Shown: positions 1-63,300, numbered from the whole stretch's first letter. The stretch: 63,300 nt of DNA, filler included, from Acidimicrobiia bacterium (GCA_041577335.1; 4 parts of 3 records of this genome joined end to end with filler, not necessarily neighbours in it), one strand, 5' to 3'. The notes: generated from the sequence alone by a model not told the origin. Numbers and translations are program-made.

Positions 1-1203
1 GGTGAGCTCCTCGAGGCCCCCTCCGAGGCTGCGCAGCTTGATGGCGGCAACCTCGTAGTCGATCTCTTTGGGAAGTGTGTATATGCCCGGCTCGATTCCT
101 CCGGCTCGCGCGATGAGCCACTCGGCGGCCAGCGCTTGGTTTGAAAAACTCATGTCCATCACATCGGCGGGATGACCCTCGGCGGCGCCGAGATTCACGA
201 GCCTGCCCTCGGCCGCCACCATGAGCCGGCGTCCGTCGGCAAGCTCGAATTCGTCGAGGTTGTTGCGGACCGGCCGTTGGGCAACCGCCATCTCAGAGAG
301 TGCGGCGAGATCGATTTCGATGTCGAAGTGCCCCGCGTTCGACAGAATGGCGCCGTCTTTCATTCGCTCGAAATGCCGCCGCCTGAGCACATGCTTGTTG
401 CCGGTGACGGTCACGAAAATATCGCCAACCGCAGCCGCCGCGTCCGCCGTGAGCACCTGATGGCCATCCATTGCTGCCTCGAGGGCTCGAACCGGGTCGA
501 CCTCGACGACCGCCACCTTCGCCCCCATGCCGTCCGATCGCGAAGCAACGCCCCGACCGCAGTCTCCATATCCGACGACGACGACGGTGGCTCCGGCCAG
601 CAGCACGTTGGTCGCGCGAAGGATCCCGTCGAGCGATGACTGACCCGTCCCGTAGCGGTTGTCGAAAAGGTGTTTGGTCGCCGAGTCGTTGACGGCGACG
701 ACCGGTAGCCGCAGCGTCCCGTCGGCGGCCATGGCGCGGAGGCGGATGACGCCCGTCGTCGTCTCCTCGGTCGAGCCAACGGGCTGCAACTCCGTGCGAT
801 CGGTGTGCAGCACCGTTGCCAGGTCGGCGCCATCGTCCATCGTGACGTCCGGCTTGGCGTCGAGCACCGAGTGAATGTGGCGGTAATAGACCTCATCGTC
901 CTCGCCTCGGACTGCGAAGACCGCGATCCCGTCGGCAACGAGCGCGGCGGCCACATCGTCCTGTGTGGAGAGCGGGTTCGATGCACACAGCAACGGACGG
1001 GCACCGCCGTCACGGAGTGCCAGCATCAAGTTGGCGGTTTCTGCAGTGACGTGTAGGCATGCTGCCACCGTGCGGCCCTCGAGGGGCCTTTCCGCCCGGA
1101 ATCTCTCCCGGACAGAAGCAAGAGCCGGCATCCGCCGGCCGGCCCATTCGATCCGACGTGCCCCCGCCTCGGCCAGCGCCGGATCGGCGATGTCATAGTC
1201 CAT
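1..1203 (-). CDS. ahcY: Adenosylhomocysteinase (3' end runs off window)
   Basis: Hand translation from ATG at 1203: MDYDIADPALAEAGARRIEWAG...ACLHVTAETANL...SNPLSTQDDVAA...EETTTG...KHLFDNRYGTG...YTLPKEIDYEVAAIKL. Absent from the ORF track because there is no stop in the window. Confidence 0.95.
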   Translation of the reverse strand, partial: MDYDIADPALAEAGARRIEWAGRRMPALASVRERFRAERPLEGRTVAACLHVTAETANLMLALRDGGARPLLCASNPLSTQDDVAAALVADGIAVFAVRGEDDEVYYRHIHSVLDAKPDVTMDDGADLATVLHTDRTELQPVGSTEETTTGVIRLRAMAADGTLRLPVVAVNDSATKHLFDNRYGTGQSSLDGILRATNVLLAGATVVVVGYGDCGRGVASRSDGMGAKVAVVEVDPVRALEAAMDGHQVLTADAAAAVGDIFVTVTGNKHVLRRRHFERMKDGAILSNAGHFDIEIDLAALSEMAVAQRPVRNNLDEFELADGRRLMVAAEGRLVNLGAAEGHPADVMDMSFSNQALAAEWLIARAGGIEPGIYTLPKEIDYEVAAIKLRSLGGGLEELT

Positions 1204-1211
1204 GTTGCTGT

Positions 1212-2186
1212 CTACCTCTCGCGTAGCTTCTCTTTGAATCTCTCCAGGGCGTCGACCGCCACCGGGTCGACTCCCGCCGTCTTGGCCACGGCCACGGTCG
1301 CCAGATCTCCGATCACCGTCAAATGGAGCATCCGCTCGACGTCGGTGGCTCCTCGCGCCACGACGTCGAGTATTGGTTCAGAAACGGCCTGGTGCATCAG
1401 CTTGAAGCGTTGTCGCACCGCAGCCGCCTCGACCCCCGAGCGCAGCGCCACCAACGCCGGTGCGTCGCCGGCCGCCAGCGGGACGAGCTCGTTGTGCGTC
1501 AGCTCCGGGACAATGCTCGCCGAAGCGTACCTGTCGGCGTTCTCGTTGAACTGCGTCTTCCACCGATATGCCACTGCCCCGAGCGGCTCGGCAGTGAGGA
1601 TTCCGACACGCCGGGCGCCCACGTGACTCGCTATCTCCGAGACCACCGCTCCGCTGTTCTCGAGCGATTCATCGAGGATCGACGCGGCGGCCTCGATCTC
1701 GACGCCCGGGTCGGGTATGAGCCCGGCTTCGGCCACGATCTTCATCAAAGCTCCAAAGCACATCCCGAATGCGGCTCGCGGCTGGTACCCGGCTTCCAGG
1801 TCGACGACCGGTATACCTTCGGCAGCTGCCAGGCGAGCCAGCTCTCCACCGGTGGTGACTGCCACGATATCGAGGCCGCCTTCGGCGGCGGCCACCAACG
1901 ATGACACGGCCTCCTCGGTATTGCCGGAATAGGACGTCACCACGATCAATGGGCGGACCCGATACGCCCAAGGCGGGATGCCGTAGTCCTTGTGGACGGC
2001 GACTTCGCTCCCAAATGCCGATGCGAGCCGTTGCACATAGTCACCGGCAATGCCAGAGCCGCCCATGCCGCAGGCGAGCACCCGGTTTGACTTCACCGCG
2101 GGCACATCCACGCCCAGTGCCCAGCGCAGCTGATCGGGCAAGGACGCGATCATTGCGTCCATGGACTGCGGAGTCTCCTCAATCAT
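1212..2186 (-). CDS. Bifunctional phosphoglucose/phosphomannose isomerase (SIS family)
   Basis: GMGGSG, SYSGNTEE, RWKTQFNENA and PELTHNE motifs. Confidence 0.9.
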   Translation of the reverse strand: MIEETPQSMDAMIASLPDQLRWALGVDVPAVKSNRVLACGMGGSGIAGDYVQRLASAFGSEVAVHKDYGIPPWAYRVRPLIVVTSYSGNTEEAVSSLVAAAEGGLDIVAVTTGGELARLAAAEGIPVVDLEAGYQPRAAFGMCFGALMKIVAEAGLIPDPGVEIEAAASILDESLENSGAVVSEIASHVGARRVGILTAEPLGAVAYRWKTQFNENADRYASASIVPELTHNELVPLAAGDAPALVALRSGVEAAAVRQRFKLMHQAVSEPILDVVARGATDVERMLHLTVIGDLATVAVAKTAGVDPVAVDALERFKEKLRER

Positions 2187-2337
2187 CGATGATCATGTTT
2201 GGGACACCGTCTTCGACCGGAAACAGGAGGCCGTCATCGACGCATACCAGCGCGGACCGATCCTCGTCCTCGGTCAGGTCGGCGTGGCATCTCGGACATA
2301 CGAGAAGCTCCGCCAGCAGGGGATCAATGAGCGGCAC
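2179..2337 (-). CDS. Trm112-family small protein (52 aa)
   Basis: Hand translation from GTG at 2337: MPLIDPLLAELLVCPRCHADL...LFPVEDGVPNMIIDD; overlaps both neighbours. Confidence 0.85.
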   Translation of the reverse strand: MPLIDPLLAELLVCPRCHADLTEDEDRSALVCVDDGLLFPVEDGVPNMIIDD

Positions 2338-3676
2338 GGCTACCGCCGATGACCGCCAAAACGTCTTCCACCAGCGAGTGGAGGGCTGCCTGGTCTGCGG
2401 CTTCCACGTTGACGCGCAGGACGGGCTCTGTGTTCGATGGCCGTACGTTGAACCATCGATCGTCCCAACCGATGGTCAGACCATCCAGCTCGTCGACCTC
2501 CCCGGCAGCAAAATGCTCGCGCAACCGGTCCAGCGCACCCTGCTTGTCCTCGATTTCGATGTTGATCTCGCCGGAGGCCTGGTACAACTCCACACCTTTG
2601 CGCAGCTCGGACAGCGGTTGGTCGGCCTCAGACAGAACCTGCAGGAGCACGAGCATGGCGAGCATGCCACTGTCGGCGCGGTAGTTGTCACGGAAGTAGT
2701 AGTGACCCGAGTGCTCGCCACCGAAGACGGCGTTCGTTTCGGCCATGACAGCCTTGATGTACGAATGGCCAACCATCGTCCGAACTGGTTCTCCGCCCTG
2801 TCGCCTGACCAACTCGGGAACCGACCGGGACGTGATGAGGTTGTGAACGATGACGGCGCCCGGCTCTCGGTCGAGGAACCACTGTGCCACGAGCGAGGTG
2901 GTTGTAGATCCAGACAACGGCACACCGGCGTCGTCGATGAAGAACGCTCGGTCGGCATCACCGTCGAAGGCCACGCCGAGATCGAACGTCTCTTCGGTGA
3001 CGAGTGCGACGAGGTCCTTGAGGTTCTCAGGGTCGATCGGATTCGGCGGGTGGTTGGGGAAGGTCCCGTCTGGCTCGATGTAGAGGCCGACCATTTCGGC
3101 GCTGAGGCGTTCGAACACCTCGGGAAGCACAACGCCGGCCATGCCGTTGCCACCATCCACGGCGACTCGCAATGGGACAATCGCAGTGGAGTCGACAATG
3201 CTGAACAGATGGTCGACGTAAGGCCCTGTCGCCGATTCCGACACGACGGTGCCGGCCGCCGCGGCGGGCGGTGGAGGAGTCGCCGTGAGTTGTTTGATCG
3301 TCTCGAGGCCTGACTCCACGCCGATAGGCCGAGCTCCGCTGCGGCAGAGTTTGATGCCGTTGTACTCGGGCGGATTGTGGGAAGCAGTGATCATCGCTCC
3401 GGGGATGTCGAGCGATCCCGAGACGAAGTACACGAGGTCCGTTGCCACCTCGCCGAGGTAGAGAACATCCACGCCCTGACCCACGACTCCATCGATGAAG
3501 GCGCCGGCGATTTCCGGCGACGACGCTCGACAATCGCGACCAAGCGCAATTCTCTCCGAGTCTGCAAACACGGCAAAGGCTGCCCCGATGCGACGGGCGA
3601 CCGCTTCATCGAGGGTGCCGATGTCCGTCCGCCCGCGGATGTCATACGCTTTGAAGATCGTGTCTAGGACGCTCAT
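2324..3676 (-). CDS. manB: Phosphomannomutase/phosphoglucomutase
   Basis: IFKAYDIRG, ITASHNP, FDGDADR and GGEHSGHYYF motifs; start at MSVLDT. Confidence 0.93.
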   Translation of the reverse strand: MSVLDTIFKAYDIRGRTDIGTLDEAVARRIGAAFAVFADSERIALGRDCRASSPEIAGAFIDGVVGQGVDVLYLGEVATDLVYFVSGSLDIPGAMITASHNPPEYNGIKLCRSGARPIGVESGLETIKQLTATPPPPAAAAGTVVSESATGPYVDHLFSIVDSTAIVPLRVAVDGGNGMAGVVLPEVFERLSAEMVGLYIEPDGTFPNHPPNPIDPENLKDLVALVTEETFDLGVAFDGDADRAFFIDDAGVPLSGSTTTSLVAQWFLDREPGAVIVHNLITSRSVPELVRRQGGEPVRTMVGHSYIKAVMAETNAVFGGEHSGHYYFRDNYRADSGMLAMLVLLQVLSEADQPLSELRKGVELYQASGEINIEIEDKQGALDRLREHFAAGEVDELDGLTIGWDDRWFNVRPSNTEPVLRVNVEAADQAALHSLVEDVLAVIGGSRAAH

Positions 3677-3797
3677 GGTCCAGCATCTTACGTCGGGTTG
3701 AGCCGCCAGACGTCCCCGACCATGGCGCCATGGCCGGCGACCGCTGCAAATGCCCGTCGAGCCCCGGGGCCATGGCCTCACCTACACTGCCCGAGAT

Positions 3798-4220
3798 ATG
3801 CCCGCTGCCCTCGTCTCGATCGTTGTTCCGGTACACAATGAGGCCGCCCACATCGGCGCTCTGATTCCCGCCATGGCCACCGAAGTCGTCGCCGCCGTCG
3901 GTCCCCAGGAGCTCTTGATCGTCGAGAATGGCTCGACCGACACGACCAACGAGGAAGCCGAGCGCATCTGCGAAGTGCTCGCGGGAGAAGGATGGAAAGC
4001 TCGCGTTCTCTCCTTGCCGGACCCGGACTACGGCATGGCCCTGCGGCACGGTTTCGCAGAGGCGTCCGGAGATTGGATCGTCAATTTCGATGTCGACTAT
4101 TTCTCCGGTGCGTTCGTGGCCGATGCGATTTCTCAAGACGGAGACATCGTGATCGCTTCGAAGCGAGCGCCCGGGAGCACCGATCAACGAAGCTGGTTCC
4201 GGCGGAGCGCAACAGCCGTC
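3798..4220 (+). CDS. Glycosyltransferase family 2 (partial, cut by gap)
   Basis: VSIVVPVHNE, VENGSTD and FDVD (DxD) motifs. Confidence 0.85.
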
Positions 4221-4320
4221 NNNNNNNNNNNNNNNNNNNNNNNNNNNNNNNNNNNNNNNNNNNNTTAATTAATTAANNNNNNNNNNNNNNNNNNNNNNNN
4301 NNNNNNNNNNNNNNNNNNNN
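4221..4320. other. Artificial contig-joining spacer
   Basis: N runs flanking TTAATTAATTAA (stops in six frames). Confidence 0.98.
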
Positions 4321-6533
4321 ACACCTTCGAGCTGCTGTATTCGGGTCGGGGCACCGTGGCGGGGGCATCCTTCACCGACGTGATCGCCCAGCGCCCGGCT
4401 CTGACGCTCCTTGTGTTTGTGTCCGTGGCAGTGGCGGTGGTTCTCCTCGTCAACCTGCGCTCGCGGGGATGGCTCCTCCCCGCCATCGCGGTGGGAGGGT
4501 GGTTGCTCATCTCGATCATCGGCGGTGGGCTGGTCCCGGCTGGAGTTCAGCAGCTGTCGGTGGTGCCTGATGAGATCAACAAGGAGATCCAGTATGTGCA
4601 GCACAACATCGAGTTCACGCGGTACGCATATGGAATCAACGACGTAGAAACCCGATCGTTCGACGCCCGGCAGAACCTCGAAATCTCCGACCTCGAGGCG
4701 AGCACGGCGACACTCGACAACTTGCGCTTATGGGACCCGGCGGTTCTCCGCTCGACGTACAAGAGCAGTCAGGAGCTCCGCCCGTTCTACGAATTCGAAG
4801 ATGTCGACGTGGATCGGTACGTCATCGATGATGAGCTCACGCAGGTTCTCCTGTCGCCCCGGGAGCTGGTCCGACCCGAGACGAGCGATGACTGGATCAA
4901 CAGTCACCTCGTGTTCACGCACGGATTCGGTGCCGTCGTCAGCCAGGCCAATGCCGTAACCGGCGAAGGAAAACCGGACTACCTCGTGCGAGACATTCCT
5001 CCGCAATCGAGCGACCCCATTCTCGAGATCGAACAACCTCGCATCTACTTCGGAGAAGCATTGCCGCGGAACTCGATCGTCATCGCCGGCACGTCCGAAA
5101 TGGAGATTGACCGACCCGTGGGCGAGGGCGACGACGCTATCGAGTTCAACAGCTACGACGGTCCTGGTGGCGTCGAAGCGGGCAACCTGCTGCGCCGGGC
5201 CGCTTTTGCGGTGCGCTACTCCGATTTCAACATCATCATCAGCCAGCAGCTCGAGGCCGACAGCAAAGTGCTGATGCGACGGAACGTCGTCGATCGAGTC
5301 GCGTCGGGGGCACCCTTCATGAGTGTCGACTCCGATCCCTACATGGTGGTACTCGACGGACGGCTGGTGTGGGTGGTCGACCTCTACACGACCAGCGAGT
5401 GGTTTCCCTACTCGCAATCGGCCGAAACCGGCCGATTGCGTGCGGTTTCCGATGGCGCCATCAACACGGATCCCTATCTCTCGAACCGGTTCAACTACCT
5501 ACGCAACCCGGTGAAGGCAACGGTCGACGCCTATACGGGTGAGATGACGTACTACGTGATCGACGAAACGGATCCCGTGCTGGGCGCATACCGTCAAGCG
5601 TTTCCTGATCTGTTCACCTCAGCCGATGAAATGCCGGATGGCCTTGCCGAACACTTCCGCTATCCAGAAGACATGTTCCGTGTCCAGACCGACATGTTCC
5701 GCCGTTATCACGTCACCGGTGCCCGAGACTTCTTCACCGACTCTGACCGCTGGGACATCGCCGTAGACCCGGCCACGTCGCCGCGAGATCCGATCCGCCG
5801 GCCCGTCTTCGATCAAGATCGGCGTCAGATCCTTCAAATGGAGCCCTATTACCTGCTGATCAGACTTCCGGGGGAGGACGAGTTGTCGTTTCTGATGATG
5901 CAGCCGTTCACGCCGGAAGCCAAAGCGAACATGATCTCGTTCCTCGTGGCCAAGAGCGACCCGGGATCATATGGCGATTTGATCGTGTATCAGTTGCAGC
6001 GCGACCGGCAGTTCGACGGGCCGGCCCTCGTCGGTCAAGACATCAATCAAGACTCTGATTTCTCAGCCCTTCGCACGCTCGAGGGACAGGAAGGATCGGA
6101 ATTCATCCAGGGTCAGATGCTCGTGATCCCGATCGAGGAGTCGATTCTCTACGTTCAGCCGATCTACTTGCAGGGCGATTCCGGTCAGATCCCGGAGTTC
6201 AAGCGGGTCGTCGTCGCGTACGGCGACACGATTGGGTTCGGAGAATCGCTCGATCAGGCACTGGCGCAAGTCTTTCCCGATTTCGCCCCCACTGCGGTTC
6301 CGCTCGATCCCCAGCCTGTCGACGCCGAGCCCACCGACGCCGAGCCCACCGACGGAGAAACGGTCGTCGTGTCGGGAGACGTGGCCGAGTTGCTCGCGTC
6401 GGCAGAAGAGGCTTTTGCAGCTGCAAACCTGGCGCTCGCCGCCGGAGATCTGGGCACGTACCAGACCAAAGTCGAAGAGGCAGCGGCGTTGATTCAGGCC
6501 GCTCAAGAGTTGATCGAGGCCGGCGACAGTTGA
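4321..6533 (+). CDS. UPF0182 family membrane protein (5' partial)
   Basis: NLRLWDP, DVDVDRY, HLVFTHGFG, FNYLRNPVKATVDAYTG, HFRYPEDMF and LYVQPIYL motifs. Confidence 0.93.
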
Positions 6534-6590
6534 CCCGGCAGGTGGCTCGTTGTCTCGCTTTTTGGCGTTGATCCGCCCACAATTGGTTCC

Positions 6591-7424
6591 GTGAACCCGG
6601 TTACGTTGCTTCGCCTTCTCGAAACTCACGAGTTTCAGATTGGGCTGATAGCCGGCATCGTCGGCTTTGTCGTGGCTCTCATCCTGCGTGACCGTCGCCC
6701 ACACTTCGCGTTGCTTTTTTCGTTCGCCGCAGTGGCGGCAATTGGCTGGCTACGGCTGTTTTCGGCCTCGTTGCTCGAGGATGCGTTTCTCCGACGATGG
6801 TGGGTTCTCCCGGCCGCGGTGACATCCATTGCCATCATCACCTACGGCCTCAGCCGCGACAGCGGATTCCTGCATCCCGTGTGGCCGACCGCCGTGTCGT
6901 TGGGTGGCGTATGGGCGACCGTCCCAGACACCGAAGAGGCCGCAGTGGTGCTCGGCGTGATCTCTGGGTTGCTGCTGATGTCGATCCTTCCCCGATCAGC
7001 CAATCTCGCCCTCGTCGGGTCCGAGTTCCTCGCCCTGATCGTCGTGTGGGTGGTCGCAGTCGGATCTCTCGGTAGGGATGGTGCGATCGTGGGTGGCCTG
7101 GGAGCTTTGGCATCGCTGGCGCTCATCCGGTGGCGCCAGGTCGACAGCGGGTGGTGGGACCTGGGCCTCCACGTGGGGTTGGTGTTGGTATGGTCGCGAG
7201 TCGCCGGACTGCGGCAGGCGGCGTGGGAAGCTGCAGCGCTCGGCGTCACCGCGACCGTCGTGGTTGCGGCGGTGCGCTGGCAGGTCGCCAGGCGGCTAAG
7301 GAACCGACCTGAGTCGGGAGTGACGATAGTGGAGCATCGCCCAGAACCATCCGCCACACAAGACGACGGCAATGGCGGTGACGATGATCGCGGTCGGGGT
7401 GAACGTCACGAGAACCAGGGTTGA
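6591..7424 (+). CDS. Polytopic membrane protein, function unknown
   Basis: Many hydrophobic segments; 3' end overlaps the convergent TauE gene. Confidence 0.6.
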   Translation: MNPVTLLRLLETHEFQIGLIAGIVGFVVALILRDRRPHFALLFSFAAVAAIGWLRLFSASLLEDAFLRRWWVLPAAVTSIAIITYGLSRDSGFLHPVWPTAVSLGGVWATVPDTEEAAVVLGVISGLLLMSILPRSANLALVGSEFLALIVVWVVAVGSLGRDGAIVGGLGALASLALIRWRQVDSGWWDLGLHVGLVLVWSRVAGLRQAAWEAAALGVTATVVVAAVRWQVARRLRNRPESGVTIVEHRPEPSATQDDGNGGDDDRGRGERHENQG

Positions 7425-8336
7425 GATGAGCTCGATGGTGATGAGGGTGAGCAACAGAACGATGATGTTGTCTCGGGTCGCCCGCGACGCAAAGTAGGCG
7501 CCTGCGGGAGCGCCGAGCACAACGATTGGGACGGCTACGAGCCAGTATTCGAATGCGATCCCGACGTCGTGGCTGATTGCCACATGCAGGAATGTCCCGA
7601 CAATCGAGTTGATCGCCATGATGATGACGGTGGTGGGAGTGCTCACCTTTTCGTCGATGCCAATGGCCAGCGTGAGCACGATGAAGGTGAGCATGTCGAT
7701 CCCCGAGCCGGTGTTGGCGGCCACGATTCCTCCGGCGACGCCGATCACCAAGAAGAGAGCCCGGTTGCCGTTGGTCCATGACGGCATATGCTGGCGCGGG
7801 ACCCACTTCAATGCCCACCTGGAGATCGCCAGCGCCACACCGAACACCGTGGCGACAAACGTGAACAGAATCTTTGAGTACGGGCTCGCCAACCCGATGT
7901 AGTAAGTCCCCAGAATCTGGCCGAAGACGCCGCCCAATGAGGCCCAGAGGATCACGCGGGGAAGAATGGGGACTCGACGAGCGACGATCACGATGCCGGC
8001 AAACGTCATTCCCACCGACTGGATGAGCAGTCCAAATGTGCGGGCGGTCGTTGGCTCGATCGACAAGACTTTGGTGAAGACCGGAAACGCGACGGCGGCG
8101 CCGCCTTCCGCCGTGGCTCCGGCAACGAAGGAGCCCAAAGACATCGTCAGGCTGACGGGCCAGAACTCGGCGAACAGGCCCCAAGACGAGGTGGTAATCA
8201 TGTAGCTCAGCCACACGATGTAGAACACAACGAGCGCAACGGGGTAGGCCCAACGTCGGACGCGATCAGCAATTGTCGGCGATGGTTGCCCGGCTGCCGG
8301 TTGTTCTTCGGACGTGACCGGAGTAGCCGTCACCAT
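7296..8336 (-). CDS. TauE/SafE family sulfite/organosulfur exporter
   Basis: FVAGATAEGGAAVAFPV, GGIVAANTGSGID and VVLGAPAGA motifs, multi-TM; start at MVTATP after an AGGGGG RBS. Confidence 0.82.
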   Translation of the reverse strand: MVTATPVTSEEQPAAGQPSPTIADRVRRWAYPVALVVFYIVWLSYMITTSSWGLFAEFWPVSLTMSLGSFVAGATAEGGAAVAFPVFTKVLSIEPTTARTFGLLIQSVGMTFAGIVIVARRVPILPRVILWASLGGVFGQILGTYYIGLASPYSKILFTFVATVFGVALAISRWALKWVPRQHMPSWTNGNRALFLVIGVAGGIVAANTGSGIDMLTFIVLTLAIGIDEKVSTPTTVIIMAINSIVGTFLHVAISHDVGIAFEYWLVAVPIVVLGAPAGAYFASRATRDNIIVLLLTLITIELISTLVLVTFTPTAIIVTAIAVVLCGGWFWAMLHYRHSRLRSVP

Positions 8337-8452
8337 CCCCCCTTTGTGCCCCTCTGCCAACTGTTCCTCAGCTGGGAGTCGCGGCGATCCCTGTTGCCGC
8401 AGACGGCGGTAAGGATGGCCGCTCCACCTATCAAATGCAAAAAAACTTCCGG

Positions 8453-9586
<1,134 letters not shown>

Positions 9587-9825
9587 CGTTCGCCCGTCTT
9601 CGAGATCTGTTTGGTCGGCGCCACGCTACTCGGCGGAGCGGTCGCCTTGCTGTGGACACAGATGAGAGCGCCGACTACGTTAGGGCCGCAATTTCGATTG
9701 TGGCCGCCGTGACGCGGCCAGTGGTCAGGGGGGTGTTTTCTGATGGATGACACAAGCACAGGGACGGTCATCGATACCGCTCGCTTGGTCGATTTTTGCC
9801 GCGGAGGCTCGATGGGATCCAGGCG

Positions 9826-10221
9826 ATGAAACTGTCGATCGAGTTCCCACCGATCAGCCCGGCGATCGAGGCTGGGACGGTGGCCAAATGGCACAAAGCG
9901 GTCGGCGATGAGGTCTCTTATGGGGATGATCTGTTCGACATTGCCATCGAGGAGGTCACCCGCATGCGTCGCAGCCTCAGCGCACGGGTGCGAAAGCCAT
10001 CGAAAGCCAAATACCGCAAGCTATCCGATGTCAGCGTGATGTATCGGGTGACGTCGATGGACTCGGGAAGACTCACCAACATCGAGGCGCTCGAAGGGAC
10101 GGCGATCGCCGTGGGTGATGTCGTGGCGCACCTCGACGTTGGCGGGGGCGACGGCGAGTCGACTGCATCGGCCCGCACTTCGTTCAATCTGGTCGGCTCG
10201 AATTCGGAATCTTCGTCATGA
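9826..10221 (+). CDS. Biotinyl/lipoyl-fold-like protein A with insertion at the lysine hairpin
   Basis: GTVAKWHKAVGDEV..GDDLFDI ... SGRLTNIEALEGTAIAVGDVVAHL resembles a lipoyl domain, but DKA/MKM is absent. Confidence 0.7.
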   Translation: MKLSIEFPPISPAIEAGTVAKWHKAVGDEVSYGDDLFDIAIEEVTRMRRSLSARVRKPSKAKYRKLSDVSVMYRVTSMDSGRLTNIEALEGTAIAVGDVVAHLDVGGGDGESTASARTSFNLVGSNSESSS

Positions 10222-11213
10222 GCACGCTGAAGATCCGGGCAGTGCGGGTGCTCCGCAAGGTTGCCGGCACCAACCCATATGCCGCCAAGAAGCTCAAGGC
10301 GCTGTACTCGAAGCCGAAGGTGCAATCTGGCGAGAACTTCACCCAGATGACGGGGCGCCAGTACACCATCGTCCGGTCCAAACAGGGAGCGGACGAGCGT
10401 CGGGTCGGCATCTATCTGCGAGGGGCCTGCGACCTGCCGGCGCTGTTTCGGATCGCACCTCTCATGCGAGACACGTTCCGCGGGACATGCGCCATCAAGC
10501 GAGATCCCAATGAAATCTCCGGTTCCCGGTCGGACCTGATGATGCAGACCCTGCATGACCTCGCCAATGTCCCCCAAGAGACCCTCGACGAGGTGACGGC
10601 AGCATTCAAGCTGGGCGTCCGATATTTCAGCAGCGACATCTTCGACCCGGCCTTCACGATCGAAGGCCAGCAGCGAGAGATGACGTTCGACAAGAACGTC
10701 ATTGTCCTGTCCGCCGCTGCCGACTTCTCCCGCACGCTCTACCGGCATCGTGAGCACGGGCTGCTCGTCGATCCGGGCGGGTTCTGGTTGAACTCTTCCA
10801 TCGACAGCGCTCTCCATGACATGGACGCTGTGAAATGGTTCAACAAGAACTTCAAGAGCATCGGGAAGATGACGCCGGAGGACTACCACCGCGAGTTCGG
10901 CGCATTTGTCACCGAGGTCAAGAAGCGCACTGGCGCACACGTCATGGTGCTGAATCTCTTGGCCGTCGATCCGGCCGACCTGACGCACAACTACCGGCTC
11001 ATCAAGAACCCGGACAATGCGCGCCGGCGCGCCTTCAACGTCGCTCTCGCCGAGATGTCCGAACAACACGACTTCGACATCGTCGACGTAGACCGCATCC
11101 TCAAGGGCGGCGGAATCTCCGGTCAGGTCGACTTTGCGCATGCATCGGAGGAGCAGTTCATGCCGGTCGCAGCCGAGGCGTATCGAATCCTCAAAGAGCG
11201 TGAGATCCTCTGA
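10218..11213 (+). CDS. SGNH-like protein, Cys type, paralogue 1
   Basis: GIYLRGACDL, LYRHREHG, DVDRILK and QVDFAH motifs; ATGA-coupled to the upstream gene. Confidence 0.7.
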   Translation: MSTLKIRAVRVLRKVAGTNPYAAKKLKALYSKPKVQSGENFTQMTGRQYTIVRSKQGADERRVGIYLRGACDLPALFRIAPLMRDTFRGTCAIKRDPNEISGSRSDLMMQTLHDLANVPQETLDEVTAAFKLGVRYFSSDIFDPAFTIEGQQREMTFDKNVIVLSAAADFSRTLYRHREHGLLVDPGGFWLNSSIDSALHDMDAVKWFNKNFKSIGKMTPEDYHREFGAFVTEVKKRTGAHVMVLNLLAVDPADLTHNYRLIKNPDNARRRAFNVALAEMSEQHDFDIVDVDRILKGGGISGQVDFAHASEEQFMPVAAEAYRILKEREIL

Positions 11214-11249
11214 CGTAGGATTGGTTGCGCAGGACGATTCGGGGGAATC

Positions 11250-12260
11250 ATGGCGAGCACATTGAAAAAGACGTTCATCAAGGGAGCGTCGCGCGTTGCT
11301 CGGTCGATCGACAGCGTTTCACCGAAAGCCGGCGATCTTCTCCGGCGCACCTACTACAAACCCAAATCCCAGTCCGGCGATGGCTGGATCGAGATGACCG
11401 GCAAGAACTACCGCATCATTCAGTCCCAAGATGCCCCGGACGCTCAGCGCATCGGCATCTATCTGCGCGGTGGGTGCGATTTGCCGGCCGTGATGACAAT
11501 GGCTCCTTTGGCCGCCAAAACGCTGACCGGCACCTGCGCCATCTCGCGCGATCCGATTCTCATCTCAGGCTCACACTCCAATTTGCTCCTTCAGACCCTC
11601 GGGGACCTCGACGACGTTCCTCGCGAAGCGCTCGACGAGGTGAGCCAGGTGTTGCACCTCGGAAGACGGTATTTCTCATCTGACCCGTTCGATCCGACAT
11701 TCGAAGTGATGGGTACGAAAGGGCCGGAGACGTTCGACAAGAACGTTGTCGCATTATCCATCGGCCCTGACTTCACGCGCACGCTGTACCGACATCGAGA
11801 GTATGGGTTCTTCGTCGATCCGGGTGGCTATTGGCTCAACGATGCCATCGATTCGGCAATCGATGACATGGAGGCGGTGAAGTGGTTCAGCAAGAACTTC
11901 AAGAGCGCCGGAAAGCTCACCGCCGACCAGTTCAGTGAGCGTTTCGGACGCCTCGTCACAGAATTCAAAGCTCGTACCGGAGCCCATGTGCTCGTCATCA
12001 ACCTCTTGACGGTGGACCCGGCCGATCCCATCCACAACTATCGGCTCGTCAAGAACCCCGACAATGCCCGGCGGCGCGAGTTCTCTATCCGGCTCGCTGA
12101 GATCTCCCGAGCCCACGACGTCGACATCATCGACGTCGACCGGGTCCTCAAGCTGCGAGGGATCGAGGAGCAGGTCGATTTCGCCCACTTCTCGGAGACG
12201 CAGTTCAAGCCGATCGCCGCCGAGGTCTACCGGATCCTGCGAGCGCGCGAAATCCTCTGA
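11250..12260 (+). CDS. SGNH-like protein, Cys type, paralogue 2
   Basis: GIYLRGGCDL ... QVDFAH; colinear with paralogue 1. Confidence 0.7.
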   Translation: MASTLKKTFIKGASRVARSIDSVSPKAGDLLRRTYYKPKSQSGDGWIEMTGKNYRIIQSQDAPDAQRIGIYLRGGCDLPAVMTMAPLAAKTLTGTCAISRDPILISGSHSNLLLQTLGDLDDVPREALDEVSQVLHLGRRYFSSDPFDPTFEVMGTKGPETFDKNVVALSIGPDFTRTLYRHREYGFFVDPGGYWLNDAIDSAIDDMEAVKWFSKNFKSAGKLTADQFSERFGRLVTEFKARTGAHVLVINLLTVDPADPIHNYRLVKNPDNARRREFSIRLAEISRAHDVDIIDVDRVLKLRGIEEQVDFAHFSETQFKPIAAEVYRILRAREIL

Positions 12261-12266
12261 GAGGGT

Positions 12267-13562
12267 CTACGCGGACTCCTGCTTGCGCTCTGCCCACAAA
12301 CGGGTACCGGCCGACCCGGCGATTGCTCCGAGCACGACGCCGGCGAGGCCCACGCCGATCAGTGTCGACGCCGGCCACCCGTCTTGGTCCTCCTCGGGCG
12401 ATGCTGCCTGGCGTTGATCGTTCAATCGCACGCGATCTGTGGATTGGGTGGCCGCCCGCCTCGAGCTGTTGTCGGACGCCTGGCCTCTGATCGTTGTCTC
12501 GGGAGCCTCCGCCACCGTTTCCTCAGTGGTCGTGGTGGCGGCGGCCTCGGTTGGGGGAGGGCTGTCGCTCGCCTCGCCGGCTTCGAACCAGGTTGCGGTC
12601 GGGTCCGCAATCAGATGGTCGTACAGAAGCTGACCGACTTTGAGAGCGCCAGTTTCGGGAAGGGGATGGACGCCGTCGTTGGGAGCAAAATCGGAGCATT
12701 CCCATATGAGCCCGTCACTACGAGGGTTCAGGCCATCGGCCCACAAGTAAGGCCCCCAGGCCATCCAGGGAGCGAGGACCGCTCCTGCCTGTGGGTCGGC
12801 ATTGAGTGCTGCAGATCCATTGATCTGTTCCTCGATGAACCACTTCACCGAAAACCCGTGGTTGTAGGCGTTCGGTTCGGAATCTGCATCCGGGATGTAT
12901 CCGCCGTACATTCGGCTGGAGACGTACATCAACTGGAGATTGGGGAACCGCTCTTTGGCCGTCTGGGTGACTTGCGTCATCAATGCCAGGTCGGACGCAG
13001 CATCCTCGAGAGTGCGAGGTCCTCGGGTGCGTGGAGGCAGCATCATCCACGCCACCTGCACCTGCTCAGGTGTTCCGCCGAGGTCCTCGATGTTTCGGAT
13101 CGCCCTGTTCCACGTCTGGTCGCTGTTCTGGTTGGCCCAGTTGCCCAGAGCCCGACCGGTTTGCGACGTGTTGGCGATCAGCACATTGGGATTCACACCG
13201 CCTTCTGTGGCGGCTGTTTCGATGAGCCCATTGAATTGGACGAGCGTGTTCGACACGCCGAGTGAAATGAACACGATCTTGCCGTCGGGGCTGGGCGTTC
13301 CATCAGGACCACGAGGTACAACCTGCTCCAGAAGCGACATCCCGAGCTCGAGGTGATCGGCGGGAATCTCGTTCGATCCGCCAGGGTAGAGACCACCCTG
13401 GGCGCCTTCGTACTCTCCCGTTCCCAAGTCGGTGAGGGGTATCAGACCCGTACCGGTGTTGCTGCAATCGGCGGCAGCGGCCGCCGGGATCGCAGTCGCC
13501 AGCAAGACGACGAGCAGGGCTGCGAGCAGCACAACACTTGAGATTGAACGACGCACGGACAC
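12267..13562 (-). CDS. Secreted, C-terminally anchored SGNH-like protein A
   Basis: Signal peptide, ISLGVSNT, WGPYLWADG, DGVHP, Thr/Ala linker, C-terminal TM helix. Confidence 0.7.
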   Translation of the reverse strand: MSVRRSISSVVLLAALLVVLLATAIPAAAAADCSNTGTGLIPLTDLGTGEYEGAQGGLYPGGSNEIPADHLELGMSLLEQVVPRGPDGTPSPDGKIVFISLGVSNTLVQFNGLIETAATEGGVNPNVLIANTSQTGRALGNWANQNSDQTWNRAIRNIEDLGGTPEQVQVAWMMLPPRTRGPRTLEDAASDLALMTQVTQTAKERFPNLQLMYVSSRMYGGYIPDADSEPNAYNHGFSVKWFIEEQINGSAALNADPQAGAVLAPWMAWGPYLWADGLNPRSDGLIWECSDFAPNDGVHPLPETGALKVGQLLYDHLIADPTATWFEAGEASDSPPPTEAAATTTTEETVAEAPETTIRGQASDNSSRRAATQSTDRVRLNDQRQAASPEEDQDGWPASTLIGVGLAGVVLGAIAGSAGTRLWAERKQESA

Positions 13563-13821
13563 CCCCCTCTGCGATCAGAACCGCCACTTTAGTGCCGGCG
13601 GGAAGGTACAGATACCAAAAAAATCTGTCTGGACGGGCGATGGCAACGACCCTCCGTGAACGCGAATGGTCCGTGCGTGCACGCTAGACAGACTCCGGAG
13701 CCACCACTACGCTTGCGCTTGCTCACTGATCGGACGGGATGGGAGGGCCATGCGCATTGCGCGTTGTGCCCTGCGCCGATACGGTGAGTGCCCGCATGTG
13801 GGTCAACTAAGGGAGGGAACC

Positions 13822-14073
13822 ATGTCGGATATCAAGCAGGCCGTTCGAGAGCAGGTCATCTCGGAATTCATGGATGGTCAGGGAGACAAGCTCACGGACG
13901 AGACCAGGCTCGTCGAAGAGGAGATCATCGACTCGCTGGGGATCTTTCTCATGCTCGGCTTCATCAAGGAGCGGTTCGGCATCGAGGTCGACCCTGAAGA
14001 CGTGACGCTGGATAATTTTGCGTCGGTGAACACGATCGTCGACCTCATCAACGGCAAACGCGACGCCGCCTGA
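13822..14073 (+). CDS. Stand-alone acyl/aminoacyl carrier protein
   Basis: 83 aa, acidic; IIDSLG phosphopantetheine site; FGIEV..EDVTLDNFASV; RBS GGGAGG. Confidence 0.9.
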   Translation: MSDIKQAVREQVISEFMDGQGDKLTDETRLVEEEIIDSLGIFLMLGFIKERFGIEVDPEDVTLDNFASVNTIVDLINGKRDAA

Positions 14074-14076
14074 GCC

Positions 14077-14742
14077 ATGGAGTCCATCAAGTTATTCCTG
14101 ACGGGGACCGATCGGCTCCGCGACATGCTCTGTTCCACCGCCGATGGCGGCCGGAAGCTCTCAAGAGGGGTGCGCGAACTCGTCGCCGAGCAGTACGCCG
14201 GCAAGGCGGAAGTAGACGTGGTGTTCGAGCCGTCCGTCGGCGCGGCATCCTTGAGACAAGCCATCGAGGACGGGTCGAGTCAGCTGTCTGAATCCGCCGC
14301 CAACCTCGTCGTGACGTCCGTCGACGCCGAGTTCGCGGCTGGCGATGGCGCCTCGGCTGATGCTTACGAGAGCGACATGCTGGCAGTCATTCGCTCCATC
14401 AAAGCCAACCCCGGCAGCCACGTGATCGTGCTCCTGGCGTCCACGATCGACCCGGAAACGATCGTCTCCAACTATCAGCGCGAGGAGAGTGACCCGACGT
14501 CTCTCCGGGTGCATCGATACGACTTGGCGGCGATGCGGCTTTCGTTCGAGGAAGGAATCTCGGTCCTCGACGTCGACCGGATCATCGCCGAAATGGGTGC
14601 TGCCGACCATGTTCCTGCGTTTCTCGAATACTCCGAGGGCGCCTGTCAGGCGATCGCCAACGAGTTGGTGCGGATCATGGATGATTACGCCTTCTTCGAC
14701 GATCGGCCCCTTCTACCCCAGGTAGGACGAGAAGACGCATGA
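14077..14742 (+). CDS. Shortened, degenerate paralogue of the Cys-SGNH proteins
   Basis: Shares HVIVL..T.DP, NY and VLDVDRII but lacks GxCD and DxxH. Confidence 0.65.
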   Translation: MESIKLFLTGTDRLRDMLCSTADGGRKLSRGVRELVAEQYAGKAEVDVVFEPSVGAASLRQAIEDGSSQLSESAANLVVTSVDAEFAAGDGASADAYESDMLAVIRSIKANPGSHVIVLLASTIDPETIVSNYQREESDPTSLRVHRYDLAAMRLSFEEGISVLDVDRIIAEMGAADHVPAFLEYSEGACQAIANELVRIMDDYAFFDDRPLLPQVGREDA

Positions 14743-15731
14743 TCGAGACCGTGCTCGTGAAGGGCGCCCGTGCCTGGAGGTCGGTCGCCGGCAATGGCAC
14801 CAGCGTTGAGAAGTTCGTGAAGCGCAGGTACCGCAAAGCGATTCGCGTCGAAAAGGGTCGATTGGCGACCCAGTACAGCAATCAGGACTCGGTGGTCATC
14901 CAGGCAAAGAGGAACCCCGAGGATAAGCGGGGCATCTACATGAAAGGTGGCTGCGACCTCCCCTCACTGTTCTTGGCGGGGCCCATGATCAAAGATGTTC
15001 TGGAGCAGGGAACGGTGGCCATCGCCCGTCCAACCGTGGCGGTGGGGACCAGCCAAACGAGCCAGGTGCTCCAGACTCTCGAAGGCATTCCTGAGGAACA
15101 CATCGTCGAGACGTGCCGCAAGCTCCAGATTCGGCCGACCTTCTTCAAGCCGACCCTCTTCGATGAGACGTTCGAGGCAGGTGGCATGGAGCGCTTCGGC
15201 GATTTCCCGAAGTCCGCCGTAGTGCTCTCGGTCGGCTCGGACCTCACTCGGTCCCTCCACCGCCATCGCGAGCACGGCTTTCTGGTTGACATCGGGGGTT
15301 GGTGGCTCAACCAATCGCTCGACAAAGCCATACAAGACGTCGAGACCGTGAAATGGTTCAAGAAGACGTTCGAGCCGGTGGGCAAGATGACCATTCCCGA
15401 GTTTGTCTCGAACATGGAGCTGATCGTCAAACATCTGCGGGATCAACTCGGGTCTCATCTCATCGTGATGAATACCCTCGTGGTCGAGCCGCTGAGCCCG
15501 ACTCATAACTTCCAGCTCCTCAACGAGGATCACGTCACCCGCAAACGGATGTTCAACATTGCGCTGGCGGACCTCTCGAAATCTCAAGGGTTTCATGTCA
15601 TCGACGTCGATCGCATTCTCAAAGAGAACGGGGTGCGCGATCAGGTCGACTTCGCCCACTTTCCTGTGGAAGGCAAGATGCCGGTTGCCAAAGAAGCGTT
15701 CCGTATCTTCAGAGAGCTCGAAATCGTTTGA
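14739..15731 (+). CDS. SGNH-like protein, Cys type, paralogue 3
   Basis: GIYMKGGCDL, LHRHREHGFLVDIGGWWLN and QVDFAH motifs. Confidence 0.7.
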   Translation: MIETVLVKGARAWRSVAGNGTSVEKFVKRRYRKAIRVEKGRLATQYSNQDSVVIQAKRNPEDKRGIYMKGGCDLPSLFLAGPMIKDVLEQGTVAIARPTVAVGTSQTSQVLQTLEGIPEEHIVETCRKLQIRPTFFKPTLFDETFEAGGMERFGDFPKSAVVLSVGSDLTRSLHRHREHGFLVDIGGWWLNQSLDKAIQDVETVKWFKKTFEPVGKMTIPEFVSNMELIVKHLRDQLGSHLIVMNTLVVEPLSPTHNFQLLNEDHVTRKRMFNIALADLSKSQGFHVIDVDRILKENGVRDQVDFAHFPVEGKMPVAKEAFRIFRELEIV

Positions 15732-16867
15732 CGCAAGCCACGCGGCCCACCGTGCTGTTCGTCGCGGTGCCCGGTGCTCTGGGAGGCTCCAATCGGGCGC
15801 TCCTCACGCTACTCCACGCTCTCGAGGGACAGCTGACCCGTGTCGTTGCTGCTCCCGCCGTGGGGGCGATGGCGTACACCGTTGCCGATGAGGGTTTGTC
15901 CGAGGAGTACATCGGCCTTCGACACTCGTCGGGCGTAGGGCGGCTGTTGCGGTTTCTCAACGCGTTCCGCATTCTGCGCTGGGCGCACTCACATCGCGGT
16001 GAGATCCACACGATCCACGCCAACGCCACCACGGGGCTCTACATGGCGCTTCCTGCGTCGCTCTGGTCGGGCATTCCGATCACGGTGTGGGTTCATGATT
16101 CGGTAAGTACCCGGTGGGGGCGGCGGATCGGCCGCCTGATCGGAGGTCGGCTGCGGCGAGTCCGATGGGCGGCCGTTTCGTCGGTTGCTCGGGACGTCAT
16201 CGTGAAGAACGGCTTCGCTCGTATGGATGAGATCGAGATCGTCCCGAACCCGGTTCAGGAGTCTGCGGTGCTTGCCAGGGTCAAGGATCCCCAGGTCGAG
16301 GGAAAGGTTCGGATCGGCTTTCTGGGTGCCGCGACCGCAGCCAAGGGTTTTGATCTCCTGCCCGATGTCATGGCAGCCACTGCCGACTTGCCGATCACTT
16401 GGAAGCTTGTGGTCAACCGCAAGGATCTTCCCGAAGAGACCCCGATCTGGGAGAAGATCGACGCTGTCGAGGGACTCAACGCTGAGCTCATCGGCCGTAT
16501 CCACGATGTGCGAGAGGCCTACGCACAGTGCGACATCATCTTCAACCCTTCACAGTTCGAGTCGTTCTCACGTGTTACGGCTGAGGCGCTCCTCAACGGA
16601 ATACCGGTCGTTGCGTCGGACCTGCCGTCTATGCGCGACCTGCTTGGCGGCAGTGACGCAGGAGTGCTGTTTCCTCGCGGTGATACCGACGCCGCTGCGA
16701 CGGCCATTCGGAGACTGGTCGAGGACCCGGCAGAGCTGGCGCGGCGTTCGGCGGCCTGCCGTTCGGTACCGTTGGAATTCGAGCCGGGGACAGTGGCCCG
16801 CCACATGATGGATCTGTACGGTTCTGCACATGCGCTGGGAACGAAGACTGCCCGCCGGCAAGGGTGA
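15728..16867 (+). CDS. Glycosyltransferase family 4 (GT-B)
   Basis: GG motif, HTIHAN, AKGFD and PSQFESFSRVTAEALLNGIPVVASD (EX7E). Confidence 0.9.
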   Translation: MTQATRPTVLFVAVPGALGGSNRALLTLLHALEGQLTRVVAAPAVGAMAYTVADEGLSEEYIGLRHSSGVGRLLRFLNAFRILRWAHSHRGEIHTIHANATTGLYMALPASLWSGIPITVWVHDSVSTRWGRRIGRLIGGRLRRVRWAAVSSVARDVIVKNGFARMDEIEIVPNPVQESAVLARVKDPQVEGKVRIGFLGAATAAKGFDLLPDVMAATADLPITWKLVVNRKDLPEETPIWEKIDAVEGLNAELIGRIHDVREAYAQCDIIFNPSQFESFSRVTAEALLNGIPVVASDLPSMRDLLGGSDAGVLFPRGDTDAAATAIRRLVEDPAELARRSAACRSVPLEFEPGTVARHMMDLYGSAHALGTKTARRQG

Positions 16868-17742
16868 AACGAATGGATAGAGCATTCCTGGTGGGCTGCC
16901 CGCGATCCGGCACCACCCTTCTGCAAACGATGCTGGCGCAGCATCCGGCCGTTTTCACGGTCCCCGAAACGCACTACTTCCTCAAGCTGCGGGGGCGATT
17001 TGCCGACCACGATGTCGGCCCTCTCGTTTCACCGCGCTCGGCGGCACGAGCGCTTGACGGCGCGGTTGCCGCCGCAGCACCTGCCGCGAGGCCCGCCGTA
17101 CCGCGCTGGTGGCCATTCTTTGGGCGTTACGCGCGATCGTTTGTCGAGGTCATGGATGCCGGTGCCGCCGCTCACGGTGCCTCGGTGTGGATCGAGAAGT
17201 CGCCGATTCATCTCCACCACTTGGACGAAATAGCTGAGCACGTCCCCGATGTCGTGTTCTTGCACCTACTACGCGATGGGTGTGACGTGGTGGCGTCGTT
17301 TGTCGACTTGTGTGAGAGAGAACCTGAGCGATGGGTCCCGCAGCTGCTGACGAAGGATGATCTCGCCCCAAGCAGGAGGGTGCTCATCGAAGCTGCCGCC
17401 GCCCGCTGGAATCGCGATATCGCCCTGAGCGTCGACTGCTACGGCCGTCGGGGCCATCACGTCCTGACGTACGAGAGCCTGATCGCCGACCCACGAACCG
17501 AGCTGCAGGCGGTCGCGGCGTTCTTCGGTTTGTCGTACGACCCCGCCATGGAGCGCAATTGGGAATCGGCCGAGCAGGTGGTCGGGCATCGCAAGGACAT
17601 GCAGCATATGGAAAAGGCTTTCCAGCCGGTAGAGGACCGTCGCCGGCGGAGATTCACCACCGTGTTTTCGTCCGGCGAACAGCAGCGCGTGATCGACATG
17701 CTCACGCACGGTGGCGACCCGAGAGCCGCACTCTCACCTTGA
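16864..17742 (+). CDS. PAPS-dependent sulfotransferase
   Basis: 5'-PSB GCPRSGTT, PETH, EKSP, 3'-PB LLRDGCDVVAS and YESL motifs. Confidence 0.9.
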   Translation: MKRMDRAFLVGCPRSGTTLLQTMLAQHPAVFTVPETHYFLKLRGRFADHDVGPLVSPRSAARALDGAVAAAAPAARPAVPRWWPFFGRYARSFVEVMDAGAAAHGASVWIEKSPIHLHHLDEIAEHVPDVVFLHLLRDGCDVVASFVDLCEREPERWVPQLLTKDDLAPSRRVLIEAAAARWNRDIALSVDCYGRRGHHVLTYESLIADPRTELQAVAAFFGLSYDPAMERNWESAEQVVGHRKDMQHMEKAFQPVEDRRRRRFTTVFSSGEQQRVIDMLTHGGDPRAALSP

Positions 17743-17837
17743 GACGATTACCGCCAGTCAAGCGATGATCACTATGGTCAATTCGGCACTAACACACTAG
17801 GGTGGCGGTTCACTGTCAATATGGCTTGGGGGCAAAC

Positions 17838-19058
17838 ATGAAGACAGATGTTGTAATCGTGGGAGGTGGGCCAGGTGGCTGTACAACCTCCCTTTTTCTC
17901 GAACAACGGGGAATCAGCTCGGTAATCGTCGAAAAGGACGACTTTCCGCGCTTTCACATCGGCGAATCGATGACCGGCGAAGCCGGCGCAATCGTCCGTC
18001 GGCTCGGTCTCGAAGCCACCATGAAAGCTCGCAGCTACCCGGTCAAGTTCGCAACCGAGGTCTACGGCACGGGGGGCAACAACAAATTCCGCGTTCCCGT
18101 CATGGCGCGCGGCGACGAGGGCCTCAACCGCGCCTCGACCTGGCAGGTCCGCCGTAGCGACTTCGATGCGATTCTCTTCGAGGCCGCCATCGAGCGAGGG
18201 GCGACCCATGTGACGGGCAAGGCTCAGAAGCCGATCGTCGATGCCGACGGCCGGGTCACCGGAGTTTCCGTGGAGCTCCCGGAGGGAGACACACTCGACA
18301 TCGAAGCACAGATGGTGGTTGACGCCTCTGGGAGAGGAACCTGGGCTTCACGTGCCGGGTTGACGGGACCCAAAGACAAGGGCAACTACGCCAAACAGAC
18401 CGCGGTGTTCTCTCACCTCCGGGGGGCGGTTCGGGACGAGGGCGATGACAGCGGAAACACGATCATCTTCTACAAGTCGCACCTTCATTGGGGATGGTTC
18501 ATACCCATCGACGATGAGGTCACGTCGATTGGCATCGTGGCACCCAACAAACACTTCCAGAACTTCTCCGGAACCGTCGAGGAGTATTACGACGAAGAGG
18601 TAGCGACGCTCAATCCTGAGCTTGCGCGACGGCTCGACGACGCCGAACAGGTCGAACCGGTTCGGTCGACAGCGAACTTCTCATACGAGGTCACCGACTA
18701 CGTTGGAGAAGGATTCATGTGCGTCGGCGACTCGCATCGTTTCATCGACCCGATCTTCTCCTTCGGGCTGTACATCACCATGGCAGAGGCCGAGAAGGCA
18801 GCGTCGGTGATTGCCGATGTCCTCGCCGGGTCTGGTGACGATGCCCTGGGTGACTATGCCGCTTTCACGCAGCGGGGCCAGGACAACCTCCAGAACCTGG
18901 TTGACGGATTCTGGACCAACCCACTTGCCTTTGGCTACATGGTTCACCATTCTGAATACGCCGATGACTTCATCGACCTGTTCGCAGGTCGCATCTACGA
19001 TGAAGCGCCGAATCCAGCCATCACCAAGCTCGGCTCGCTCATCGCCAACAATGCGTGA
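17838..19058 (+). CDS. Flavin-dependent halogenase-like oxidoreductase
   Basis: GGGPGG, FPRFHIGES, YPVK, WGWFIP (WxWxIP) and FIDPIFSFG motifs. Confidence 0.8.
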   Translation: MKTDVVIVGGGPGGCTTSLFLEQRGISSVIVEKDDFPRFHIGESMTGEAGAIVRRLGLEATMKARSYPVKFATEVYGTGGNNKFRVPVMARGDEGLNRASTWQVRRSDFDAILFEAAIERGATHVTGKAQKPIVDADGRVTGVSVELPEGDTLDIEAQMVVDASGRGTWASRAGLTGPKDKGNYAKQTAVFSHLRGAVRDEGDDSGNTIIFYKSHLHWGWFIPIDDEVTSIGIVAPNKHFQNFSGTVEEYYDEEVATLNPELARRLDDAEQVEPVRSTANFSYEVTDYVGEGFMCVGDSHRFIDPIFSFGLYITMAEAEKAASVIADVLAGSGDDALGDYAAFTQRGQDNLQNLVDGFWTNPLAFGYMVHHSEYADDFIDLFAGRIYDEAPNPAITKLGSLIANNA

Positions 19059-19094
19059 AGTAGGCGTCGGCGCTCCAGCACGAGGTCGTCATCC

Positions 19095-19526
19095 ATGAGA
19101 ATGCGCATCGTCGTTCCGACAATCGAGGTCAACCTTCCCCGTGCAGCGGTGGAAGCCTGGCATGTTACGCCCGGCCAACGAGTTGAGTTTGGTCAACCGA
19201 TCTGTGATCTCGCTGTGTCGGAGCGCGTCAGGATCAAAACCGTGAGCCGTGCGGACGCGCTTATCAAGGTGACTCGACGCAAGAAGAAGGTCGAAGAAGA
19301 GAGCGAGCTGGAACAAGATCGCTTTCACGTCGTGTACCAGTTGCTGGCATCGGAACCGGCCACGATCGTGGAACTCGTTGCTGCGCTGGACGATCCGCTC
19401 GACGTCGGAGGCCTCCTTGCGATCGCGGATTCTGACCCCGCGCCGGCCGTCGGCGACTCGAGCCAGATCGACGATATGCCAGCGATGCGGGTCGTCGCTG
19501 CGTTGGCCGCGGAAGACACTTTCTAG
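19095..19526 (+). CDS. Biotinyl/lipoyl-fold-like protein B with insertion at the lysine hairpin
   Basis: AVEAWHVTPGQRVEFGQPICDL ... EPATIVELVAALDDPLDVGGLLAI; same layout as 9826-10221. Confidence 0.65.
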   Translation: MRMRIVVPTIEVNLPRAAVEAWHVTPGQRVEFGQPICDLAVSERVRIKTVSRADALIKVTRRKKKVEEESELEQDRFHVVYQLLASEPATIVELVAALDDPLDVGGLLAIADSDPAPAVGDSSQIDDMPAMRVVAALAAEDTF

Positions 19527-20708
19527 CTGAAGCGACGCCGCTGCTCGTACCAGGCGCCCCCTGCCGCTCCGGCGAGGACTCCGATAGCAGCCACGCCGAC
19601 GAGAGGTGCTGCCGAACGCGTTGGCGCGTCGCCCTGACTCGAACCGAGCGCCTCTGTTCGTGGCGATGTGAGGCTCGTGCTCGTGGTGACGGGTGGGGTT
19701 GATGTCGCAGTCGGGTCCGGGCCAGTAGTGGGCGGAGCCTGCTCAGGCATCGACGAAGGGACCACGGGCTCACTCGCGCCAGTCGAGGCGAGAAACCAGC
19801 CGGTGGCGGTTGCGTCGGTTGAGAAGTGCTCAAACAGAGCTGACGCGACCTTTTGCGAGGCACCCGGTCCCGGGTGAATTCCGTCATCATCGAAGTCATC
19901 ACACTCATACACGAGACCATCGCTTCGCCCGGCGGTACCGTCTGCCCACAAGTACGGCCCCCAGGCGATCCACGGGGCCATGACCGGTCCAGTGGCCGGG
20001 TCCGCGTTGAGTTCTGGGTTGCCGGTGATCTGGTCCTCGATCAACCACTTCACCGCGAAACCGTTCTGGTACGCCTTGGGCTCAGCGTCGGAGCTCCCCC
20101 CGTATCCTGCATAAATGCGGCTCGACAGATAGGTGAGGCGGAGATTGGGAAAACGGCCCGCCAGGATATTGAGCACCGTCCTCAGTTGAGCGAGTTCAGC
20201 TTCCACATCGTCCAAAGACGGTGTGCCGCGAATCCTGGCCGGGAGCTTGACCCACGCCACCTGCACCTGTTCGGCCGAGATCCCGGCTCGGCTGAGGTCG
20301 CGGTCAACGTTCTGCCAGGCGTTGGCTTGCGCCCCCTCGGCCCATGCTTCGAGCGATCGAGAGCCTTGCGCACCATTCAGAACAACCAGTCGCGGATTGA
20401 CTTGATCACTGTTCGCCAGCTGATTGAGAAACTCGTCGAATTCAATCATGGTGTTCGAGACGCCCACGGAAATCATGCCGATCTGGCCGGCAGGATCCGG
20501 CTCTCCCGTGGCATTGCGCGGCTGTACCAGGGCAGCCTGCTGGAGGCCCAGCTCCATGTGTTTCTCAGGTATCTCGTTGGCCCCGTCGGGGTACAGGCCG
20601 CCCATATATCCGAGGTATTCGCCTGCCGCCAGATCATTGATCGGGATGAGCCCGGTCGACGTGTTACCGCAACTCTGGGCAGGCGCAGGTGGCCCGATCG
20701 TGAGTAAC
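19523..20708 (-). CDS. Secreted, C-terminally anchored SGNH-like protein B (5' partial)
   Basis: Frame open to the gap (AQSCGNTSTGLIPINDL); ISVGVSNT, WGPYLWADG and DGIHP; paralogue of 12267-13562. Confidence 0.72.
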
Positions 20709-20808
20709 NNNNNNNNNNNNNNNNNNNNNNNNNNNNNNNNNNNNNNNNNNNNTTAATTAATTAANNNNNNNNNNNNNNNNNNNNNNNNNNNNNNNNNNNN
20801 NNNNNNNN
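20709..20808. other. Artificial contig-joining spacer
   Basis: N runs with TTAATTAATTAA. Confidence 0.98.
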
Positions 20809-21017
20809 ACAACGTCATCGCCGACGACGGCACCTTTGACTCACGCATGCCCGACGGCGCCAATCAGAAGCCGGGAGAATCATGGTCGCTCACCATCGAT
20901 GCTCCCGGGACGTACGCATATTACTGCTCTCTGCACGCCATCCAGAACAACGACGGCGAATGGCAGGGCATGGTCGGCACCGTGATCGCCAATGAGTCCG
21001 CACCGGGAGAGTTATGA
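20809..21017 (+). CDS. Cupredoxin (plastocyanin/azurin-like) domain protein, 5' partial
   Basis: Hand translation NVIADDGTFDS...PGTYAYYCSLH...GMVGTVI; type-1 Cu ligands C, H, M. Confidence 0.85.
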
Positions 21018-22678
21018 ATCGCACCAAGCCTCGCTTCTCTTTGATCATGACTGCGTTGTTCCTGCTGGCAGCACTCGCCGGGCCCGCCCAGGCGCTCTCT
21101 AACCCCGCGGCAAAACCGTCGATGAATGCGGTCGCACAAGCCGACGCACCCGATGCGTGGACCGGCGTCACGCTTGCCGTGCCGGTGGATTTTCCTACGA
21201 TCCAGTCGGCAGTCGATGCCGCCCAACCTGGCGACCTCGTTCTCATCGGACCAGGCGTCTACAAGGAAGCCGTCGCAGTGACCACGCCGGGTCTGACGAT
21301 CCGCGGCACCGATCGCAATACCGTGATCCTCGACGGTGAATTCACCCGCGAGAACGGCGTGTTCGTCACCGCCGACGGCGTCGCCATCGAGAACATGACT
21401 GCCCGCAATTACACGGTCAACGGCTTCTTCTGGACGGGAGTTACCGGCTATCGAGGGTCGTACCTCACCGCCATAGATGACTGGGTGTACGGCATCTACG
21501 CCTTCGATTCCGTAGACGGATTGCTCGAGCACTCGTATGCCTCGGGTTCTTGGGACGCCGGCTTCTACATCGGGCAATGCGATCCGTGTGATGCCGTTGT
21601 CACCGATGTCCTCGCCGAGTTCAACGGGCTGGGGTACTCCGGCACCAACAGCTCCACCAACATCTACATCGTCAATTCGGAGTGGCGCAACAATGTCGGC
21701 GGCATAGCCCCCAACACCCTCGATTCCGAGCTCCTCCCTCCGGCCCACGATGTCGTGGTCGCAGGCAATTACATCCATCACAACGGAGAAGAGGGACGCG
21801 CCCCCAGCCGGACCGCCGAGTGGTCCGCCTATGGGAGCGGCGTCGTTCTGGCCGGGGTACGCGACTCGGTGGTGCGCAACAATCTGATGGTCAACAACCG
21901 AACCGCGGGAGTACAAGTCGTCTCGATGATCGATGCCAATCTGTGGCCGTCGGGAGGCAACCAGGTACGGAATAACGTGATCATGGGCTCAGGTCGGGCG
22001 GACCTCTTGCTCGGGGGGCCGCTGGAACAGGGCTCGTGCTTCAGCGACAACGACATCTCCACCAGCGTGCCGCGATACATTCAGGTGCTCCATAGCTGCG
22101 GCGGCCTCAACGTCCCTCTCTGGTACGGACTCGCCACTTCTTCGGACCCGTTAGGCCGAATCGCGCAGGCGTCCAATGGTCAGAACCCCCAACTCGACCA
22201 TGGGGACGCACCCAAGCCCGATCTCACTTTCGATCAGCTGCCCGGGGGGGCAGAGGCGCCGGTGGTGCCCGCCGTCGACGTTTTTGCCTCGCTCGATTTC
22301 GATCCGACGGCAATCAGCACGCCCGCCCTACCGACCGGTGTCGAGATCGACGGACGCCGCCCGGTCGTGCTCGGAATCGCGGTCGATGGTGGTTTCTGGC
22401 CCGTTCTGATGGGCGCGCTGCTCTGGTGGATCCCCCTACTGATCTGGGTCCTTGGCGGTCTGTGGGCACTGTTCGGGATCGTCACATCCAGCCGCGGTTT
22501 GTTTTTGAAGGCGATTTGGTCGGCAATCGTCATTGTCATCCCCGTCATCGGTGTCATGCTGTACGCCGCGTTCGGTTCAGGGCAACGCCGAGTGAGGCGA
22601 ATCGCAGTCGTCGCCGCAGGCAGCCTCGCCTGGCTGGTCGCGGTGGTGGGCGCTCTGTTGATTGGGGGAGTGTTCTAG
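21014..22678 (+). CDS. Secreted right-handed beta-helix protein with C-terminal membrane domain
   Basis: Signal peptide, PTIQSAVDAAQPGD, Asn-rich repeats, GFYIGQCDPC, C-terminal PLDc_N-like TM segments. Confidence 0.8.
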   Translation: MNRTKPRFSLIMTALFLLAALAGPAQALSNPAAKPSMNAVAQADAPDAWTGVTLAVPVDFPTIQSAVDAAQPGDLVLIGPGVYKEAVAVTTPGLTIRGTDRNTVILDGEFTRENGVFVTADGVAIENMTARNYTVNGFFWTGVTGYRGSYLTAIDDWVYGIYAFDSVDGLLEHSYASGSWDAGFYIGQCDPCDAVVTDVLAEFNGLGYSGTNSSTNIYIVNSEWRNNVGGIAPNTLDSELLPPAHDVVVAGNYIHHNGEEGRAPSRTAEWSAYGSGVVLAGVRDSVVRNNLMVNNRTAGVQVVSMIDANLWPSGGNQVRNNVIMGSGRADLLLGGPLEQGSCFSDNDISTSVPRYIQVLHSCGGLNVPLWYGLATSSDPLGRIAQASNGQNPQLDHGDAPKPDLTFDQLPGGAEAPVVPAVDVFASLDFDPTAISTPALPTGVEIDGRRPVVLGIAVDGGFWPVLMGALLWWIPLLIWVLGGLWALFGIVTSSRGLFLKAIWSAIVIVIPVIGVMLYAAFGSGQRRVRRIAVVAAGSLAWLVAVVGALLIGGVF

Positions 22679-22681
22679 ATC

Positions 22682-23758
22682 ATGAGCGGCAAGCAGACCT
22701 CTGACAATGATCCAGAAGAAGCGGCGGGCTTCAATCGCCGGGAGGCACTGAAACGGGTCGGCACCGGAGGTTTGTCTGTCCTGGGAGCCGGCGTGGTCGT
22801 TGGGTCTCTGGGGTCCCGAGCCGCCGCGGGAGACGACGCGCCCGGGGCGCCGGGCGACGGACAGTCAGATGAGTACGGAGCAGGGTTGTTCTCGGATGAG
22901 CTCCCGGTGGGCGCCGCAGCCGGACCATATGGAGGAGAGTACGCCCCGCCCGAACATACAGCCGCCGACGCGCTCGACCACCTGACCTTCCCTCCGGCTC
23001 CTCGCAGCGGGACCGTGGAAGTCGAGATGGCCGTCGTCGAGGTACCGATCGAGGTGAGCAGGGCACATACCGTTGCCGGTTGGACGTACAACGGGACGGC
23101 CCCGGGGCCGACGATTCGAGCAACCGAAGGCGATCTGATCCGCGTTCACTTCTCCAATAGGACGAACCACGATCACAACTTGCATTTTCACGGAAGCCAC
23201 TCTCCCCAACACGACGGCTGGGAACCAATCCCTCCTGGCGGAGAGACCGTCTATGAGATCGTGGCGGGACCCGCCGGCGTTCACCCGTATCACTGCCACA
23301 CGATGCCTATCAACAGGCATATCTCGAAGGGCCTGTATGGCACCCTCATCGTCGATCCACCAGAGGCAAGACCGGATGCTCATGAGGTCGTTCTCGCACT
23401 GTCAGGATGGGACATCGACGACGACGGTCACAACGAGCTGTATTCGTGGAATGGGATTGCCGGGTTCTTCCAGAAGTACCCGATCAAGGTTCCGGCAGGC
23501 GAGCTCGTCCGTGCCTATGTCTTGAACATGACCGAGTTCGATCCGATTGCATCGTTCCACCTACACGCCCAAACGTTTGCTGTCTATCCGGCGGGCATGG
23601 GGTCAGAGCCGGCCTTTGCCTCGGACGTGGTGACGTTCGGACAAATGGACCGGGCCATCCTCGAGTTCGAACTCCCTCAGCGTGGCCGCTACATGTTCCA
23701 TCCCCACCAACACTCGATCGCCCAGCGAGGGGCCATGGGGTGGTTCTCGGCGACATAG
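22682..23758 (+). CDS. Tat-exported two-domain multicopper oxidase
   Basis: NRREALK Tat signal; HNLHFHG, YHCH..HISKGL, FHLH and FHPH motifs. Confidence 0.88.
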   Translation: MSGKQTSDNDPEEAAGFNRREALKRVGTGGLSVLGAGVVVGSLGSRAAAGDDAPGAPGDGQSDEYGAGLFSDELPVGAAAGPYGGEYAPPEHTAADALDHLTFPPAPRSGTVEVEMAVVEVPIEVSRAHTVAGWTYNGTAPGPTIRATEGDLIRVHFSNRTNHDHNLHFHGSHSPQHDGWEPIPPGGETVYEIVAGPAGVHPYHCHTMPINRHISKGLYGTLIVDPPEARPDAHEVVLALSGWDIDDDGHNELYSWNGIAGFFQKYPIKVPAGELVRAYVLNMTEFDPIASFHLHAQTFAVYPAGMGSEPAFASDVVTFGQMDRAILEFELPQRGRYMFHPHQHSIAQRGAMGWFSAT

Positions 23759-23787
23759 GACGGCGCCGCCGATGAAGGAGCGACGCG

Positions 23788-23949
23788 CTAGTCAGGTGGG
23801 CCGGAGTGTTCTTGGCGCTTCTTGGCCAGTGACGCTCCGGCGCCGATCAGGAGCCATCCCGGCATGACGGGAATGACCAAACCGGCGACGCCGACGGCGA
23901 TGAGGGTCATGCCGGTGATCCGGCGGGTCTTGGGGCTGACGTTTCGCAC
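23788..23949 (-). CDS. Small membrane protein (PGPGW-like, 53 aa)
   Basis: Hand translation MRNVSPKTRRITGMTLIAVGVAGLVIPVMPGWLLIGAG... Confidence 0.55.
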   Translation of the reverse strand: MRNVSPKTRRITGMTLIAVGVAGLVIPVMPGWLLIGAGASLAKKRQEHSGPPD

Positions 23950-24092
23950 GTGTGACTAAGACGCATCAGGTGGGCCAAAAGTTCCCTCCGGAAGACTCTT
24001 CTTCCGGGACGGCGGCTTCAGATATGGTTGCAGAGCCGGGCCGGCTCCTGGCCGACTCTCCATCGAGGGTCGAATCGAAAGCGGAGGAGCAC

Positions 24093-24947
24093 ATGGCAGC
24101 TGCGATCGAGGCGAAACATCTCGAGTTCTCCTACCCCGACCAGCGAGCTGTCGACGGCGTGTCCTTCGAAGTTGCCCCCGGCGAGATCCTCGGGTTTTTG
24201 GGTCCCAACGGCGCCGGCAAATCCACGACCATCAAGATGCTCACCGGCCAACTCCGACCCGACGCCGGCGAGGTGATCGTGCTCGGCCACAATATGGCCA
24301 CCGATCGTGATGACGCCCAGGCGCGAATGGGCGTCTGCTTCGAGGAGAAGAATCTCTACGACGCCATGTCCGCCCGTGAGAACCTGGCGTTCTTCTCCAA
24401 GCTGTTCGGTTTGACCGACGTGGATATCGATGGCCTGTTGGCACAGGTGGGGCTGGCGGACCGGGCCGACGACCGTGTTTCGAGCTATTCCAAGGGCATG
24501 CGCCAGCGCCTCATGATGGCCCGGGCGCTCCTCAACCAGCCCGACGTCCTGTTCCTCGACGAGCCAACGGATGGACTGGATCCCGTGTCATCACAGGCGA
24601 TCCGCAAAGTCATCAAGGCTGAGGCGGATCGGGGGGCAGCCGTGCTGCTCACCACGCACGACATGCATGAAGCAGACCTGCTGTCCGACAGAGTTGCATT
24701 CATCAACGACGGAAAGATTCTCGTTGTCGACACGCCCGAGAACCTGAAGCTGGCTCATGGCCGAAGGAGCGTCCGCGTCCGAGCTCGGAACGGCGACGAA
24801 ATAGAAGAGACGGTGATCGAACTCGACGACGACGCCGGCGACCAACTGCACCAGGCGGTTACCAAGGACATCCTCACCATTCATACCGAAGAGGCGACCC
24901 TCGAAGACATCTTCGTGAAGTTCGCCGGACGGGGCTTGGAGGAATGA
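24093..24947 (+). CDS. ABC-2 exporter ATP-binding subunit
   Basis: GPNGAGKST, YSKGM and FLDEPT motifs; RBS GGAGGAG. Confidence 0.93.
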   Translation: MAAAIEAKHLEFSYPDQRAVDGVSFEVAPGEILGFLGPNGAGKSTTIKMLTGQLRPDAGEVIVLGHNMATDRDDAQARMGVCFEEKNLYDAMSARENLAFFSKLFGLTDVDIDGLLAQVGLADRADDRVSSYSKGMRQRLMMARALLNQPDVLFLDEPTDGLDPVSSQAIRKVIKAEADRGAAVLLTTHDMHEADLLSDRVAFINDGKILVVDTPENLKLAHGRRSVRVRARNGDEIEETVIELDDDAGDQLHQAVTKDILTIHTEEATLEDIFVKFAGRGLEE

Positions 24948-26026
24948 TGAGCCGGCGCAAGATCATCGGCGCCATCATCACCAAGGATCTCGTTGCCTTC
25001 ACCCGGGATCGGTTCTTCGTGGCGATGACCGTGCTCGCCATCGTGTTCTACATCGTGTTCTTCTGGGTGTTGCCATCCAGCGTCGACGAGACGATCGAAA
25101 TTGGCGTGACGGGGCCCATCGAATCTCTGTTTCTCGGCGACTTCGGTGGCGACAACGGCGTAGCCATGACCGGCTACGCCAATCGGGCCGACCTGATGGG
25201 TGCCGTCGAGGACGGTTCCGAGGTGGTCGCCGGCCTGGCGTTTCCGGAGTCGTTCTTCGATGATGTCGCCACAGGCAAGCGCGCCACAGTTGAGGTCATC
25301 GTTGGGACCGGGCTTCCACCCGAGATCGAGCAAGCTCTCACCGGCATGGTCGGAGAAATCGCTTTCGCTCTCGCCGGGAGCCCTCTCCCGGTAGAACAGC
25401 TCGACCCCCAGCAGGTGGTGTTGGGAGTGGACCGGACAGGAGATCAGATCCCGCTCCGAGAGCAGATGCGACCCCTCCTGGCGGTATTGGTACTCCTCGT
25501 TGAATCGCTGGCCTTGGCCGCGCTCGTGGCAGAGGAGATCCGCGCCAAGACCGTGCAGGCCGTGCTGGTCACCCCGGCACGTCTCACCGATTTCCTCGCC
25601 TCGAAGGCAATCATGGGAACCCTTCTCGCCTTCAGCCAGGTCGTCTTGATCATGGCCGCGATTCGTGCACTCGATCCCAATCCGGCGCTGCTGCTCACCG
25701 CTGCGCTCCTGGGCTCGATCATGGTCACCGGCATCGGTCTCATTGCTGGATCGAGTGGTGGCGACTTCATGCAGGTGCTGTTCATCGGGATGGCGTTCCT
25801 CATTCCGCTCATGATCCCGGCGCTGGCCGTGTTGTTTCCCGGGTCGGCCGCCACCTGGGTACAGATCATCCCGAGCTACCCGCTCTCGACCATCATCGTG
25901 GATGTCAGTTCGTTTGGAGCCGGCTGGGCTGATGTCGCCGGTCGGCTGGTGCTGCTGGCGGGTTGGTGCCTCGCCCTCCTCGCCATTGGTGTAGAGATCT
26001 TGCGGAGAAAGGTGCAGACAATATGA
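24944..26026 (+). CDS. ABC-2 exporter permease
   Basis: TM, extracellular loop, TM cluster; EEIRAKT...VTP motif. Confidence 0.88.
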   Translation: MMSRRKIIGAIITKDLVAFTRDRFFVAMTVLAIVFYIVFFWVLPSSVDETIEIGVTGPIESLFLGDFGGDNGVAMTGYANRADLMGAVEDGSEVVAGLAFPESFFDDVATGKRATVEVIVGTGLPPEIEQALTGMVGEIAFALAGSPLPVEQLDPQQVVLGVDRTGDQIPLREQMRPLLAVLVLLVESLALAALVAEEIRAKTVQAVLVTPARLTDFLASKAIMGTLLAFSQVVLIMAAIRALDPNPALLLTAALLGSIMVTGIGLIAGSSGGDFMQVLFIGMAFLIPLMIPALAVLFPGSAATWVQIIPSYPLSTIIVDVSSFGAGWADVAGRLVLLAGWCLALLAIGVEILRRKVQTI

Positions 26027-27087
26027 CGCTGCGACGCACCTGGACGATCTTCGCCAGGACCATGCGGCTCGGCCCGCGCTCTCCGTTCTTCTGGTGGGCA
26101 CTGGTGTTGCCGGTTCTGTTCACTTTCCTCGTGCAAGGCGTGTTCGGCGACCTGTTCGCACCCGCCCCGACGCTGGCGATCGTCGACTTGGGCAACTCCG
26201 AGGTGGCGGCAGGCGCCGAGGCCCTCGACGGAATCGAGGTGTCGCGTGTTGACGATGTTGAGACACTGACCACAGCCGTCGAAGCACACGATTTCGACGC
26301 CGGCCTGATACTGCGTGATGGGTTCGACGAGGCGCTACGCGCCGGCACCCGACCCCTCCTCGAGCTCTACGTTGCCGGCGAGAGCCTGGCGTCGAACCGA
26401 GTGGTGCTGGCAGTGACCACGTTGGATCTCATCCGTACGGTGGAGGGCTCAACGCCGCCTATCGACGTGAGCGTGGTGTCGCTTGGCGAAGAGGCAGCAA
26501 CCATCACGGCGCGCACGCTGCCGCTCATCGCAATGATGGCGGTCGCGGTCGCAGGCGCCTTCGTCCCCGCCGCGAACCTGGTCCAGGAGAAGGAGGATCA
26601 GACCATGAACGCTGTCCTCGTGACTCCTGCGACCATCGGCGACTTCTTTGCGGCCAAGGCTCTCATGGGAGTGGTATTGGCGATCGCTACCGGCGTCATG
26701 ACACTGGCTCTCAACAACGCCTTCGGCTCCCAACCGCTCGCCCTGACGCTGGTCATTGTGGTCGCGGCCATCATGATGGCCGAGCTCGGGCTGCTGCTGG
26801 GTTCCTGGGCGCCCGACCAGAACGCCATGTTCGCCGCTTGGAAGACCGGGGCGATCCTGATCATCTTCCCGGTCATCTTCTACTTGTTCCCCACCCTCCC
26901 CCAATGGATCGCCCAACTCGGCCCCACCTACTATTTCCTCAACCCCCTCTTCGAGCTGGCCATCGGCGGTGCAACCTTCTCCGACGTGATCGGAACCCTG
27001 CTGGTGGCGCTGGCCGTATGTGTCGCCCTCCTGCCAGTCGTCGTGTGGTCGGCCCGAAGGCTCGAGCAGCGAATGGCCTCTGTGTAG
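26023..27087 (+). CDS. ABC-2 exporter permease
   Basis: Paralogous layout; QEKEDQT...VTP motif; ATGA overlap. Confidence 0.88.
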   Translation: MTLRRTWTIFARTMRLGPRSPFFWWALVLPVLFTFLVQGVFGDLFAPAPTLAIVDLGNSEVAAGAEALDGIEVSRVDDVETLTTAVEAHDFDAGLILRDGFDEALRAGTRPLLELYVAGESLASNRVVLAVTTLDLIRTVEGSTPPIDVSVVSLGEEAATITARTLPLIAMMAVAVAGAFVPAANLVQEKEDQTMNAVLVTPATIGDFFAAKALMGVVLAIATGVMTLALNNAFGSQPLALTLVIVVAAIMMAELGLLLGSWAPDQNAMFAAWKTGAILIIFPVIFYLFPTLPQWIAQLGPTYYFLNPLFELAIGGATFSDVIGTLLVALAVCVALLPVVVWSARRLEQRMASV

Positions 27088-27089
27088 GG

Positions 27090-27260
27090 GCAATCTCCTC
27101 CGTTCGCGAAGCCGTAGGCAAGAACCTCGCCTGCGGCTCGGCCCCCCTCCCCCTTCGGGGTACTCCCCCAACGCTCGGCGAAGCCTCGCTGGAGGGAGAA
27201 ATGAGAAAGCTCCTCCCCTCGCGAAGCCGTGAGCGCCGAGTTGGGGCGACAACGCGAGGC
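27090..27260. repeat. Intergenic palindromic repeat cluster (family B)
   Basis: CTCCCCCAACGCTC...TCGCTGGAGG at 27163-27195, also at 33186-33216; local direct repeat TCGCGAAGCCGT. Confidence 0.55.
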
Positions 27261-27330
27261 GCTCTCGAATGCAGTTGCTACGAAACCTCGTATCCCCTCG
27301 TAACGCGCATCCCGCTGTATCTTCGAGATC

Positions 27331-27906
27331 ATGAACACTGCACCCGCGCGGCCCAGTGCGTCCCAAGTCCTCACCACCGGGGTGGCGATCATCGCCGCCA
27401 TCGTGGGGGTGATGTGGCTGGTCGAAATCGTCGACTCGGTCTTGTTGAGCGATCGACTGCAAGTGCAGTTTGGAATCCTCCCGCGTCGGGGCAGCGGCCT
27501 CGACGGTATTGCCTTCGCGCCGCTCCTCCATGCCGACTTCCCGCACCTGATCGCCAACACCGTTCCCTTCCTGGTGCTGGGCGGCCTCGTCATGGTGCGA
27601 GGGGTGAAGCGATGGCTGGCTGTGACAGCCACGGTTGTCGTCATCGGCGGCGGGCTCACCTGGCTCCTGGCGGGGAATGGCATTCACATCGGCGCCAGTG
27701 GCGTGGTGTTCGGGTACCTCGGGTACCTCGTGGCAACGGCGTTTTTCGAGCGGCGGATCGGCCCAGTCATTCCGGCGCTGATCGCCGTCGTCCTATACGG
27801 AGGCGCCGTCGTCGGGTTCCTACCGCAGGCCGGCATTTCGTGGGAGAGTCACCTTTTTGGGGCTGTCGCCGGCGTCATCGCGGCGCGCGTCTTGGCAAGC
27901 CGGTAG
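27331..27906 (+). CDS. Rhomboid intramembrane serine protease
   Basis: HLIAN, HIGASG and SWESHLFG motifs. Confidence 0.92.
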   Translation: MNTAPARPSASQVLTTGVAIIAAIVGVMWLVEIVDSVLLSDRLQVQFGILPRRGSGLDGIAFAPLLHADFPHLIANTVPFLVLGGLVMVRGVKRWLAVTATVVVIGGGLTWLLAGNGIHIGASGVVFGYLGYLVATAFFERRIGPVIPALIAVVLYGGAVVGFLPQAGISWESHLFGAVAGVIAARVLASR

Positions 27907-27976
27907 CCCCTCCGATTCGCCGTTTCGTCGGCACGCCCGCCCGATCGGCCGCCTCGTCGATATACGGGGGTGGGCC

Positions 27977-29782
27977 CTAGAACGCCTCGTCAGGGAAGTC
28001 CATGAGCCAACCGTCCTCGGTCTCTGTGGCTGCGCGCCGCACCGCTATCTTGGGAAGGGCGTCGCTGACGAAGAAGCGAGCGCTGGCGATCTTGCCCTCG
28101 TAGAAGGCTCTGTCGTCGCCCTCGGCATCGGGTAGCGCAGCGGCGGCGATCTCGGCATGGCGCAGCAGCAGCCAGGCGATCACCACCTCGGAGAGCGACT
28201 CCAGGTTGGCATTGAGGTGCAAACCGACCTTGTAGATCTCGGTGGGCTCTTGCATGGATCCCATGAGGTGGTTCACCAACACACCGAGCTGTGCCTGAGC
28301 GTTGTCGAGACCTTGACCCAGCATTTCACGCTCTTTGGCGAGCACGTCACCGTCTTCGGTGTCCTTGACGAATTCGGCGATCTCGGCGGCGAGCTTGGTG
28401 AGCGTCTGGCCCTGATCCCGGGCGATCTTGCGGAAGAACAGGTCCATCGCCTGGATCCCCGTGGTTCCTTCATACAGGGTGTCGATCTTGGCGTCGCGGA
28501 TGTACTGCTCGATCGGATAGGCCTGTGTGAAGCCCGACCCGCCGAACACCTGCAGCGAGGTCGCCAATAGCTCGTAGGCCTTCTCGGACGAATAGCCCTT
28601 GACCATCGGGAGCAGCAGGTCGTTGAGGCGGTCCCAGCGATCGTCGTCGGGAAAGCGGACGACCTGGTCCTGTACCCAGGCGGTGTACATCAGCAGAGCT
28701 CGTAGCCCTTCGGCGTACGATTTCTGGAGCATGAGCATTCGTCGCACGTTGGGGTGGCGGATGATCTCGACACGGGGCGAGGTCTTGTCGGTTGCCTTGG
28801 TGAGGTCGGGGCCCTGCTTGCGCTCCTTGGCATACTCCAGGGAGTTGAGATAGCCAGTCGAAAGGGTGGCGGCCGACTTGGTGCCGATCAGCATGCGAGC
28901 GTGCTCGATGACTCGGAACATCTGGCGGATCCCATCGTGCTTCGAGCCAACCAGCCAGCCCTGCGCCGGCGTGTCGGCGCCGAACGTCACCTCACACGTT
29001 GTTGAGCCCTTGATCCCCATCTTCTTTTCGATATTGGTGACGAACACGCCATTGCGATCCCCCAGCGATCCGTCGTCATTGATGAGGAACTTGGGAACCA
29101 TGAAGAGCGACAATCCTTTGGTGCCTGGACCGGCGCCTTCTGGCCGGGCGAGGACCAGATGGACGATGTTGTCGGTGTGGTCGTATTCCCCGGAGGTGAT
29201 GAAGCGTTTCACGCCTTCGAGGTGGTAGAGGTCGCCCTCAACATGTGTGGCTTTGCTGGTCCCCGCACCGACGTCCGATCCTGCTTCCGGCTCGGTGAGC
29301 ACCATCGTCCCGCCCCAATTGTTGTCGAGCATGAGGTCGGCGATGCGTTGCTGGTCGGCATTGCCCTCCTCGAAGAGAACCCGGGCCATCAGCTCACCGG
29401 ACAGGTAGAGGTAGGCGGTGGGGTTGCTGCCGGTGAGCATTTCCACGGTCGCCCACACCAGCGATGGAGTTGCGCCCATGCCACCGAGCTCGGGGGGCAT
29501 CGACAGGCGCGCCCAGCCGCCATCGCGATACGCATCCAAGGATTTCTTGAGCCCTGCCGGGAGTTCGACGCTCCCATCGACGAGCTCCAACGGCACGCGA
29601 TCGGCTTCGACGAAGCTGTCGGCGAAGTCCTCGCAGGCAAGCCGCTCGATCTCGCGAAGAATCATCCGAGCGGTCTCGGTGTCCATGCCCTCGAAGGCCC
29701 CGCTGCCGAGGTAGCCGGTGATGTCGTTGGCCTCGAAAAGGTTGAATTCGAGGTCTCTGAGATTTGGCTTGTAGTGACTCAT
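27977..29782 (-). CDS. Acyl-CoA dehydrogenase (FadE5-like)
   Basis: MSHYKPNLRD, TMVLTEPEAGSDVG, GVKRFITSG and LYEGTTGIQ motifs. Confidence 0.93.
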   Translation of the reverse strand: MSHYKPNLRDLEFNLFEANDITGYLGSGAFEGMDTETARMILREIERLACEDFADSFVEADRVPLELVDGSVELPAGLKKSLDAYRDGGWARLSMPPELGGMGATPSLVWATVEMLTGSNPTAYLYLSGELMARVLFEEGNADQQRIADLMLDNNWGGTMVLTEPEAGSDVGAGTSKATHVEGDLYHLEGVKRFITSGEYDHTDNIVHLVLARPEGAGPGTKGLSLFMVPKFLINDDGSLGDRNGVFVTNIEKKMGIKGSTTCEVTFGADTPAQGWLVGSKHDGIRQMFRVIEHARMLIGTKSAATLSTGYLNSLEYAKERKQGPDLTKATDKTSPRVEIIRHPNVRRMLMLQKSYAEGLRALLMYTAWVQDQVVRFPDDDRWDRLNDLLLPMVKGYSSEKAYELLATSLQVFGGSGFTQAYPIEQYIRDAKIDTLYEGTTGIQAMDLFFRKIARDQGQTLTKLAAEIAEFVKDTEDGDVLAKEREMLGQGLDNAQAQLGVLVNHLMGSMQEPTEIYKVGLHLNANLESLSEVVIAWLLLRHAEIAAAALPDAEGDDRAFYEGKIASARFFVSDALPKIAVRRAATETEDGWLMDFPDEAF

Positions 29783-29795
29783 GACTCCCTGCTTC

Positions 29796-29811
29796 TTGAG
29801 TATTGACTCAA
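29796..29811. promoter_or_regulatory. Candidate TetR operator
   Basis: Perfect TTGAGT-N4-ACTCAA in an AT-rich divergent intergenic region; extra ACTCAA half-site at 29824-29829. Confidence 0.6.
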
Positions 29812-29928
29812 TTTTATACGATCACTCAAAGTTATGCACCCGTTATGTCGTATTGTCGACACCGGGAAGGCTTTTCTGTAGGGCCTTCGGCCCTTACCAT
29901 TGCCGCCACTCGGAGAAAGATCACAGTC

Positions 29929-30492
29929 ATGGCCCGCTACAAGTCGGGGATCGCCACCCAAGAACGAATCCTGGAGTCAACCCGCGGGCTGCTGGGCGAG
30001 GTTGGGTTTGAGTCGACCACCGTGAAAGCCATCTGCGAACGCGCTCACATTCGAGCCGGCTCCTTCTACAACCTGTTCGACTCCAAGGATCAGGTGATTC
30101 TCACGGTGGTCAGGGAAGCCATCCAAGCTGTCGATCCGGACCCGGAGGGGATCGGTTCGGACACTGTCGGGCAACTTGCTCAGACCTACATCGACTTCAT
30201 TCTCAACGAGCGCCAGATGGGGCGGGTCTATCTACAGCTCGCTCTCACGGCCGGGCTCACCGACGAGACGCTCCGCCGTCGGATGCTCCGACATCACCAG
30301 CACCGCGTCAATAGATTCACCGACGCGCTTCTTCGAGAACACCCGGCGCTCACCGCGGACGAAGCGCGCACACGAATGCAACTCCTCATCGCCGGGCTCA
30401 ACGGCCTTGCCTACCACTGGGTGCTCGACCCCGAGTTCGATATCAGAAGCAAGGCCGACATCCTCGTCCGGGAGCGTGTAGGAATCGCTTAG
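29929..30492 (+). CDS. TetR/AcrR family regulator
   Basis: N-terminal HTH: RILES...GFESTTVKAICERAHI..GSFYNLFDSK. Confidence 0.9.
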   Translation: MARYKSGIATQERILESTRGLLGEVGFESTTVKAICERAHIRAGSFYNLFDSKDQVILTVVREAIQAVDPDPEGIGSDTVGQLAQTYIDFILNERQMGRVYLQLALTAGLTDETLRRRMLRHHQHRVNRFTDALLREHPALTADEARTRMQLLIAGLNGLAYHWVLDPEFDIRSKADILVRERVGIA

Positions 30493-30511
30493 ATCCGAGA
30501 AAAGGACATTC

Positions 30512-31291
30512 GTGGAAACGCTGCTATTCGAGGTCGACGACAGCCTCGCCATCCTGACCCTCAACCGGCCCGACGAAGCCAACGCCATGAACCTCACCAT
30601 GATGCAGGAGCTGATGCAGGTTTCGATCACGTGCGATGAAGATCCGGCCATTCGCTGCCTGGTCGTCACAGGCTCGGGTCCCATGTTCTCTGCCGGCGGA
30701 GACATGAAGGCGTTCGTCGCCTCGGAGGATACGGGCCGCCTTCTCAAGGAAATGACCGTGTACTTTCACGCGGCGGTTTCCCGGTTTGCCCGCATGGACG
30801 CGCCGGTGATCATGGCCGTGAACGGCACCGCCGCCGGGGCCGGTTTCTCCTTTGCTGCCAGCGGTGACATCACGCTCGCCGCGGAATCGGCCAAATTCGT
30901 GTCTGCGTACACGGCCGGTGGCCTGTCGCCCGACGGCAGTTCGACCTTCTTCGTACCTCGCCTGCTGGGCTGGCGGAAGGCCATGGAGCTCATGCTCACC
31001 AACCGCTCACTTACAGCCGCCGAAGCAGCCGAATGGGGCCTGATCAATAGGGTTGTTCCCGATGCCGACCTCATGGCCGAAGCAACGGCGCTCGGCCGGA
31101 AGTTCGCCGCGGGCCCCACCAAGGCATACGGCAAGGTGAAGCACATGCTTCAGCAGACTTTCTCCGAAACCCTCGAGTCGCAGATGGAGCTGGAAGCCCG
31201 CAGCATCGCCGATCTCACCCGAACCGATGATCTGGCCGAAGGCGTGCTGGCCTTCAACGAGAAGCGACGTCCGGAGTTCAAGGGCTCATGA
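30512..31291 (+). CDS. Enoyl-CoA hydratase/isomerase
   Basis: LNRP..ANAM, FSAGGD, AVNGTAAGAG and GLSPDG motifs. Confidence 0.93.
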   Translation: METLLFEVDDSLAILTLNRPDEANAMNLTMMQELMQVSITCDEDPAIRCLVVTGSGPMFSAGGDMKAFVASEDTGRLLKEMTVYFHAAVSRFARMDAPVIMAVNGTAAGAGFSFAASGDITLAAESAKFVSAYTAGGLSPDGSSTFFVPRLLGWRKAMELMLTNRSLTAAEAAEWGLINRVVPDADLMAEATALGRKFAAGPTKAYGKVKHMLQQTFSETLESQMELEARSIADLTRTDDLAEGVLAFNEKRRPEFKGS

Positions 31292-32064
31292 CGGACCTGC
31301 CCGAATACGTGCAGATCAACCGGACGCATTGGGACGACAACGCGCACGAATGGGTGGCGGGCGGCGAGCGGGCCTGGGCTACAGATGTCCCCACCTGGGG
31401 GATGTGGCAGATCCTCGATGCCGACCTCGGGCTGCTTCCCACCGATATGACCGGAATGCGGGCAATCGAGCTCGGCTGCGGCACCGGTTACATCTCGGCA
31501 TGGCTGGCGAAACGAGGGGCCTCGGTGGTAGCAATCGACAACTCGGCCAAGCAGCTCGAGGCCGCCAATCGCCTCAACGAGCAGTATCAGCTCGATATCG
31601 AATTCATCCACGGGATCGCCGAGGAGGTGGACTACCCCGACGAGTCGTTCGACTACGCAGTGAGCGAGTACGGAGCCTCCCTTTGGTCGGACCCATACGT
31701 GTGGATCCCCGAGGCACACCGACTGCTCAAAGCTGGTTCGGAACTCGTCTTCTTGTCGTCCACGACGCTCTCGGCGATATGCAGCCCCCTCGACGGATCG
31801 TTGCCCACGACCGAAACGCTGCAGCGGCCGTATTTCGGGGTGCACAAGTTCGATTGGCGAGACGCCATTGATGACCCCGGCGGGATCGAGTTCCACCTGA
31901 CCACCAGCGACTGGGTTCACCTGTTCAACGACACCGGCTTTGAGATACTCGACTTCTTCGAACTGCAGGCGCCCCACGACGGAGACGAGGTCAACTACTT
32001 CGCCACCGCCACCTGGTCACGCAAGTTCCCAAGCGAAGAAGTCTGGAGGCTCCGCAAGCGCTAA
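31288..32064 (+). CDS. Class I SAM-dependent methyltransferase
   Basis: IELGCGTG and SEYGASLW motifs. Confidence 0.88.
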   Translation: MTDLPEYVQINRTHWDDNAHEWVAGGERAWATDVPTWGMWQILDADLGLLPTDMTGMRAIELGCGTGYISAWLAKRGASVVAIDNSAKQLEAANRLNEQYQLDIEFIHGIAEEVDYPDESFDYAVSEYGASLWSDPYVWIPEAHRLLKAGSELVFLSSTTLSAICSPLDGSLPTTETLQRPYFGVHKFDWRDAIDDPGGIEFHLTTSDWVHLFNDTGFEILDFFELQAPHDGDEVNYFATATWSRKFPSEEVWRLRKR

Positions 32065-32070
32065 CGCGGC

Positions 32071-32239
32071 TTCGACCCGATCAGGATCGTGTCGAGTCCA
32101 ACGGAGGGGGAGTTTGAGGGGGAAGGCTCCGCCGTCCCCCTCAACTGGAGTCTCGGCGACATGCGCGCCGAGACGACAGGATGAGCGCCGCCGAAGGGCG
32201 GCTCCTCCAGAAACTCGATCGGATCCTGATCCGATCGAA
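32071..32239 (+). repeat. Structured intergenic repeat family A, copy 1 (with flanking inverted hairpins)
   Basis: Similar to 39764-39896 and 33241-33372; 27-bp imperfect inverted ends at 32071-32097 and 32213-32239. Confidence 0.8.
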
Positions 32240-32242
32240 ACC

Positions 32243-33052
32243 CTAAGGCGCTGTGATTTCGAAGTCGCCGTCGAAGTCGCTGAGCTCGAAGGACGCCCGG
32301 TAGTACTCGGTGGCGAGAGTGCTGGCGACGACGCCGCTGAATCGGTACTCGGCTTTGGAGACAAATCCCGATCGATCCAGCCACAGATCGATGGTTCCGC
32401 CGGTGAGCTCGCTGAAGGCATTGAGATCCTGCACTTCATTGGCTGTCAAGAAAGCCCGGAGCTCGTCGACGCCTCCCCGTAGGTGCACCGTCGGCCGACC
32501 TGCCACCTCCTCCTCACCGACCTCATCGAGCACGGGCAGGATGATCTCCAGTGAAGCCGGGCTCAGCAACGAAACATTGGCGAGCGCCAGCAGCTGAAGC
32601 GCCGTCCGGTCTTGCTCCCATTCACCGCCGGACTCGCGGAACCAGGCGTCGTCACCGACTGCGATGATCTCGACATCGACATCGCCGCCCCCGGCGCCGG
32701 CCGTCTGGACGGCGATTTGGACCCCGGCGGGCGAACGCTGATACGTGCCGTCGATGTATGAAGCGAGAAGAATTGCCGACTCTTCGGCATCCGACGAAGA
32801 GACAACCTCGGTTCGGGCACGGAACCGCTCCACCCGGCTGGCGTCGAACACCTCCTTCGCCAAGTCGAGACCCTCGACCCCGTCAGCCAGCACCGGCTCA
32901 GGGGCTTCGGTGGTCGTCGGCGTCGACGCGGGCGCGATTGTTGAGGTCACGGGAGGAACAGTCGGTGTTGGAACCGTTGTCGCAACAGAGGTCGTCGTCG
33001 CGCTCGCCGAGCAAGCAGCAACCACCATCAAAAACGGAAGAACGCGTTTCAT
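32243..33052 (-). CDS. Lipoprotein, possibly LppX/LprAFG-like fold
   Basis: Lipobox VAAC, Thr/Pro linker; VGEEEVAGRPTVHL..IDLWLD..FELSDFD pattern. Confidence 0.65.
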   Translation of the reverse strand: MKRVLPFLMVVAACSASATTTSVATTVPTPTVPPVTSTIAPASTPTTTEAPEPVLADGVEGLDLAKEVFDASRVERFRARTEVVSSSDAEESAILLASYIDGTYQRSPAGVQIAVQTAGAGGGDVDVEIIAVGDDAWFRESGGEWEQDRTALQLLALANVSLLSPASLEIILPVLDEVGEEEVAGRPTVHLRGGVDELRAFLTANEVQDLNAFSELTGGTIDLWLDRSGFVSKAEYRFSGVVASTLATEYYRASFELSDFDGDFEITAP

Positions 33053-33240
33053 CGAACCACAGTCTGTCATGTTGCGCCGTCGTAGCGTGCGCGCACGATC
33101 GAACAGCTGACCCAGGTGGAAACGCACGTCTTCGCCACTACGTGCCTCCGTCGCCCCCTCCGCTTCCGCCTATCGGCGGAACCACCTCCCCCAACGCTCA
33201 CTCCGTTCGCTGGAGGAGGAGATGGTGAGCCCTTCTTCGT

Positions 33241-33372
33241 TGGGGGAGCTCGAGGGGGCGGCTCCGCCGTCCCCCCTCGTTCCACAGGATGACCGCGGCT
33301 GAAGGGCCGCGCGACCAGCCCGAAGCCACGCCGGAGGCGAAGCGACGCTCGACCCGAGCCTGCTCGGGTCGA
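33241..33372 (+). repeat. Structured intergenic repeat family A, copy 3 (variant)
   Basis: GGGGGAG..GAGGGGG..GGCTCCGCC..CCCCCTC, ACAGGATGA, GAAG-loop hairpin and CT-loop hairpin. Confidence 0.7.
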
Positions 33373-33412
33373 AACCCGCGTTAGTGTTTTCGACGCGTTC
33401 GGAAGGTGTGGA

Positions 33413-35863
33413 ATGGCCCGGGTTGTAGTTGTTGGCGGCGGCATCGTCGGCGCAGGCGTCGCTTACCACCTGGGGGTGGTCCACGGCTGGGAAGACATCG
33501 TGGTGCTCGACCAGGGGGAGCTTCCTCACAACCCCGGTTCCACCTCTCACGCACCCGGGGGAGTCGTTGTCGCGAGTCACGCCAAGCTCATGGCGGATCT
33601 CGCCTCGTACTCTTCCAAGCTCTACTCGACGCTCGACCCGATCGACGACCAGCACATCAACTACTTCGCGGCGGGTGGTCTGGAGATGGCTCGGACGCCG
33701 GAACGTTGGGAGGACCTCCATCGCTTGCATAGCGCATGCACGGCGTTTGGCATCGAGACCCATCTGCTCAGCGCCGACGAGACGGTCGCCCATCTCGATT
33801 TCATGGACCCGAGGCCCCTGGCCGGGTCCCTATACGTGAAGGAATCGGCGCTGGTTCGGGGATACCACATCGTCGGGGACTTTCTCGCCAAATCGGGGGC
33901 AACGGTTTACCCGCACACGGCTCTCGGCGATGTAGAGGTAAGCAACGGCCGGGTCGCGGCCGTCATGACAACAAATCCCGAAGTGCCGCGCATCGAAACC
34001 GAGTATGTAGTGATCGCCGCCAACATCTGGTCGCCGGCCCTGACCCGCCAGTTCGGCATGGAGGTTCCACTGCGCGCTTTCGAGCATCCGTACGTCATCG
34101 GACCCAGCCTCGACCAGTGGAAACACTACGACCGCAGCGTCCTCGCCGACGAGAACCACTACCCCCTCATCCGAGATCTCGACACAGCTATGTACTACCG
34201 GCGCCATTGGGACCGCATCGGCATCGGCAGCTACTTTCACGAGGCCCACATGGTCCGATCCGAGGACGTTGGACCTTCGGCGCTTCGCCCGTTCACGCCT
34301 TCCGACTTCGTCGCCGCATGGGCATTTGCTCAGGAGCTGGTCCCCGAGCTTCGAGGTCAGAACGTGGAATACGAGAAGGCCTACAACGGGATGTTTGCGT
34401 TCTCGGTGGACGGTTATCCAATCATCGGCGAATCGCAGACGATCGGCGGCCTGTGGTCAGCGAACGCGTCATGGATCACCCACGCTGGAGGCGTTGCCAA
34501 ATCCGTGGCGGAGTGGATGGTGTCTGGCACCACCGAGTGGGACATGCGCCAAGCCCACCTGTACCGCTTCTCGCGTCATGCCGTCGAGGCAGGGTTCGTC
34601 GATAGGATCACCTCGAAGAACTATCGAGAGATATACGACATCATCCACCCTCGGCAACCGCTCACCGAGCCGCGCAATGTCCGCCTGACCCCGTTTCACG
34701 ACCGCCAGGTTGCGGCCGGAGCTTGCTTCACCACGTTCGCCGGGTACGAGCTTCCCAACTGGTACGAGTCCAACGCCGACCTCGTGGAGAGGTACCGGAG
34801 CCAGATCCCCGAACGCGCCGGTTGGGGTGCTCAATTCTGGTCTGCCATTCAGGGGGCCGAGCACCTCGCCACTCGAAAGAACGCTGGGCTGTTTGACCTC
34901 ACCGGCCTGTCGATCATCGAGGTGAGCGGAGCGGGAGCAGCCCGGTACGCCGATGAGCTGTGCTCAAACCGCATGGACGGGACAGTCGGGGCCGTCACCT
35001 ACACCTGCTGGCTCACCAGCCAGGGTGGCATCAAGCGAGACCTCACCGTCGCCCGTCTGGGCGAAGACCGCTTTTGGATGTTCGTCGGCGAAGGAACCCT
35101 GCCCATGGATCTCCATTGGGCGCAGATCAACGCCCCTCACGACGTAGTCGTCGCGGATATCTCTGACGCCTATTCGGCGCTTGGCGTGTTTGGTCCGAAT
35201 GCACGGCTGATCATGGAGAAGGTCACCGACGAGGGCCTCACCAACGACACCTTCGGCTATTACACCGGAAGGTGGATGAACGTCGCCGGCGTTGAGGTGT
35301 ACGGCATGAGAATCTCTTACGTTGGCGAACTCGGGTGGGAGCTTCATATTCCGATGGCACAGAGCCTCGAGGTGTGGGACGCGCTGGTGGCTGCCGGCGC
35401 CGACCACGGCTTGGCCCTGGTCGGAGGCGGGGCCATGGATTCGCTACGGCTGGAGAAAGGCTATCGACTGTGGGGCGGCGACATCTACACGGAGTACAAC
35501 GTCTACGAAGCCGGTCTCGGGTGGACAGCCAAGCTCGACAAGTTCAGCTTCGTCGGCAAGGAGGCGACCGCCGCAGCCAAGGCCGCTGGACCAAAGAAGG
35601 TCCTCACCTGCCTCACAGTCGATGATCCAGGAGCAACGCTCATGGGCAACGAGCCGGTCTTCTCCGCCGATCAGAAAGTGGGCTTCGTCACAACTGCCAA
35701 CTTCGGCTACTCCGTCGGCAAGATGATCGCATACGCCTACCTGCCCACCGACGTCGCGGTGGCAGGCACCGAGTTGGAGGTGGAGTACTTTGCTCGTCGG
35801 TATGCCGCGAAGGTCGCCGAGGAGCCTCTGTTCGACCCTCGCATGGAAAGGATGAAGGCGTGA
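33413..35863 (+). CDS. GcvT-family FAD-dependent oxidoreductase (dimethylglycine/sarcosine dehydrogenase-like)
   Basis: GGGIVG, GSTSHAPG, WITHAGG, RISYVGELGWE and SLRLEKGY motifs. Confidence 0.92.
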   Translation: MARVVVVGGGIVGAGVAYHLGVVHGWEDIVVLDQGELPHNPGSTSHAPGGVVVASHAKLMADLASYSSKLYSTLDPIDDQHINYFAAGGLEMARTPERWEDLHRLHSACTAFGIETHLLSADETVAHLDFMDPRPLAGSLYVKESALVRGYHIVGDFLAKSGATVYPHTALGDVEVSNGRVAAVMTTNPEVPRIETEYVVIAANIWSPALTRQFGMEVPLRAFEHPYVIGPSLDQWKHYDRSVLADENHYPLIRDLDTAMYYRRHWDRIGIGSYFHEAHMVRSEDVGPSALRPFTPSDFVAAWAFAQELVPELRGQNVEYEKAYNGMFAFSVDGYPIIGESQTIGGLWSANASWITHAGGVAKSVAEWMVSGTTEWDMRQAHLYRFSRHAVEAGFVDRITSKNYREIYDIIHPRQPLTEPRNVRLTPFHDRQVAAGACFTTFAGYELPNWYESNADLVERYRSQIPERAGWGAQFWSAIQGAEHLATRKNAGLFDLTGLSIIEVSGAGAARYADELCSNRMDGTVGAVTYTCWLTSQGGIKRDLTVARLGEDRFWMFVGEGTLPMDLHWAQINAPHDVVVADISDAYSALGVFGPNARLIMEKVTDEGLTNDTFGYYTGRWMNVAGVEVYGMRISYVGELGWELHIPMAQSLEVWDALVAAGADHGLALVGGGAMDSLRLEKGYRLWGGDIYTEYNVYEAGLGWTAKLDKFSFVGKEATAAAKAAGPKKVLTCLTVDDPGATLMGNEPVFSADQKVGFVTTANFGYSVGKMIAYAYLPTDVAVAGTELEVEYFARRYAAKVAEEPLFDPRMERMKA

Positions 35864-37386
35864 CCGAGCGTCCTCGCCGGCGCGGCCGCCGGAACAGGGG
35901 CCCCGACTCAGATGTCGTCGAGCGGATCGTGCAACCTCAGTCGCGTATCGCTCCGTACGAGCTGGCGTCGGCCGAGCAGGAAGAGCTCATCCACGAGATG
36001 TCGATGCGCATCCTCGAGGAAGCCGGCATTGCCTTTTACGACGACGAGGCTGTAAAGCGGTTGCGCGCGGGCGGAGCGTCCGTCGGCGACAACCAGGTGG
36101 CCCGTTTCGACCGGGCCATGATCGAGGAGCTGGTCGCCAAGGCGCCGGCATCGTGGGTCCATTCAGGCCGCAATCCGGAACGGTCGGTGACCATCGGCGG
36201 CGACCACATAGCGTTTGCCCCGGTGGCAGGTCCGCCTTTTGTCCACGACATCGACGGTGGGCGCCGGGATGGCACTCTCGAGGACTTGAACAACTTCGTG
36301 AAGCTCACCTACATGAGCCCGTACCTGCACATCTCCGGCACCGAGATATGCACCCCGAGCGACGTGCCGTTCCACGAACGGGCGCTCGACATCAACTACG
36401 CCCATTACAAGTACTCGGACAAACCCGTAATGGGCCACTATCCCATCGGTCTGTCGGCCCGTGACAGCGTCGGCATGGCGAGATGCGTCTACGGCGCCGA
36501 TCGTGTGGACCGGGAACACTTCCTGTTGGGCGTCGTCAACATCTCCAGTCCTCGCCGCCTCGACGACCGCATGCTGGGCCTCCTCCACGAGTACGCGCTC
36601 GCCAACCAGGCGCTCGTCATCACCCCCTTCATCTTGGCGGGAGCGATGGGACCGGCAGCCATCCTGGGCACCGTTGCCCAGGCCAATGCCGAAGCCCTGG
36701 CCACCATCGCCTACGCCCAACTGGTGCGACCGGGAGCACCCTGCATTTACGGACCGTTCCTCGCCGCCGTGGACCTGCAATCGGGTGCACCAGTTTTCGG
36801 GGCGGCGGAGAGCACCCTCGCCCAGTTCCTCGTGGCGCAGATGTCGCGCCGCTATGGCCTCCCCTTCCGCGGTGCCGGCCAGTACATCAGCTCCAAGGTT
36901 CCCGATATGCAGGCCGGCTACGAGTCGGTGATGTCGATGTTTCCTTCGATGCTGACCCAGCCCAACTTCATCCTGCATGCGGCCGGCTGGACCGAGGCCG
37001 GCCTCGTCACCAGCTACGAGAAATTCATCCTCGACCTCGAGCTCTCTGGCGTCTACCTGCGGTTCGCGGCCGGCGTGTCATGGGACGACGACGAATGGGC
37101 CATGGAATCCGTGGTGGGGGTCCCGCCGGGCGGCCACCATCTCGGCACCGACCACACGATGGGACGCTTCCGCACCGCCTTTCATCGAACGAATCATCTC
37201 GACTACAACTCGTTCGAGCAGTGGAAGGCTCTGGGCAGCGAATGGTCGGACCGGCGCGCCAACAAGGCGTGGAAGGAGATGCTCGCCTCCTATGAAGCGC
37301 CGCCGTTGGACGAAGCCACTGACGAAGCCCTCCTGGACTACATGGCCCGCCGCCGCCCCGAGCTCGACCCGGCAGACTTCCAATAA
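35860..37386 (+). CDS. Trimethylamine methyltransferase (MttB) superfamily, non-pyrrolysine
   Basis: RNPERSV.IGG, NISSPRRLD, TPFILAGAMGP, SSKVPDMQA and HAAGW motifs; no in-frame TAG. Confidence 0.9.
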   Translation: MTERPRRRGRRNRGPDSDVVERIVQPQSRIAPYELASAEQEELIHEMSMRILEEAGIAFYDDEAVKRLRAGGASVGDNQVARFDRAMIEELVAKAPASWVHSGRNPERSVTIGGDHIAFAPVAGPPFVHDIDGGRRDGTLEDLNNFVKLTYMSPYLHISGTEICTPSDVPFHERALDINYAHYKYSDKPVMGHYPIGLSARDSVGMARCVYGADRVDREHFLLGVVNISSPRRLDDRMLGLLHEYALANQALVITPFILAGAMGPAAILGTVAQANAEALATIAYAQLVRPGAPCIYGPFLAAVDLQSGAPVFGAAESTLAQFLVAQMSRRYGLPFRGAGQYISSKVPDMQAGYESVMSMFPSMLTQPNFILHAAGWTEAGLVTSYEKFILDLELSGVYLRFAAGVSWDDDEWAMESVVGVPPGGHHLGTDHTMGRFRTAFHRTNHLDYNSFEQWKALGSEWSDRRANKAWKEMLASYEAPPLDEATDEALLDYMARRRPELDPADFQ

Positions 37387-38468
37387 TGAAGGCCGCAGTC
37401 TGCCGGACGTTCGGTCAGCCCCTGGCGATCGAAGATGTCGCCCTCGACGAGCCGGCCACCGGCGAGGTGCGGGTGCAGGTCAAAGCCGTCGCCGTGTGTG
37501 GCAGCGACGTCCACGCCGCTCGAGGCTCGTGGAACTATGACCTGCCGATGATCCTCGGGCACGAGGCTTCGGGAGTGATCACCCAACTGGGCAACAACGT
37601 TTCCGGATTGGCGGTCGGCGACCACGTGGTCGTTTCACTCCTTCGCAACTGTGGCGTTTGTTTCCATTGCCGCCGAGATGAGTCGCCTCTCTGCGAACAC
37701 CCATGGACACTCAACACCGATCAACGGATCCACGGTCCCGATGGCGAGCCGATCCATCAGGGGATCTACGTCGGTGCCTTCGCTGAAGAGGTCGTCGTCC
37801 ACCAGCAGCAATGTGTGGTGATTCCCGGCGAAGTCCCGTTCGACAGCGCCTCACTGCTCGCCTGCGGAGTCATCACCGGCCACGGGGCTGTCACCAACAC
37901 AGCAAAGGTCGAGCCGGGAGCCAGTGTCGTGGTGATTGGCGCAGGAGGGGTCGGCCTCAACAGCATCCAAGCGGCCGCGGCTGTCGCCGCAACCACGGTG
38001 ATCGCCCTCGACACGGCACCGGAGAAACTCGACGTGGCGATGCAGTTCGGAGCAACCCACGCTCTCCAAGCCGGCGATCCGGCCGTCGCCCGGAAGGTGC
38101 TGGCACTCACCGAAGGGCGCGGACCAGATTACGTCTTCGTCACAGTGGGCAGCGCCCGGGCGGTGGAGCAGGGCCTCGACCTGGTCCGCAAGGCCGGCAT
38201 GCTCGTTGTGGTCGGCCTTGGCGCAGACGACACGGTTGCTCGGATCGCCCTGCGAGATTTTGCATCAGGCGGGCGCCGAATCATCGGCTCCAAGATGGGC
38301 GGGGCCGATCTCCAACGCGACGTCCGTGCTTTGGTCGCCAGCTACCTACGCGGAGATCTCTTGCTGGACGAGCTCATCACAGACCGATATGCACTCGAGG
38401 ACATCAATGCGGCGATCGCCGGCGTCGGCCTAGGCTCAACGCTCCGCAACGTCGTGGTGTTCGAATGA
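37386..38468 (+). CDS. Zn-dependent alcohol/formaldehyde dehydrogenase
   Basis: CGSD, GHEASG, CxxCxxC..C, LACGV and GAGGVG motifs. Confidence 0.9.
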   Translation: MKAAVCRTFGQPLAIEDVALDEPATGEVRVQVKAVAVCGSDVHAARGSWNYDLPMILGHEASGVITQLGNNVSGLAVGDHVVVSLLRNCGVCFHCRRDESPLCEHPWTLNTDQRIHGPDGEPIHQGIYVGAFAEEVVVHQQQCVVIPGEVPFDSASLLACGVITGHGAVTNTAKVEPGASVVVIGAGGVGLNSIQAAAAVAATTVIALDTAPEKLDVAMQFGATHALQAGDPAVARKVLALTEGRGPDYVFVTVGSARAVEQGLDLVRKAGMLVVVGLGADDTVARIALRDFASGGRRIIGSKMGGADLQRDVRALVASYLRGDLLLDELITDRYALEDINAAIAGVGLGSTLRNVVVFE

Positions 38469-39646
38469 TGATCAACTCGCTCGACGTCTTCGTGGCCGCC
38501 AATCCGCCGCCTTCCTATGGCGGCCGCTACTTCGTGGTCGTGAAGCTCACCACCGACTCCGGCATTGAGGGGATCGGCGAGGTGTACTCGCTTCCCTTCC
38601 ATCCCCGAGCCGTCGTCCCCATGATCGAGGACGTGTTCCAGCGCCACGTCGAAGGGCACGACCCATTCCAGATAGAGCTTCTGTGGCGAAACATCTACGC
38701 CATGGGCTACTCATCGCGGGCAGACAACTCCGTGATGGGCATCCTCAGCGGTTTCGAGACGGCCTGCTGGGACATCGTCGGCAAAGAAGTCGGGCGCCCC
38801 GTCTACGAGTTGTTGGGAGGCCGGGTTCACGATCGACTCCGCACCTATACCTACATCTATCCGAAGGTCGGCGACACCACCGACGTATACCTCGATCCCG
38901 ATCTGGCAGCCGAGCGAGCCGTCGAATATGTGGAGATGGGGTTCACGGCAGTGAAGTTCGACCCCGCCAGCTTTTACACCTCCTTCGACCCTGATCAGCC
39001 GTCGCTCGAAACCCTCGGTCGATGCGAGACCTATGTCCGGACCGTCCGGGAAGCCGTCGGCGATCGGTGCGACCTCCTTTTCGGCACCCATGGACAGTTC
39101 ACTGCGGCCGGCGCCATCCGATTGGCTGGACGGATAGAACGGTTCAATCCGCTTTGGTTCGAGGAGCCAGTTCCACCCGAGCACTTCACGGCCATGGCCG
39201 AGGTGGCGCGCGCCACCACCATCCCTGTGGCAACCGGTGAACGGCTTGCCTCCAAATACGAGTTTCGTGAAGTGTTGACGCAGCGAGCCGCCGCCGTCCT
39301 GCAGCTGAATCTGGGCCGGGTCGGCGGGATCCTCGAAGCCAAGAAGATCGCGGGCATGGCCGAGGCTCACTACGCCCAGATCGCCCCCCACCTCTACAAC
39401 GGCCCGGTCGAGGGTGCCGCCTGCATCCAGCTCGATACCTGCACCCCCAACTTCCTCATCCAAGAAGGCATCCTCGACTGGAGCGGATTCCACGCTGACC
39501 TCATCGACGGCGGCATCACGTGGGAGGATGGCTACGTCATCCCCCCAACCGGCCCCGGCCTGGGCATCACCCTCAACGAAGAAGTCGCCCGAGCCAACCC
39601 GTACGAAGGCGACCACCTTCACCTGGACGTGCATCCGCGGGGATGA
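38465..39646 (+). CDS. Mandelate racemase/enolase-superfamily dehydratase
   Basis: WDIVGK, AVKFDP, GTHGQF, WFEEP, ATGE and APH motifs. Confidence 0.88.
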   Translation: MMINSLDVFVAANPPPSYGGRYFVVVKLTTDSGIEGIGEVYSLPFHPRAVVPMIEDVFQRHVEGHDPFQIELLWRNIYAMGYSSRADNSVMGILSGFETACWDIVGKEVGRPVYELLGGRVHDRLRTYTYIYPKVGDTTDVYLDPDLAAERAVEYVEMGFTAVKFDPASFYTSFDPDQPSLETLGRCETYVRTVREAVGDRCDLLFGTHGQFTAAGAIRLAGRIERFNPLWFEEPVPPEHFTAMAEVARATTIPVATGERLASKYEFREVLTQRAAAVLQLNLGRVGGILEAKKIAGMAEAHYAQIAPHLYNGPVEGAACIQLDTCTPNFLIQEGILDWSGFHADLIDGGITWEDGYVIPPTGPGLGITLNEEVARANPYEGDHLHLDVHPRG

Positions 39647-39664
39647 GAGACCGAAGACACGAGA

Positions 39665-39732
39665 CCCCCCTACCCCAGCCCGCCTGCCGGCGGCCTGCGG
39701 TACCTTCCCCCCAGCCAAGCTGGGGGGACTAT
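39665..39732 (+). repeat. REP-like repeat family C, copy 1
   Basis: CCCCCCTACCCCAGCCCGC...GGTACCTTCCCCCCAGC-CAA-GCTGGGGGGACTAT. Confidence 0.85.
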
Positions 39733-39763
39733 CTCCGTTGACGGCGCCTCGACCTCAGCCCCA

Positions 39764-39896
39764 AGGGGGAGTTTGAGGGGGAGGCTCCGCCACCCCCTCA
39801 ATAAGGAGTCTCGGCGACCTGCGCGCGGAGACGACAGGATGAGGGCGGCCGAAGGGCCGCTCGACCAGAAATCCGATCGAATCCTGATTCGATCGG
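39764..39896 (+). repeat. Structured intergenic repeat family A, copy 2
   Basis: Colinear with 32105-32238. Confidence 0.8.
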
Positions 39897-39899
39897 CAC

Positions 39900-40991
39900 C
39901 TAGGTGTTGAACAGGAAGAAGATCACGTCACCGTCTTTGACGACGTAGTCCTTTCCCTCGACTCGCATCTTTCCGGCTGCTTTGAGTTTGGCTTCGCCGC
40001 CGTACTCGAGGAGTTGGTCGATTCGGTATACCTCGGCGCGAATGAACCCGCGCTCGAAGTCGGTGTGGATGACACCGGCTGCCTGCGGGGCCTTGGTTCC
40101 GTGGCGAACGGTCCAGGCGCGGATTTCCTTGGGCCCGACCGTGAAGAACGTTTCGAGGCCGAGCAGCCGATAGGTTTCTCGAGCGAGCTTGGCCAGACCC
40201 GGCTCGGTGAGGCCGAGTTCGGCCAGGAACTCGCCTCGTTCTTCGGGTGGCATCTCGGCGATGTCCGACTCGACCTCGGCGGAGATCACCACCACCCCGG
40301 ATCCTTCGGCCTCGGCGTGCTTGGCCACCAAATCCACGAAATCGTTGCCGGCAACGCCGGCCTCGTCGACATTGCAGATGTACAGCATCGGCTTCATCGT
40401 GATCATCTGCGCTTCGGCCAGAGAGGCTCGTTCTTCAACCGTCCAGGAGGCTGAGCGAGCCGCGCGCCCATCGGCGAGAACATCAACGAGTTTCTGGGCA
40501 ACGTCTCGGTGGAACCCTGCCCCTTTGTCGCCGGTTCGGGCCATTCGAGCAAACCGGTCTACCCGTTTCTCGGCGACCTGAAGGTCGGCCAGCACCAGCT
40601 CGATGCCTACCGTCTCGATGTCCCGGAGCGGGTCAATGGTGCCTTCGACGTGGGTGATGTCGTCGGATTCAAAACACCGCACAACTTGCAGCACGGCGTC
40701 AACCGAGCGGATGTGTCCGAGAAACTGGTTGCCGAGACCTTCGCCTTCGGAGGCACCACGGACCAGGCCGGCAATGTCCACGATCTCGACGACCGTCGGG
40801 ATGACTTTCTCGGTCGAGATGATCGAGTTGAGCTGGCTGAGCCGTTCGTCGGGAACCGGAACCATGCCCACGTTGGGTTCGATGGTTGCGAACGGGTAGT
40901 TGGCCGCTTCGGCACCGGCAGCAGTGAGCGCATTGAACAGCGTGCTCTTTCCAACATTGGGCAGTCCGACGATGCCGGCTTGTAGGGCCAT
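39900..40991 (-). CDS. ychF: Redox-regulated ATPase YchF
   Basis: [32 protein letters not shown] and [13 protein letters not shown] motifs. Confidence 0.97.
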
Positions 40992-41243
40992 TGGGTCTCC
41001 GAGTGAAGCGGCGGGGAACAATACTCAACGACGGAAGGTATCGAGAACCCGCCGCCGGGCACCTGCGTGGCTGCCACCTCGCTCAGTTGTCTCGAAGACA
41101 CAACAGGATGCGCGACGAGGGGAGAGGGGATACGTGGCTGGAGCGCCGCGGACCGTCACTCAGGGTTGCTTAAGCAACCATTAAGCATTTCGGGCATACT
41201 TCGAGGGTGCGGTCTGGGAGGCTGCAACCAGAGGGGCACGAAT

Positions 41244-43356
41244 ATGGATCAATACGCCAACTTCGACTTGGTGATTGATCGGGATGGCGACTCCTACGTC
41301 GCCCGCGTGATCGACTCTCCCGCCGGCGAAGCCAGCCATGAGTTCGACTTCCCGTTTTCTCGTCTTGAGCTAGAGAACTTCCTCCTCCGCGTCGGTCACG
41401 CTCGGCAAACGATGCGCCGCATCGACTCGCCGCAGACCGAAGCCGCCCGCCAGTTCGGCGGCAAACTGTATGACACCGTGTTCGGCGACGAGGTCAAGAC
41501 GTGTTTCCGACGAGCCCTCGATGAAGTAGATCGTCAAGATCCGCCTCAGGGCCTGCGAGTTCGCATCAGATTCGAGAACGCCCTCGATATGGCGGACCTC
41601 CCGTGGGAGTTCCTGTACTCGAAAAACCTCGACGAGTTCCTCGTGCATTCGACCCGCACTCCTCTGGTCCGCTACATCGATCTCGCAGATCGACCCCGTC
41701 CCCTCGAGGTTGAGCCACCGATCAGGATCCTCGTCATGGTTTCGAGCCCGAGCGATGTAATCGAGCTCAACGTCGAAGAAGAGTACGAACGCCTCGCCAA
41801 CGAGCTCGACGACCTCGTTCAAAAGGGAGCCGTCGTCATCGAGCGCCTCGACGAAGCCAACCTCTCGTCGCTTCAGAAAAAGCTCCGCCAGTACAAGCCG
41901 CATATCTTCCACTACATCGGCCATGGAGGCTACGACGAGGCTCGCGACGACGGTGTCCTGATGCTCGAGGACGAGCGGGGACGAGGACAATCGGTATCGG
42001 GTCACGAACTCGGCACCATCCTTCGGGACCACCGCAGTCTTCGTCTGGCCTTCCTCAACTCATGCGAGGGCGCTCGCAGCTCGACCACCGACCCATTTGC
42101 AGGTACGGCCCAGAGCTTGATACGCAAAGGGATTCCGGCGGTCGTGGCGATGCAGTTTGAGATCTCCGACGATGCCGCGATTGTCTTCGCTCACGAGTTC
42201 TACGCCGCCGTAGCTGACGGATACGCGGTAGACGCGGCAACCGCCGAGGCCAGGAAAGTGATGTTGGGAGCCTCAGGCGTCGAATGGGCCACGCCGGTCC
42301 TCACGATGCGGGCTCCCGATGGGATGATCTTCAAGATCACTGGCGAGGCCGTTCCACTGAAAGAACAACCTCCCCCCGCTCCGGTACCCACGATCGAGGA
42401 ACCCGAGCCAGGTGCTTCGGCGAGTGACGCGGTTGAGACCGCCGCCCAACCGGAGAATGGAACGCTGACCCGTGCAGAGGCCGAGACGGCTGAGCACCCT
42501 GGCCAAAGTGACACGGCCGAGAGAACCCCGACCGGAGTCGTCCCTGGTCCCACTTCGGCGCCAGTGGCTCCGCCGACGATTGAGACTCCGGAGGTGGCGG
42601 CCACCGCGGCTCCCCTGGTCTCGCCAGGTCCGGAGCAGTCATCTGCGCCGGCCACCCGAGCTTCCCAACCTCCCGCCCCAGAACCGTCGACCAAGAGGGG
42701 AGTCCCCACTGCCGTGTGGATAATCGCGGCTCTGCTCGGCGCAGTGGTCGTGCTGGCAATCGTGGGCTCACTCCTACCCGATGACCCACCTGGCGGCGAG
42801 GCCCAAGGGGGCGCTGATGTAGAAGTGCTCGATGAGACCTTGACCACCGATGCCGCCGCACAGACAACTCCTGTCACGCCCGAAGAGGTCTTCCGTCCCG
42901 GCGAGGACCTCATCGCCGACCAAATCTTCGTCCTCGACGGCGAAGGCATGCCGACTTGGGACTTCGAACCGTCCAGCATTGCCTTCACAGACTTCATCGT
43001 GCACGAGGATGGGTGGGACGGTGTCAGCGATCTCGAGACCGACTGGATCTTCGGTTGGGATGAGAACTTCCTGTACGCCCAGGCCTTCGTCACCGATGAC
43101 GTCTATTCCCAGGACGCGGTGGGCAACCAGATCTACCGCGGCGATAGCCTCAACCTCGACATCGACACGGACCTCGATGGTGACCTTGCCGCGGTGGCGC
43201 CGGACGCTGATGACTTCCAGCTGCTCGTCACTGCTGCAAACGCCAATGGACTCCCCGAGGCGTGGCTGTTCGAGGGCAACGGATCGATATTCGTCGACGC
43301 GCCCCGTCAAGGCGGAACGTTCGTGCGTGTCTTCCTTGAATCCGACGTCGCACCGC
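41244..43356 (+). CDS. CHAT (caspase-like) protease with Pro-rich linker, TM helix and CBM9-like domain (3' partial)
   Basis: LPWEFL, FHYIGHG, LNSCEG and VVAMQFEISD motifs; TM AVWIIAALLGAVVVLAIVG; WDENFLY..VTDD..GDSL. Confidence 0.85.
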
Positions 43357-43456
43357 NNNNNNNNNNNNNNNNNNNNNNNNNNNNNNNNNNNNNNNNNNNN
43401 TTAATTAATTAANNNNNNNNNNNNNNNNNNNNNNNNNNNNNNNNNNNNNNNNNNNN
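43357..43456. other. Artificial contig-joining spacer
   Basis: N runs with TTAATTAATTAA. Confidence 0.98.
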
Positions 43457-43758
43457 ACCCACCTGCGATCTATATCACCGAGAACGGCGCCAGCTTCAGT
43501 GACAGCCCGAACCAAAGCGGCGTCGTGGATGATCGACGCCGCATCGACTACCTCGACGCTCACTTTCGGACGGCAGCGAAAGCCATCGACCGAGACGTGA
43601 AGCTCAGAGGCTATTTCGTGTGGAGTCTCATGGACAACCTCGAATGGGCATCCGGTTTCAGCCAGCGGTTCGGGCTGGTTTGGGTAGACCATGCCACCGG
43701 CGAGCGCGTTCCCAAGCGGTCGTTCGACTGGTACCGCGAGTTCCTTCGCAATAGGTGA
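43457..43758 (+). CDS. Glycoside hydrolase family 1 beta-glucosidase (5' partial)
   Basis: IYITENG and GYFVWSLMDNLEWASGFSQRFG motifs. Confidence 0.93.
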
Positions 43759-43804
43759 GCATTGGCAAGCTCGTATCGGCGAGCCCGCTCGTCGCCGACT
43801 GCGC

Positions 43805-44833
43805 TCAACCGGGAAAGAGGGTGAGGTCGTCGCGCGCCGCTTCCAACGGGACGTAGGCAGGGACCTCATGGTGCGGCGTATCGAGATACACCTTGGCCTC
43901 AGGGGCTTGCGCGAACTTTCCATGGCTCCATCGGACCTCCACATGACCCGCCACCGTCTGGAGTGTGCCTGAATCGTGATCGCGGAACTCTGCTCCGAAG
44001 GCAACGATCGGCTGGCCTCGATCAGCGACCGCCCACTGTCGAAAGGAGACGAAACGATGGGAAGCCCGAAGATCCCAGGGCGTTTTGACGCGGTAGGCCA
44101 GCGGCTCGCCGGCGACCGAACGTCCGAGCACGAAGTAGGGAGCTGACTGCAGTCGCAGCAATCGCCACACCATCTCCTCTTGCGCCCTCTTCGAGGGCAC
44201 GGCCGCCTGCCACCGCGCCGACGACACCCGGGCAACCTCGGCGGTGAAAGCTCGATAGGCACCACGAGCGTCTCCTTGCAGGCGACGAGGCAGTTGGCGC
44301 TTGAGAGCTACCCGATCGGGGCGGGTGAGGTCGGCAACCTTGGCGGGAAGGGCAACTCCCGAGACCAAAGGGCGGCAGAGCTCGTAGAGGTCTTGGTAGG
44401 CGGCACCTGCCGTCTCCTCGAACCAATCCTGATCCGGTGCGGCGGACCCGTCGAACAGATTTCCGGGCGACGAGTTCATCAGGATGTTCGAGCCGTACTT
44501 GCACGAGATCAGGAATACGTGATCGACGCGCAGGTCTGCCGGGATCTGTTCGTAACCAGGGGGGCGGTGAGCGCCCTTCCATTCGACTACCCACGGGGGA
44601 CGACCCCGCAACCCCTCCACGGATCGAGCAAACCGCACTCCGTTGACCCATGCGGTGTGGAACTCGGTTGAGTGACTACCGACCCGGTACGCGCCAAGCA
44701 GCCGGTCGTACACCTCCTCATCGACGTTCTGGAAGGCGGTCGGACGGATGCTGAGCGCATGGACGAGGTCGGAGAAGCCGAACATCCCCAAGCCGGTGAT
44801 GATCTCGGTGATCTCGGTGCGAAGCGCGGGCAC
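43805..44833 (-). CDS. Hypothetical protein, putative PD-(D/E)XK-type nuclease
   Basis: PADL...ISCKY motif; third gene of the MTase operon. Confidence 0.55.
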   Translation of the reverse strand: MPALRTEITEIITGLGMFGFSDLVHALSIRPTAFQNVDEEVYDRLLGAYRVGSHSTEFHTAWVNGVRFARSVEGLRGRPPWVVEWKGAHRPPGYEQIPADLRVDHVFLISCKYGSNILMNSSPGNLFDGSAAPDQDWFEETAGAAYQDLYELCRPLVSGVALPAKVADLTRPDRVALKRQLPRRLQGDARGAYRAFTAEVARVSSARWQAAVPSKRAQEEMVWRLLRLQSAPYFVLGRSVAGEPLAYRVKTPWDLRASHRFVSFRQWAVADRGQPIVAFGAEFRDHDSGTLQTVAGHVEVRWSHGKFAQAPEAKVYLDTPHHEVPAYVPLEAARDDLTLFPG

Positions 44834-44836
44834 GGC

Positions 44837-45157
44837 TCAAGCGTCGCGGAACAAGCGCCGGAACTGGATCTGCGCACCGATGAGCTCGGATGGCAACTCT
44901 TCTGCCCCGTACACCGGCAGGAAGGTGTACACATCAACGGCAACCTCGGACAACTTCATCCAACCGAGAACTGCGTCACTCCAACGTTCTTCCAGCAGTG
45001 CCGTCCTGAGCGCATGCGCCTCATCCGACGAAAGCAGGGCCGGATCGCTGTCCGCCACGAGCTCGAGGGCCAGCACTCGTTGCAGCACGTCCACGTCCTC
45101 GGCCAGGTAGACCTCGGGCGGATCGTTCCGGACCACCGCATAGGCAACGCCGTTCAT
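44837..45157 (-). CDS. Small acidic hypothetical protein
   Basis: 106 aa; start overlaps the MTase stop codon. Confidence 0.7.
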   Translation of the reverse strand: MNGVAYAVVRNDPPEVYLAEDVDVLQRVLALELVADSDPALLSSDEAHALRTALLEERWSDAVLGWMKLSEVAVDVYTFLPVYGAEELPSELIGAQIQFRRLFRDA

Positions 45158-46737
45158 TCGGCGGTCGGTCCGTCTGGATCGCGCCAGTAGCGGGCGAGCT
45201 GCTCATCACGTCGATTCTCGAGCTCGTCCTCGGTCCAGTACCCGGCTAGTTGGTCTTCCTCACCGGCCGCATATTGCCGCAGGCGCCGCACCCCATTCGA
45301 GTCGAACATCTCGACGGCATCCCACACGTTGCCGGGGCCGACCGCGCGGAGCGCCTTGTCGCCGTCGCTACCCGGTCGCGGCAAGTTCGAGGTGACGATC
45401 AGCAGCCGAGCGTCAGGGCTGAGCGATTTGAGAACATGGGCACGGCCGAGCGTCTTCCACAATGTGTCGGTGCGCAGCAGGCCCGGCCGGACAGTGGTGA
45501 AGGCGCCCGACACGTCGACGAGGAACTCACGTCCCGTCTGGTCCACGACGCGCAGGTTGAACTGAACACCAGATTTCGGCACTTTGTGCGCCTCTTCGAG
45601 AACCTCGAAGCCTGCCTCTTCGAGTACCGCTTTGGCGAGGTCTTGAGCTTTCTTGCCCTCCATCGTCGCCCGCCGTTGAAAATGCTCGGTGCGCTCATCG
45701 GGCGTCGAGTTCGGAGGGAGCTCGATGGGAAGCCGCTCTTGATGAGTCTCTTCGGGTAGGCGAGGCCGGAACCGTTCCTTCTCCGACTCGTATCGGGCTT
45801 TGGCGATCTCCACGTAACTGCTGTCGAGGTCGTAGCCGACACTGCGGCGGCCGGACCGCACAGCCGCTACGAGGGTGGTACCCGACCCGAGGAAAGGATC
45901 AAGAACGAGATCGTGCTCAAATGTGTAGAGCTCGATGAGCCGGCGAGGCAGCTCCACCGGGAACGGCGCCGGATGTTGCACGCGCCGGGCGCTCTCGGCC
46001 GGGATCCGCCACACGTCGAGGGTGGCCTCCATGAATTCGTCCACCGGCATGGTGTTCTCGAACGGATAGCCATTACGCTGTCGATGCTGGCGACTGCGGG
46101 CGCGGTCGAAGCGGCCCTTGGAAGCAACGATGACGCGCTCGGTGATGTCGCGAAGAACCGGGTTGGTTGCCTTGTTGAACGACCCCCAGGCAACCGAGCC
46201 GGAAGCTCCTTCGGCTTTCTGCCAGATGATCTCGCCGCGCAGCAGGAGACCGAGGTCGTCTTGAAGGATGCGGATGACATCGGCGGACAAGCTGCGATAC
46301 GGCTTGCGACCCAGGTTGGCGACGTTGACAGCGATCCGCCCACCCGGTTCGAGGGTTCGTTTGCACTCCGCAAACACATCACGCAACATCTCGAGGTACT
46401 CCACGTACGAAGCGGGAACGCCGGGCCGGGCCTTGTCGCTGGTTCCCGTAACGGCCTGCTCGTATTCCTTCCCGACGAAGTACGGGGGCGACGTCACGAC
46501 GAGGGCAACCGAGGCATCGGGAATCGCCGACATGTCGCGAGCGTCCCCGAGGATGCATGGAGGGTCGGGCAGATCGAACGGGCCTGCCGCGAGCTGATCA
46601 TCGTCGGACAGTTCGGGCGGGCTGAACCTAGCGTAGAACGCGGAGGCATCGTGGTTCTCGCGCCGGCCCACCCCAAACGCCGACGTCTCGGTTCCTCGCG
46701 CCTCGCTCGTTTCGTCAATGGATCCTGCGTCGCTCAT
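45154..46737 (-). CDS. Beta-class amino-DNA methyltransferase (probably N4-C) with C-terminal nuclease-like domain
   Basis: VTSPPY precedes HPAPFP and VLDPFLGSGTT; long C-terminal extension. Confidence 0.9.
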   Translation of the reverse strand: MSDAGSIDETSEARGTETSAFGVGRRENHDASAFYARFSPPELSDDDQLAAGPFDLPDPPCILGDARDMSAIPDASVALVVTSPPYFVGKEYEQAVTGTSDKARPGVPASYVEYLEMLRDVFAECKRTLEPGGRIAVNVANLGRKPYRSLSADVIRILQDDLGLLLRGEIIWQKAEGASGSVAWGSFNKATNPVLRDITERVIVASKGRFDRARSRQHRQRNGYPFENTMPVDEFMEATLDVWRIPAESARRVQHPAPFPVELPRRLIELYTFEHDLVLDPFLGSGTTLVAAVRSGRRSVGYDLDSSYVEIAKARYESEKERFRPRLPEETHQERLPIELPPNSTPDERTEHFQRRATMEGKKAQDLAKAVLEEAGFEVLEEAHKVPKSGVQFNLRVVDQTGREFLVDVSGAFTTVRPGLLRTDTLWKTLGRAHVLKSLSPDARLLIVTSNLPRPGSDGDKALRAVGPGNVWDAVEMFDSNGVRRLRQYAAGEEDQLAGYWTEDELENRRDEQLARYWRDPDGPTAE

Positions 46738-46876
46738 CGCTAGGAGACGTTACCGTCCGGCAGCGACAGATTCCGTCCCAACAGGCTCGATCCCCAAGGA
46801 CTAGTCATTCAGGGGAAACCTAGATTGGCCACCTGGTTTGTGTTGAGCCTGCCACGCTGAGTGGTACGGTTGCCTC

Positions 46877-47032
46877 GAACGTGCCTTCGGGAAGCCTGAC
46901 AAGGGGGGCACTTTGGGGGGTCTGGCTGCGACTATATGGGAATGGTCGCCGCTGGGCATGACGGATAACAGCCAGGGAAACTGAAGCCCGTCAGGTAGAT
47001 GAAGGGTGCGGCTCAGGCCGCACCCTTCTCTT
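46877..47032 (+). ncRNA. Candidate structured small RNA
   Basis: No credible ORF; promoter-like TTGAGC-N16-TACGGT upstream; nested helices; terminator-like hairpin. Confidence 0.45.
47001..47032 (+). terminator. Intrinsic terminator-like hairpin
   Basis: Perfect 12-bp stem GAAGGGTGCGGC-TCAG-GCCGCACCCTTC followed by TCTT. Confidence 0.7.
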
Positions 47033-47100
47033 GGCTCTCTCGACGAGTTCCCTCCGCTGTCTACGGAACTCGCGGGGCCTGCGCCCACGAGCGGGCGAGG

Positions 47101-48240
47101 TCAGGACCTGCCGACAACCTCGTCCATCCGTTCGAAAGCCTGACGCAATATCTCCGGTGAGGTGGCAAAGTTGAGGCGGGCGAAACCCCGGTCGGGACCG
47201 AAATCCAAGCCGGGGCTCAGCGCAACTCTCGCATCGCGGAGCAGAAGATCGTATGGCTCTTCTTCCCATCCCAGATCGCGAAAGTCCAGCCACGCAAGAT
47301 AGGTCGCCTCGGGAACTGCATGACCAATGCCGTTTCTACGAGCCCATTCATCAACGCCCGCCCGGTTGGCGGCCAACACCTCTTTGGTCTCGTGCAGCCA
47401 AGGCGTACCGCTTTGCCATGCCACCGCCGAAGCGCGAACGTTGACGGCGCGCGGATGGCCGACGAGCGACGAAGGCAACGCTGCGAACCGCTTGGCCAAC
47501 TCGGCAGAGCCGAAAAACACGACGCCGCAGCCGATCCCGGCGATATTGAAAGACTTGGATGCCGCCATGATCGTGAGCGTGCGAGGCTGTGCCTCGGGGA
47601 GCACAGCGGTAGGCAGGTGGGCAAAGCCGTCGTACACGAGATCGGCATGGATCTCATCGGAGATGATGATGAGGTCGTGGCGAGCGGCGATCGCGGCGAT
47701 CCCTTCGAGCTCCACGGGTGTGAATGCTCGACCAGACGGGTTGTGCGGGCTGGACAGAAGAACCGCCCTCGCGTCTTTGGCGATGGTCGCAACATGCTCG
47801 AGGTCGACCGCCCATTCGCCCGTCAGCGGACAAGGCAGAAACCGCCGACCGGCGGTCTTGATAGCCAACGGAAACGGCGGATAGATCGGAGTAAGGACAA
47901 TGATGCCGTCACCTGGCTCGGTGAAGACGGAAATCGCAGCTGCCACGGCCTGCATCACATCGGACGTGATTGCCGCATGGCTGGGATCGGGGGCATAGCC
48001 GTGCTGGTCTGCAAACCATCGAGCGGCGGCTTCAATGGTCGCGGCGCCTTCTCGAAGATGGGTATAGCCAAGGTCGCCGACATCGAGGAACTGCCGCAGG
48101 GTCTCCAGGATCGGTTCGGCCACCGGGAAGTCCATGTCGGCAACCCACAAGGGGATCACGTCTTTGGGATAGCGTGTCCATTTCACCCCGGTCCGTTTCC
48201 GAGCCTCATCGAGCGAGAAGTGATACCGCGCCTGCGCCAT
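47101..48240 (-). CDS. MalY/PatB family PLP enzyme (cystathionine beta-lyase-like)
   Basis: PLWVADMDF, PHNPSG, SDEIHAD, ASKSFNIAG and ARLNFAT motifs. Confidence 0.92.
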   Translation of the reverse strand: MAQARYHFSLDEARKRTGVKWTRYPKDVIPLWVADMDFPVAEPILETLRQFLDVGDLGYTHLREGAATIEAAARWFADQHGYAPDPSHAAITSDVMQAVAAAISVFTEPGDGIIVLTPIYPPFPLAIKTAGRRFLPCPLTGEWAVDLEHVATIAKDARAVLLSSPHNPSGRAFTPVELEGIAAIAARHDLIIISDEIHADLVYDGFAHLPTAVLPEAQPRTLTIMAASKSFNIAGIGCGVVFFGSAELAKRFAALPSSLVGHPRAVNVRASAVAWQSGTPWLHETKEVLAANRAGVDEWARRNGIGHAVPEATYLAWLDFRDLGWEEEPYDLLLRDARVALSPGLDFGPDRGFARLNFATSPEILRQAFERMDEVVGRS

Positions 48241-48306
48241 GGCCAGCGAGTGTAGGACGCTCCCCGAAGTGCAGCGCTCTCGGTGAAGCCGACCTAGGGT
48301 CAGCAT

Positions 48307-48975
48307 GTGTGCTTCTCACCCGAAGTCGACTTGGTCGCCGGTATCACCATCGCCGCGATCGGCGTCGACACCGTTCGCCAGGTTGAACTTCCCCGCCAGC
48401 GAGCCATCGCCGCCCTGCCGCTGATCTTCGGGATCCACCAGATCTCGGAATCGTTCGTGTGGTGGGGGTTGGACGGCAGGATTGCCACGCCGATAGGGAG
48501 CCTCTTCACAGGGGTGTATCTCGCCCTGGCATTTGGCCTTCTCCCGTGGTTCGTTCCCTGGGCGACCCGCCGTCTCGAGCTCGACCCCACGCGCCGAGCG
48601 GCCATGGCGGCGCTCGTTGTTGTTGGCGCGTCCGTGAGCGCCATCCTCACATGGGCCGTGGTCGCAGCACCCGTCGCGGTGGTGGACGGGGGGCACTACC
48701 TCAGCTACCGACCACAACTCACCATGGGTGGCTACCTGGCGGCTGCGTACGTCGTGACGACCTGTGGTGCTCTTCTCCTGTCGTCCGACCGCTACCTGGT
48801 GTTGTTCGGCGCCGTGAACCTCTTGGCGGTGAGTGTGCTCGCCCTCTTTCTGATGTCGGGCGTCATCTCCCTCTGGTGCGCCTGGGCGGCCGTTACGAGC
48901 GCCTCGATCCTCTGGTATCTCCGAAGAACCAACCAACTTCGCGCCCGCCTCGAGCCGATTGGCACCGTCACCTAA
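48307..48975 (+). CDS. Membrane protein (DUF6629-like)
   Basis: MCFS start, LPLIFGIHQISE..VW and SLWC..AA motifs. Confidence 0.75.
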   Translation: MCFSPEVDLVAGITIAAIGVDTVRQVELPRQRAIAALPLIFGIHQISESFVWWGLDGRIATPIGSLFTGVYLALAFGLLPWFVPWATRRLELDPTRRAAMAALVVVGASVSAILTWAVVAAPVAVVDGGHYLSYRPQLTMGGYLAAAYVVTTCGALLLSSDRYLVLFGAVNLLAVSVLALFLMSGVISLWCAWAAVTSASILWYLRRTNQLRARLEPIGTVT

Positions 48976-49028
48976 GCGCTGGCCGGCGGCGGTCGTCGGT
49001 TGGCAGGACGACGCTCCCGTGGCGAGGC

Positions 49029-49547
49029 TCAACCCTGTGGATCGACTCGCGCGGGAGACTTCTGGAAGGCGCCCACCAACTTCCGAGCCCAGGTGTAGTG
49101 GCTCGAGGTCGCCGAGACGGCGTAGCTGCCGACCGAGGTGGTCCCCGTCCAGCGATATCGTTGCTTCTCGAACAAGGCGTCGGCTTCATAGGATTCGATG
49201 ACGGCTCGCACTCGTTGATAGGAACTGTGTAGGTGTTCGAGCGTCATCTCCCAGGAGTCCGATTTGGTCCTGAGCCAGATGGCTTCGTTGAGAGCAGGAG
49301 TTTCTGACCAGCGATACCCGACGGCAGGCATCACCGGCATTTCGCCGGCAGAGCCGATCTCTTCCCAACCCAAGAACATCTCATGCCAGGCGTCGAGGTG
49401 GGCCAGCAGATCCTTGATGGACCATTCGCCGCAGGCACCAGGCTCAGAACGCGACTCCGGCGGGATGAGATCAACCGTGGCGAGAAGCCGGTCAAATTCG
49501 TCATTCATTTGCTCGAGCAATCCCGATTGGGTGTTGGGTCGGGTCAT
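49029..49547 (-). CDS. ClbS/DfsB (DUF1706) four-helix bundle protein
   Basis: IKDLLAHL.AW, PAVGYRW, WTGTTS and TSSHY.WA motifs. Confidence 0.85.
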   Translation of the reverse strand: MTRPNTQSGLLEQMNDEFDRLLATVDLIPPESRSEPGACGEWSIKDLLAHLDAWHEMFLGWEEIGSAGEMPVMPAVGYRWSETPALNEAIWLRTKSDSWEMTLEHLHSSYQRVRAVIESYEADALFEKQRYRWTGTTSVGSYAVSATSSHYTWARKLVGAFQKSPARVDPQG

Positions 49548-49681
49548 AGGGCAGAGACTGCACCCGTTCGTGTATCAGCTCAAGGGGACTTGGTCACTGA
49601 TCCCCGGGTCGTGTGGGCGCCGGCCAGCAAGAGCTCGAAGTAGTTGCACGATGCACCAATGGCGCACACTGAGCCATAGGT

Positions 49682-51115
49682 TCAACGTTTGATGGCGATG
49701 TTCTTCCAGGTGTAATAGCCGTCGAGGCCGGCCTGTCCCTTCTCGCGGCCAAAGCCCGAGTTCTTGAATCCCCCGAATGGGGCTTCGATGGCGGGCAGAA
49801 ACCACTCGTTGACGAAGACCTGGCCTGCTTCGAGCCGCTCGGCCAGATGCATGACCCGTTCCAAGTCGTTGCCAAAAACCCCCGCTACCAGTCCGAAGTC
49901 GGAGTCGTTGGCGATGGTGAGCGCTTCACCGGTTTCTGAGTAGGGGATGACGGAGAGCACCGGGCCGAATATCTCTTCACGAGCAATCGTCATGTCGTTG
50001 GACACGCCAACCATCACCGTCGGCTCATAGAAGTACCCGCCATTCGATTCGATGCGGCTGCCGCCCGTCGCCACGGTGGCGCCGTCCTCGCGACCCTTCC
50101 GGACATATTGATCGACGCGGCCGATCTGCTGTTTCGAAATGATCGCTCCCACGTCGGGGTTGCCGATCCCGGGGCCAACTTCGAGCGACTGCGCCATCGC
50201 AACGACCCGGTCGACGATCTCGTCGTGCATCGCCTCAGGAACGAGGAGGCGCGACAACGCTGAGCACACCTGACCAGCGTTGGAAAAGATCCCCCACCGA
50301 GTCTGCTCCACGACGACGTCGAGATCGGCGTCCGCCAGGACGATCCCAGCCGACTTGCCGCCGAGTTCGACGATCGCCGGGATGATCGAATCGGCCGCCG
50401 AGTGCAGGATCTTCCGGCCCGTGTCCACCGACCCGGTGAAGGTGATTTGATCGATGTCGCGGTGGCGGGCGAGAGCCTCGCCGGCGTCGTGCCCGAAGCC
50501 GCAGACGATGTTGACGGCACCCTTGGGGAGGCCAACCTCTTCGGCTGCTCGAGCAAGATAGGTGACGGTGAGCGGATCGAGCTCAGGCGATTTCACTACG
50601 ACTGCGTTTCCCGCAGCCAGGGCGGGGCCGACACCGCGAGCAGTCAGCTCGAAGGGGTAGTTCCACGGCACGATGTGCGCTGACACACCAAATGGGATTG
50701 GCATGGCGTAGTCGGTGTAGCCGTCACCGAGCGGGATATATCGGCCTTCGAGTTTGTCGGCGAGGCCGCCGTAGTACTCGAGGAAGCGGCTTGCACCCGC
50801 CACCTCCCACTCCGACTCCTGAAGCGTCTTCCCGGAGTCGAGGGTGAGGAGGTTGGAGATCTCGTCGGAATTGTCATGGATCCAGCGTGCCATGTCTCCC
50901 AGGAGCCGCCCCCGGTCAGCCGGTCGCATTTGCAGCAACGAGCGGCTCTCGACAGCTTCTCGTGCCGCCACGACGGCCCGTTCGATGTCGAGTGTTGTGC
51001 CGCGCGCGACTTCCGCGATCGGTTCGCCGGTTGCGGGATCGTCGACCTCTATGCGCTGCTCGCCCGACCCGTCGACCCATTCGCCGCCGATGAAGTTCTG
51101 GTAATAGTCGGTCAT
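49682..51115 (-). CDS. Aldehyde dehydrogenase
   Basis: PWNYP, FTGS, ELGGKS, NAGQVCS, EEIFGP and PFGG motifs. Confidence 0.95.
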   Translation of the reverse strand: MTDYYQNFIGGEWVDGSGEQRIEVDDPATGEPIAEVARGTTLDIERAVVAAREAVESRSLLQMRPADRGRLLGDMARWIHDNSDEISNLLTLDSGKTLQESEWEVAGASRFLEYYGGLADKLEGRYIPLGDGYTDYAMPIPFGVSAHIVPWNYPFELTARGVGPALAAGNAVVVKSPELDPLTVTYLARAAEEVGLPKGAVNIVCGFGHDAGEALARHRDIDQITFTGSVDTGRKILHSAADSIIPAIVELGGKSAGIVLADADLDVVVEQTRWGIFSNAGQVCSALSRLLVPEAMHDEIVDRVVAMAQSLEVGPGIGNPDVGAIISKQQIGRVDQYVRKGREDGATVATGGSRIESNGGYFYEPTVMVGVSNDMTIAREEIFGPVLSVIPYSETGEALTIANDSDFGLVAGVFGNDLERVMHLAERLEAGQVFVNEWFLPAIEAPFGGFKNSGFGREKGQAGLDGYYTWKNIAIKR

Positions 51116-51219
51116 GTCGCAGGCAGGGTACCTTGGGGCCCCTGCTTCCCGGGCCTTGGAACAGGAGTGGCTCACAGCCGGATTGGAAAGTGGCGGACAT
51201 CTGTTTGGGCTCGCCAGGC

Positions 51220-52020
51220 TTAGGGCGTGTCACAGGTGACACCGGATGTGAACCCGGCGGCGATGAACGCATCTGTCGGTCGGCCCGCCGGCTCCGCCCC
51301 GGCAGCTGGCGAAACCGGGTATTCGGGCCAGAACAGCCAACCCCTGGTCGCGCCCGTCCTCGCCAAAGCGCTGCCGTCGCCGTCGATCGCGAACCAGAAC
51401 AAGCCAACAGCATCGTCAGCTACGTCCGAGATGAACAGACGCGGCCCATACACCTCGCGAAGTCGTCCGAGGGTGTCCCCTGAAAAGATGCCATCCTCCG
51501 TGCCGACGGCCGAATCGCGCCACAAACCGGCACCGGCGAATACCGGCTCATCGAGCCGAGCCGTCATGTCGCCGGAGGCGGAGTCCCAATCGGTGAATAC
51601 TGCACCGAGCGATCCTTCCCACGAGACGATGCGGGCGATCGACCCCGGACAGCCAGGCCACAGGTACTGGTTCGCCGAATCCGATGGGTCTCCCCATCCG
51701 GTGTCAAACGATGGTGGCCCAAGGAGCCCGGTCAGCACCGCCACCGTCTCGTCGGGATCGGCGCCGAAGCTGACAACGCCGAGACCGTCTGACGTCAGGG
51801 CGAGATCGGCACCGACCGTCGTGGAGGGTGCCAGCGTCGTCGACGTGCTGGTGGTGGTGGTGGTGGTGGTGGTGGTCGGAGTCGTTGTTGTCGTGAAGGT
51901 AGTGACGGTGCCGGAATTCGTCGTCGACACTCTTGCAGTCGAGACTGTCGTCGTTGAAGTCTCCACAGACGGGCTGGAGCACGCCGTGAGAAGCACCAGG
52001 AACGCAACCGAGAGCCGCAT
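51220..52020 (-). CDS. Lipoprotein with poly-Thr linker
   Basis: Lipobox LTAC; Thr run encoded by (ACC)n at about 51849-51876. Confidence 0.7.
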   Translation of the reverse strand: MRLSVAFLVLLTACSSPSVETSTTTVSTARVSTTNSGTVTTFTTTTTPTTTTTTTTTSTSTTLAPSTTVGADLALTSDGLGVVSFGADPDETVAVLTGLLGPPSFDTGWGDPSDSANQYLWPGCPGSIARIVSWEGSLGAVFTDWDSASGDMTARLDEPVFAGAGLWRDSAVGTEDGIFSGDTLGRLREVYGPRLFISDVADDAVGLFWFAIDGDGSALARTGATRGWLFWPEYPVSPAAGAEPAGRPTDAFIAAGFTSGVTCDTP

Positions 52021-52171
52021 GACCTTGGGCACAGCACCCCCCTTTCGGCCGGATACTCCTCCCAATCACCACCGTCCGGGTAGAGGACAATGACAGTATC
52101 GGCATCAACCACGGCGGGACGGCATCCACCATGCCGCCGCGAAGACACGGTCCACCAACCGACGTCGTTTT

Positions 52172-52888
52172 CTAAGAGCGGTCGGCTCGAATCATCGCCG
52201 CTTTGCGGCCGTGGCCAACGTCATGGGTCGTCTCAATGGAGATGTTCGTGAACCCGGCCTCGGTCAGCATCTCGATGAACTCGGCTTTGCCCAGTGCGCC
52301 GGCTCCGCACGCAACCCACTCCTCACCTTCGACATCAGGGAGTGGTTCATCGCCGGCAACAACATCGGAGACAGCCATTCTCCCGCCTTGGCGCAACACT
52401 CGGAACATCTCGGCGAACACCGGGGTCTTGTCTGGTGCGAGACTGATCACACAGTTGGATATCACGACATCAACCGATCCATCTGCCAAGGGAACCCTCT
52501 CCATCAGCCCCTGAAGAAACCTGACATTGCTCACGCCGGCGTCCGCCGCGTTCTTCGAGGCGATGTCGACCATCTCCTGGAGCATGTCGAGGCCGTAGGC
52601 CATCCCGTCGGGCGCAACTCGCCGTGCGGAGAGGATCACGTCGATACCACCGCCCGATCCGAGGTCGAGGACAGTCTCGCCATTTGTGAGGTCGGCGAGC
52701 AGATAGGGATTGCCGCAGCCCATCGACAAGTCGGCGGCGGCCTTCGGCACGTGAACGATGGATTCGTCGTCGTAGAGGTGGGCTCCCCAGCGATCATCGC
52801 TCAGCACATCGACATCGCGATCGGCGCCTCCCTCTGCAGCTCGTAGGTAATAGGACCTCACGGCATCGTGGATCGAATCAGTGCTCAT
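52172..52888 (-). CDS. arsM: Arsenite S-adenosylmethyltransferase-like
   Basis: SMGCGNP, LDLGSGGGID, ISNCVI and W.AC.AGA motifs; coupled to ArsR. Confidence 0.8.
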   Translation of the reverse strand: MSTDSIHDAVRSYYLRAAEGGADRDVDVLSDDRWGAHLYDDESIVHVPKAAADLSMGCGNPYLLADLTNGETVLDLGSGGGIDVILSARRVAPDGMAYGLDMLQEMVDIASKNAADAGVSNVRFLQGLMERVPLADGSVDVVISNCVISLAPDKTPVFAEMFRVLRQGGRMAVSDVVAGDEPLPDVEGEEWVACGAGALGKAEFIEMLTEAGFTNISIETTHDVGHGRKAAMIRADRS

Positions 52889-53226
52889 GTCTTGACCTCG
52901 ATTGCTTCGGTGAATTCAGCTGGTACCCGGCCCATGATGACCTCGGCTGCAGATGGGAATTCCGAGATGCACGCATCGTTGGTCCGCCACTGGCTCGAAG
53001 TCCCGACCCGCTCGACCAGCACGAATCGCACCTCTGCCAGCTTGGCCAGATGATGCGAGACGGTTGACTGGCCGACATCGAGCCGATCGGTGATCTCCCC
53101 CACTGACATCGACCGCCCTTCGGTGGACAGCAGGTGAAGGATGAGAATGCGCGTCGGGTCCGCCATCGCTTGAAACCACTGCGACCACTCGTCCGCATGG
53201 GATCGATCTATTCGAGACTGATTCAT
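52885..53226 (-). CDS. ArsR/SmtB family regulator
   Basis: FQAMADPTRILIL and QSTVSHHLAKL motifs. Confidence 0.9.
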   Translation of the reverse strand: MNQSRIDRSHADEWSQWFQAMADPTRILILHLLSTEGRSMSVGEITDRLDVGQSTVSHHLAKLAEVRFVLVERVGTSSQWRTNDACISEFPSAAEVIMGRVPAEFTEAIEVKT

Positions 53227-53251
53227 CGATAATCGACGATAATCGATGAAT
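53221..53251. promoter_or_regulatory. Candidate ArsR operator
   Basis: 31-bp near-perfect palindrome ATTCATCGATAATCG-A-CGATAATCGATGAAT overlapping the arsR start. Confidence 0.75.
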
Positions 53252-53317
53252 CCAGACCTGTCAATGGCTCTCGTGAGCCCATCGAGGCCGACGGCTACGC
53301 TGCCGAGCCGAAGAACC

Positions 53318-54598
53318 ATGCCAGATCTCAGCCCAACCGACCGCCTCAATCTGATCTCGCAGCAAGGCCTGTGTATCGGATGTGGCATGTGCCAGGACAT
53401 TGCGGGCGACGAAGTCATCCGGTGCACCCTCACCCCCAACGGCTACGAACGTCCGGTGATTGTCGGGGATCTCGACCACGGAACCGTGGACGCCATATAT
53501 TCCGTGTGCCCCGGCACCACGGTGACAGGGCTTCCCAAGGCGCTGGCAGCCGGCTCCGTTATCGACCCGGTGTGGGGTCCCTGGCGCCAACTCGTTCTCG
53601 CCTGGGCGGCCGACCCGAAGGTTCGCCATGTCGGCTCGACCGGTGGGGTGCTCACCGCGCTGGGCATGCACCTCCTCGACACGGGAAAGGTCGATGCGGT
53701 GCTGCATGCTGGCCCCTCTCTCTCTGAACCCGGATTCGGAGAGGCGCGAATTTCCCGTTCGGCTGACGAGGTGCTCGACGCAACCGGATCTCGCTACGGC
53801 CCTACCGCTGTCCTCACTCGCCTCGCCGAAGCGCTCAACACGTCCCGGCGCCTCGCCGTGATAGCCAAGCCATGCGATCTTTCTGCGCTGCGTCTGAGGG
53901 CCCGTAGTGACGCGCGAATCGAAGACCAAGTGCGGTTTTGGCTGACCATGGTCTGCGGCGGGATCATGGCTCCCGATGGCCTGGCCGAGCGGATGGGATG
54001 GTTCGGCATCGACCCTGACGAGGTGACCGCCGTTCGATATCGGGGCCACGGCTGCCCCGGGCCGACCCGCTTCGAGCTGGGCGACAACCCGGCGGTCGAG
54101 AAGAGCTACCTCGACTTCTGGGGCGACGACGAGAGTCAATGGACGCTGCCCTACCGATGCAAGATCTGCCCCGACGGGACGGGCGAGGCGGCCGACATCG
54201 TCGCCGCCGACACATGGCCCGGCGGCTCTCCCACCGAAGAGATGCTCGCCGACGACCCCGGCTCGAACGTCGTGATCGCCCGTACCGCAACCGGCGACAC
54301 ATTGCTGGCGGCCGCGGTGGAAAGCGGGCATCTCGTCATGGGAACAGGTTCGTCGATCACCGAGTTGGATCTCTGGCAGCCCCACCACGTGCGAAAGAAG
54401 AAGGCGAGCTGGGCGCGCCAACTGGGTCGTCGGTGGGCGGGCGTCATTCCCATCGAGCTCGATGGCCTTCGCGCCGAGCAGCTGGCTGCCACTCGACCGG
54501 AAGCCGAGCTTATTGAGGAGGCAAGAGGAAGCTACGCCCGCGTCCTCGGCGGTCGAGCCGACGAACCCGTTCCCATAGCCGCAGACCCAACCGACTAG
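53318..54598 (+). CDS. F420 hydrogenase/dehydrogenase beta-subunit (FrhB/FdhB) family protein
   Basis: CIGCGMC..CP, STGGVLT, GSRY, KPC, YRGHGCPG and RCKICPD motifs. Confidence 0.88.
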   Translation: MPDLSPTDRLNLISQQGLCIGCGMCQDIAGDEVIRCTLTPNGYERPVIVGDLDHGTVDAIYSVCPGTTVTGLPKALAAGSVIDPVWGPWRQLVLAWAADPKVRHVGSTGGVLTALGMHLLDTGKVDAVLHAGPSLSEPGFGEARISRSADEVLDATGSRYGPTAVLTRLAEALNTSRRLAVIAKPCDLSALRLRARSDARIEDQVRFWLTMVCGGIMAPDGLAERMGWFGIDPDEVTAVRYRGHGCPGPTRFELGDNPAVEKSYLDFWGDDESQWTLPYRCKICPDGTGEAADIVAADTWPGGSPTEEMLADDPGSNVVIARTATGDTLLAAAVESGHLVMGTGSSITELDLWQPHHVRKKKASWARQLGRRWAGVIPIELDGLRAEQLAATRPEAELIEEARGSYARVLGGRADEPVPIAADPTD

Positions 54599-55047
54599 GG
54601 CCCGCCTTCCAACCGGCCAACTTCTTGGCCATTCGAGAAGATGACGAGGTCGACCGGCCCCTCAGGTTCGACGACCCCGAATATCTGGTCGTCGCTCAGC
54701 GGCACGTTGACGTCGGCTTGATTCCTTCCGGTAGCAAGTACCTCGAGGTCGCCGAAGTTGCCGAAAGGCACGACTGCCACCACGCCCTCTGCCCGCATCA
54801 CACAGACTCCCCAGACCGCAGGTCTACCGCTCTCGGAGCAGGCGAACACCACGCCCATCTCGCCTGCAGCCTCGGCGAACTTGGGCACAGTGGCCGACTC
54901 GATGCGGAGGGCCACGGCAGGGTGGTTGCTCGGCACCCGGACCGCTCGAATGTCCTCTGGCTGAGTGGGCGTTCCCGAGCAGGCCGTCAACGCCAGAAGG
55001 ATGGCGGCACCGATGAAATACGGCTGGGGCCGACCTGAACACGGCAT
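54595..55047 (-). CDS. Putative lipoprotein
   Basis: Lipobox LTAC. Confidence 0.55.
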   Translation of the reverse strand: MPCSGRPQPYFIGAAILLALTACSGTPTQPEDIRAVRVPSNHPAVALRIESATVPKFAEAAGEMGVVFACSESGRPAVWGVCVMRAEGVVAVVPFGNFGDLEVLATGRNQADVNVPLSDDQIFGVVEPEGPVDLVIFSNGQEVGRLEGGP

Positions 55048-55231
55048 GCGAGAACCCTATCCGGGTGCTGGGAACCCGGCAGCCATCGGCAGCTGAGAAG
55101 TGACGCAGGCCTCTGGATCAGTGGCCGTCTCGAGAATCATGTGGAGTGCGAGCCAAAAGGAGGTGCGCAGTGCGCAAGCTTGATTTGCTCTTGGTCGCTG
55201 AATCGGCGCCAGTCTGCCCGGGCTCGATACC

Positions 55232-55666
55232 TCAGACCGCAGCCAAATATTGCCGTGCCCCGTCGGCGGCCAGCTTGGCTTGCCGCTGAAACGCGGCGTT
55301 CAGCAAGCGGCCGAATGGACGTAGCCACCTCGGCGGCGTGGATTCATTTCGGAACGTGATCATGGTCCCGGTGTCGGCAGGTTCGAAGGTCAACCAGTCG
55401 ACAGACCAGAAGCCGGCGATGGTGCCTTCGTAACGAACCAGGCTGCCCGGCACGACATCGACCAGCGTGGATCGAGCCGTCATGCGAACCGGGCCTCGCA
55501 CGATGACTGACTCATAACTGGAGCCGGGTTCCAGTCGCTCGCCACCCACACGGGCAGAGCTGCGCACGTTGGGGTTCCACCGATGCAGCTCTGCCATGTC
55601 GGCCAGGAGTTCGAAAGCCTCCGACGGGCTCTGGGCGACGTCGACGTGTCCTTCGAACCCAATCAC
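55232..55666 (-). CDS. SRPBCC (START-like) family protein
   Basis: SPSEAFELLAD...RWNP pattern; size fits. Confidence 0.8.
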   Translation of the reverse strand: MIGFEGHVDVAQSPSEAFELLADMAELHRWNPNVRSSARVGGERLEPGSSYESVIVRGPVRMTARSTLVDVVPGSLVRYEGTIAGFWSVDWLTFEPADTGTMITFRNESTPPRWLRPFGRLLNAAFQRQAKLAADGARQYLAAV

Positions 55667-55669
55667 TGC

Positions 55670-56242
55670 TCAACCGGTGTCATGCTCGGGTTCAGATCGA
55701 ACTCGACGTTGGCGGCTGGCGTCGTTGAAGGCCGCTACCGCCGTGAACATCGCCAGCACTCCAATCGCCCCGACCGGCGGGAACCAGAAGAAGACCAACA
55801 GCCCTACTCCCGGCAGCACCCCAAAAGCAATCATCATGCTGCCAAGGTGCGGATTTCGACGCCGGACCGTCAGCCCGGCCACGATCACCAGGGCAGCCAG
55901 CGATGCCCCAACCGCTCCCAGCACGCGCCCGTAGAGCGGCCCTCCGTCGTCGGTGGTGCCGTTTCCAATCCCTACAAACGCCATCGCCAAGGCGATGAAT
56001 CCCGCTGAGTACCGCCACCATCCAGTCTTGAAATTGGCCATCGTCGTCTCCGTTCGTTCGGAGAGCGCAGTCCGGGCAAGATCCCAACCGAGGTGACCCC
56101 ACATCGAGAACGATCGCACGCCGCCGCCTTCATCACGAACACGATCCCTCAACAGCTGGATCATCGGCTCGGCGTAAACCTCGCGATATTCGGCCGGGTA
56201 GGCATGCAGCAACGCCCGGTACAACCGCTCGTGGCCACTCAT
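55670..56242 (-). CDS. PadR-associated membrane protein
   Basis: LYRALLHAYPAEYREVY..M N-terminus plus TM helices. Confidence 0.78.
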   Translation of the reverse strand: MSGHERLYRALLHAYPAEYREVYAEPMIQLLRDRVRDEGGGVRSFSMWGHLGWDLARTALSERTETTMANFKTGWWRYSAGFIALAMAFVGIGNGTTDDGGPLYGRVLGAVGASLAALVIVAGLTVRRRNPHLGSMMIAFGVLPGVGLLVFFWFPPVGAIGVLAMFTAVAAFNDASRQRRVRSEPEHDTG

Positions 56243-56619
56243 GTCACCCCTCCGAGTTTCGGATCGAGACGATGTTGGGTCTTGGCCCGAGCGGTCTGCA
56301 CCAGACGCTCCAGACGCTCGGTCTCGGCGCTCAGCACCCTCGCTCCGAACCCCGTGGTTCGGTAGTAGCGGCGTCGCTCATCGTCCATCTCAGGGTCGGG
56401 TCGCTCATCGGTCTCTTCCAAGAGACCTGCGCTCAACATTCGTTTGATCGCCCCGTACAGAGTCCCGGGACCCATGGTGACCTCACCATCGGTCATCTGT
56501 TCAACTTCGCGCATCACGGCATAGCCGTGCTTTTCGCCGTCCGCGAGCGCCAACAGCACATGCAGTTGAGCGCCTGGAAGGGGAAGAAGATCTTGCGGGT
56601 CTACGGAATCCTTTGCCAT
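56239..56619 (-). CDS. PadR family regulator
   Basis: KHGY, GPGTLYGAIKRM and RRRYY motifs. Confidence 0.92.
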   Translation of the reverse strand: MAKDSVDPQDLLPLPGAQLHVLLALADGEKHGYAVMREVEQMTDGEVTMGPGTLYGAIKRMLSAGLLEETDERPDPEMDDERRRYYRTTGFGARVLSAETERLERLVQTARAKTQHRLDPKLGGVT

Positions 56620-56673
56620 GCGGAAACGATCACCTTTCGTAGACAACCGTGGCCACGGTGTGTCGCCAACAGA

Positions 56674-56692
56674 TATATCGTAGGTCGATATA
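56674..56692. promoter_or_regulatory. Candidate PadR operator
   Basis: TATATCG-N5-CGATATA inverted repeat upstream of padR. Confidence 0.6.
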
Positions 56693-56751
56693 GTTGTCAA
56701 GACCTGATTCGAACGAAACCCCATCCGCGGCCACATCGCTAGCGTGAACGG

Positions 56752-57147
56752 ATGCCGCCTGACCTTCCGATCATCGACGAGCTAGTCACGTTTGTGTACT
56801 CGACCGACCTTGAACGAAGCCATGGGTTCTATGCCGGAGTGCTCGGCTTGGAGATGGTCCTGGATCAGGGCGCGTGCCGGATCTATCGCGTGACCAACAC
56901 GGCGTACATCGGCGTGTGCAACCATCGGAAGCCCGGGCCCGACGGAGTGGTCGTAACGATTGTGTCTCAGGACGTCGACGGTTGGTTCGCCAAGCTCACG
57001 AGCGCAGGGATCTCGACCGACGGGCCTCCGCGCCACAATGACCGTTTCGACATCTATCACTTCTTCGCCACGGATCCCGATGGGCATCACATCGAGTTCC
57101 AACGGTTCGGCACCAGCTGGCCGGGGCCGGAGGGCGCCAAGGGCTGA
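56752..57147 (+). CDS. VOC/glyoxalase family protein
   Basis: FY.GVLGL and FFATDPDGHHIE motifs. Confidence 0.88.
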   Translation: MPPDLPIIDELVTFVYSTDLERSHGFYAGVLGLEMVLDQGACRIYRVTNTAYIGVCNHRKPGPDGVVVTIVSQDVDGWFAKLTSAGISTDGPPRHNDRFDIYHFFATDPDGHHIEFQRFGTSWPGPEGAKG

Positions 57148-57170
57148 TTGCTCATGATCAAGGAGATGAA

Positions 57171-57533
57171 ATGGACATTCCGAAGCCCACCGATGCCGAC
57201 AAGGACTATTTTCGCTCGCTCGTCCCGAACGATGACCGTATCGAGGTGAAGCCGATGTTCGGCAACATCGCCGGGTTCGTGAACGGCAACATGTTCATGG
57301 GCTTGTTCGGGCCTCACGTGGGGGTTCGCCTCGACGATGCCGACCGCGAGGAGCTGCGAGCCATCGACGGCACAGGAGACTTTGGACCGGCCGGTCGACC
57401 GATGAAGGAGTACGTGTCGCTGCCTGAAGCCTGGCGAACGGACCCCGAGGCGTCAGAGCCATGGATCCACAAAGCGCTGGCTCACACTGCGGCTATGCCT
57501 GCCAAAGCAAAGAAGCCCAAAAAGAAGAAATAG
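57171..57533 (+). CDS. TfoX/Sxy N-terminal domain family protein
   Basis: KPMFG, NGNMF and GRPMKEYV motifs. Confidence 0.85.
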   Translation: MDIPKPTDADKDYFRSLVPNDDRIEVKPMFGNIAGFVNGNMFMGLFGPHVGVRLDDADREELRAIDGTGDFGPAGRPMKEYVSLPEAWRTDPEASEPWIHKALAHTAAMPAKAKKPKKKK

Positions 57534-57556
57534 CGCGAGCAGTTGCACGTGAATCA

Positions 57557-57623
57557 ATAGTCCCCCCAGCTTTGCTGGGGGGAAAGTACCGCAGACCGCC
57601 GACAGCGGGCTGGGGTAGGGGGG
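57557..57623 (-). repeat. REP-like repeat family C, copy 2
   Basis: Reverse complement of 39665-39732 with few changes; lies between convergent genes. Confidence 0.85.
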
Positions 57624-57643
57624 TGCCTGGCTAGCGAGCCCGG

Positions 57644-58444
57644 CTACGACCTGGCGCGTTTGTAGCGGTGCGCCGATAGCGGGGCAAAGATTGCGATGAT
57701 CAACACAATCCAGATCAGTGTGTAAAGAACCGCGTTCTGCAACGGCCACACCGTCGGCTCGGGCGTGCCCAAGGGAATGTTTCCGAAGAGCTCCCTTGCA
57801 GCCTGAGTCGCAGAAGAGACCGGATTCCATTCGGCGAAGATGCGCAGCGCCGTCGGCAGGTTCTCGCTCGGGACGAACGTGTTGGCCACGAACGTCAGGG
57901 GAAAGATGACCACGAACGCAGCGTTGTTGATGACCTCGACACTCGGCACGATCAGGCCGACGTAGGCCATGATCCACGAGAACGCGTACGCAAACAACAG
58001 GAGCAACGCGAACCCGGCCAGCGCACTCAGGAAGCTGGTGTGGATGCGCCATCCGACGAGCAGACCCGTCAGGGCCATGATGAGAAGGGTGAGGACGTTG
58101 TACATGATGTCGCTGGCCGTTCGACCGATCAGGACCGCCGATTGGGACATGGGGAGTGACCGGAAACGATCGATGATGCCCTTCTGCATGTCCTCGGCGA
58201 GGCCAGCCCCCGTGAAGGTCGCGCCGAACACAACCGTCTGGACAAAGATGCCCGCAATGAGGAACTCGCGATACGAGCCGCCCGGGATATCAATCGAGTT
58301 GCCGAACACATAGGCGAACAACAGCACGAACATGATGGGGGAGATGAGTATGAACATCAGGACCTCGGGAACCCGACGGATCTTGATGAAGTTGCGTTTG
58401 GCTATGACCGCCGTGTCGGCGACGGTGGTGCGAAAATCTGTCAC
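57644..58444 (-). CDS. ABC-2 permease (DrrB-like)
   Basis: GIIDRFRSLP and AEWNPVS motifs. Confidence 0.9.
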   Translation of the reverse strand: MTDFRTTVADTAVIAKRNFIKIRRVPEVLMFILISPIMFVLLFAYVFGNSIDIPGGSYREFLIAGIFVQTVVFGATFTGAGLAEDMQKGIIDRFRSLPMSQSAVLIGRTASDIMYNVLTLLIMALTGLLVGWRIHTSFLSALAGFALLLLFAYAFSWIMAYVGLIVPSVEVINNAAFVVIFPLTFVANTFVPSENLPTALRIFAEWNPVSSATQAARELFGNIPLGTPEPTVWPLQNAVLYTLIWIVLIIAIFAPLSAHRYKRARS

Positions 58445-59430
58445 AAGGCAAGCGTCTCGGTTGACTCTGGCTGAGCAGAACTGTCTTCGTCCGGCTCTGC
58501 GACGTGTCCGGTGAGGGAAAGAAACACATCGTCGAGGGTTGGCCGGCGCAGGCCTACATCCACCACATCGATGGCTTCGGCATCGAGCGCTCGCAGCGCT
58601 TTCATCAGCGTGGGAGCGCCGCCTTCGATGGGTACGGTCAGTTTGTGTGCCCGACCCTCTTCATGGATTTCACCGATGGCGAACGACTCCATGATCCGTC
58701 GGGCCGCCTGAACCGAGTCGAGCGACGATGCCGTCAACTCGATGCGATCGCCGCCGACCATCGACTTGAGCTCGTCGGCGGTGCCGTGAGCAATCTCGAG
58801 GCCGTGATCGATCACAACGATGTCATCGGCGAGCCGATCTGCCTCTTCGAGATACTGCGTCGTCAACAGAAGGGTGGTACCTCTGGTGACGAGTTCGCGT
58901 ATGACCGTCCACATATCCGTCCGGCTGCGAGGATCCAGCCCGGTGGTCGGCTCGTCGAGAAACAGGATCGGCGGCTCCGCAATGAGCGCTCCCGCCAGGT
59001 CGAGGCGCCGACGCATCCCCCCTGAATACGTCTTCACGGGCCGATCGGCGGCGTCGTTCAGATCGAACTGGTCGAGCAACGCTCGGGCGCGTGTCCGTGC
59101 TTGCTGTCTACCCAGGTGATACAAACGGCCAATCATGTCGAGGTTCTCAAAGCCTGACAGATGCTCGTCTACGGCGGCAAACTGGCCTGATAGGCCGATC
59201 TTCTTGCGCACCTCCTCCGGTTCTTTGAGCACGTCGATCCCGGCAACGTGTGCCGACCCCGAGTCGGGCATGGTGAGTGTGGCGAGGATCGAGACAGCCG
59301 TGGTCTTGCCGGCGCCGTTGGGTCCCAACAGCCCCACGACCGTGGCTTCCTCGACTGCGAGGTCGAGACCGGCCAGGGCGATGACATCGCCGTATGTCTT
59401 CACGAGCTGGTGTGCTTCGATGATGCTCAC
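58441..59430 (-). CDS. ABC ATP-binding protein (DrrA-like)
   Basis: GPNGAGKT, YSGGMRRRLD, LDEPTTGLDP, TTQYLEEA and PTLDDVF motifs. Confidence 0.93.
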   Translation of the reverse strand: MSIIEAHQLVKTYGDVIALAGLDLAVEEATVVGLLGPNGAGKTTAVSILATLTMPDSGSAHVAGIDVLKEPEEVRKKIGLSGQFAAVDEHLSGFENLDMIGRLYHLGRQQARTRARALLDQFDLNDAADRPVKTYSGGMRRRLDLAGALIAEPPILFLDEPTTGLDPRSRTDMWTVIRELVTRGTTLLLTTQYLEEADRLADDIVVIDHGLEIAHGTADELKSMVGGDRIELTASSLDSVQAARRIMESFAIGEIHEEGRAHKLTVPIEGGAPTLMKALRALDAEAIDVVDVGLRRPTLDDVFLSLTGHVAEPDEDSSAQPESTETLAL

Positions 59431-59497
59431 GCTCGTGCATTCAAACACAGCGATCGTTTCGGTGGTGTTGGTTTTGATCGGCGGTATCGTTGTCGGC

Positions 59498-59923
59498 ATG
59501 ACCCAGCAAGCGACCGCTATCACGGCTTCCGTCGAACTAGCCCGGCGCTTGCGCGACGCGGGCCTCGGATGGGAGCCAACCGCCGGCGACCGGTTTCACA
59601 TCCCCGACCGTGGGCTCGACGACCGTGTCTGGTCCATCGCCGACATGGTGATCGAGGGGCGCGACGACATCCTCGGTCGCCGCGAGCTGGCGTTCAATGG
59701 CAGTGTGGAGTGGGCGCTCGATTCAATCTTCGAACACGAGGTCGTGTGGCTTCCCACCGAGGGCCAGTTGCGCACCCTGCTCGACGATCAATTCATTGCG
59801 CTCACCCGTGACGACGATGACGGCTATGCCTGCGTGGTCCGCATCGACGAGGTGCCCACGACCTTTGTGGCCGGCACAGCCGCAGACGCGTACGCCACCG
59901 GCTTGCTGGCAACGCTCGAATAG
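59498..59923 (+). CDS. Conserved actinobacterial hypothetical protein
   Basis: LARRLRDAGL.W.P..GDRF, FNGSVEWALDS and WLPTEGQLR motifs. Confidence 0.75.
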   Translation: MTQQATAITASVELARRLRDAGLGWEPTAGDRFHIPDRGLDDRVWSIADMVIEGRDDILGRRELAFNGSVEWALDSIFEHEVVWLPTEGQLRTLLDDQFIALTRDDDDGYACVVRIDEVPTTFVAGTAADAYATGLLATLE

Positions 59924-59926
59924 ACC

Positions 59927-61033
59927 TCAGGCGGAATAGACCGCCGATGGTTGGCCCAGTAGATCGAGCTTCGGCTCGACCCCCCACCCGGGAAGGTCCG
60001 GAGCCCGGGTGAACCCACCGAGGTTGCGAGCACCGCCGGTGCATGGGTCAACCGTCAGCATCTCGTGACACATCCAGGTGGCCCGCTGAAAACGATTGGG
60101 AGTCGACTGCGCCAGGTGGGCGGCCACCGTGTCGGCCAACACGCTGCCGCCGGTCGCTTCGATGTTCATTCGAATGCCGAATTCCACACAGAGGTCACGG
60201 ATACGGGCGGCTCTGGTGAGGCCTCCGACCCGCTCGATCTTCAAGCCGATCACCTCGCATGCTCGATCAGACTGCGCTCTGACGACGTCCGCGTAGTTCA
60301 CGATGATCTCATCCAGGATGATCGGCTGAGTAGTGGCCCGACGCACCTGGAGGCACTCTTCGTACGTCTGGCAGGGCTGCTCGAAGTAGGCGTCGACGTC
60401 GGCGGTCTGGTTCATGAGTCGGATCGTCTGGTCGGGGAGCATGGCTCGATTGGCGTCGAAGGTCACCGAGTCGCCTGCCGGAAGCGCAGCGGCGATGGCC
60501 CTGATTCGGGCAACGTCTTCGGCAACGTCGGAGCCCACTTTGGGCGAATGCACGCGGTAGCCCTGCTCGTGACGGCGGAGAACATCGGCCACCATTGCTT
60601 CCGGTTCGTCGGTGCCGATGGAGCTCTGGATGGTGAGGTCCTGGTCGATACCTCCCCCCAGCAGGTCGTGGACAGGGAGCCCGACGGACTTGCCGAGAAT
60701 GTCCCAGCAGGCCTGATCAATCGGCGACTTGGCATACAGATGGCCGGGAAGGGCGACCTCCATGACGGCATTGAGAACGCTGGTCTTGCGTGGGTCCATG
60801 CCGAGCACTGCCGGCGCCATCTCTTCTATGGCTACCCGGATCCCGCCCGGGAAAGCGGGCAGGTACGTGGAGCCCCACGGGCACCCCTCCCCCCAGCCAA
60901 CCAGACCGGTGTCGGTTTCGATGCGAACGAACGTCGAATCGAGCTTCTCGAACAGAAGTCGCCCACCCGACAACCGGTAGGGGTGGGTGAGCGGCAACTC
61001 AACCGGGTACAGGGAGATGGACGTGATCTTCAT
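59927..61033 (-). CDS. Enolase-superfamily enzyme (hydroxyproline dehydratase/proline-betaine racemase-like subgroup)
   Basis: GWGEGCP..TY, GHLYAKSPID, DANR, FEQPC and ILDE motifs. Confidence 0.82.
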   Translation of the reverse strand: MKITSISLYPVELPLTHPYRLSGGRLLFEKLDSTFVRIETDTGLVGWGEGCPWGSTYLPAFPGGIRVAIEEMAPAVLGMDPRKTSVLNAVMEVALPGHLYAKSPIDQACWDILGKSVGLPVHDLLGGGIDQDLTIQSSIGTDEPEAMVADVLRRHEQGYRVHSPKVGSDVAEDVARIRAIAAALPAGDSVTFDANRAMLPDQTIRLMNQTADVDAYFEQPCQTYEECLQVRRATTQPIILDEIIVNYADVVRAQSDRACEVIGLKIERVGGLTRAARIRDLCVEFGIRMNIEATGGSVLADTVAAHLAQSTPNRFQRATWMCHEMLTVDPCTGGARNLGGFTRAPDLPGWGVEPKLDLLGQPSAVYSA

Positions 61034-61064
61034 AGCTGAGCCTTCGCATAGCGACGGCGGACCG

Positions 61065-61200
61065 TAGTCCCCCCATCATCAAGACGGAAGACAAACACCG
61101 CCGACCACAGACGCGATAGCCGATCAATAGTCCCCCCATCATCAAGACGGAGGACAAGCACCGCCGACCACAGACGCAGTGGTTGACCAATAGTCCCCCC
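61065..61200. repeat. 63-bp-period tandem repeat (two units plus the start of a third)
   Basis: TAGTCCCCCC starts at 61065, 61128 and 61191; 50-bp core with 2 differences. Confidence 0.9.
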
Positions 61201-61367
61201 AGCTTGGCTGGGGGGAAGGTACCGCAGACCGCCGCCAGGCGGGCTGGGGTAGGGGGGCCATGCTGCCACCTGGATCGTCACCCCCCTACCACTGCTCCGT
61301 GCTTCGCACTCACCCTGTCCCTTCGGGACAGGCAGTGGTACCTTCCCCCCGCAAGCCGGAGGACTAT
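61190..61367. repeat. REP-like family C inverted doublet (copies 3 and 4)
   Basis: 61190-61257 on the minus strand; variant copy at 61281-61367 on the plus strand. Confidence 0.8.
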
Positions 61368-61430
61368 CACCAAAGCGCCCGGCCCTCTCAACAACAGCTG
61401 CGCCCGCCGACCTCAGTTCGCGTGTTGTGC

Positions 61431-62510
61431 TCACTTCTTCACCTCGACGACGATCCCGCCGACGTAGGCCTTCGCCAAGAAGGCTTCTTGGGCTGCAACC
61501 ATCTGGTCGAGAGGAAACGTCTGAGCCACGATCGGCTTGATCTCGCCTCGCTCGATGTACCCGACCAGATTGGCGAAGACCTCGGGCGGCAGAACCGTCG
61601 CGCCGTGCAGGGTGAGGTCGTGGAGGTAGAGGGTGCGAAGGTCGAGCGCGACGATGGGACCGCCGATGGCGCCCGCGGTGGTGTAATGCCCACCCCGGCG
61701 GATGGTCTCCAAGAGCGGCGCGAACGAATCCCCTCCCACAACGTCGGCAAACACGTCGACAGCACCGGTGGCGTCGCGAACTGCTTCGGCGAGCGCGTCG
61801 ACGTCACGATCGAGCACAACGTCGGCGCCGATCGCCCGCACTGCTTCGGTCTTGGCCAAACTCGTGACCGCAACGACCTGAGCACCCCGTCGCTTGGCGA
61901 GCTGGATCAGCGCACCCCCAACACCACCAGACGCGCCAGTGACGAGCACCCACTGCCCCGCCCCCACCCCCGCGCGGTACAACATGTGCTCGGCAGTGGC
62001 GTATGAACATGGAAAGCTGGCCAGCTCTACATCGCTGAGATCGGTCTCGATGGGATGGGCGTTGCCGGCCGGCACCTTCACGTATTCGGCATATCCGCCA
62101 TCGACCTCTGAGCCGAGGTAGCGAGCGTTTTCGAGGATCCCGCGCGGGTCGCGGAGCCAGGCATCCACGAGGACGCGTTGCCCGATGCAGCCGGCGTCGA
62201 CTCCATCTCCCACTGCCACGATCCGCCCGGCCGGATCAGCTCCTTGAATCCGGGGGAAGCTGAGACCCCCGCCCCATGAGCCGTCCGTGTCGGAGTCGGC
62301 CGTGTCTTCTCCGGTCGCCGACGTGACTGCCTTGGAGTACCAGCCGGTGCGGGTATTGATGTCGGTGTTGTTCATGCCGCAGGCCGAAACCTCGATCAAT
62401 ACCTCTCGCGGCTCGGGAACGGGCACCGGCACGTCCTCCCGATACTCGAGTCTGTCGAGGCCACCATGGCCCGTGAGGAGGACTGCTCGCATACGGTCTG
62501 GGAGGGTCAC
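61431..62510 (-). CDS. Medium-chain dehydrogenase/reductase
   Basis: NNTDIN, PRIQGAD, GGYAEY and TGASGGVG motifs. Confidence 0.9.
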   Translation of the reverse strand: MTLPDRMRAVLLTGHGGLDRLEYREDVPVPVPEPREVLIEVSACGMNNTDINTRTGWYSKAVTSATGEDTADSDTDGSWGGGLSFPRIQGADPAGRIVAVGDGVDAGCIGQRVLVDAWLRDPRGILENARYLGSEVDGGYAEYVKVPAGNAHPIETDLSDVELASFPCSYATAEHMLYRAGVGAGQWVLVTGASGGVGGALIQLAKRRGAQVVAVTSLAKTEAVRAIGADVVLDRDVDALAEAVRDATGAVDVFADVVGGDSFAPLLETIRRGGHYTTAGAIGGPIVALDLRTLYLHDLTLHGATVLPPEVFANLVGYIERGEIKPIVAQTFPLDQMVAAQEAFLAKAYVGGIVVEVKK

Positions 62511-62521
62511 CTGGTGTCCTC

Positions 62522-62902
62522 CTACTCGGCGTCCAGGTCGGCAAGCACCCGCCGGGCAATCCGGAAGCACTCCACGCCGGCAGGAACTCCTGCGTAGATG
62601 GTGATCTGGTGCAGAACGCTGCGCAGCTCGTCGCGACTGAGTCCGTTGGTCATGGCCCCTCGGAAGTGGATCTCCCACTCGTTCATGCGTCCGAGGGCGG
62701 CGATCATTCCCAGGTTGATCAAAGAACGGTCGCGGCGGCTGAGCGTTTCGTCGGCCCAACCGAAGCCCCAACAGAACTCGGTGACCATCTCCTGGAATTC
62801 TCGGTTGAAATCGTCGGCCGCCGCCAGATTCGCCTCGACGTATTCCTCACCCAGGACTGCCTTCCGGGCGGCGAGCCCGCGCTCGAATCGTTCCGTTGTC
62901 AT
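62522..62902 (-). CDS. Carboxymuconolactone decarboxylase family protein
   Basis: RKAVLG.EYV, CWG, RDRSLINL and IYAGVPA motifs. Confidence 0.9.
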   Translation of the reverse strand: MTTERFERGLAARKAVLGEEYVEANLAAADDFNREFQEMVTEFCWGFGWADETLSRRDRSLINLGMIAALGRMNEWEIHFRGAMTNGLSRDELRSVLHQITIYAGVPAGVECFRIARRVLADLDAE

Positions 62903-63300
62903 CTGCTCCCTTTCATGGTCCGACAGGCCTGGTCGACCGCTTCGATCGTCTTCTCGAAATCTTCGTCGGTGTGCGCCGACGACACGAACCTACGCAGCCC
63001 GGCGATCAGGTTGATCCCGTTGTGCATCAGCGCGGTGTCGAACGCCACGTTGGCAGCCCGGTCGCTCGCCAGTAGATCGGCGTAGCTGGTTGGCGGCTCC
63101 GCCATGTGCAGGATCTGCCACAGTGAGCCGACGGTCTCGACAATGGCCGGGTAGGCATGTCGGTCGAGCGTTGCCCGAGTCGCACCGACCAGGTGCTCGG
63201 TGCGAGCTGACAGTGTTTCGTAGAAGCCGGGTTCTCGGATAATGGCCAAGGTTGCGAGGCCGGCGGCCGCTCCCAGCGGGTTTCCGTGCAGAGTGCCGGA
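62899..63300 (-). CDS. Class III aminotransferase (GSA-aminomutase-like), 5' part outside window
   Basis: SGTLHGNPLGAAAGLATL and FVSSAHT motifs. Confidence 0.85.
   Translation of the reverse strand, partial: SGTLHGNPLGAAAGLATLAIIREPGFYETLSARTEHLVGATRATLDRHAYPAIVETVGSLWQILHMAEPPTSYADLLASDRAANVAFDTALMHNGINLIAGLRRFVSSAHTDEDFEKTIEAVDQACRTMKGSR

Follow-up and report, generated by a model that had tools for sequence, protein, structure and literature searches.

The locus described here raises the question of which group is borne by its stand-alone carrier protein and to what that group is passed on, as the carrier gene lies among genes for a halogenase, a sulfotransferase and several SGNH-like proteins. 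The contig on which it is located occupies positions 4321-20708 of the window (the whole stretch of DNA analysed, 63,300 nucleotides from Acidimicrobiia bacterium GCA_041577335.1) and is flanked by N gaps on both sides; assembled contigs from 4/4 runs, representing at most two studies, cover 30/30 bins of this contig, with no single piece spanning it. A first-pass annotation had proposed that a thioester-bound, possibly halogenated unit is handed by Cys enzymes to a sulfated glycan or glycolipid. The core of that proposal holds, and the unit can be sharpened to a pyrrole-2-carbonyl group, while the analogy drawn with the Dlt pathway is loose and the acceptor and accessory parts are weaker. From the gene content we consider it fairly probable that a halopyrrole-carbonyl group is taken from the carrier by a trio of proteins and attached to a sulfated surface polysaccharide, which would occur without a Dlt-type MBOAT. 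Each of the previously named genes was found at the locus by Pfam and sequence comparison, the 4-nt overlaps at 10218, 14739, 15728 and 16864 read ATGA, ATGA, TTGA and GTGA, respectively, and, as stated before, no ketosynthase, condensation, adenylation or MBOAT family match was obtained among the 15 proteins of the locus; matches of locus proteins to PP-binding (8e-4) and Lipase_GDSL_2 (0.005-0.02) fell under the Pfam family cut-offs.

The carrier (13822..14073, plus strand) contains an IIDSL motif in which Ser38 is the phosphopantetheine serine, and was assigned to the prolyl/pyrrolyl-type peptidyl carrier proteins by this motif and by its best PDB matches, PigG (6e-8), 6CXT_A (1e-7) and PltL (1e-4), which are mostly ahead of fatty-acid ACPs. 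The flavin-dependent halogenase (17802..19058, plus strand, likely start at 17835; Trp_halogenase 5e-20) was placed in the Bmp2 (pyrrolyl-carrier) branch, its best PDB match being 5BVA (Bmp2) with an E value of 6e-80 and 272 bits as compared to 165 for the next enzyme; it possesses the motifs GGGPGG and WGWFIP, and its Lys82 aligns with the active-site Lys of Bmp2. At the positions of Y302/F306/A345, given in the accessible part of PMC5577590 as the Bmp2 multi-bromination residues with S/V/W as the mono-halogenating set, the window halogenase has F/I/L and thus neither set. Among 32 halogenase rows from related loci, 17 represent the same branch as that of the window and 10 have the Mpy16-type S/[IV]/W set. 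Neither a proline adenylase nor a prolyl-carrier dehydrogenase was detected on the window contig. A search for the loading ligase, as advised by the first-pass annotation, located a proline adenylase in relatives: the best single-domain match of the neighbouring adenylase in related loci is the L-proline carrier ligase 6O6E (4e-108), and its pocket positions read DL[FL]Y[LVI]A[LW]VC in 35/40 rows, a pattern which we take to be the proline code. The neighbouring dehydrogenase in these loci is matched best by prolyl-carrier dehydrogenases (1e-132), with 4IRN on top; this is presumably AnaB, which stops at pyrroline, so that a less oxidised ring is possible in some loci. The proline-code adenylase P0317 is listed with a longest contig of 127,146 bp, the figure also given for proteins 100% identical to cys3 and protein A, described below, and the adenylase is probably located past the contig break at 20708, its link to this organism being that one matching figure, for the adenylase only. 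Judged by these matches, what the carrier is predicted to hold can be recognised as a pyrrole-2-carbonyl group derived from proline.

Conserved co-occurrence was ascertained in a sample of 301 Acidimicrobiia genomes, 12 of which harbour a Cys enzyme (2 of these 12 having served as search seeds). The proline adenylase was present in 12/12 Cys-positive versus 14/289 other genomes (Fisher p 1e-14), the prolyl-carrier dehydrogenase in 11/12 versus 11/289 (p 2e-13) and the halogenase in 11/12 versus 2/289 (p 2e-17), although these p-values overstate independence as the 12 Cys-positive genomes are related. In 11/12 of them the adenylase gene is on the same contig as the Cys enzyme, 2-21 kb apart; in G305, the pyrrole genes lie on a contig other than that of the trio. 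One lineage is devoid of proline genes and encodes a DAHP synthase, an AMP-binding enzyme and a chorismate lyase in the cluster, 18 kb away; it appears to have swapped in a 4-hydroxybenzoate supply, and another aroyl supply in place of the missing proline genes is what one would predict were transfer the task of the trio.

The trio is made up of Cys-His SGNH enzymes, a dead paralogue and a lysine-less lipoyl-like protein. Three such Cys enzymes, all likely aroyl transferases, are encoded on the plus strand of the window, namely cys3 (10218..11213; GACD at 69, DFAH at 305), cys2 (11250..12260) and cys1 (14739..15731; GGCD at 70, DFAH at 304). They share 38-60% identity (60% between cys2 and cys3, 38-39% between cys1 and either), and all contain the block I Cys and block V DxxH. 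The structure model of cys2 (pLDDT 85.5) adopts an SGNH fold (4Q9A, Z 14.6, rmsd 3.3, 183 aligned), and its Cys76 and His313 are invariant in 42/42 aligned sequences. Both motifs occur together in 65/73 tree rows, the His being lost in 8/73, which represent satellite copies, and in 61/65 Cys enzymes the N-terminus is basic and amphipathic to a degree above that of their own shuffles. The degenerate fourth SGNH noted previously, deg4 (14077..14742, plus strand), is indeed a catalytically dead paralogue: its family matches the Cys enzymes (hhalign probability 99.9%, E 7e-34) with Cys replaced by Asp and His by Tyr, and is conserved across 61 aligned sequences without a conserved Cys or block V His. 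Lipoyl-like proteins 1 (19095..19526, plus strand; Pfam Biotin_lipoyl 5e-3, no lipoyl lysine) and 2 (9826..10221, plus strand; 4e-7) belong to one family, whose profile retrieves E2 lipoyl domains with a best E of 3e-19, aligning with E2 residues 1-44 and resuming past approximately 33 inserted positions. The earlier description of these proteins as lysine-less was borne out, the family profile having Glu at the position of the E2 Lys, and the lipoyl-like motif is present in 1/72 sequences of the family. In protein 2 a basic insertion takes the place of the lipoyl-lysine hairpin (median length 33 aa, net charge +6), and the protein is likely a non-carrier subunit of the trio. Fusions found in relatives join lipoyl-Cys, dead-lipoyl and dead-lipoyl-Cys, and among 49 related loci, each 15 kb or longer and with near-duplicates included, the lipoyl-like domain lies beside the Cys enzyme in 48 and the dead paralogue in 41. 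The trio is a conserved set, more so than chance would produce.

Downstream of cys1, on the plus strand, are a GT4 glycosyltransferase (15728..16867; Pfam 1e-19, EX7E motif), which is conserved in related clusters and has orthologues of 41-44% identity in G001, G002, G005 and G078, and a PAPS-dependent sulfotransferase (16864..17742; Sulfotransfer_3 5e-29, motifs PRSGTT and RxxxDxxxS). The pyrrole and Cys genes are mostly found among polysaccharide genes (WecA, Wzc, GT4), and related clusters contain WecA-like, CapD, Wzc, GT4, deacetylase and sulfotransferase genes. A WecA-like initiating transferase in G113, G230 and G254, and a Wzc at about 10 kb or nearer in 20/49 related loci, are both absent from the window itself. 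Chloroflexota versions are accompanied by Wzx, a priming transferase, Wzy_C and Wzc (L026) or by Wzm/Wzt (L017), while Acidimicrobiia clusters encode a DrrAB-type ABC exporter and a 9-TM polymerase candidate that is present in 102/301 genomes and gave no Pfam or NCBIfam match. Of the two acceptors previously envisaged, the gene content of relatives thus points to a polymer rather than a glycolipid.

Other genes that had been counted into the system are present and appear to be accessory rather than core parts. The TauE/SafE membrane transporter (7296..8336, minus strand, start at 8336; Pfam TauE 4e-16) and the DegT-family sugar aminotransferase (8453..9586, minus strand; Pfam DegT 1e-93), which may supply an amino sugar, have orthologues in G001 and G002 (76-79% and 71-75% identity, respectively, DegT at the cluster edge) and were found within about 10 kb in just 4/49 and 2/49 related loci, respectively. 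The 3′ end of the TauE gene overlaps by 129 nt a membrane protein gene at the cluster edge (6591..7424, plus strand); the protein has no Pfam match at E 0.01, and homologues occupy the same edge in G001, G002, G078, G113 and G230. The exported SGNH proteins A (19523..20708, minus strand) and B (12267..13562, minus strand, with a C-terminal membrane anchor), which are 43-48% identical, belong to a family that is present in 5/12 Cys-positive genomes, and in 6/301 genomes overall, 6/6 of these with the pyrrole cassette. Ser and His are invariant in 67/67 members, and the protein B model (pLDDT 97) has an SGNH fold (Z 14.1, rmsd 3.2, 181 aligned). The 5′ end of the protein A gene is cut, its first 14 codons being past the contig end; P0239 shows 100% identity to it across 394 aa, and its N-terminus extends 14 aa further.

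Other explanations of this gene set were considered. The product may be a small secreted, sulfated and halopyrrole-acylated oligosaccharide or glycoside that is exported by the DrrAB-type ABC system, like Nod factors or clorobiocin. The clusters do contain a NodB-like deacetylase, several sulfotransferases and a DrrA/NodI-like ABC exporter, no flippase was seen among the ORFs scanned in Acidimicrobiia clusters, and pyrrolyl transfer onto a small-molecule sugar is known from the available portion of PMC11218499; we nevertheless regard such a product as unlikely, as the WecA-like transferase, the Wzz-kinase Wzc and the widespread 9-TM protein suggest a widespread polymer locus, and Wzx, Wzy_C and Wzc of L026 and Wzm/Wzt of L017 also argue against it. 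Alternatively, the Cys enzymes could release the free halopyrrole acid, as the Bmp1 thioesterase would, or relay it between carriers in the role of CloN2, with another enzyme, such as an alpha/beta hydrolase pair, finishing the reaction. SGNH proteins are mostly hydrolases according to the structure match list, the Cys enzyme P0054 is fused to a thioesterase domain, some loci (the L027 group) have two carriers and a hydrolase pair, and L131, L114 and L097, together with L043, have the pyrrole cassette and a Cys enzyme with no glycan genes nearby. We consider this quite improbable, since hydrolysis alone leaves unexplained a three-part module in polysaccharide operons with three export systems, and since in the G113 cluster there is a single carrier and the hydrolase pair is absent. 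G113 is a single 2.6 Mb chromosome record without an MBOAT or condensation domain, and its nearest AT3, ketosynthase and hydrolase-1 matches are more than 250 kb from the cluster, so that no transfer candidate apart from the trio was seen there; in the 12/49 related loci that have an alpha/beta hydrolase pair, the latter could perform the final transfer.

It is very unlikely, in our estimation, that the Cys enzymes work as ordinary O-acetyltransferases with acetyl-CoA, as TviD does, and that the pyrrole cassette has some other purpose nearby. TviD acetylates a capsule with the same Cys-His arrangement (PMC8760489, in the part accessible), the Atlas look-alike is a TviD_N cluster (score 0.91), and TPR tails, as in TviD, are present on two distant Cys-enzyme homologues; against this, the proline adenylase accompanies every Cys-positive genome, the carrier gene directly precedes that of the dead paralogue in the window and in many loci, and the alternative aroyl supply appears where proline genes are missing. 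TviD_N, WcbI and DUF6270 gave no match at E 0.1 among 74 Cys-family members, a result in which TviD_N may have been absent from the Pfam copy. A window carrier that bears another acyl group (e.g. 4-hydroxybenzoyl or prolyl), with the halogenase acting on that group or on a free substrate, is extremely unlikely. The loading genes are absent from the window, a lineage with a chorismate lyase exists and close halogenase relatives occur as orphans, the closest ones, in G002 and G078, being outside the cluster; yet the carrier and the halogenase both match pyrrolyl-pathway proteins best, and P0317 shares the 127,146-bp contig figure.

Transfer of a halopyrrole-carbonyl group by the trio, which we favour, has partial counterparts in known systems. 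Like the window, the cassettes Bmp1-4 (tetrabromopyrrole; steps described in the accessible part of PMC5577590), PltF/L/E/A (pyoluteorin) and PigI/G/A have a stand-alone carrier and a carrier-dependent halogenase, and they share the proline adenylase and dehydrogenase with the relatives of the window; unlike these, the present cassette has no PKS, NRPS or thioesterase partner and is found in polysaccharide loci beside the new trio. The Vi-antigen O-acetyltransferase TviD resembles the Cys enzymes in its SGNH fold, block I Cys, block V DxxH, GT4 partner and action on a capsular polymer, while it adds acetate, has a TPR tail and, as far as the accessible text of PMC8760489 goes, no carrier protein; the locus Cys enzymes (330-336 aa, with no TPR match in Pfam) are accompanied by a carrier as well as by their dead paralogue and a lipoyl-like protein. 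In clorobiocin biosynthesis, CloN1-CloN7 convert proline to pyrrolyl-carrier and the pyrrole-2-carbonyl is then moved to a sugar hydroxyl; in the available part of PMC11218499 the acceptor is a small antibiotic, the pyrrole is methylated rather than halogenated, and CloN2, a second carrier and CloN7 are employed instead of an SGNH trio. The salicylyl acyltransferase SsfX3 (PDB 3SKV), listed as an SGNH member in the accessible part of PMC10792757, is an SGNH enzyme moving an aroyl group, as proposed for the Cys enzymes. Its structure match (Z 11.3, rmsd 3.2, 167 aligned) does not have a Z above that of other SGNH proteins. SsfX3 is a single Ser enzyme with a CoA donor and an antibiotic sugar acceptor; CloN2 and CloN7 are presumably KAS III-like and alpha/beta hydrolase folds, respectively. 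In D-alanylation of teichoic acid by DltABCD, an adenylase, a carrier and an exported membrane-anchored SGNH protein serve a surface polymer. The Dlt analogy made earlier extends to the carrier and, as a putative counterpart of DltD, to the exported membrane-anchored SGNH protein, but not to an MBOAT, which is absent from the clusters (3/5 tested genomes have none at all and 2/5 have one on other contigs); moreover, the group transferred here would be an aromatic heterocycle, and as the Cys enzymes have no signal peptides transfer is likely cytoplasmic, unlike that by DltABCD. In the exosortase-A-associated EPS cassette (TIGR03098, TIGR03100, TIGR03101), too, an EPS locus contains a ligase and a carrier along with a hydrolase pair. 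Distant hydrolase 1/2 homologues occur in 12/49 related loci, with matches under the TIGR family cut-offs; to our knowledge that cassette has not itself been characterised and lacks both a halogenase and a Cys-SGNH trio.

A mechanism may be proposed in which a PltF-type adenylase would charge Ser38 of the carrier with L-proline, and prolyl- would be oxidised to pyrrolyl-S-carrier by a PltE-type dehydrogenase, the two genes, both missing from this contig, being taken from relatives and the chemistry from known pathways. The halogenase, judged by its closest match, would then place Br or Cl on the carrier-bound pyrrole, whereupon the Cys of the SGNH enzyme would accept the group as a thioester and hand it to a sugar amine or hydroxyl, as suggested by fold, residues and the precedents of TviD and SsfX3. 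Gene order and fusions suggest that the dead paralogue and the lipoyl-like protein are likely scaffold and carrier-docking subunits. The acceptor in this step would likely be a lipid-linked repeat unit on the cytoplasmic side of the membrane, built by WecA and GT4s from CapD/DegT sugars and subsequently sulfated, exported and polymerised, and the exported Ser-SGNH proteins may, more speculatively, trim acyl groups or shift them outside the cell.

Among the open-licence papers searched, none was found that reports a bacterial surface polysaccharide bearing pyrrole or halopyrrole, or that describes a trio-plus-pyrrole-cassette system. We tentatively propose a wider picture, which is possible though rather doubtful as a whole, in which brominated or chlorinated pyrrole decorates a sulfated surface polysaccharide through a new three-subunit aroyl transferase, the lysine-less lipoyl domain acts as a carrier-docking adaptor between live and dead SGNH proteins, the aromatic donors (halopyrrole, plain pyrrole, 4-hydroxybenzoate) are swappable, and several copies with different partners yield a lineage-specific coat. 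The trio hypothesis can be tested in vitro, as known enzymes make pyrrolyl-S-carrier, and, if it holds true, soluble aroyl transferases would gain a new family in the trio and the lipoyl fold a new function. Tetrabromopyrrole acts as a cue for coral settlement (PMC10509201, in the part accessible), and a surface-bound relative could accordingly serve adhesion, signalling, or defence against phage or grazers. For this uncultured group, known from marine, sediment and soil samples, a halogenated coat polymer would represent a new kind of bacterial coat chemistry, in which natural-product halogenation is joined to envelope building, and a polymer-bound source of organohalogens.

The locus is confined to one contig (4321-20708) with N gaps on both sides, and is laid out as two plus-strand units. 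The first comprises lipoyl-like protein 2 (9826-10221) and two Cys-His SGNH enzymes, cys3 (10218-11213) and cys2 (11250-12260), and the second the carrier, a dead SGNH paralogue (14077-14742), a third Cys-His enzyme, cys1 (14739-15731), a GT4 glycosyltransferase, a sulfotransferase, a flavin-dependent halogenase (17802-19058) and lipoyl-like protein 1 (19095-19526). Each unit is followed by a convergent gene for an exported SGNH protein (B, 12267-13562, and A, 19523-20708, both on the minus strand), and the DegT and TauE genes lie on the minus strand pointing away. All four gene overlaps named in the first-pass annotation were found in the sequence, and GC3 ranges from 0.69 to 0.81 across all genes of the locus. 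All 30 bins of the contig were covered by contigs from four of four sequencing runs, none of which reaches past 20708; the samples with matching contigs were marine, sediment and soil metagenomes. At orthologue level the cluster marker genes were absent from the other contigs of the window, and scans for promoters and terminators returned chance levels (2 versus 2.7 and 10 versus 9.3, respectively). The TauE and membrane protein genes share 129 nt at their 3' ends (7296-7424), with a similar overlap in genomes G001 and G002. Across an assembly gap, the next contig encodes two exported proteins, one beta-helix-like and the other multicopper-oxidase-like with Tat export (21014-23758, both read from translation).

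The structural model of cys2 has an SGNH fold (pLDDT 85.5; best Z 14.6 in structure comparison), and all 42 aligned sequences share Cys76 and His313, Asp310 being almost as constant. The degenerate protein is a member of a conserved sister family (hhalign 99.9%), from which both Cys and His are absent. For one of the later alignments near-identical sequences had first been thinned out. No Pfam family scored above cut-off for the Cys enzymes or dead paralogues; Lipase_GDSL_2 was weakly matched by 45/74 and 19/61 members, respectively, and FkbH_N by 3/61 dead-paralogue members. As the Cys enzymes begin with a basic amphipathic helix (61/65 exceed their own shuffled sequences; median charge +8) and have no evident signal peptide, their sequences suggest that they sit on the membrane's inner face. 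The 73 rows of the Cys-enzyme tree (60 Actinomycetota, four Chloroflexota, one Gemmatimonadota and eight unlabelled) come from a quick version with locus L002 excluded, which leaves the origin of the family and transfer between phyla unsettled. From the make-up of these rows the organism is probably an Acidimicrobiia bacterium. The same genomes also carry satellite copies, well away from the main cluster, in which a dead paralogue is paired with a Cys enzyme, commonly with fused lipoyl-like domains (L044, L048, L052-L056, L057, L058, L059, L061, L062, L063 and L066), and the block-V His has been lost in one satellite subclade (8/73 tree rows).

Members of the lipoyl-like family can be aligned with E2 lipoyl domains as far as the lysine hairpin, where Glu occupies the lysine position and is followed by an insertion of approximately 33 basic residues, after which the E2 alignment resumes. 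Judged from these residues the proteins cannot be lipoylated in the usual manner, are not lipoyl carriers, and were rejected as covalent carriers for lack of the lysine. Among 142 related loci (71 from genomes and 71 from metagenomes), 49 of at least 15 kb were counted with near-duplicates included and L002 excluded, and of these 48 encode the lipoyl-like domain and 41 the dead paralogue. The commonest gene order is dead paralogue, lipoyl-like protein, Cys enzyme, and lipoyl-Cys, dead-lipoyl and dead-lipoyl-Cys fusions are present among the best 150 profile matches. We infer that this trio forms a single enzyme in three parts; complex prediction for cys3, the dead paralogue and lipoyl-like protein 2 scored 0.15 against a mark of 0.32, a value that counts neither for nor against a complex.

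The first-pass annotation had treated these genes as one system, and the set indeed recurs elsewhere. In a sample of 301 genomes from the class of G002 the Cys enzyme was present in 12, and the proline adenylase was found in 12/12 of these as compared to 14/289 others, the prolyl-carrier dehydrogenase in 11/12 as compared to 11/289, and a halogenase in 11/12 as compared to 2/289, although the genomes are mutually related and two were seeds, so that p-values of co-occurrence overstate the case. The adenylase lies 2-21 kb away on the same contig in 11 of the 12. A single G002 contig carries the membrane protein, TauE, DegT, exported SGNH, carrier, trio, sulfotransferase and GT4 genes as in the window, and adds Wzc, a deacetylase, halogenase, dehydrogenase and adenylase; the same gene set is also present in Chloroflexota (L017, L026). 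The exported SGNH proteins, which have a Ser-His site in an SGNH fold, were found in six of the 301 genomes, each of which also has the pyrrole cassette (carrier, adenylase and dehydrogenase). They occur in only 5/12 Cys-positive genomes and, together with counts over related loci, this excluded exported SGNH, DegT and TauE from the core. The exported SGNH family is large, with 4091 matches among 7994 candidates, matched no Pfam model and contains some two-domain members of roughly 700 aa. In G305 a TauE gene resembling that of the window (7296-8336) immediately adjoins the carrier, adenylase and dehydrogenase genes (L194:8658-9614), and the role of TauE may be in halide or sulfur traffic.

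By sequence, the best structural relatives of the carrier are PigG, 6CXT_A (which we take to be the Bmp1 carrier) and PltL. The halogenase best matched 5BVA, presumably Bmp2, at 272 bits versus 165 for the next enzyme. This identity of 5BVA is supported by its differences from the triple mutant 5BUL, which fall at the same three places as the Bmp2 mutations Y302S/F306V/A345W in PMC5577590. The window halogenase retains the active-site lysine and has F/I/L at these three positions. Among 32 halogenase rows from related loci, one from the unpublished G004, 17 share its branch, ten carry the Mpy16-type residues at these positions and five are other. Its closest relatives (68%, L162:16946 in G002:C30, and 61%, L164:15065 in G078:C19) are orphans outside the cluster, one adjoining a thioredoxin-like gene. 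The adenylase neighbouring the relatives' genes had the L-proline carrier ligase 6O6E as its best single-domain match, with pocket positions DL[FL]Y[LVI]A[LW]VC in 35/40 rows, some being the same gene in overlapping loci; we assume this code to specify proline. The neighbouring dehydrogenase best matched prolyl-carrier dehydrogenases, with NCBIfam PigA and RedW scores (440 and 430 bits) both below cut-off. By analogy with established pathways, proline would be loaded onto the carrier, oxidised to pyrrole and halogenated there.

The link of the proline adenylase to the organism of the window is indirect: adenylase P0317, which has the code DLFYIAWVC, is listed with a longest contig of 127,146 bp, a length shared by P0008 and P0239, which are 100% identical to cys3 and exported protein A, respectively. 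Counting against the favoured reading are that the best dehydrogenase match, 4IRN (AnaB), yields pyrroline, that the nearest halogenase relatives can be orphans, and that in G305 the trio and pyrrole genes are on different contigs. Proline genes are absent from five close genomes that do have trio and carriers, and in G308, the one of these annotated, the cluster with the trio and two carriers ends in genes for DAHP synthase, an AMP-binding enzyme, chorismate pyruvate-lyase and a CoA-ligase-like protein (L192:8704-13697, G308:C3). From these genes the G308 donor is likely 4-hydroxybenzoyl, and the donor has apparently been swapped between lineages. An alternative aroyl supply fits with the trio transferring aromatic acyl groups rather than making them. 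That the organism of the window itself uses a different donor appears most improbable, given its Bmp2-like halogenase, and plain acetylation, set beside the recurrent adenylase, is very unlikely.

The sugar genes of the clusters include WecA-like transferases, CapD-type dehydratases, epimerases, several GT4s and Wzc, alongside a NodB-like deacetylase, several sulfotransferases, a 9-TM protein and a DrrAB-type ABC exporter. In L026 the cassette and trio directly precede Wzx, a priming transferase, Wzy_C and Wzc, and in L017 they precede Wzm/Wzt; among scanned ORFs of Acidimicrobiia clusters no flippase was seen. The 9-TM protein (L075:1254-2660 and homologues) is possibly an unrecognised polymerase family, an assignment that has no family support as neither Pfam nor NCBIfam was matched. 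Since it is present in 102/301 Acidimicrobiia genomes (two unpublished), among them all 12 Cys-positive ones, cassette and trio appear to be an optional addition to a widespread kind of polysaccharide locus. The linkage may be an amide or an ester: the deacetylase and CapD/DegT would provide amine acceptors on sugars, whereas hydroxyls are acylated by TviD (PMC8760489) and CloN7 (PMC11218499). Exported S-layer homology proteins, most with a beta-helix, are encoded inside several clusters (L151:9433-11721, L152:5258-6460, L154:9450-11780, L160:6160-8451 and L179:9495-11846), and the polymer may anchor such proteins.

On balance we consider it probable that a carrier-made halopyrrole is moved by the trio to a sulfated surface polysaccharide: the SGNH cysteine would accept the group in thioester linkage, the two non-catalytic parts assisting, and deliver it to a sugar within a lipid-linked repeat unit, which would then be sulfated, exported and polymerised. 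Four loci with the Cys enzyme and no glycan genes close by (L131, L114, L097 and L043) count against this, and a small secreted glycoside as product is an unlikely alternative beside the Wzx and Wzy_C genes of L026. L131:5060-17209 holds the pyrrole cassette, halogenase and Cys enzyme, then LuxE-like, transglutaminase-like and MacB/HlyD export genes, and there the group may go to a protein or a small molecule. A trio that only releases or relays the group is also unlikely. A hydrolase pair in 12/49 related loci offers another transfer route there and counts against the favoured reading; exosortase-type hydrolase 1/2 pairs also adjoin pyrrole cassettes in L183 and L188 (G243, G277), genomes without the Cys enzyme, where they are a possible alternative route. 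The single 2.6 Mb record of G113 has no MBOAT and no condensation domain, and its AT3, ketosynthase and hydrolase-1 matches are far from the cluster, so that only the trio was seen as a candidate for transfer from its pyrrolyl carrier. Searches for PKS or NRPS genes excluded such an outlet in the cluster.

The Dlt pathway is a carrier-fed decoration system, and the analogy drawn in the first-pass annotation holds to that extent; as no MBOAT is present here, the locus is not a Dlt system. Clorobiocin biosynthesis (PMC11218499) resembles it in pyrrolyl transfer and TviD (PMC8760489) in Cys-His acylation of a capsule, a resemblance that does not by itself place the Cys enzymes in the TviD family. 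Searches of the open-licence literature returned no description of the system, one of them among the best 20 of 480 matches. We conclude that the locus is real, conserved and undescribed in the literature searched, and that the system is probably a form of carrier-fed polymer acylation.
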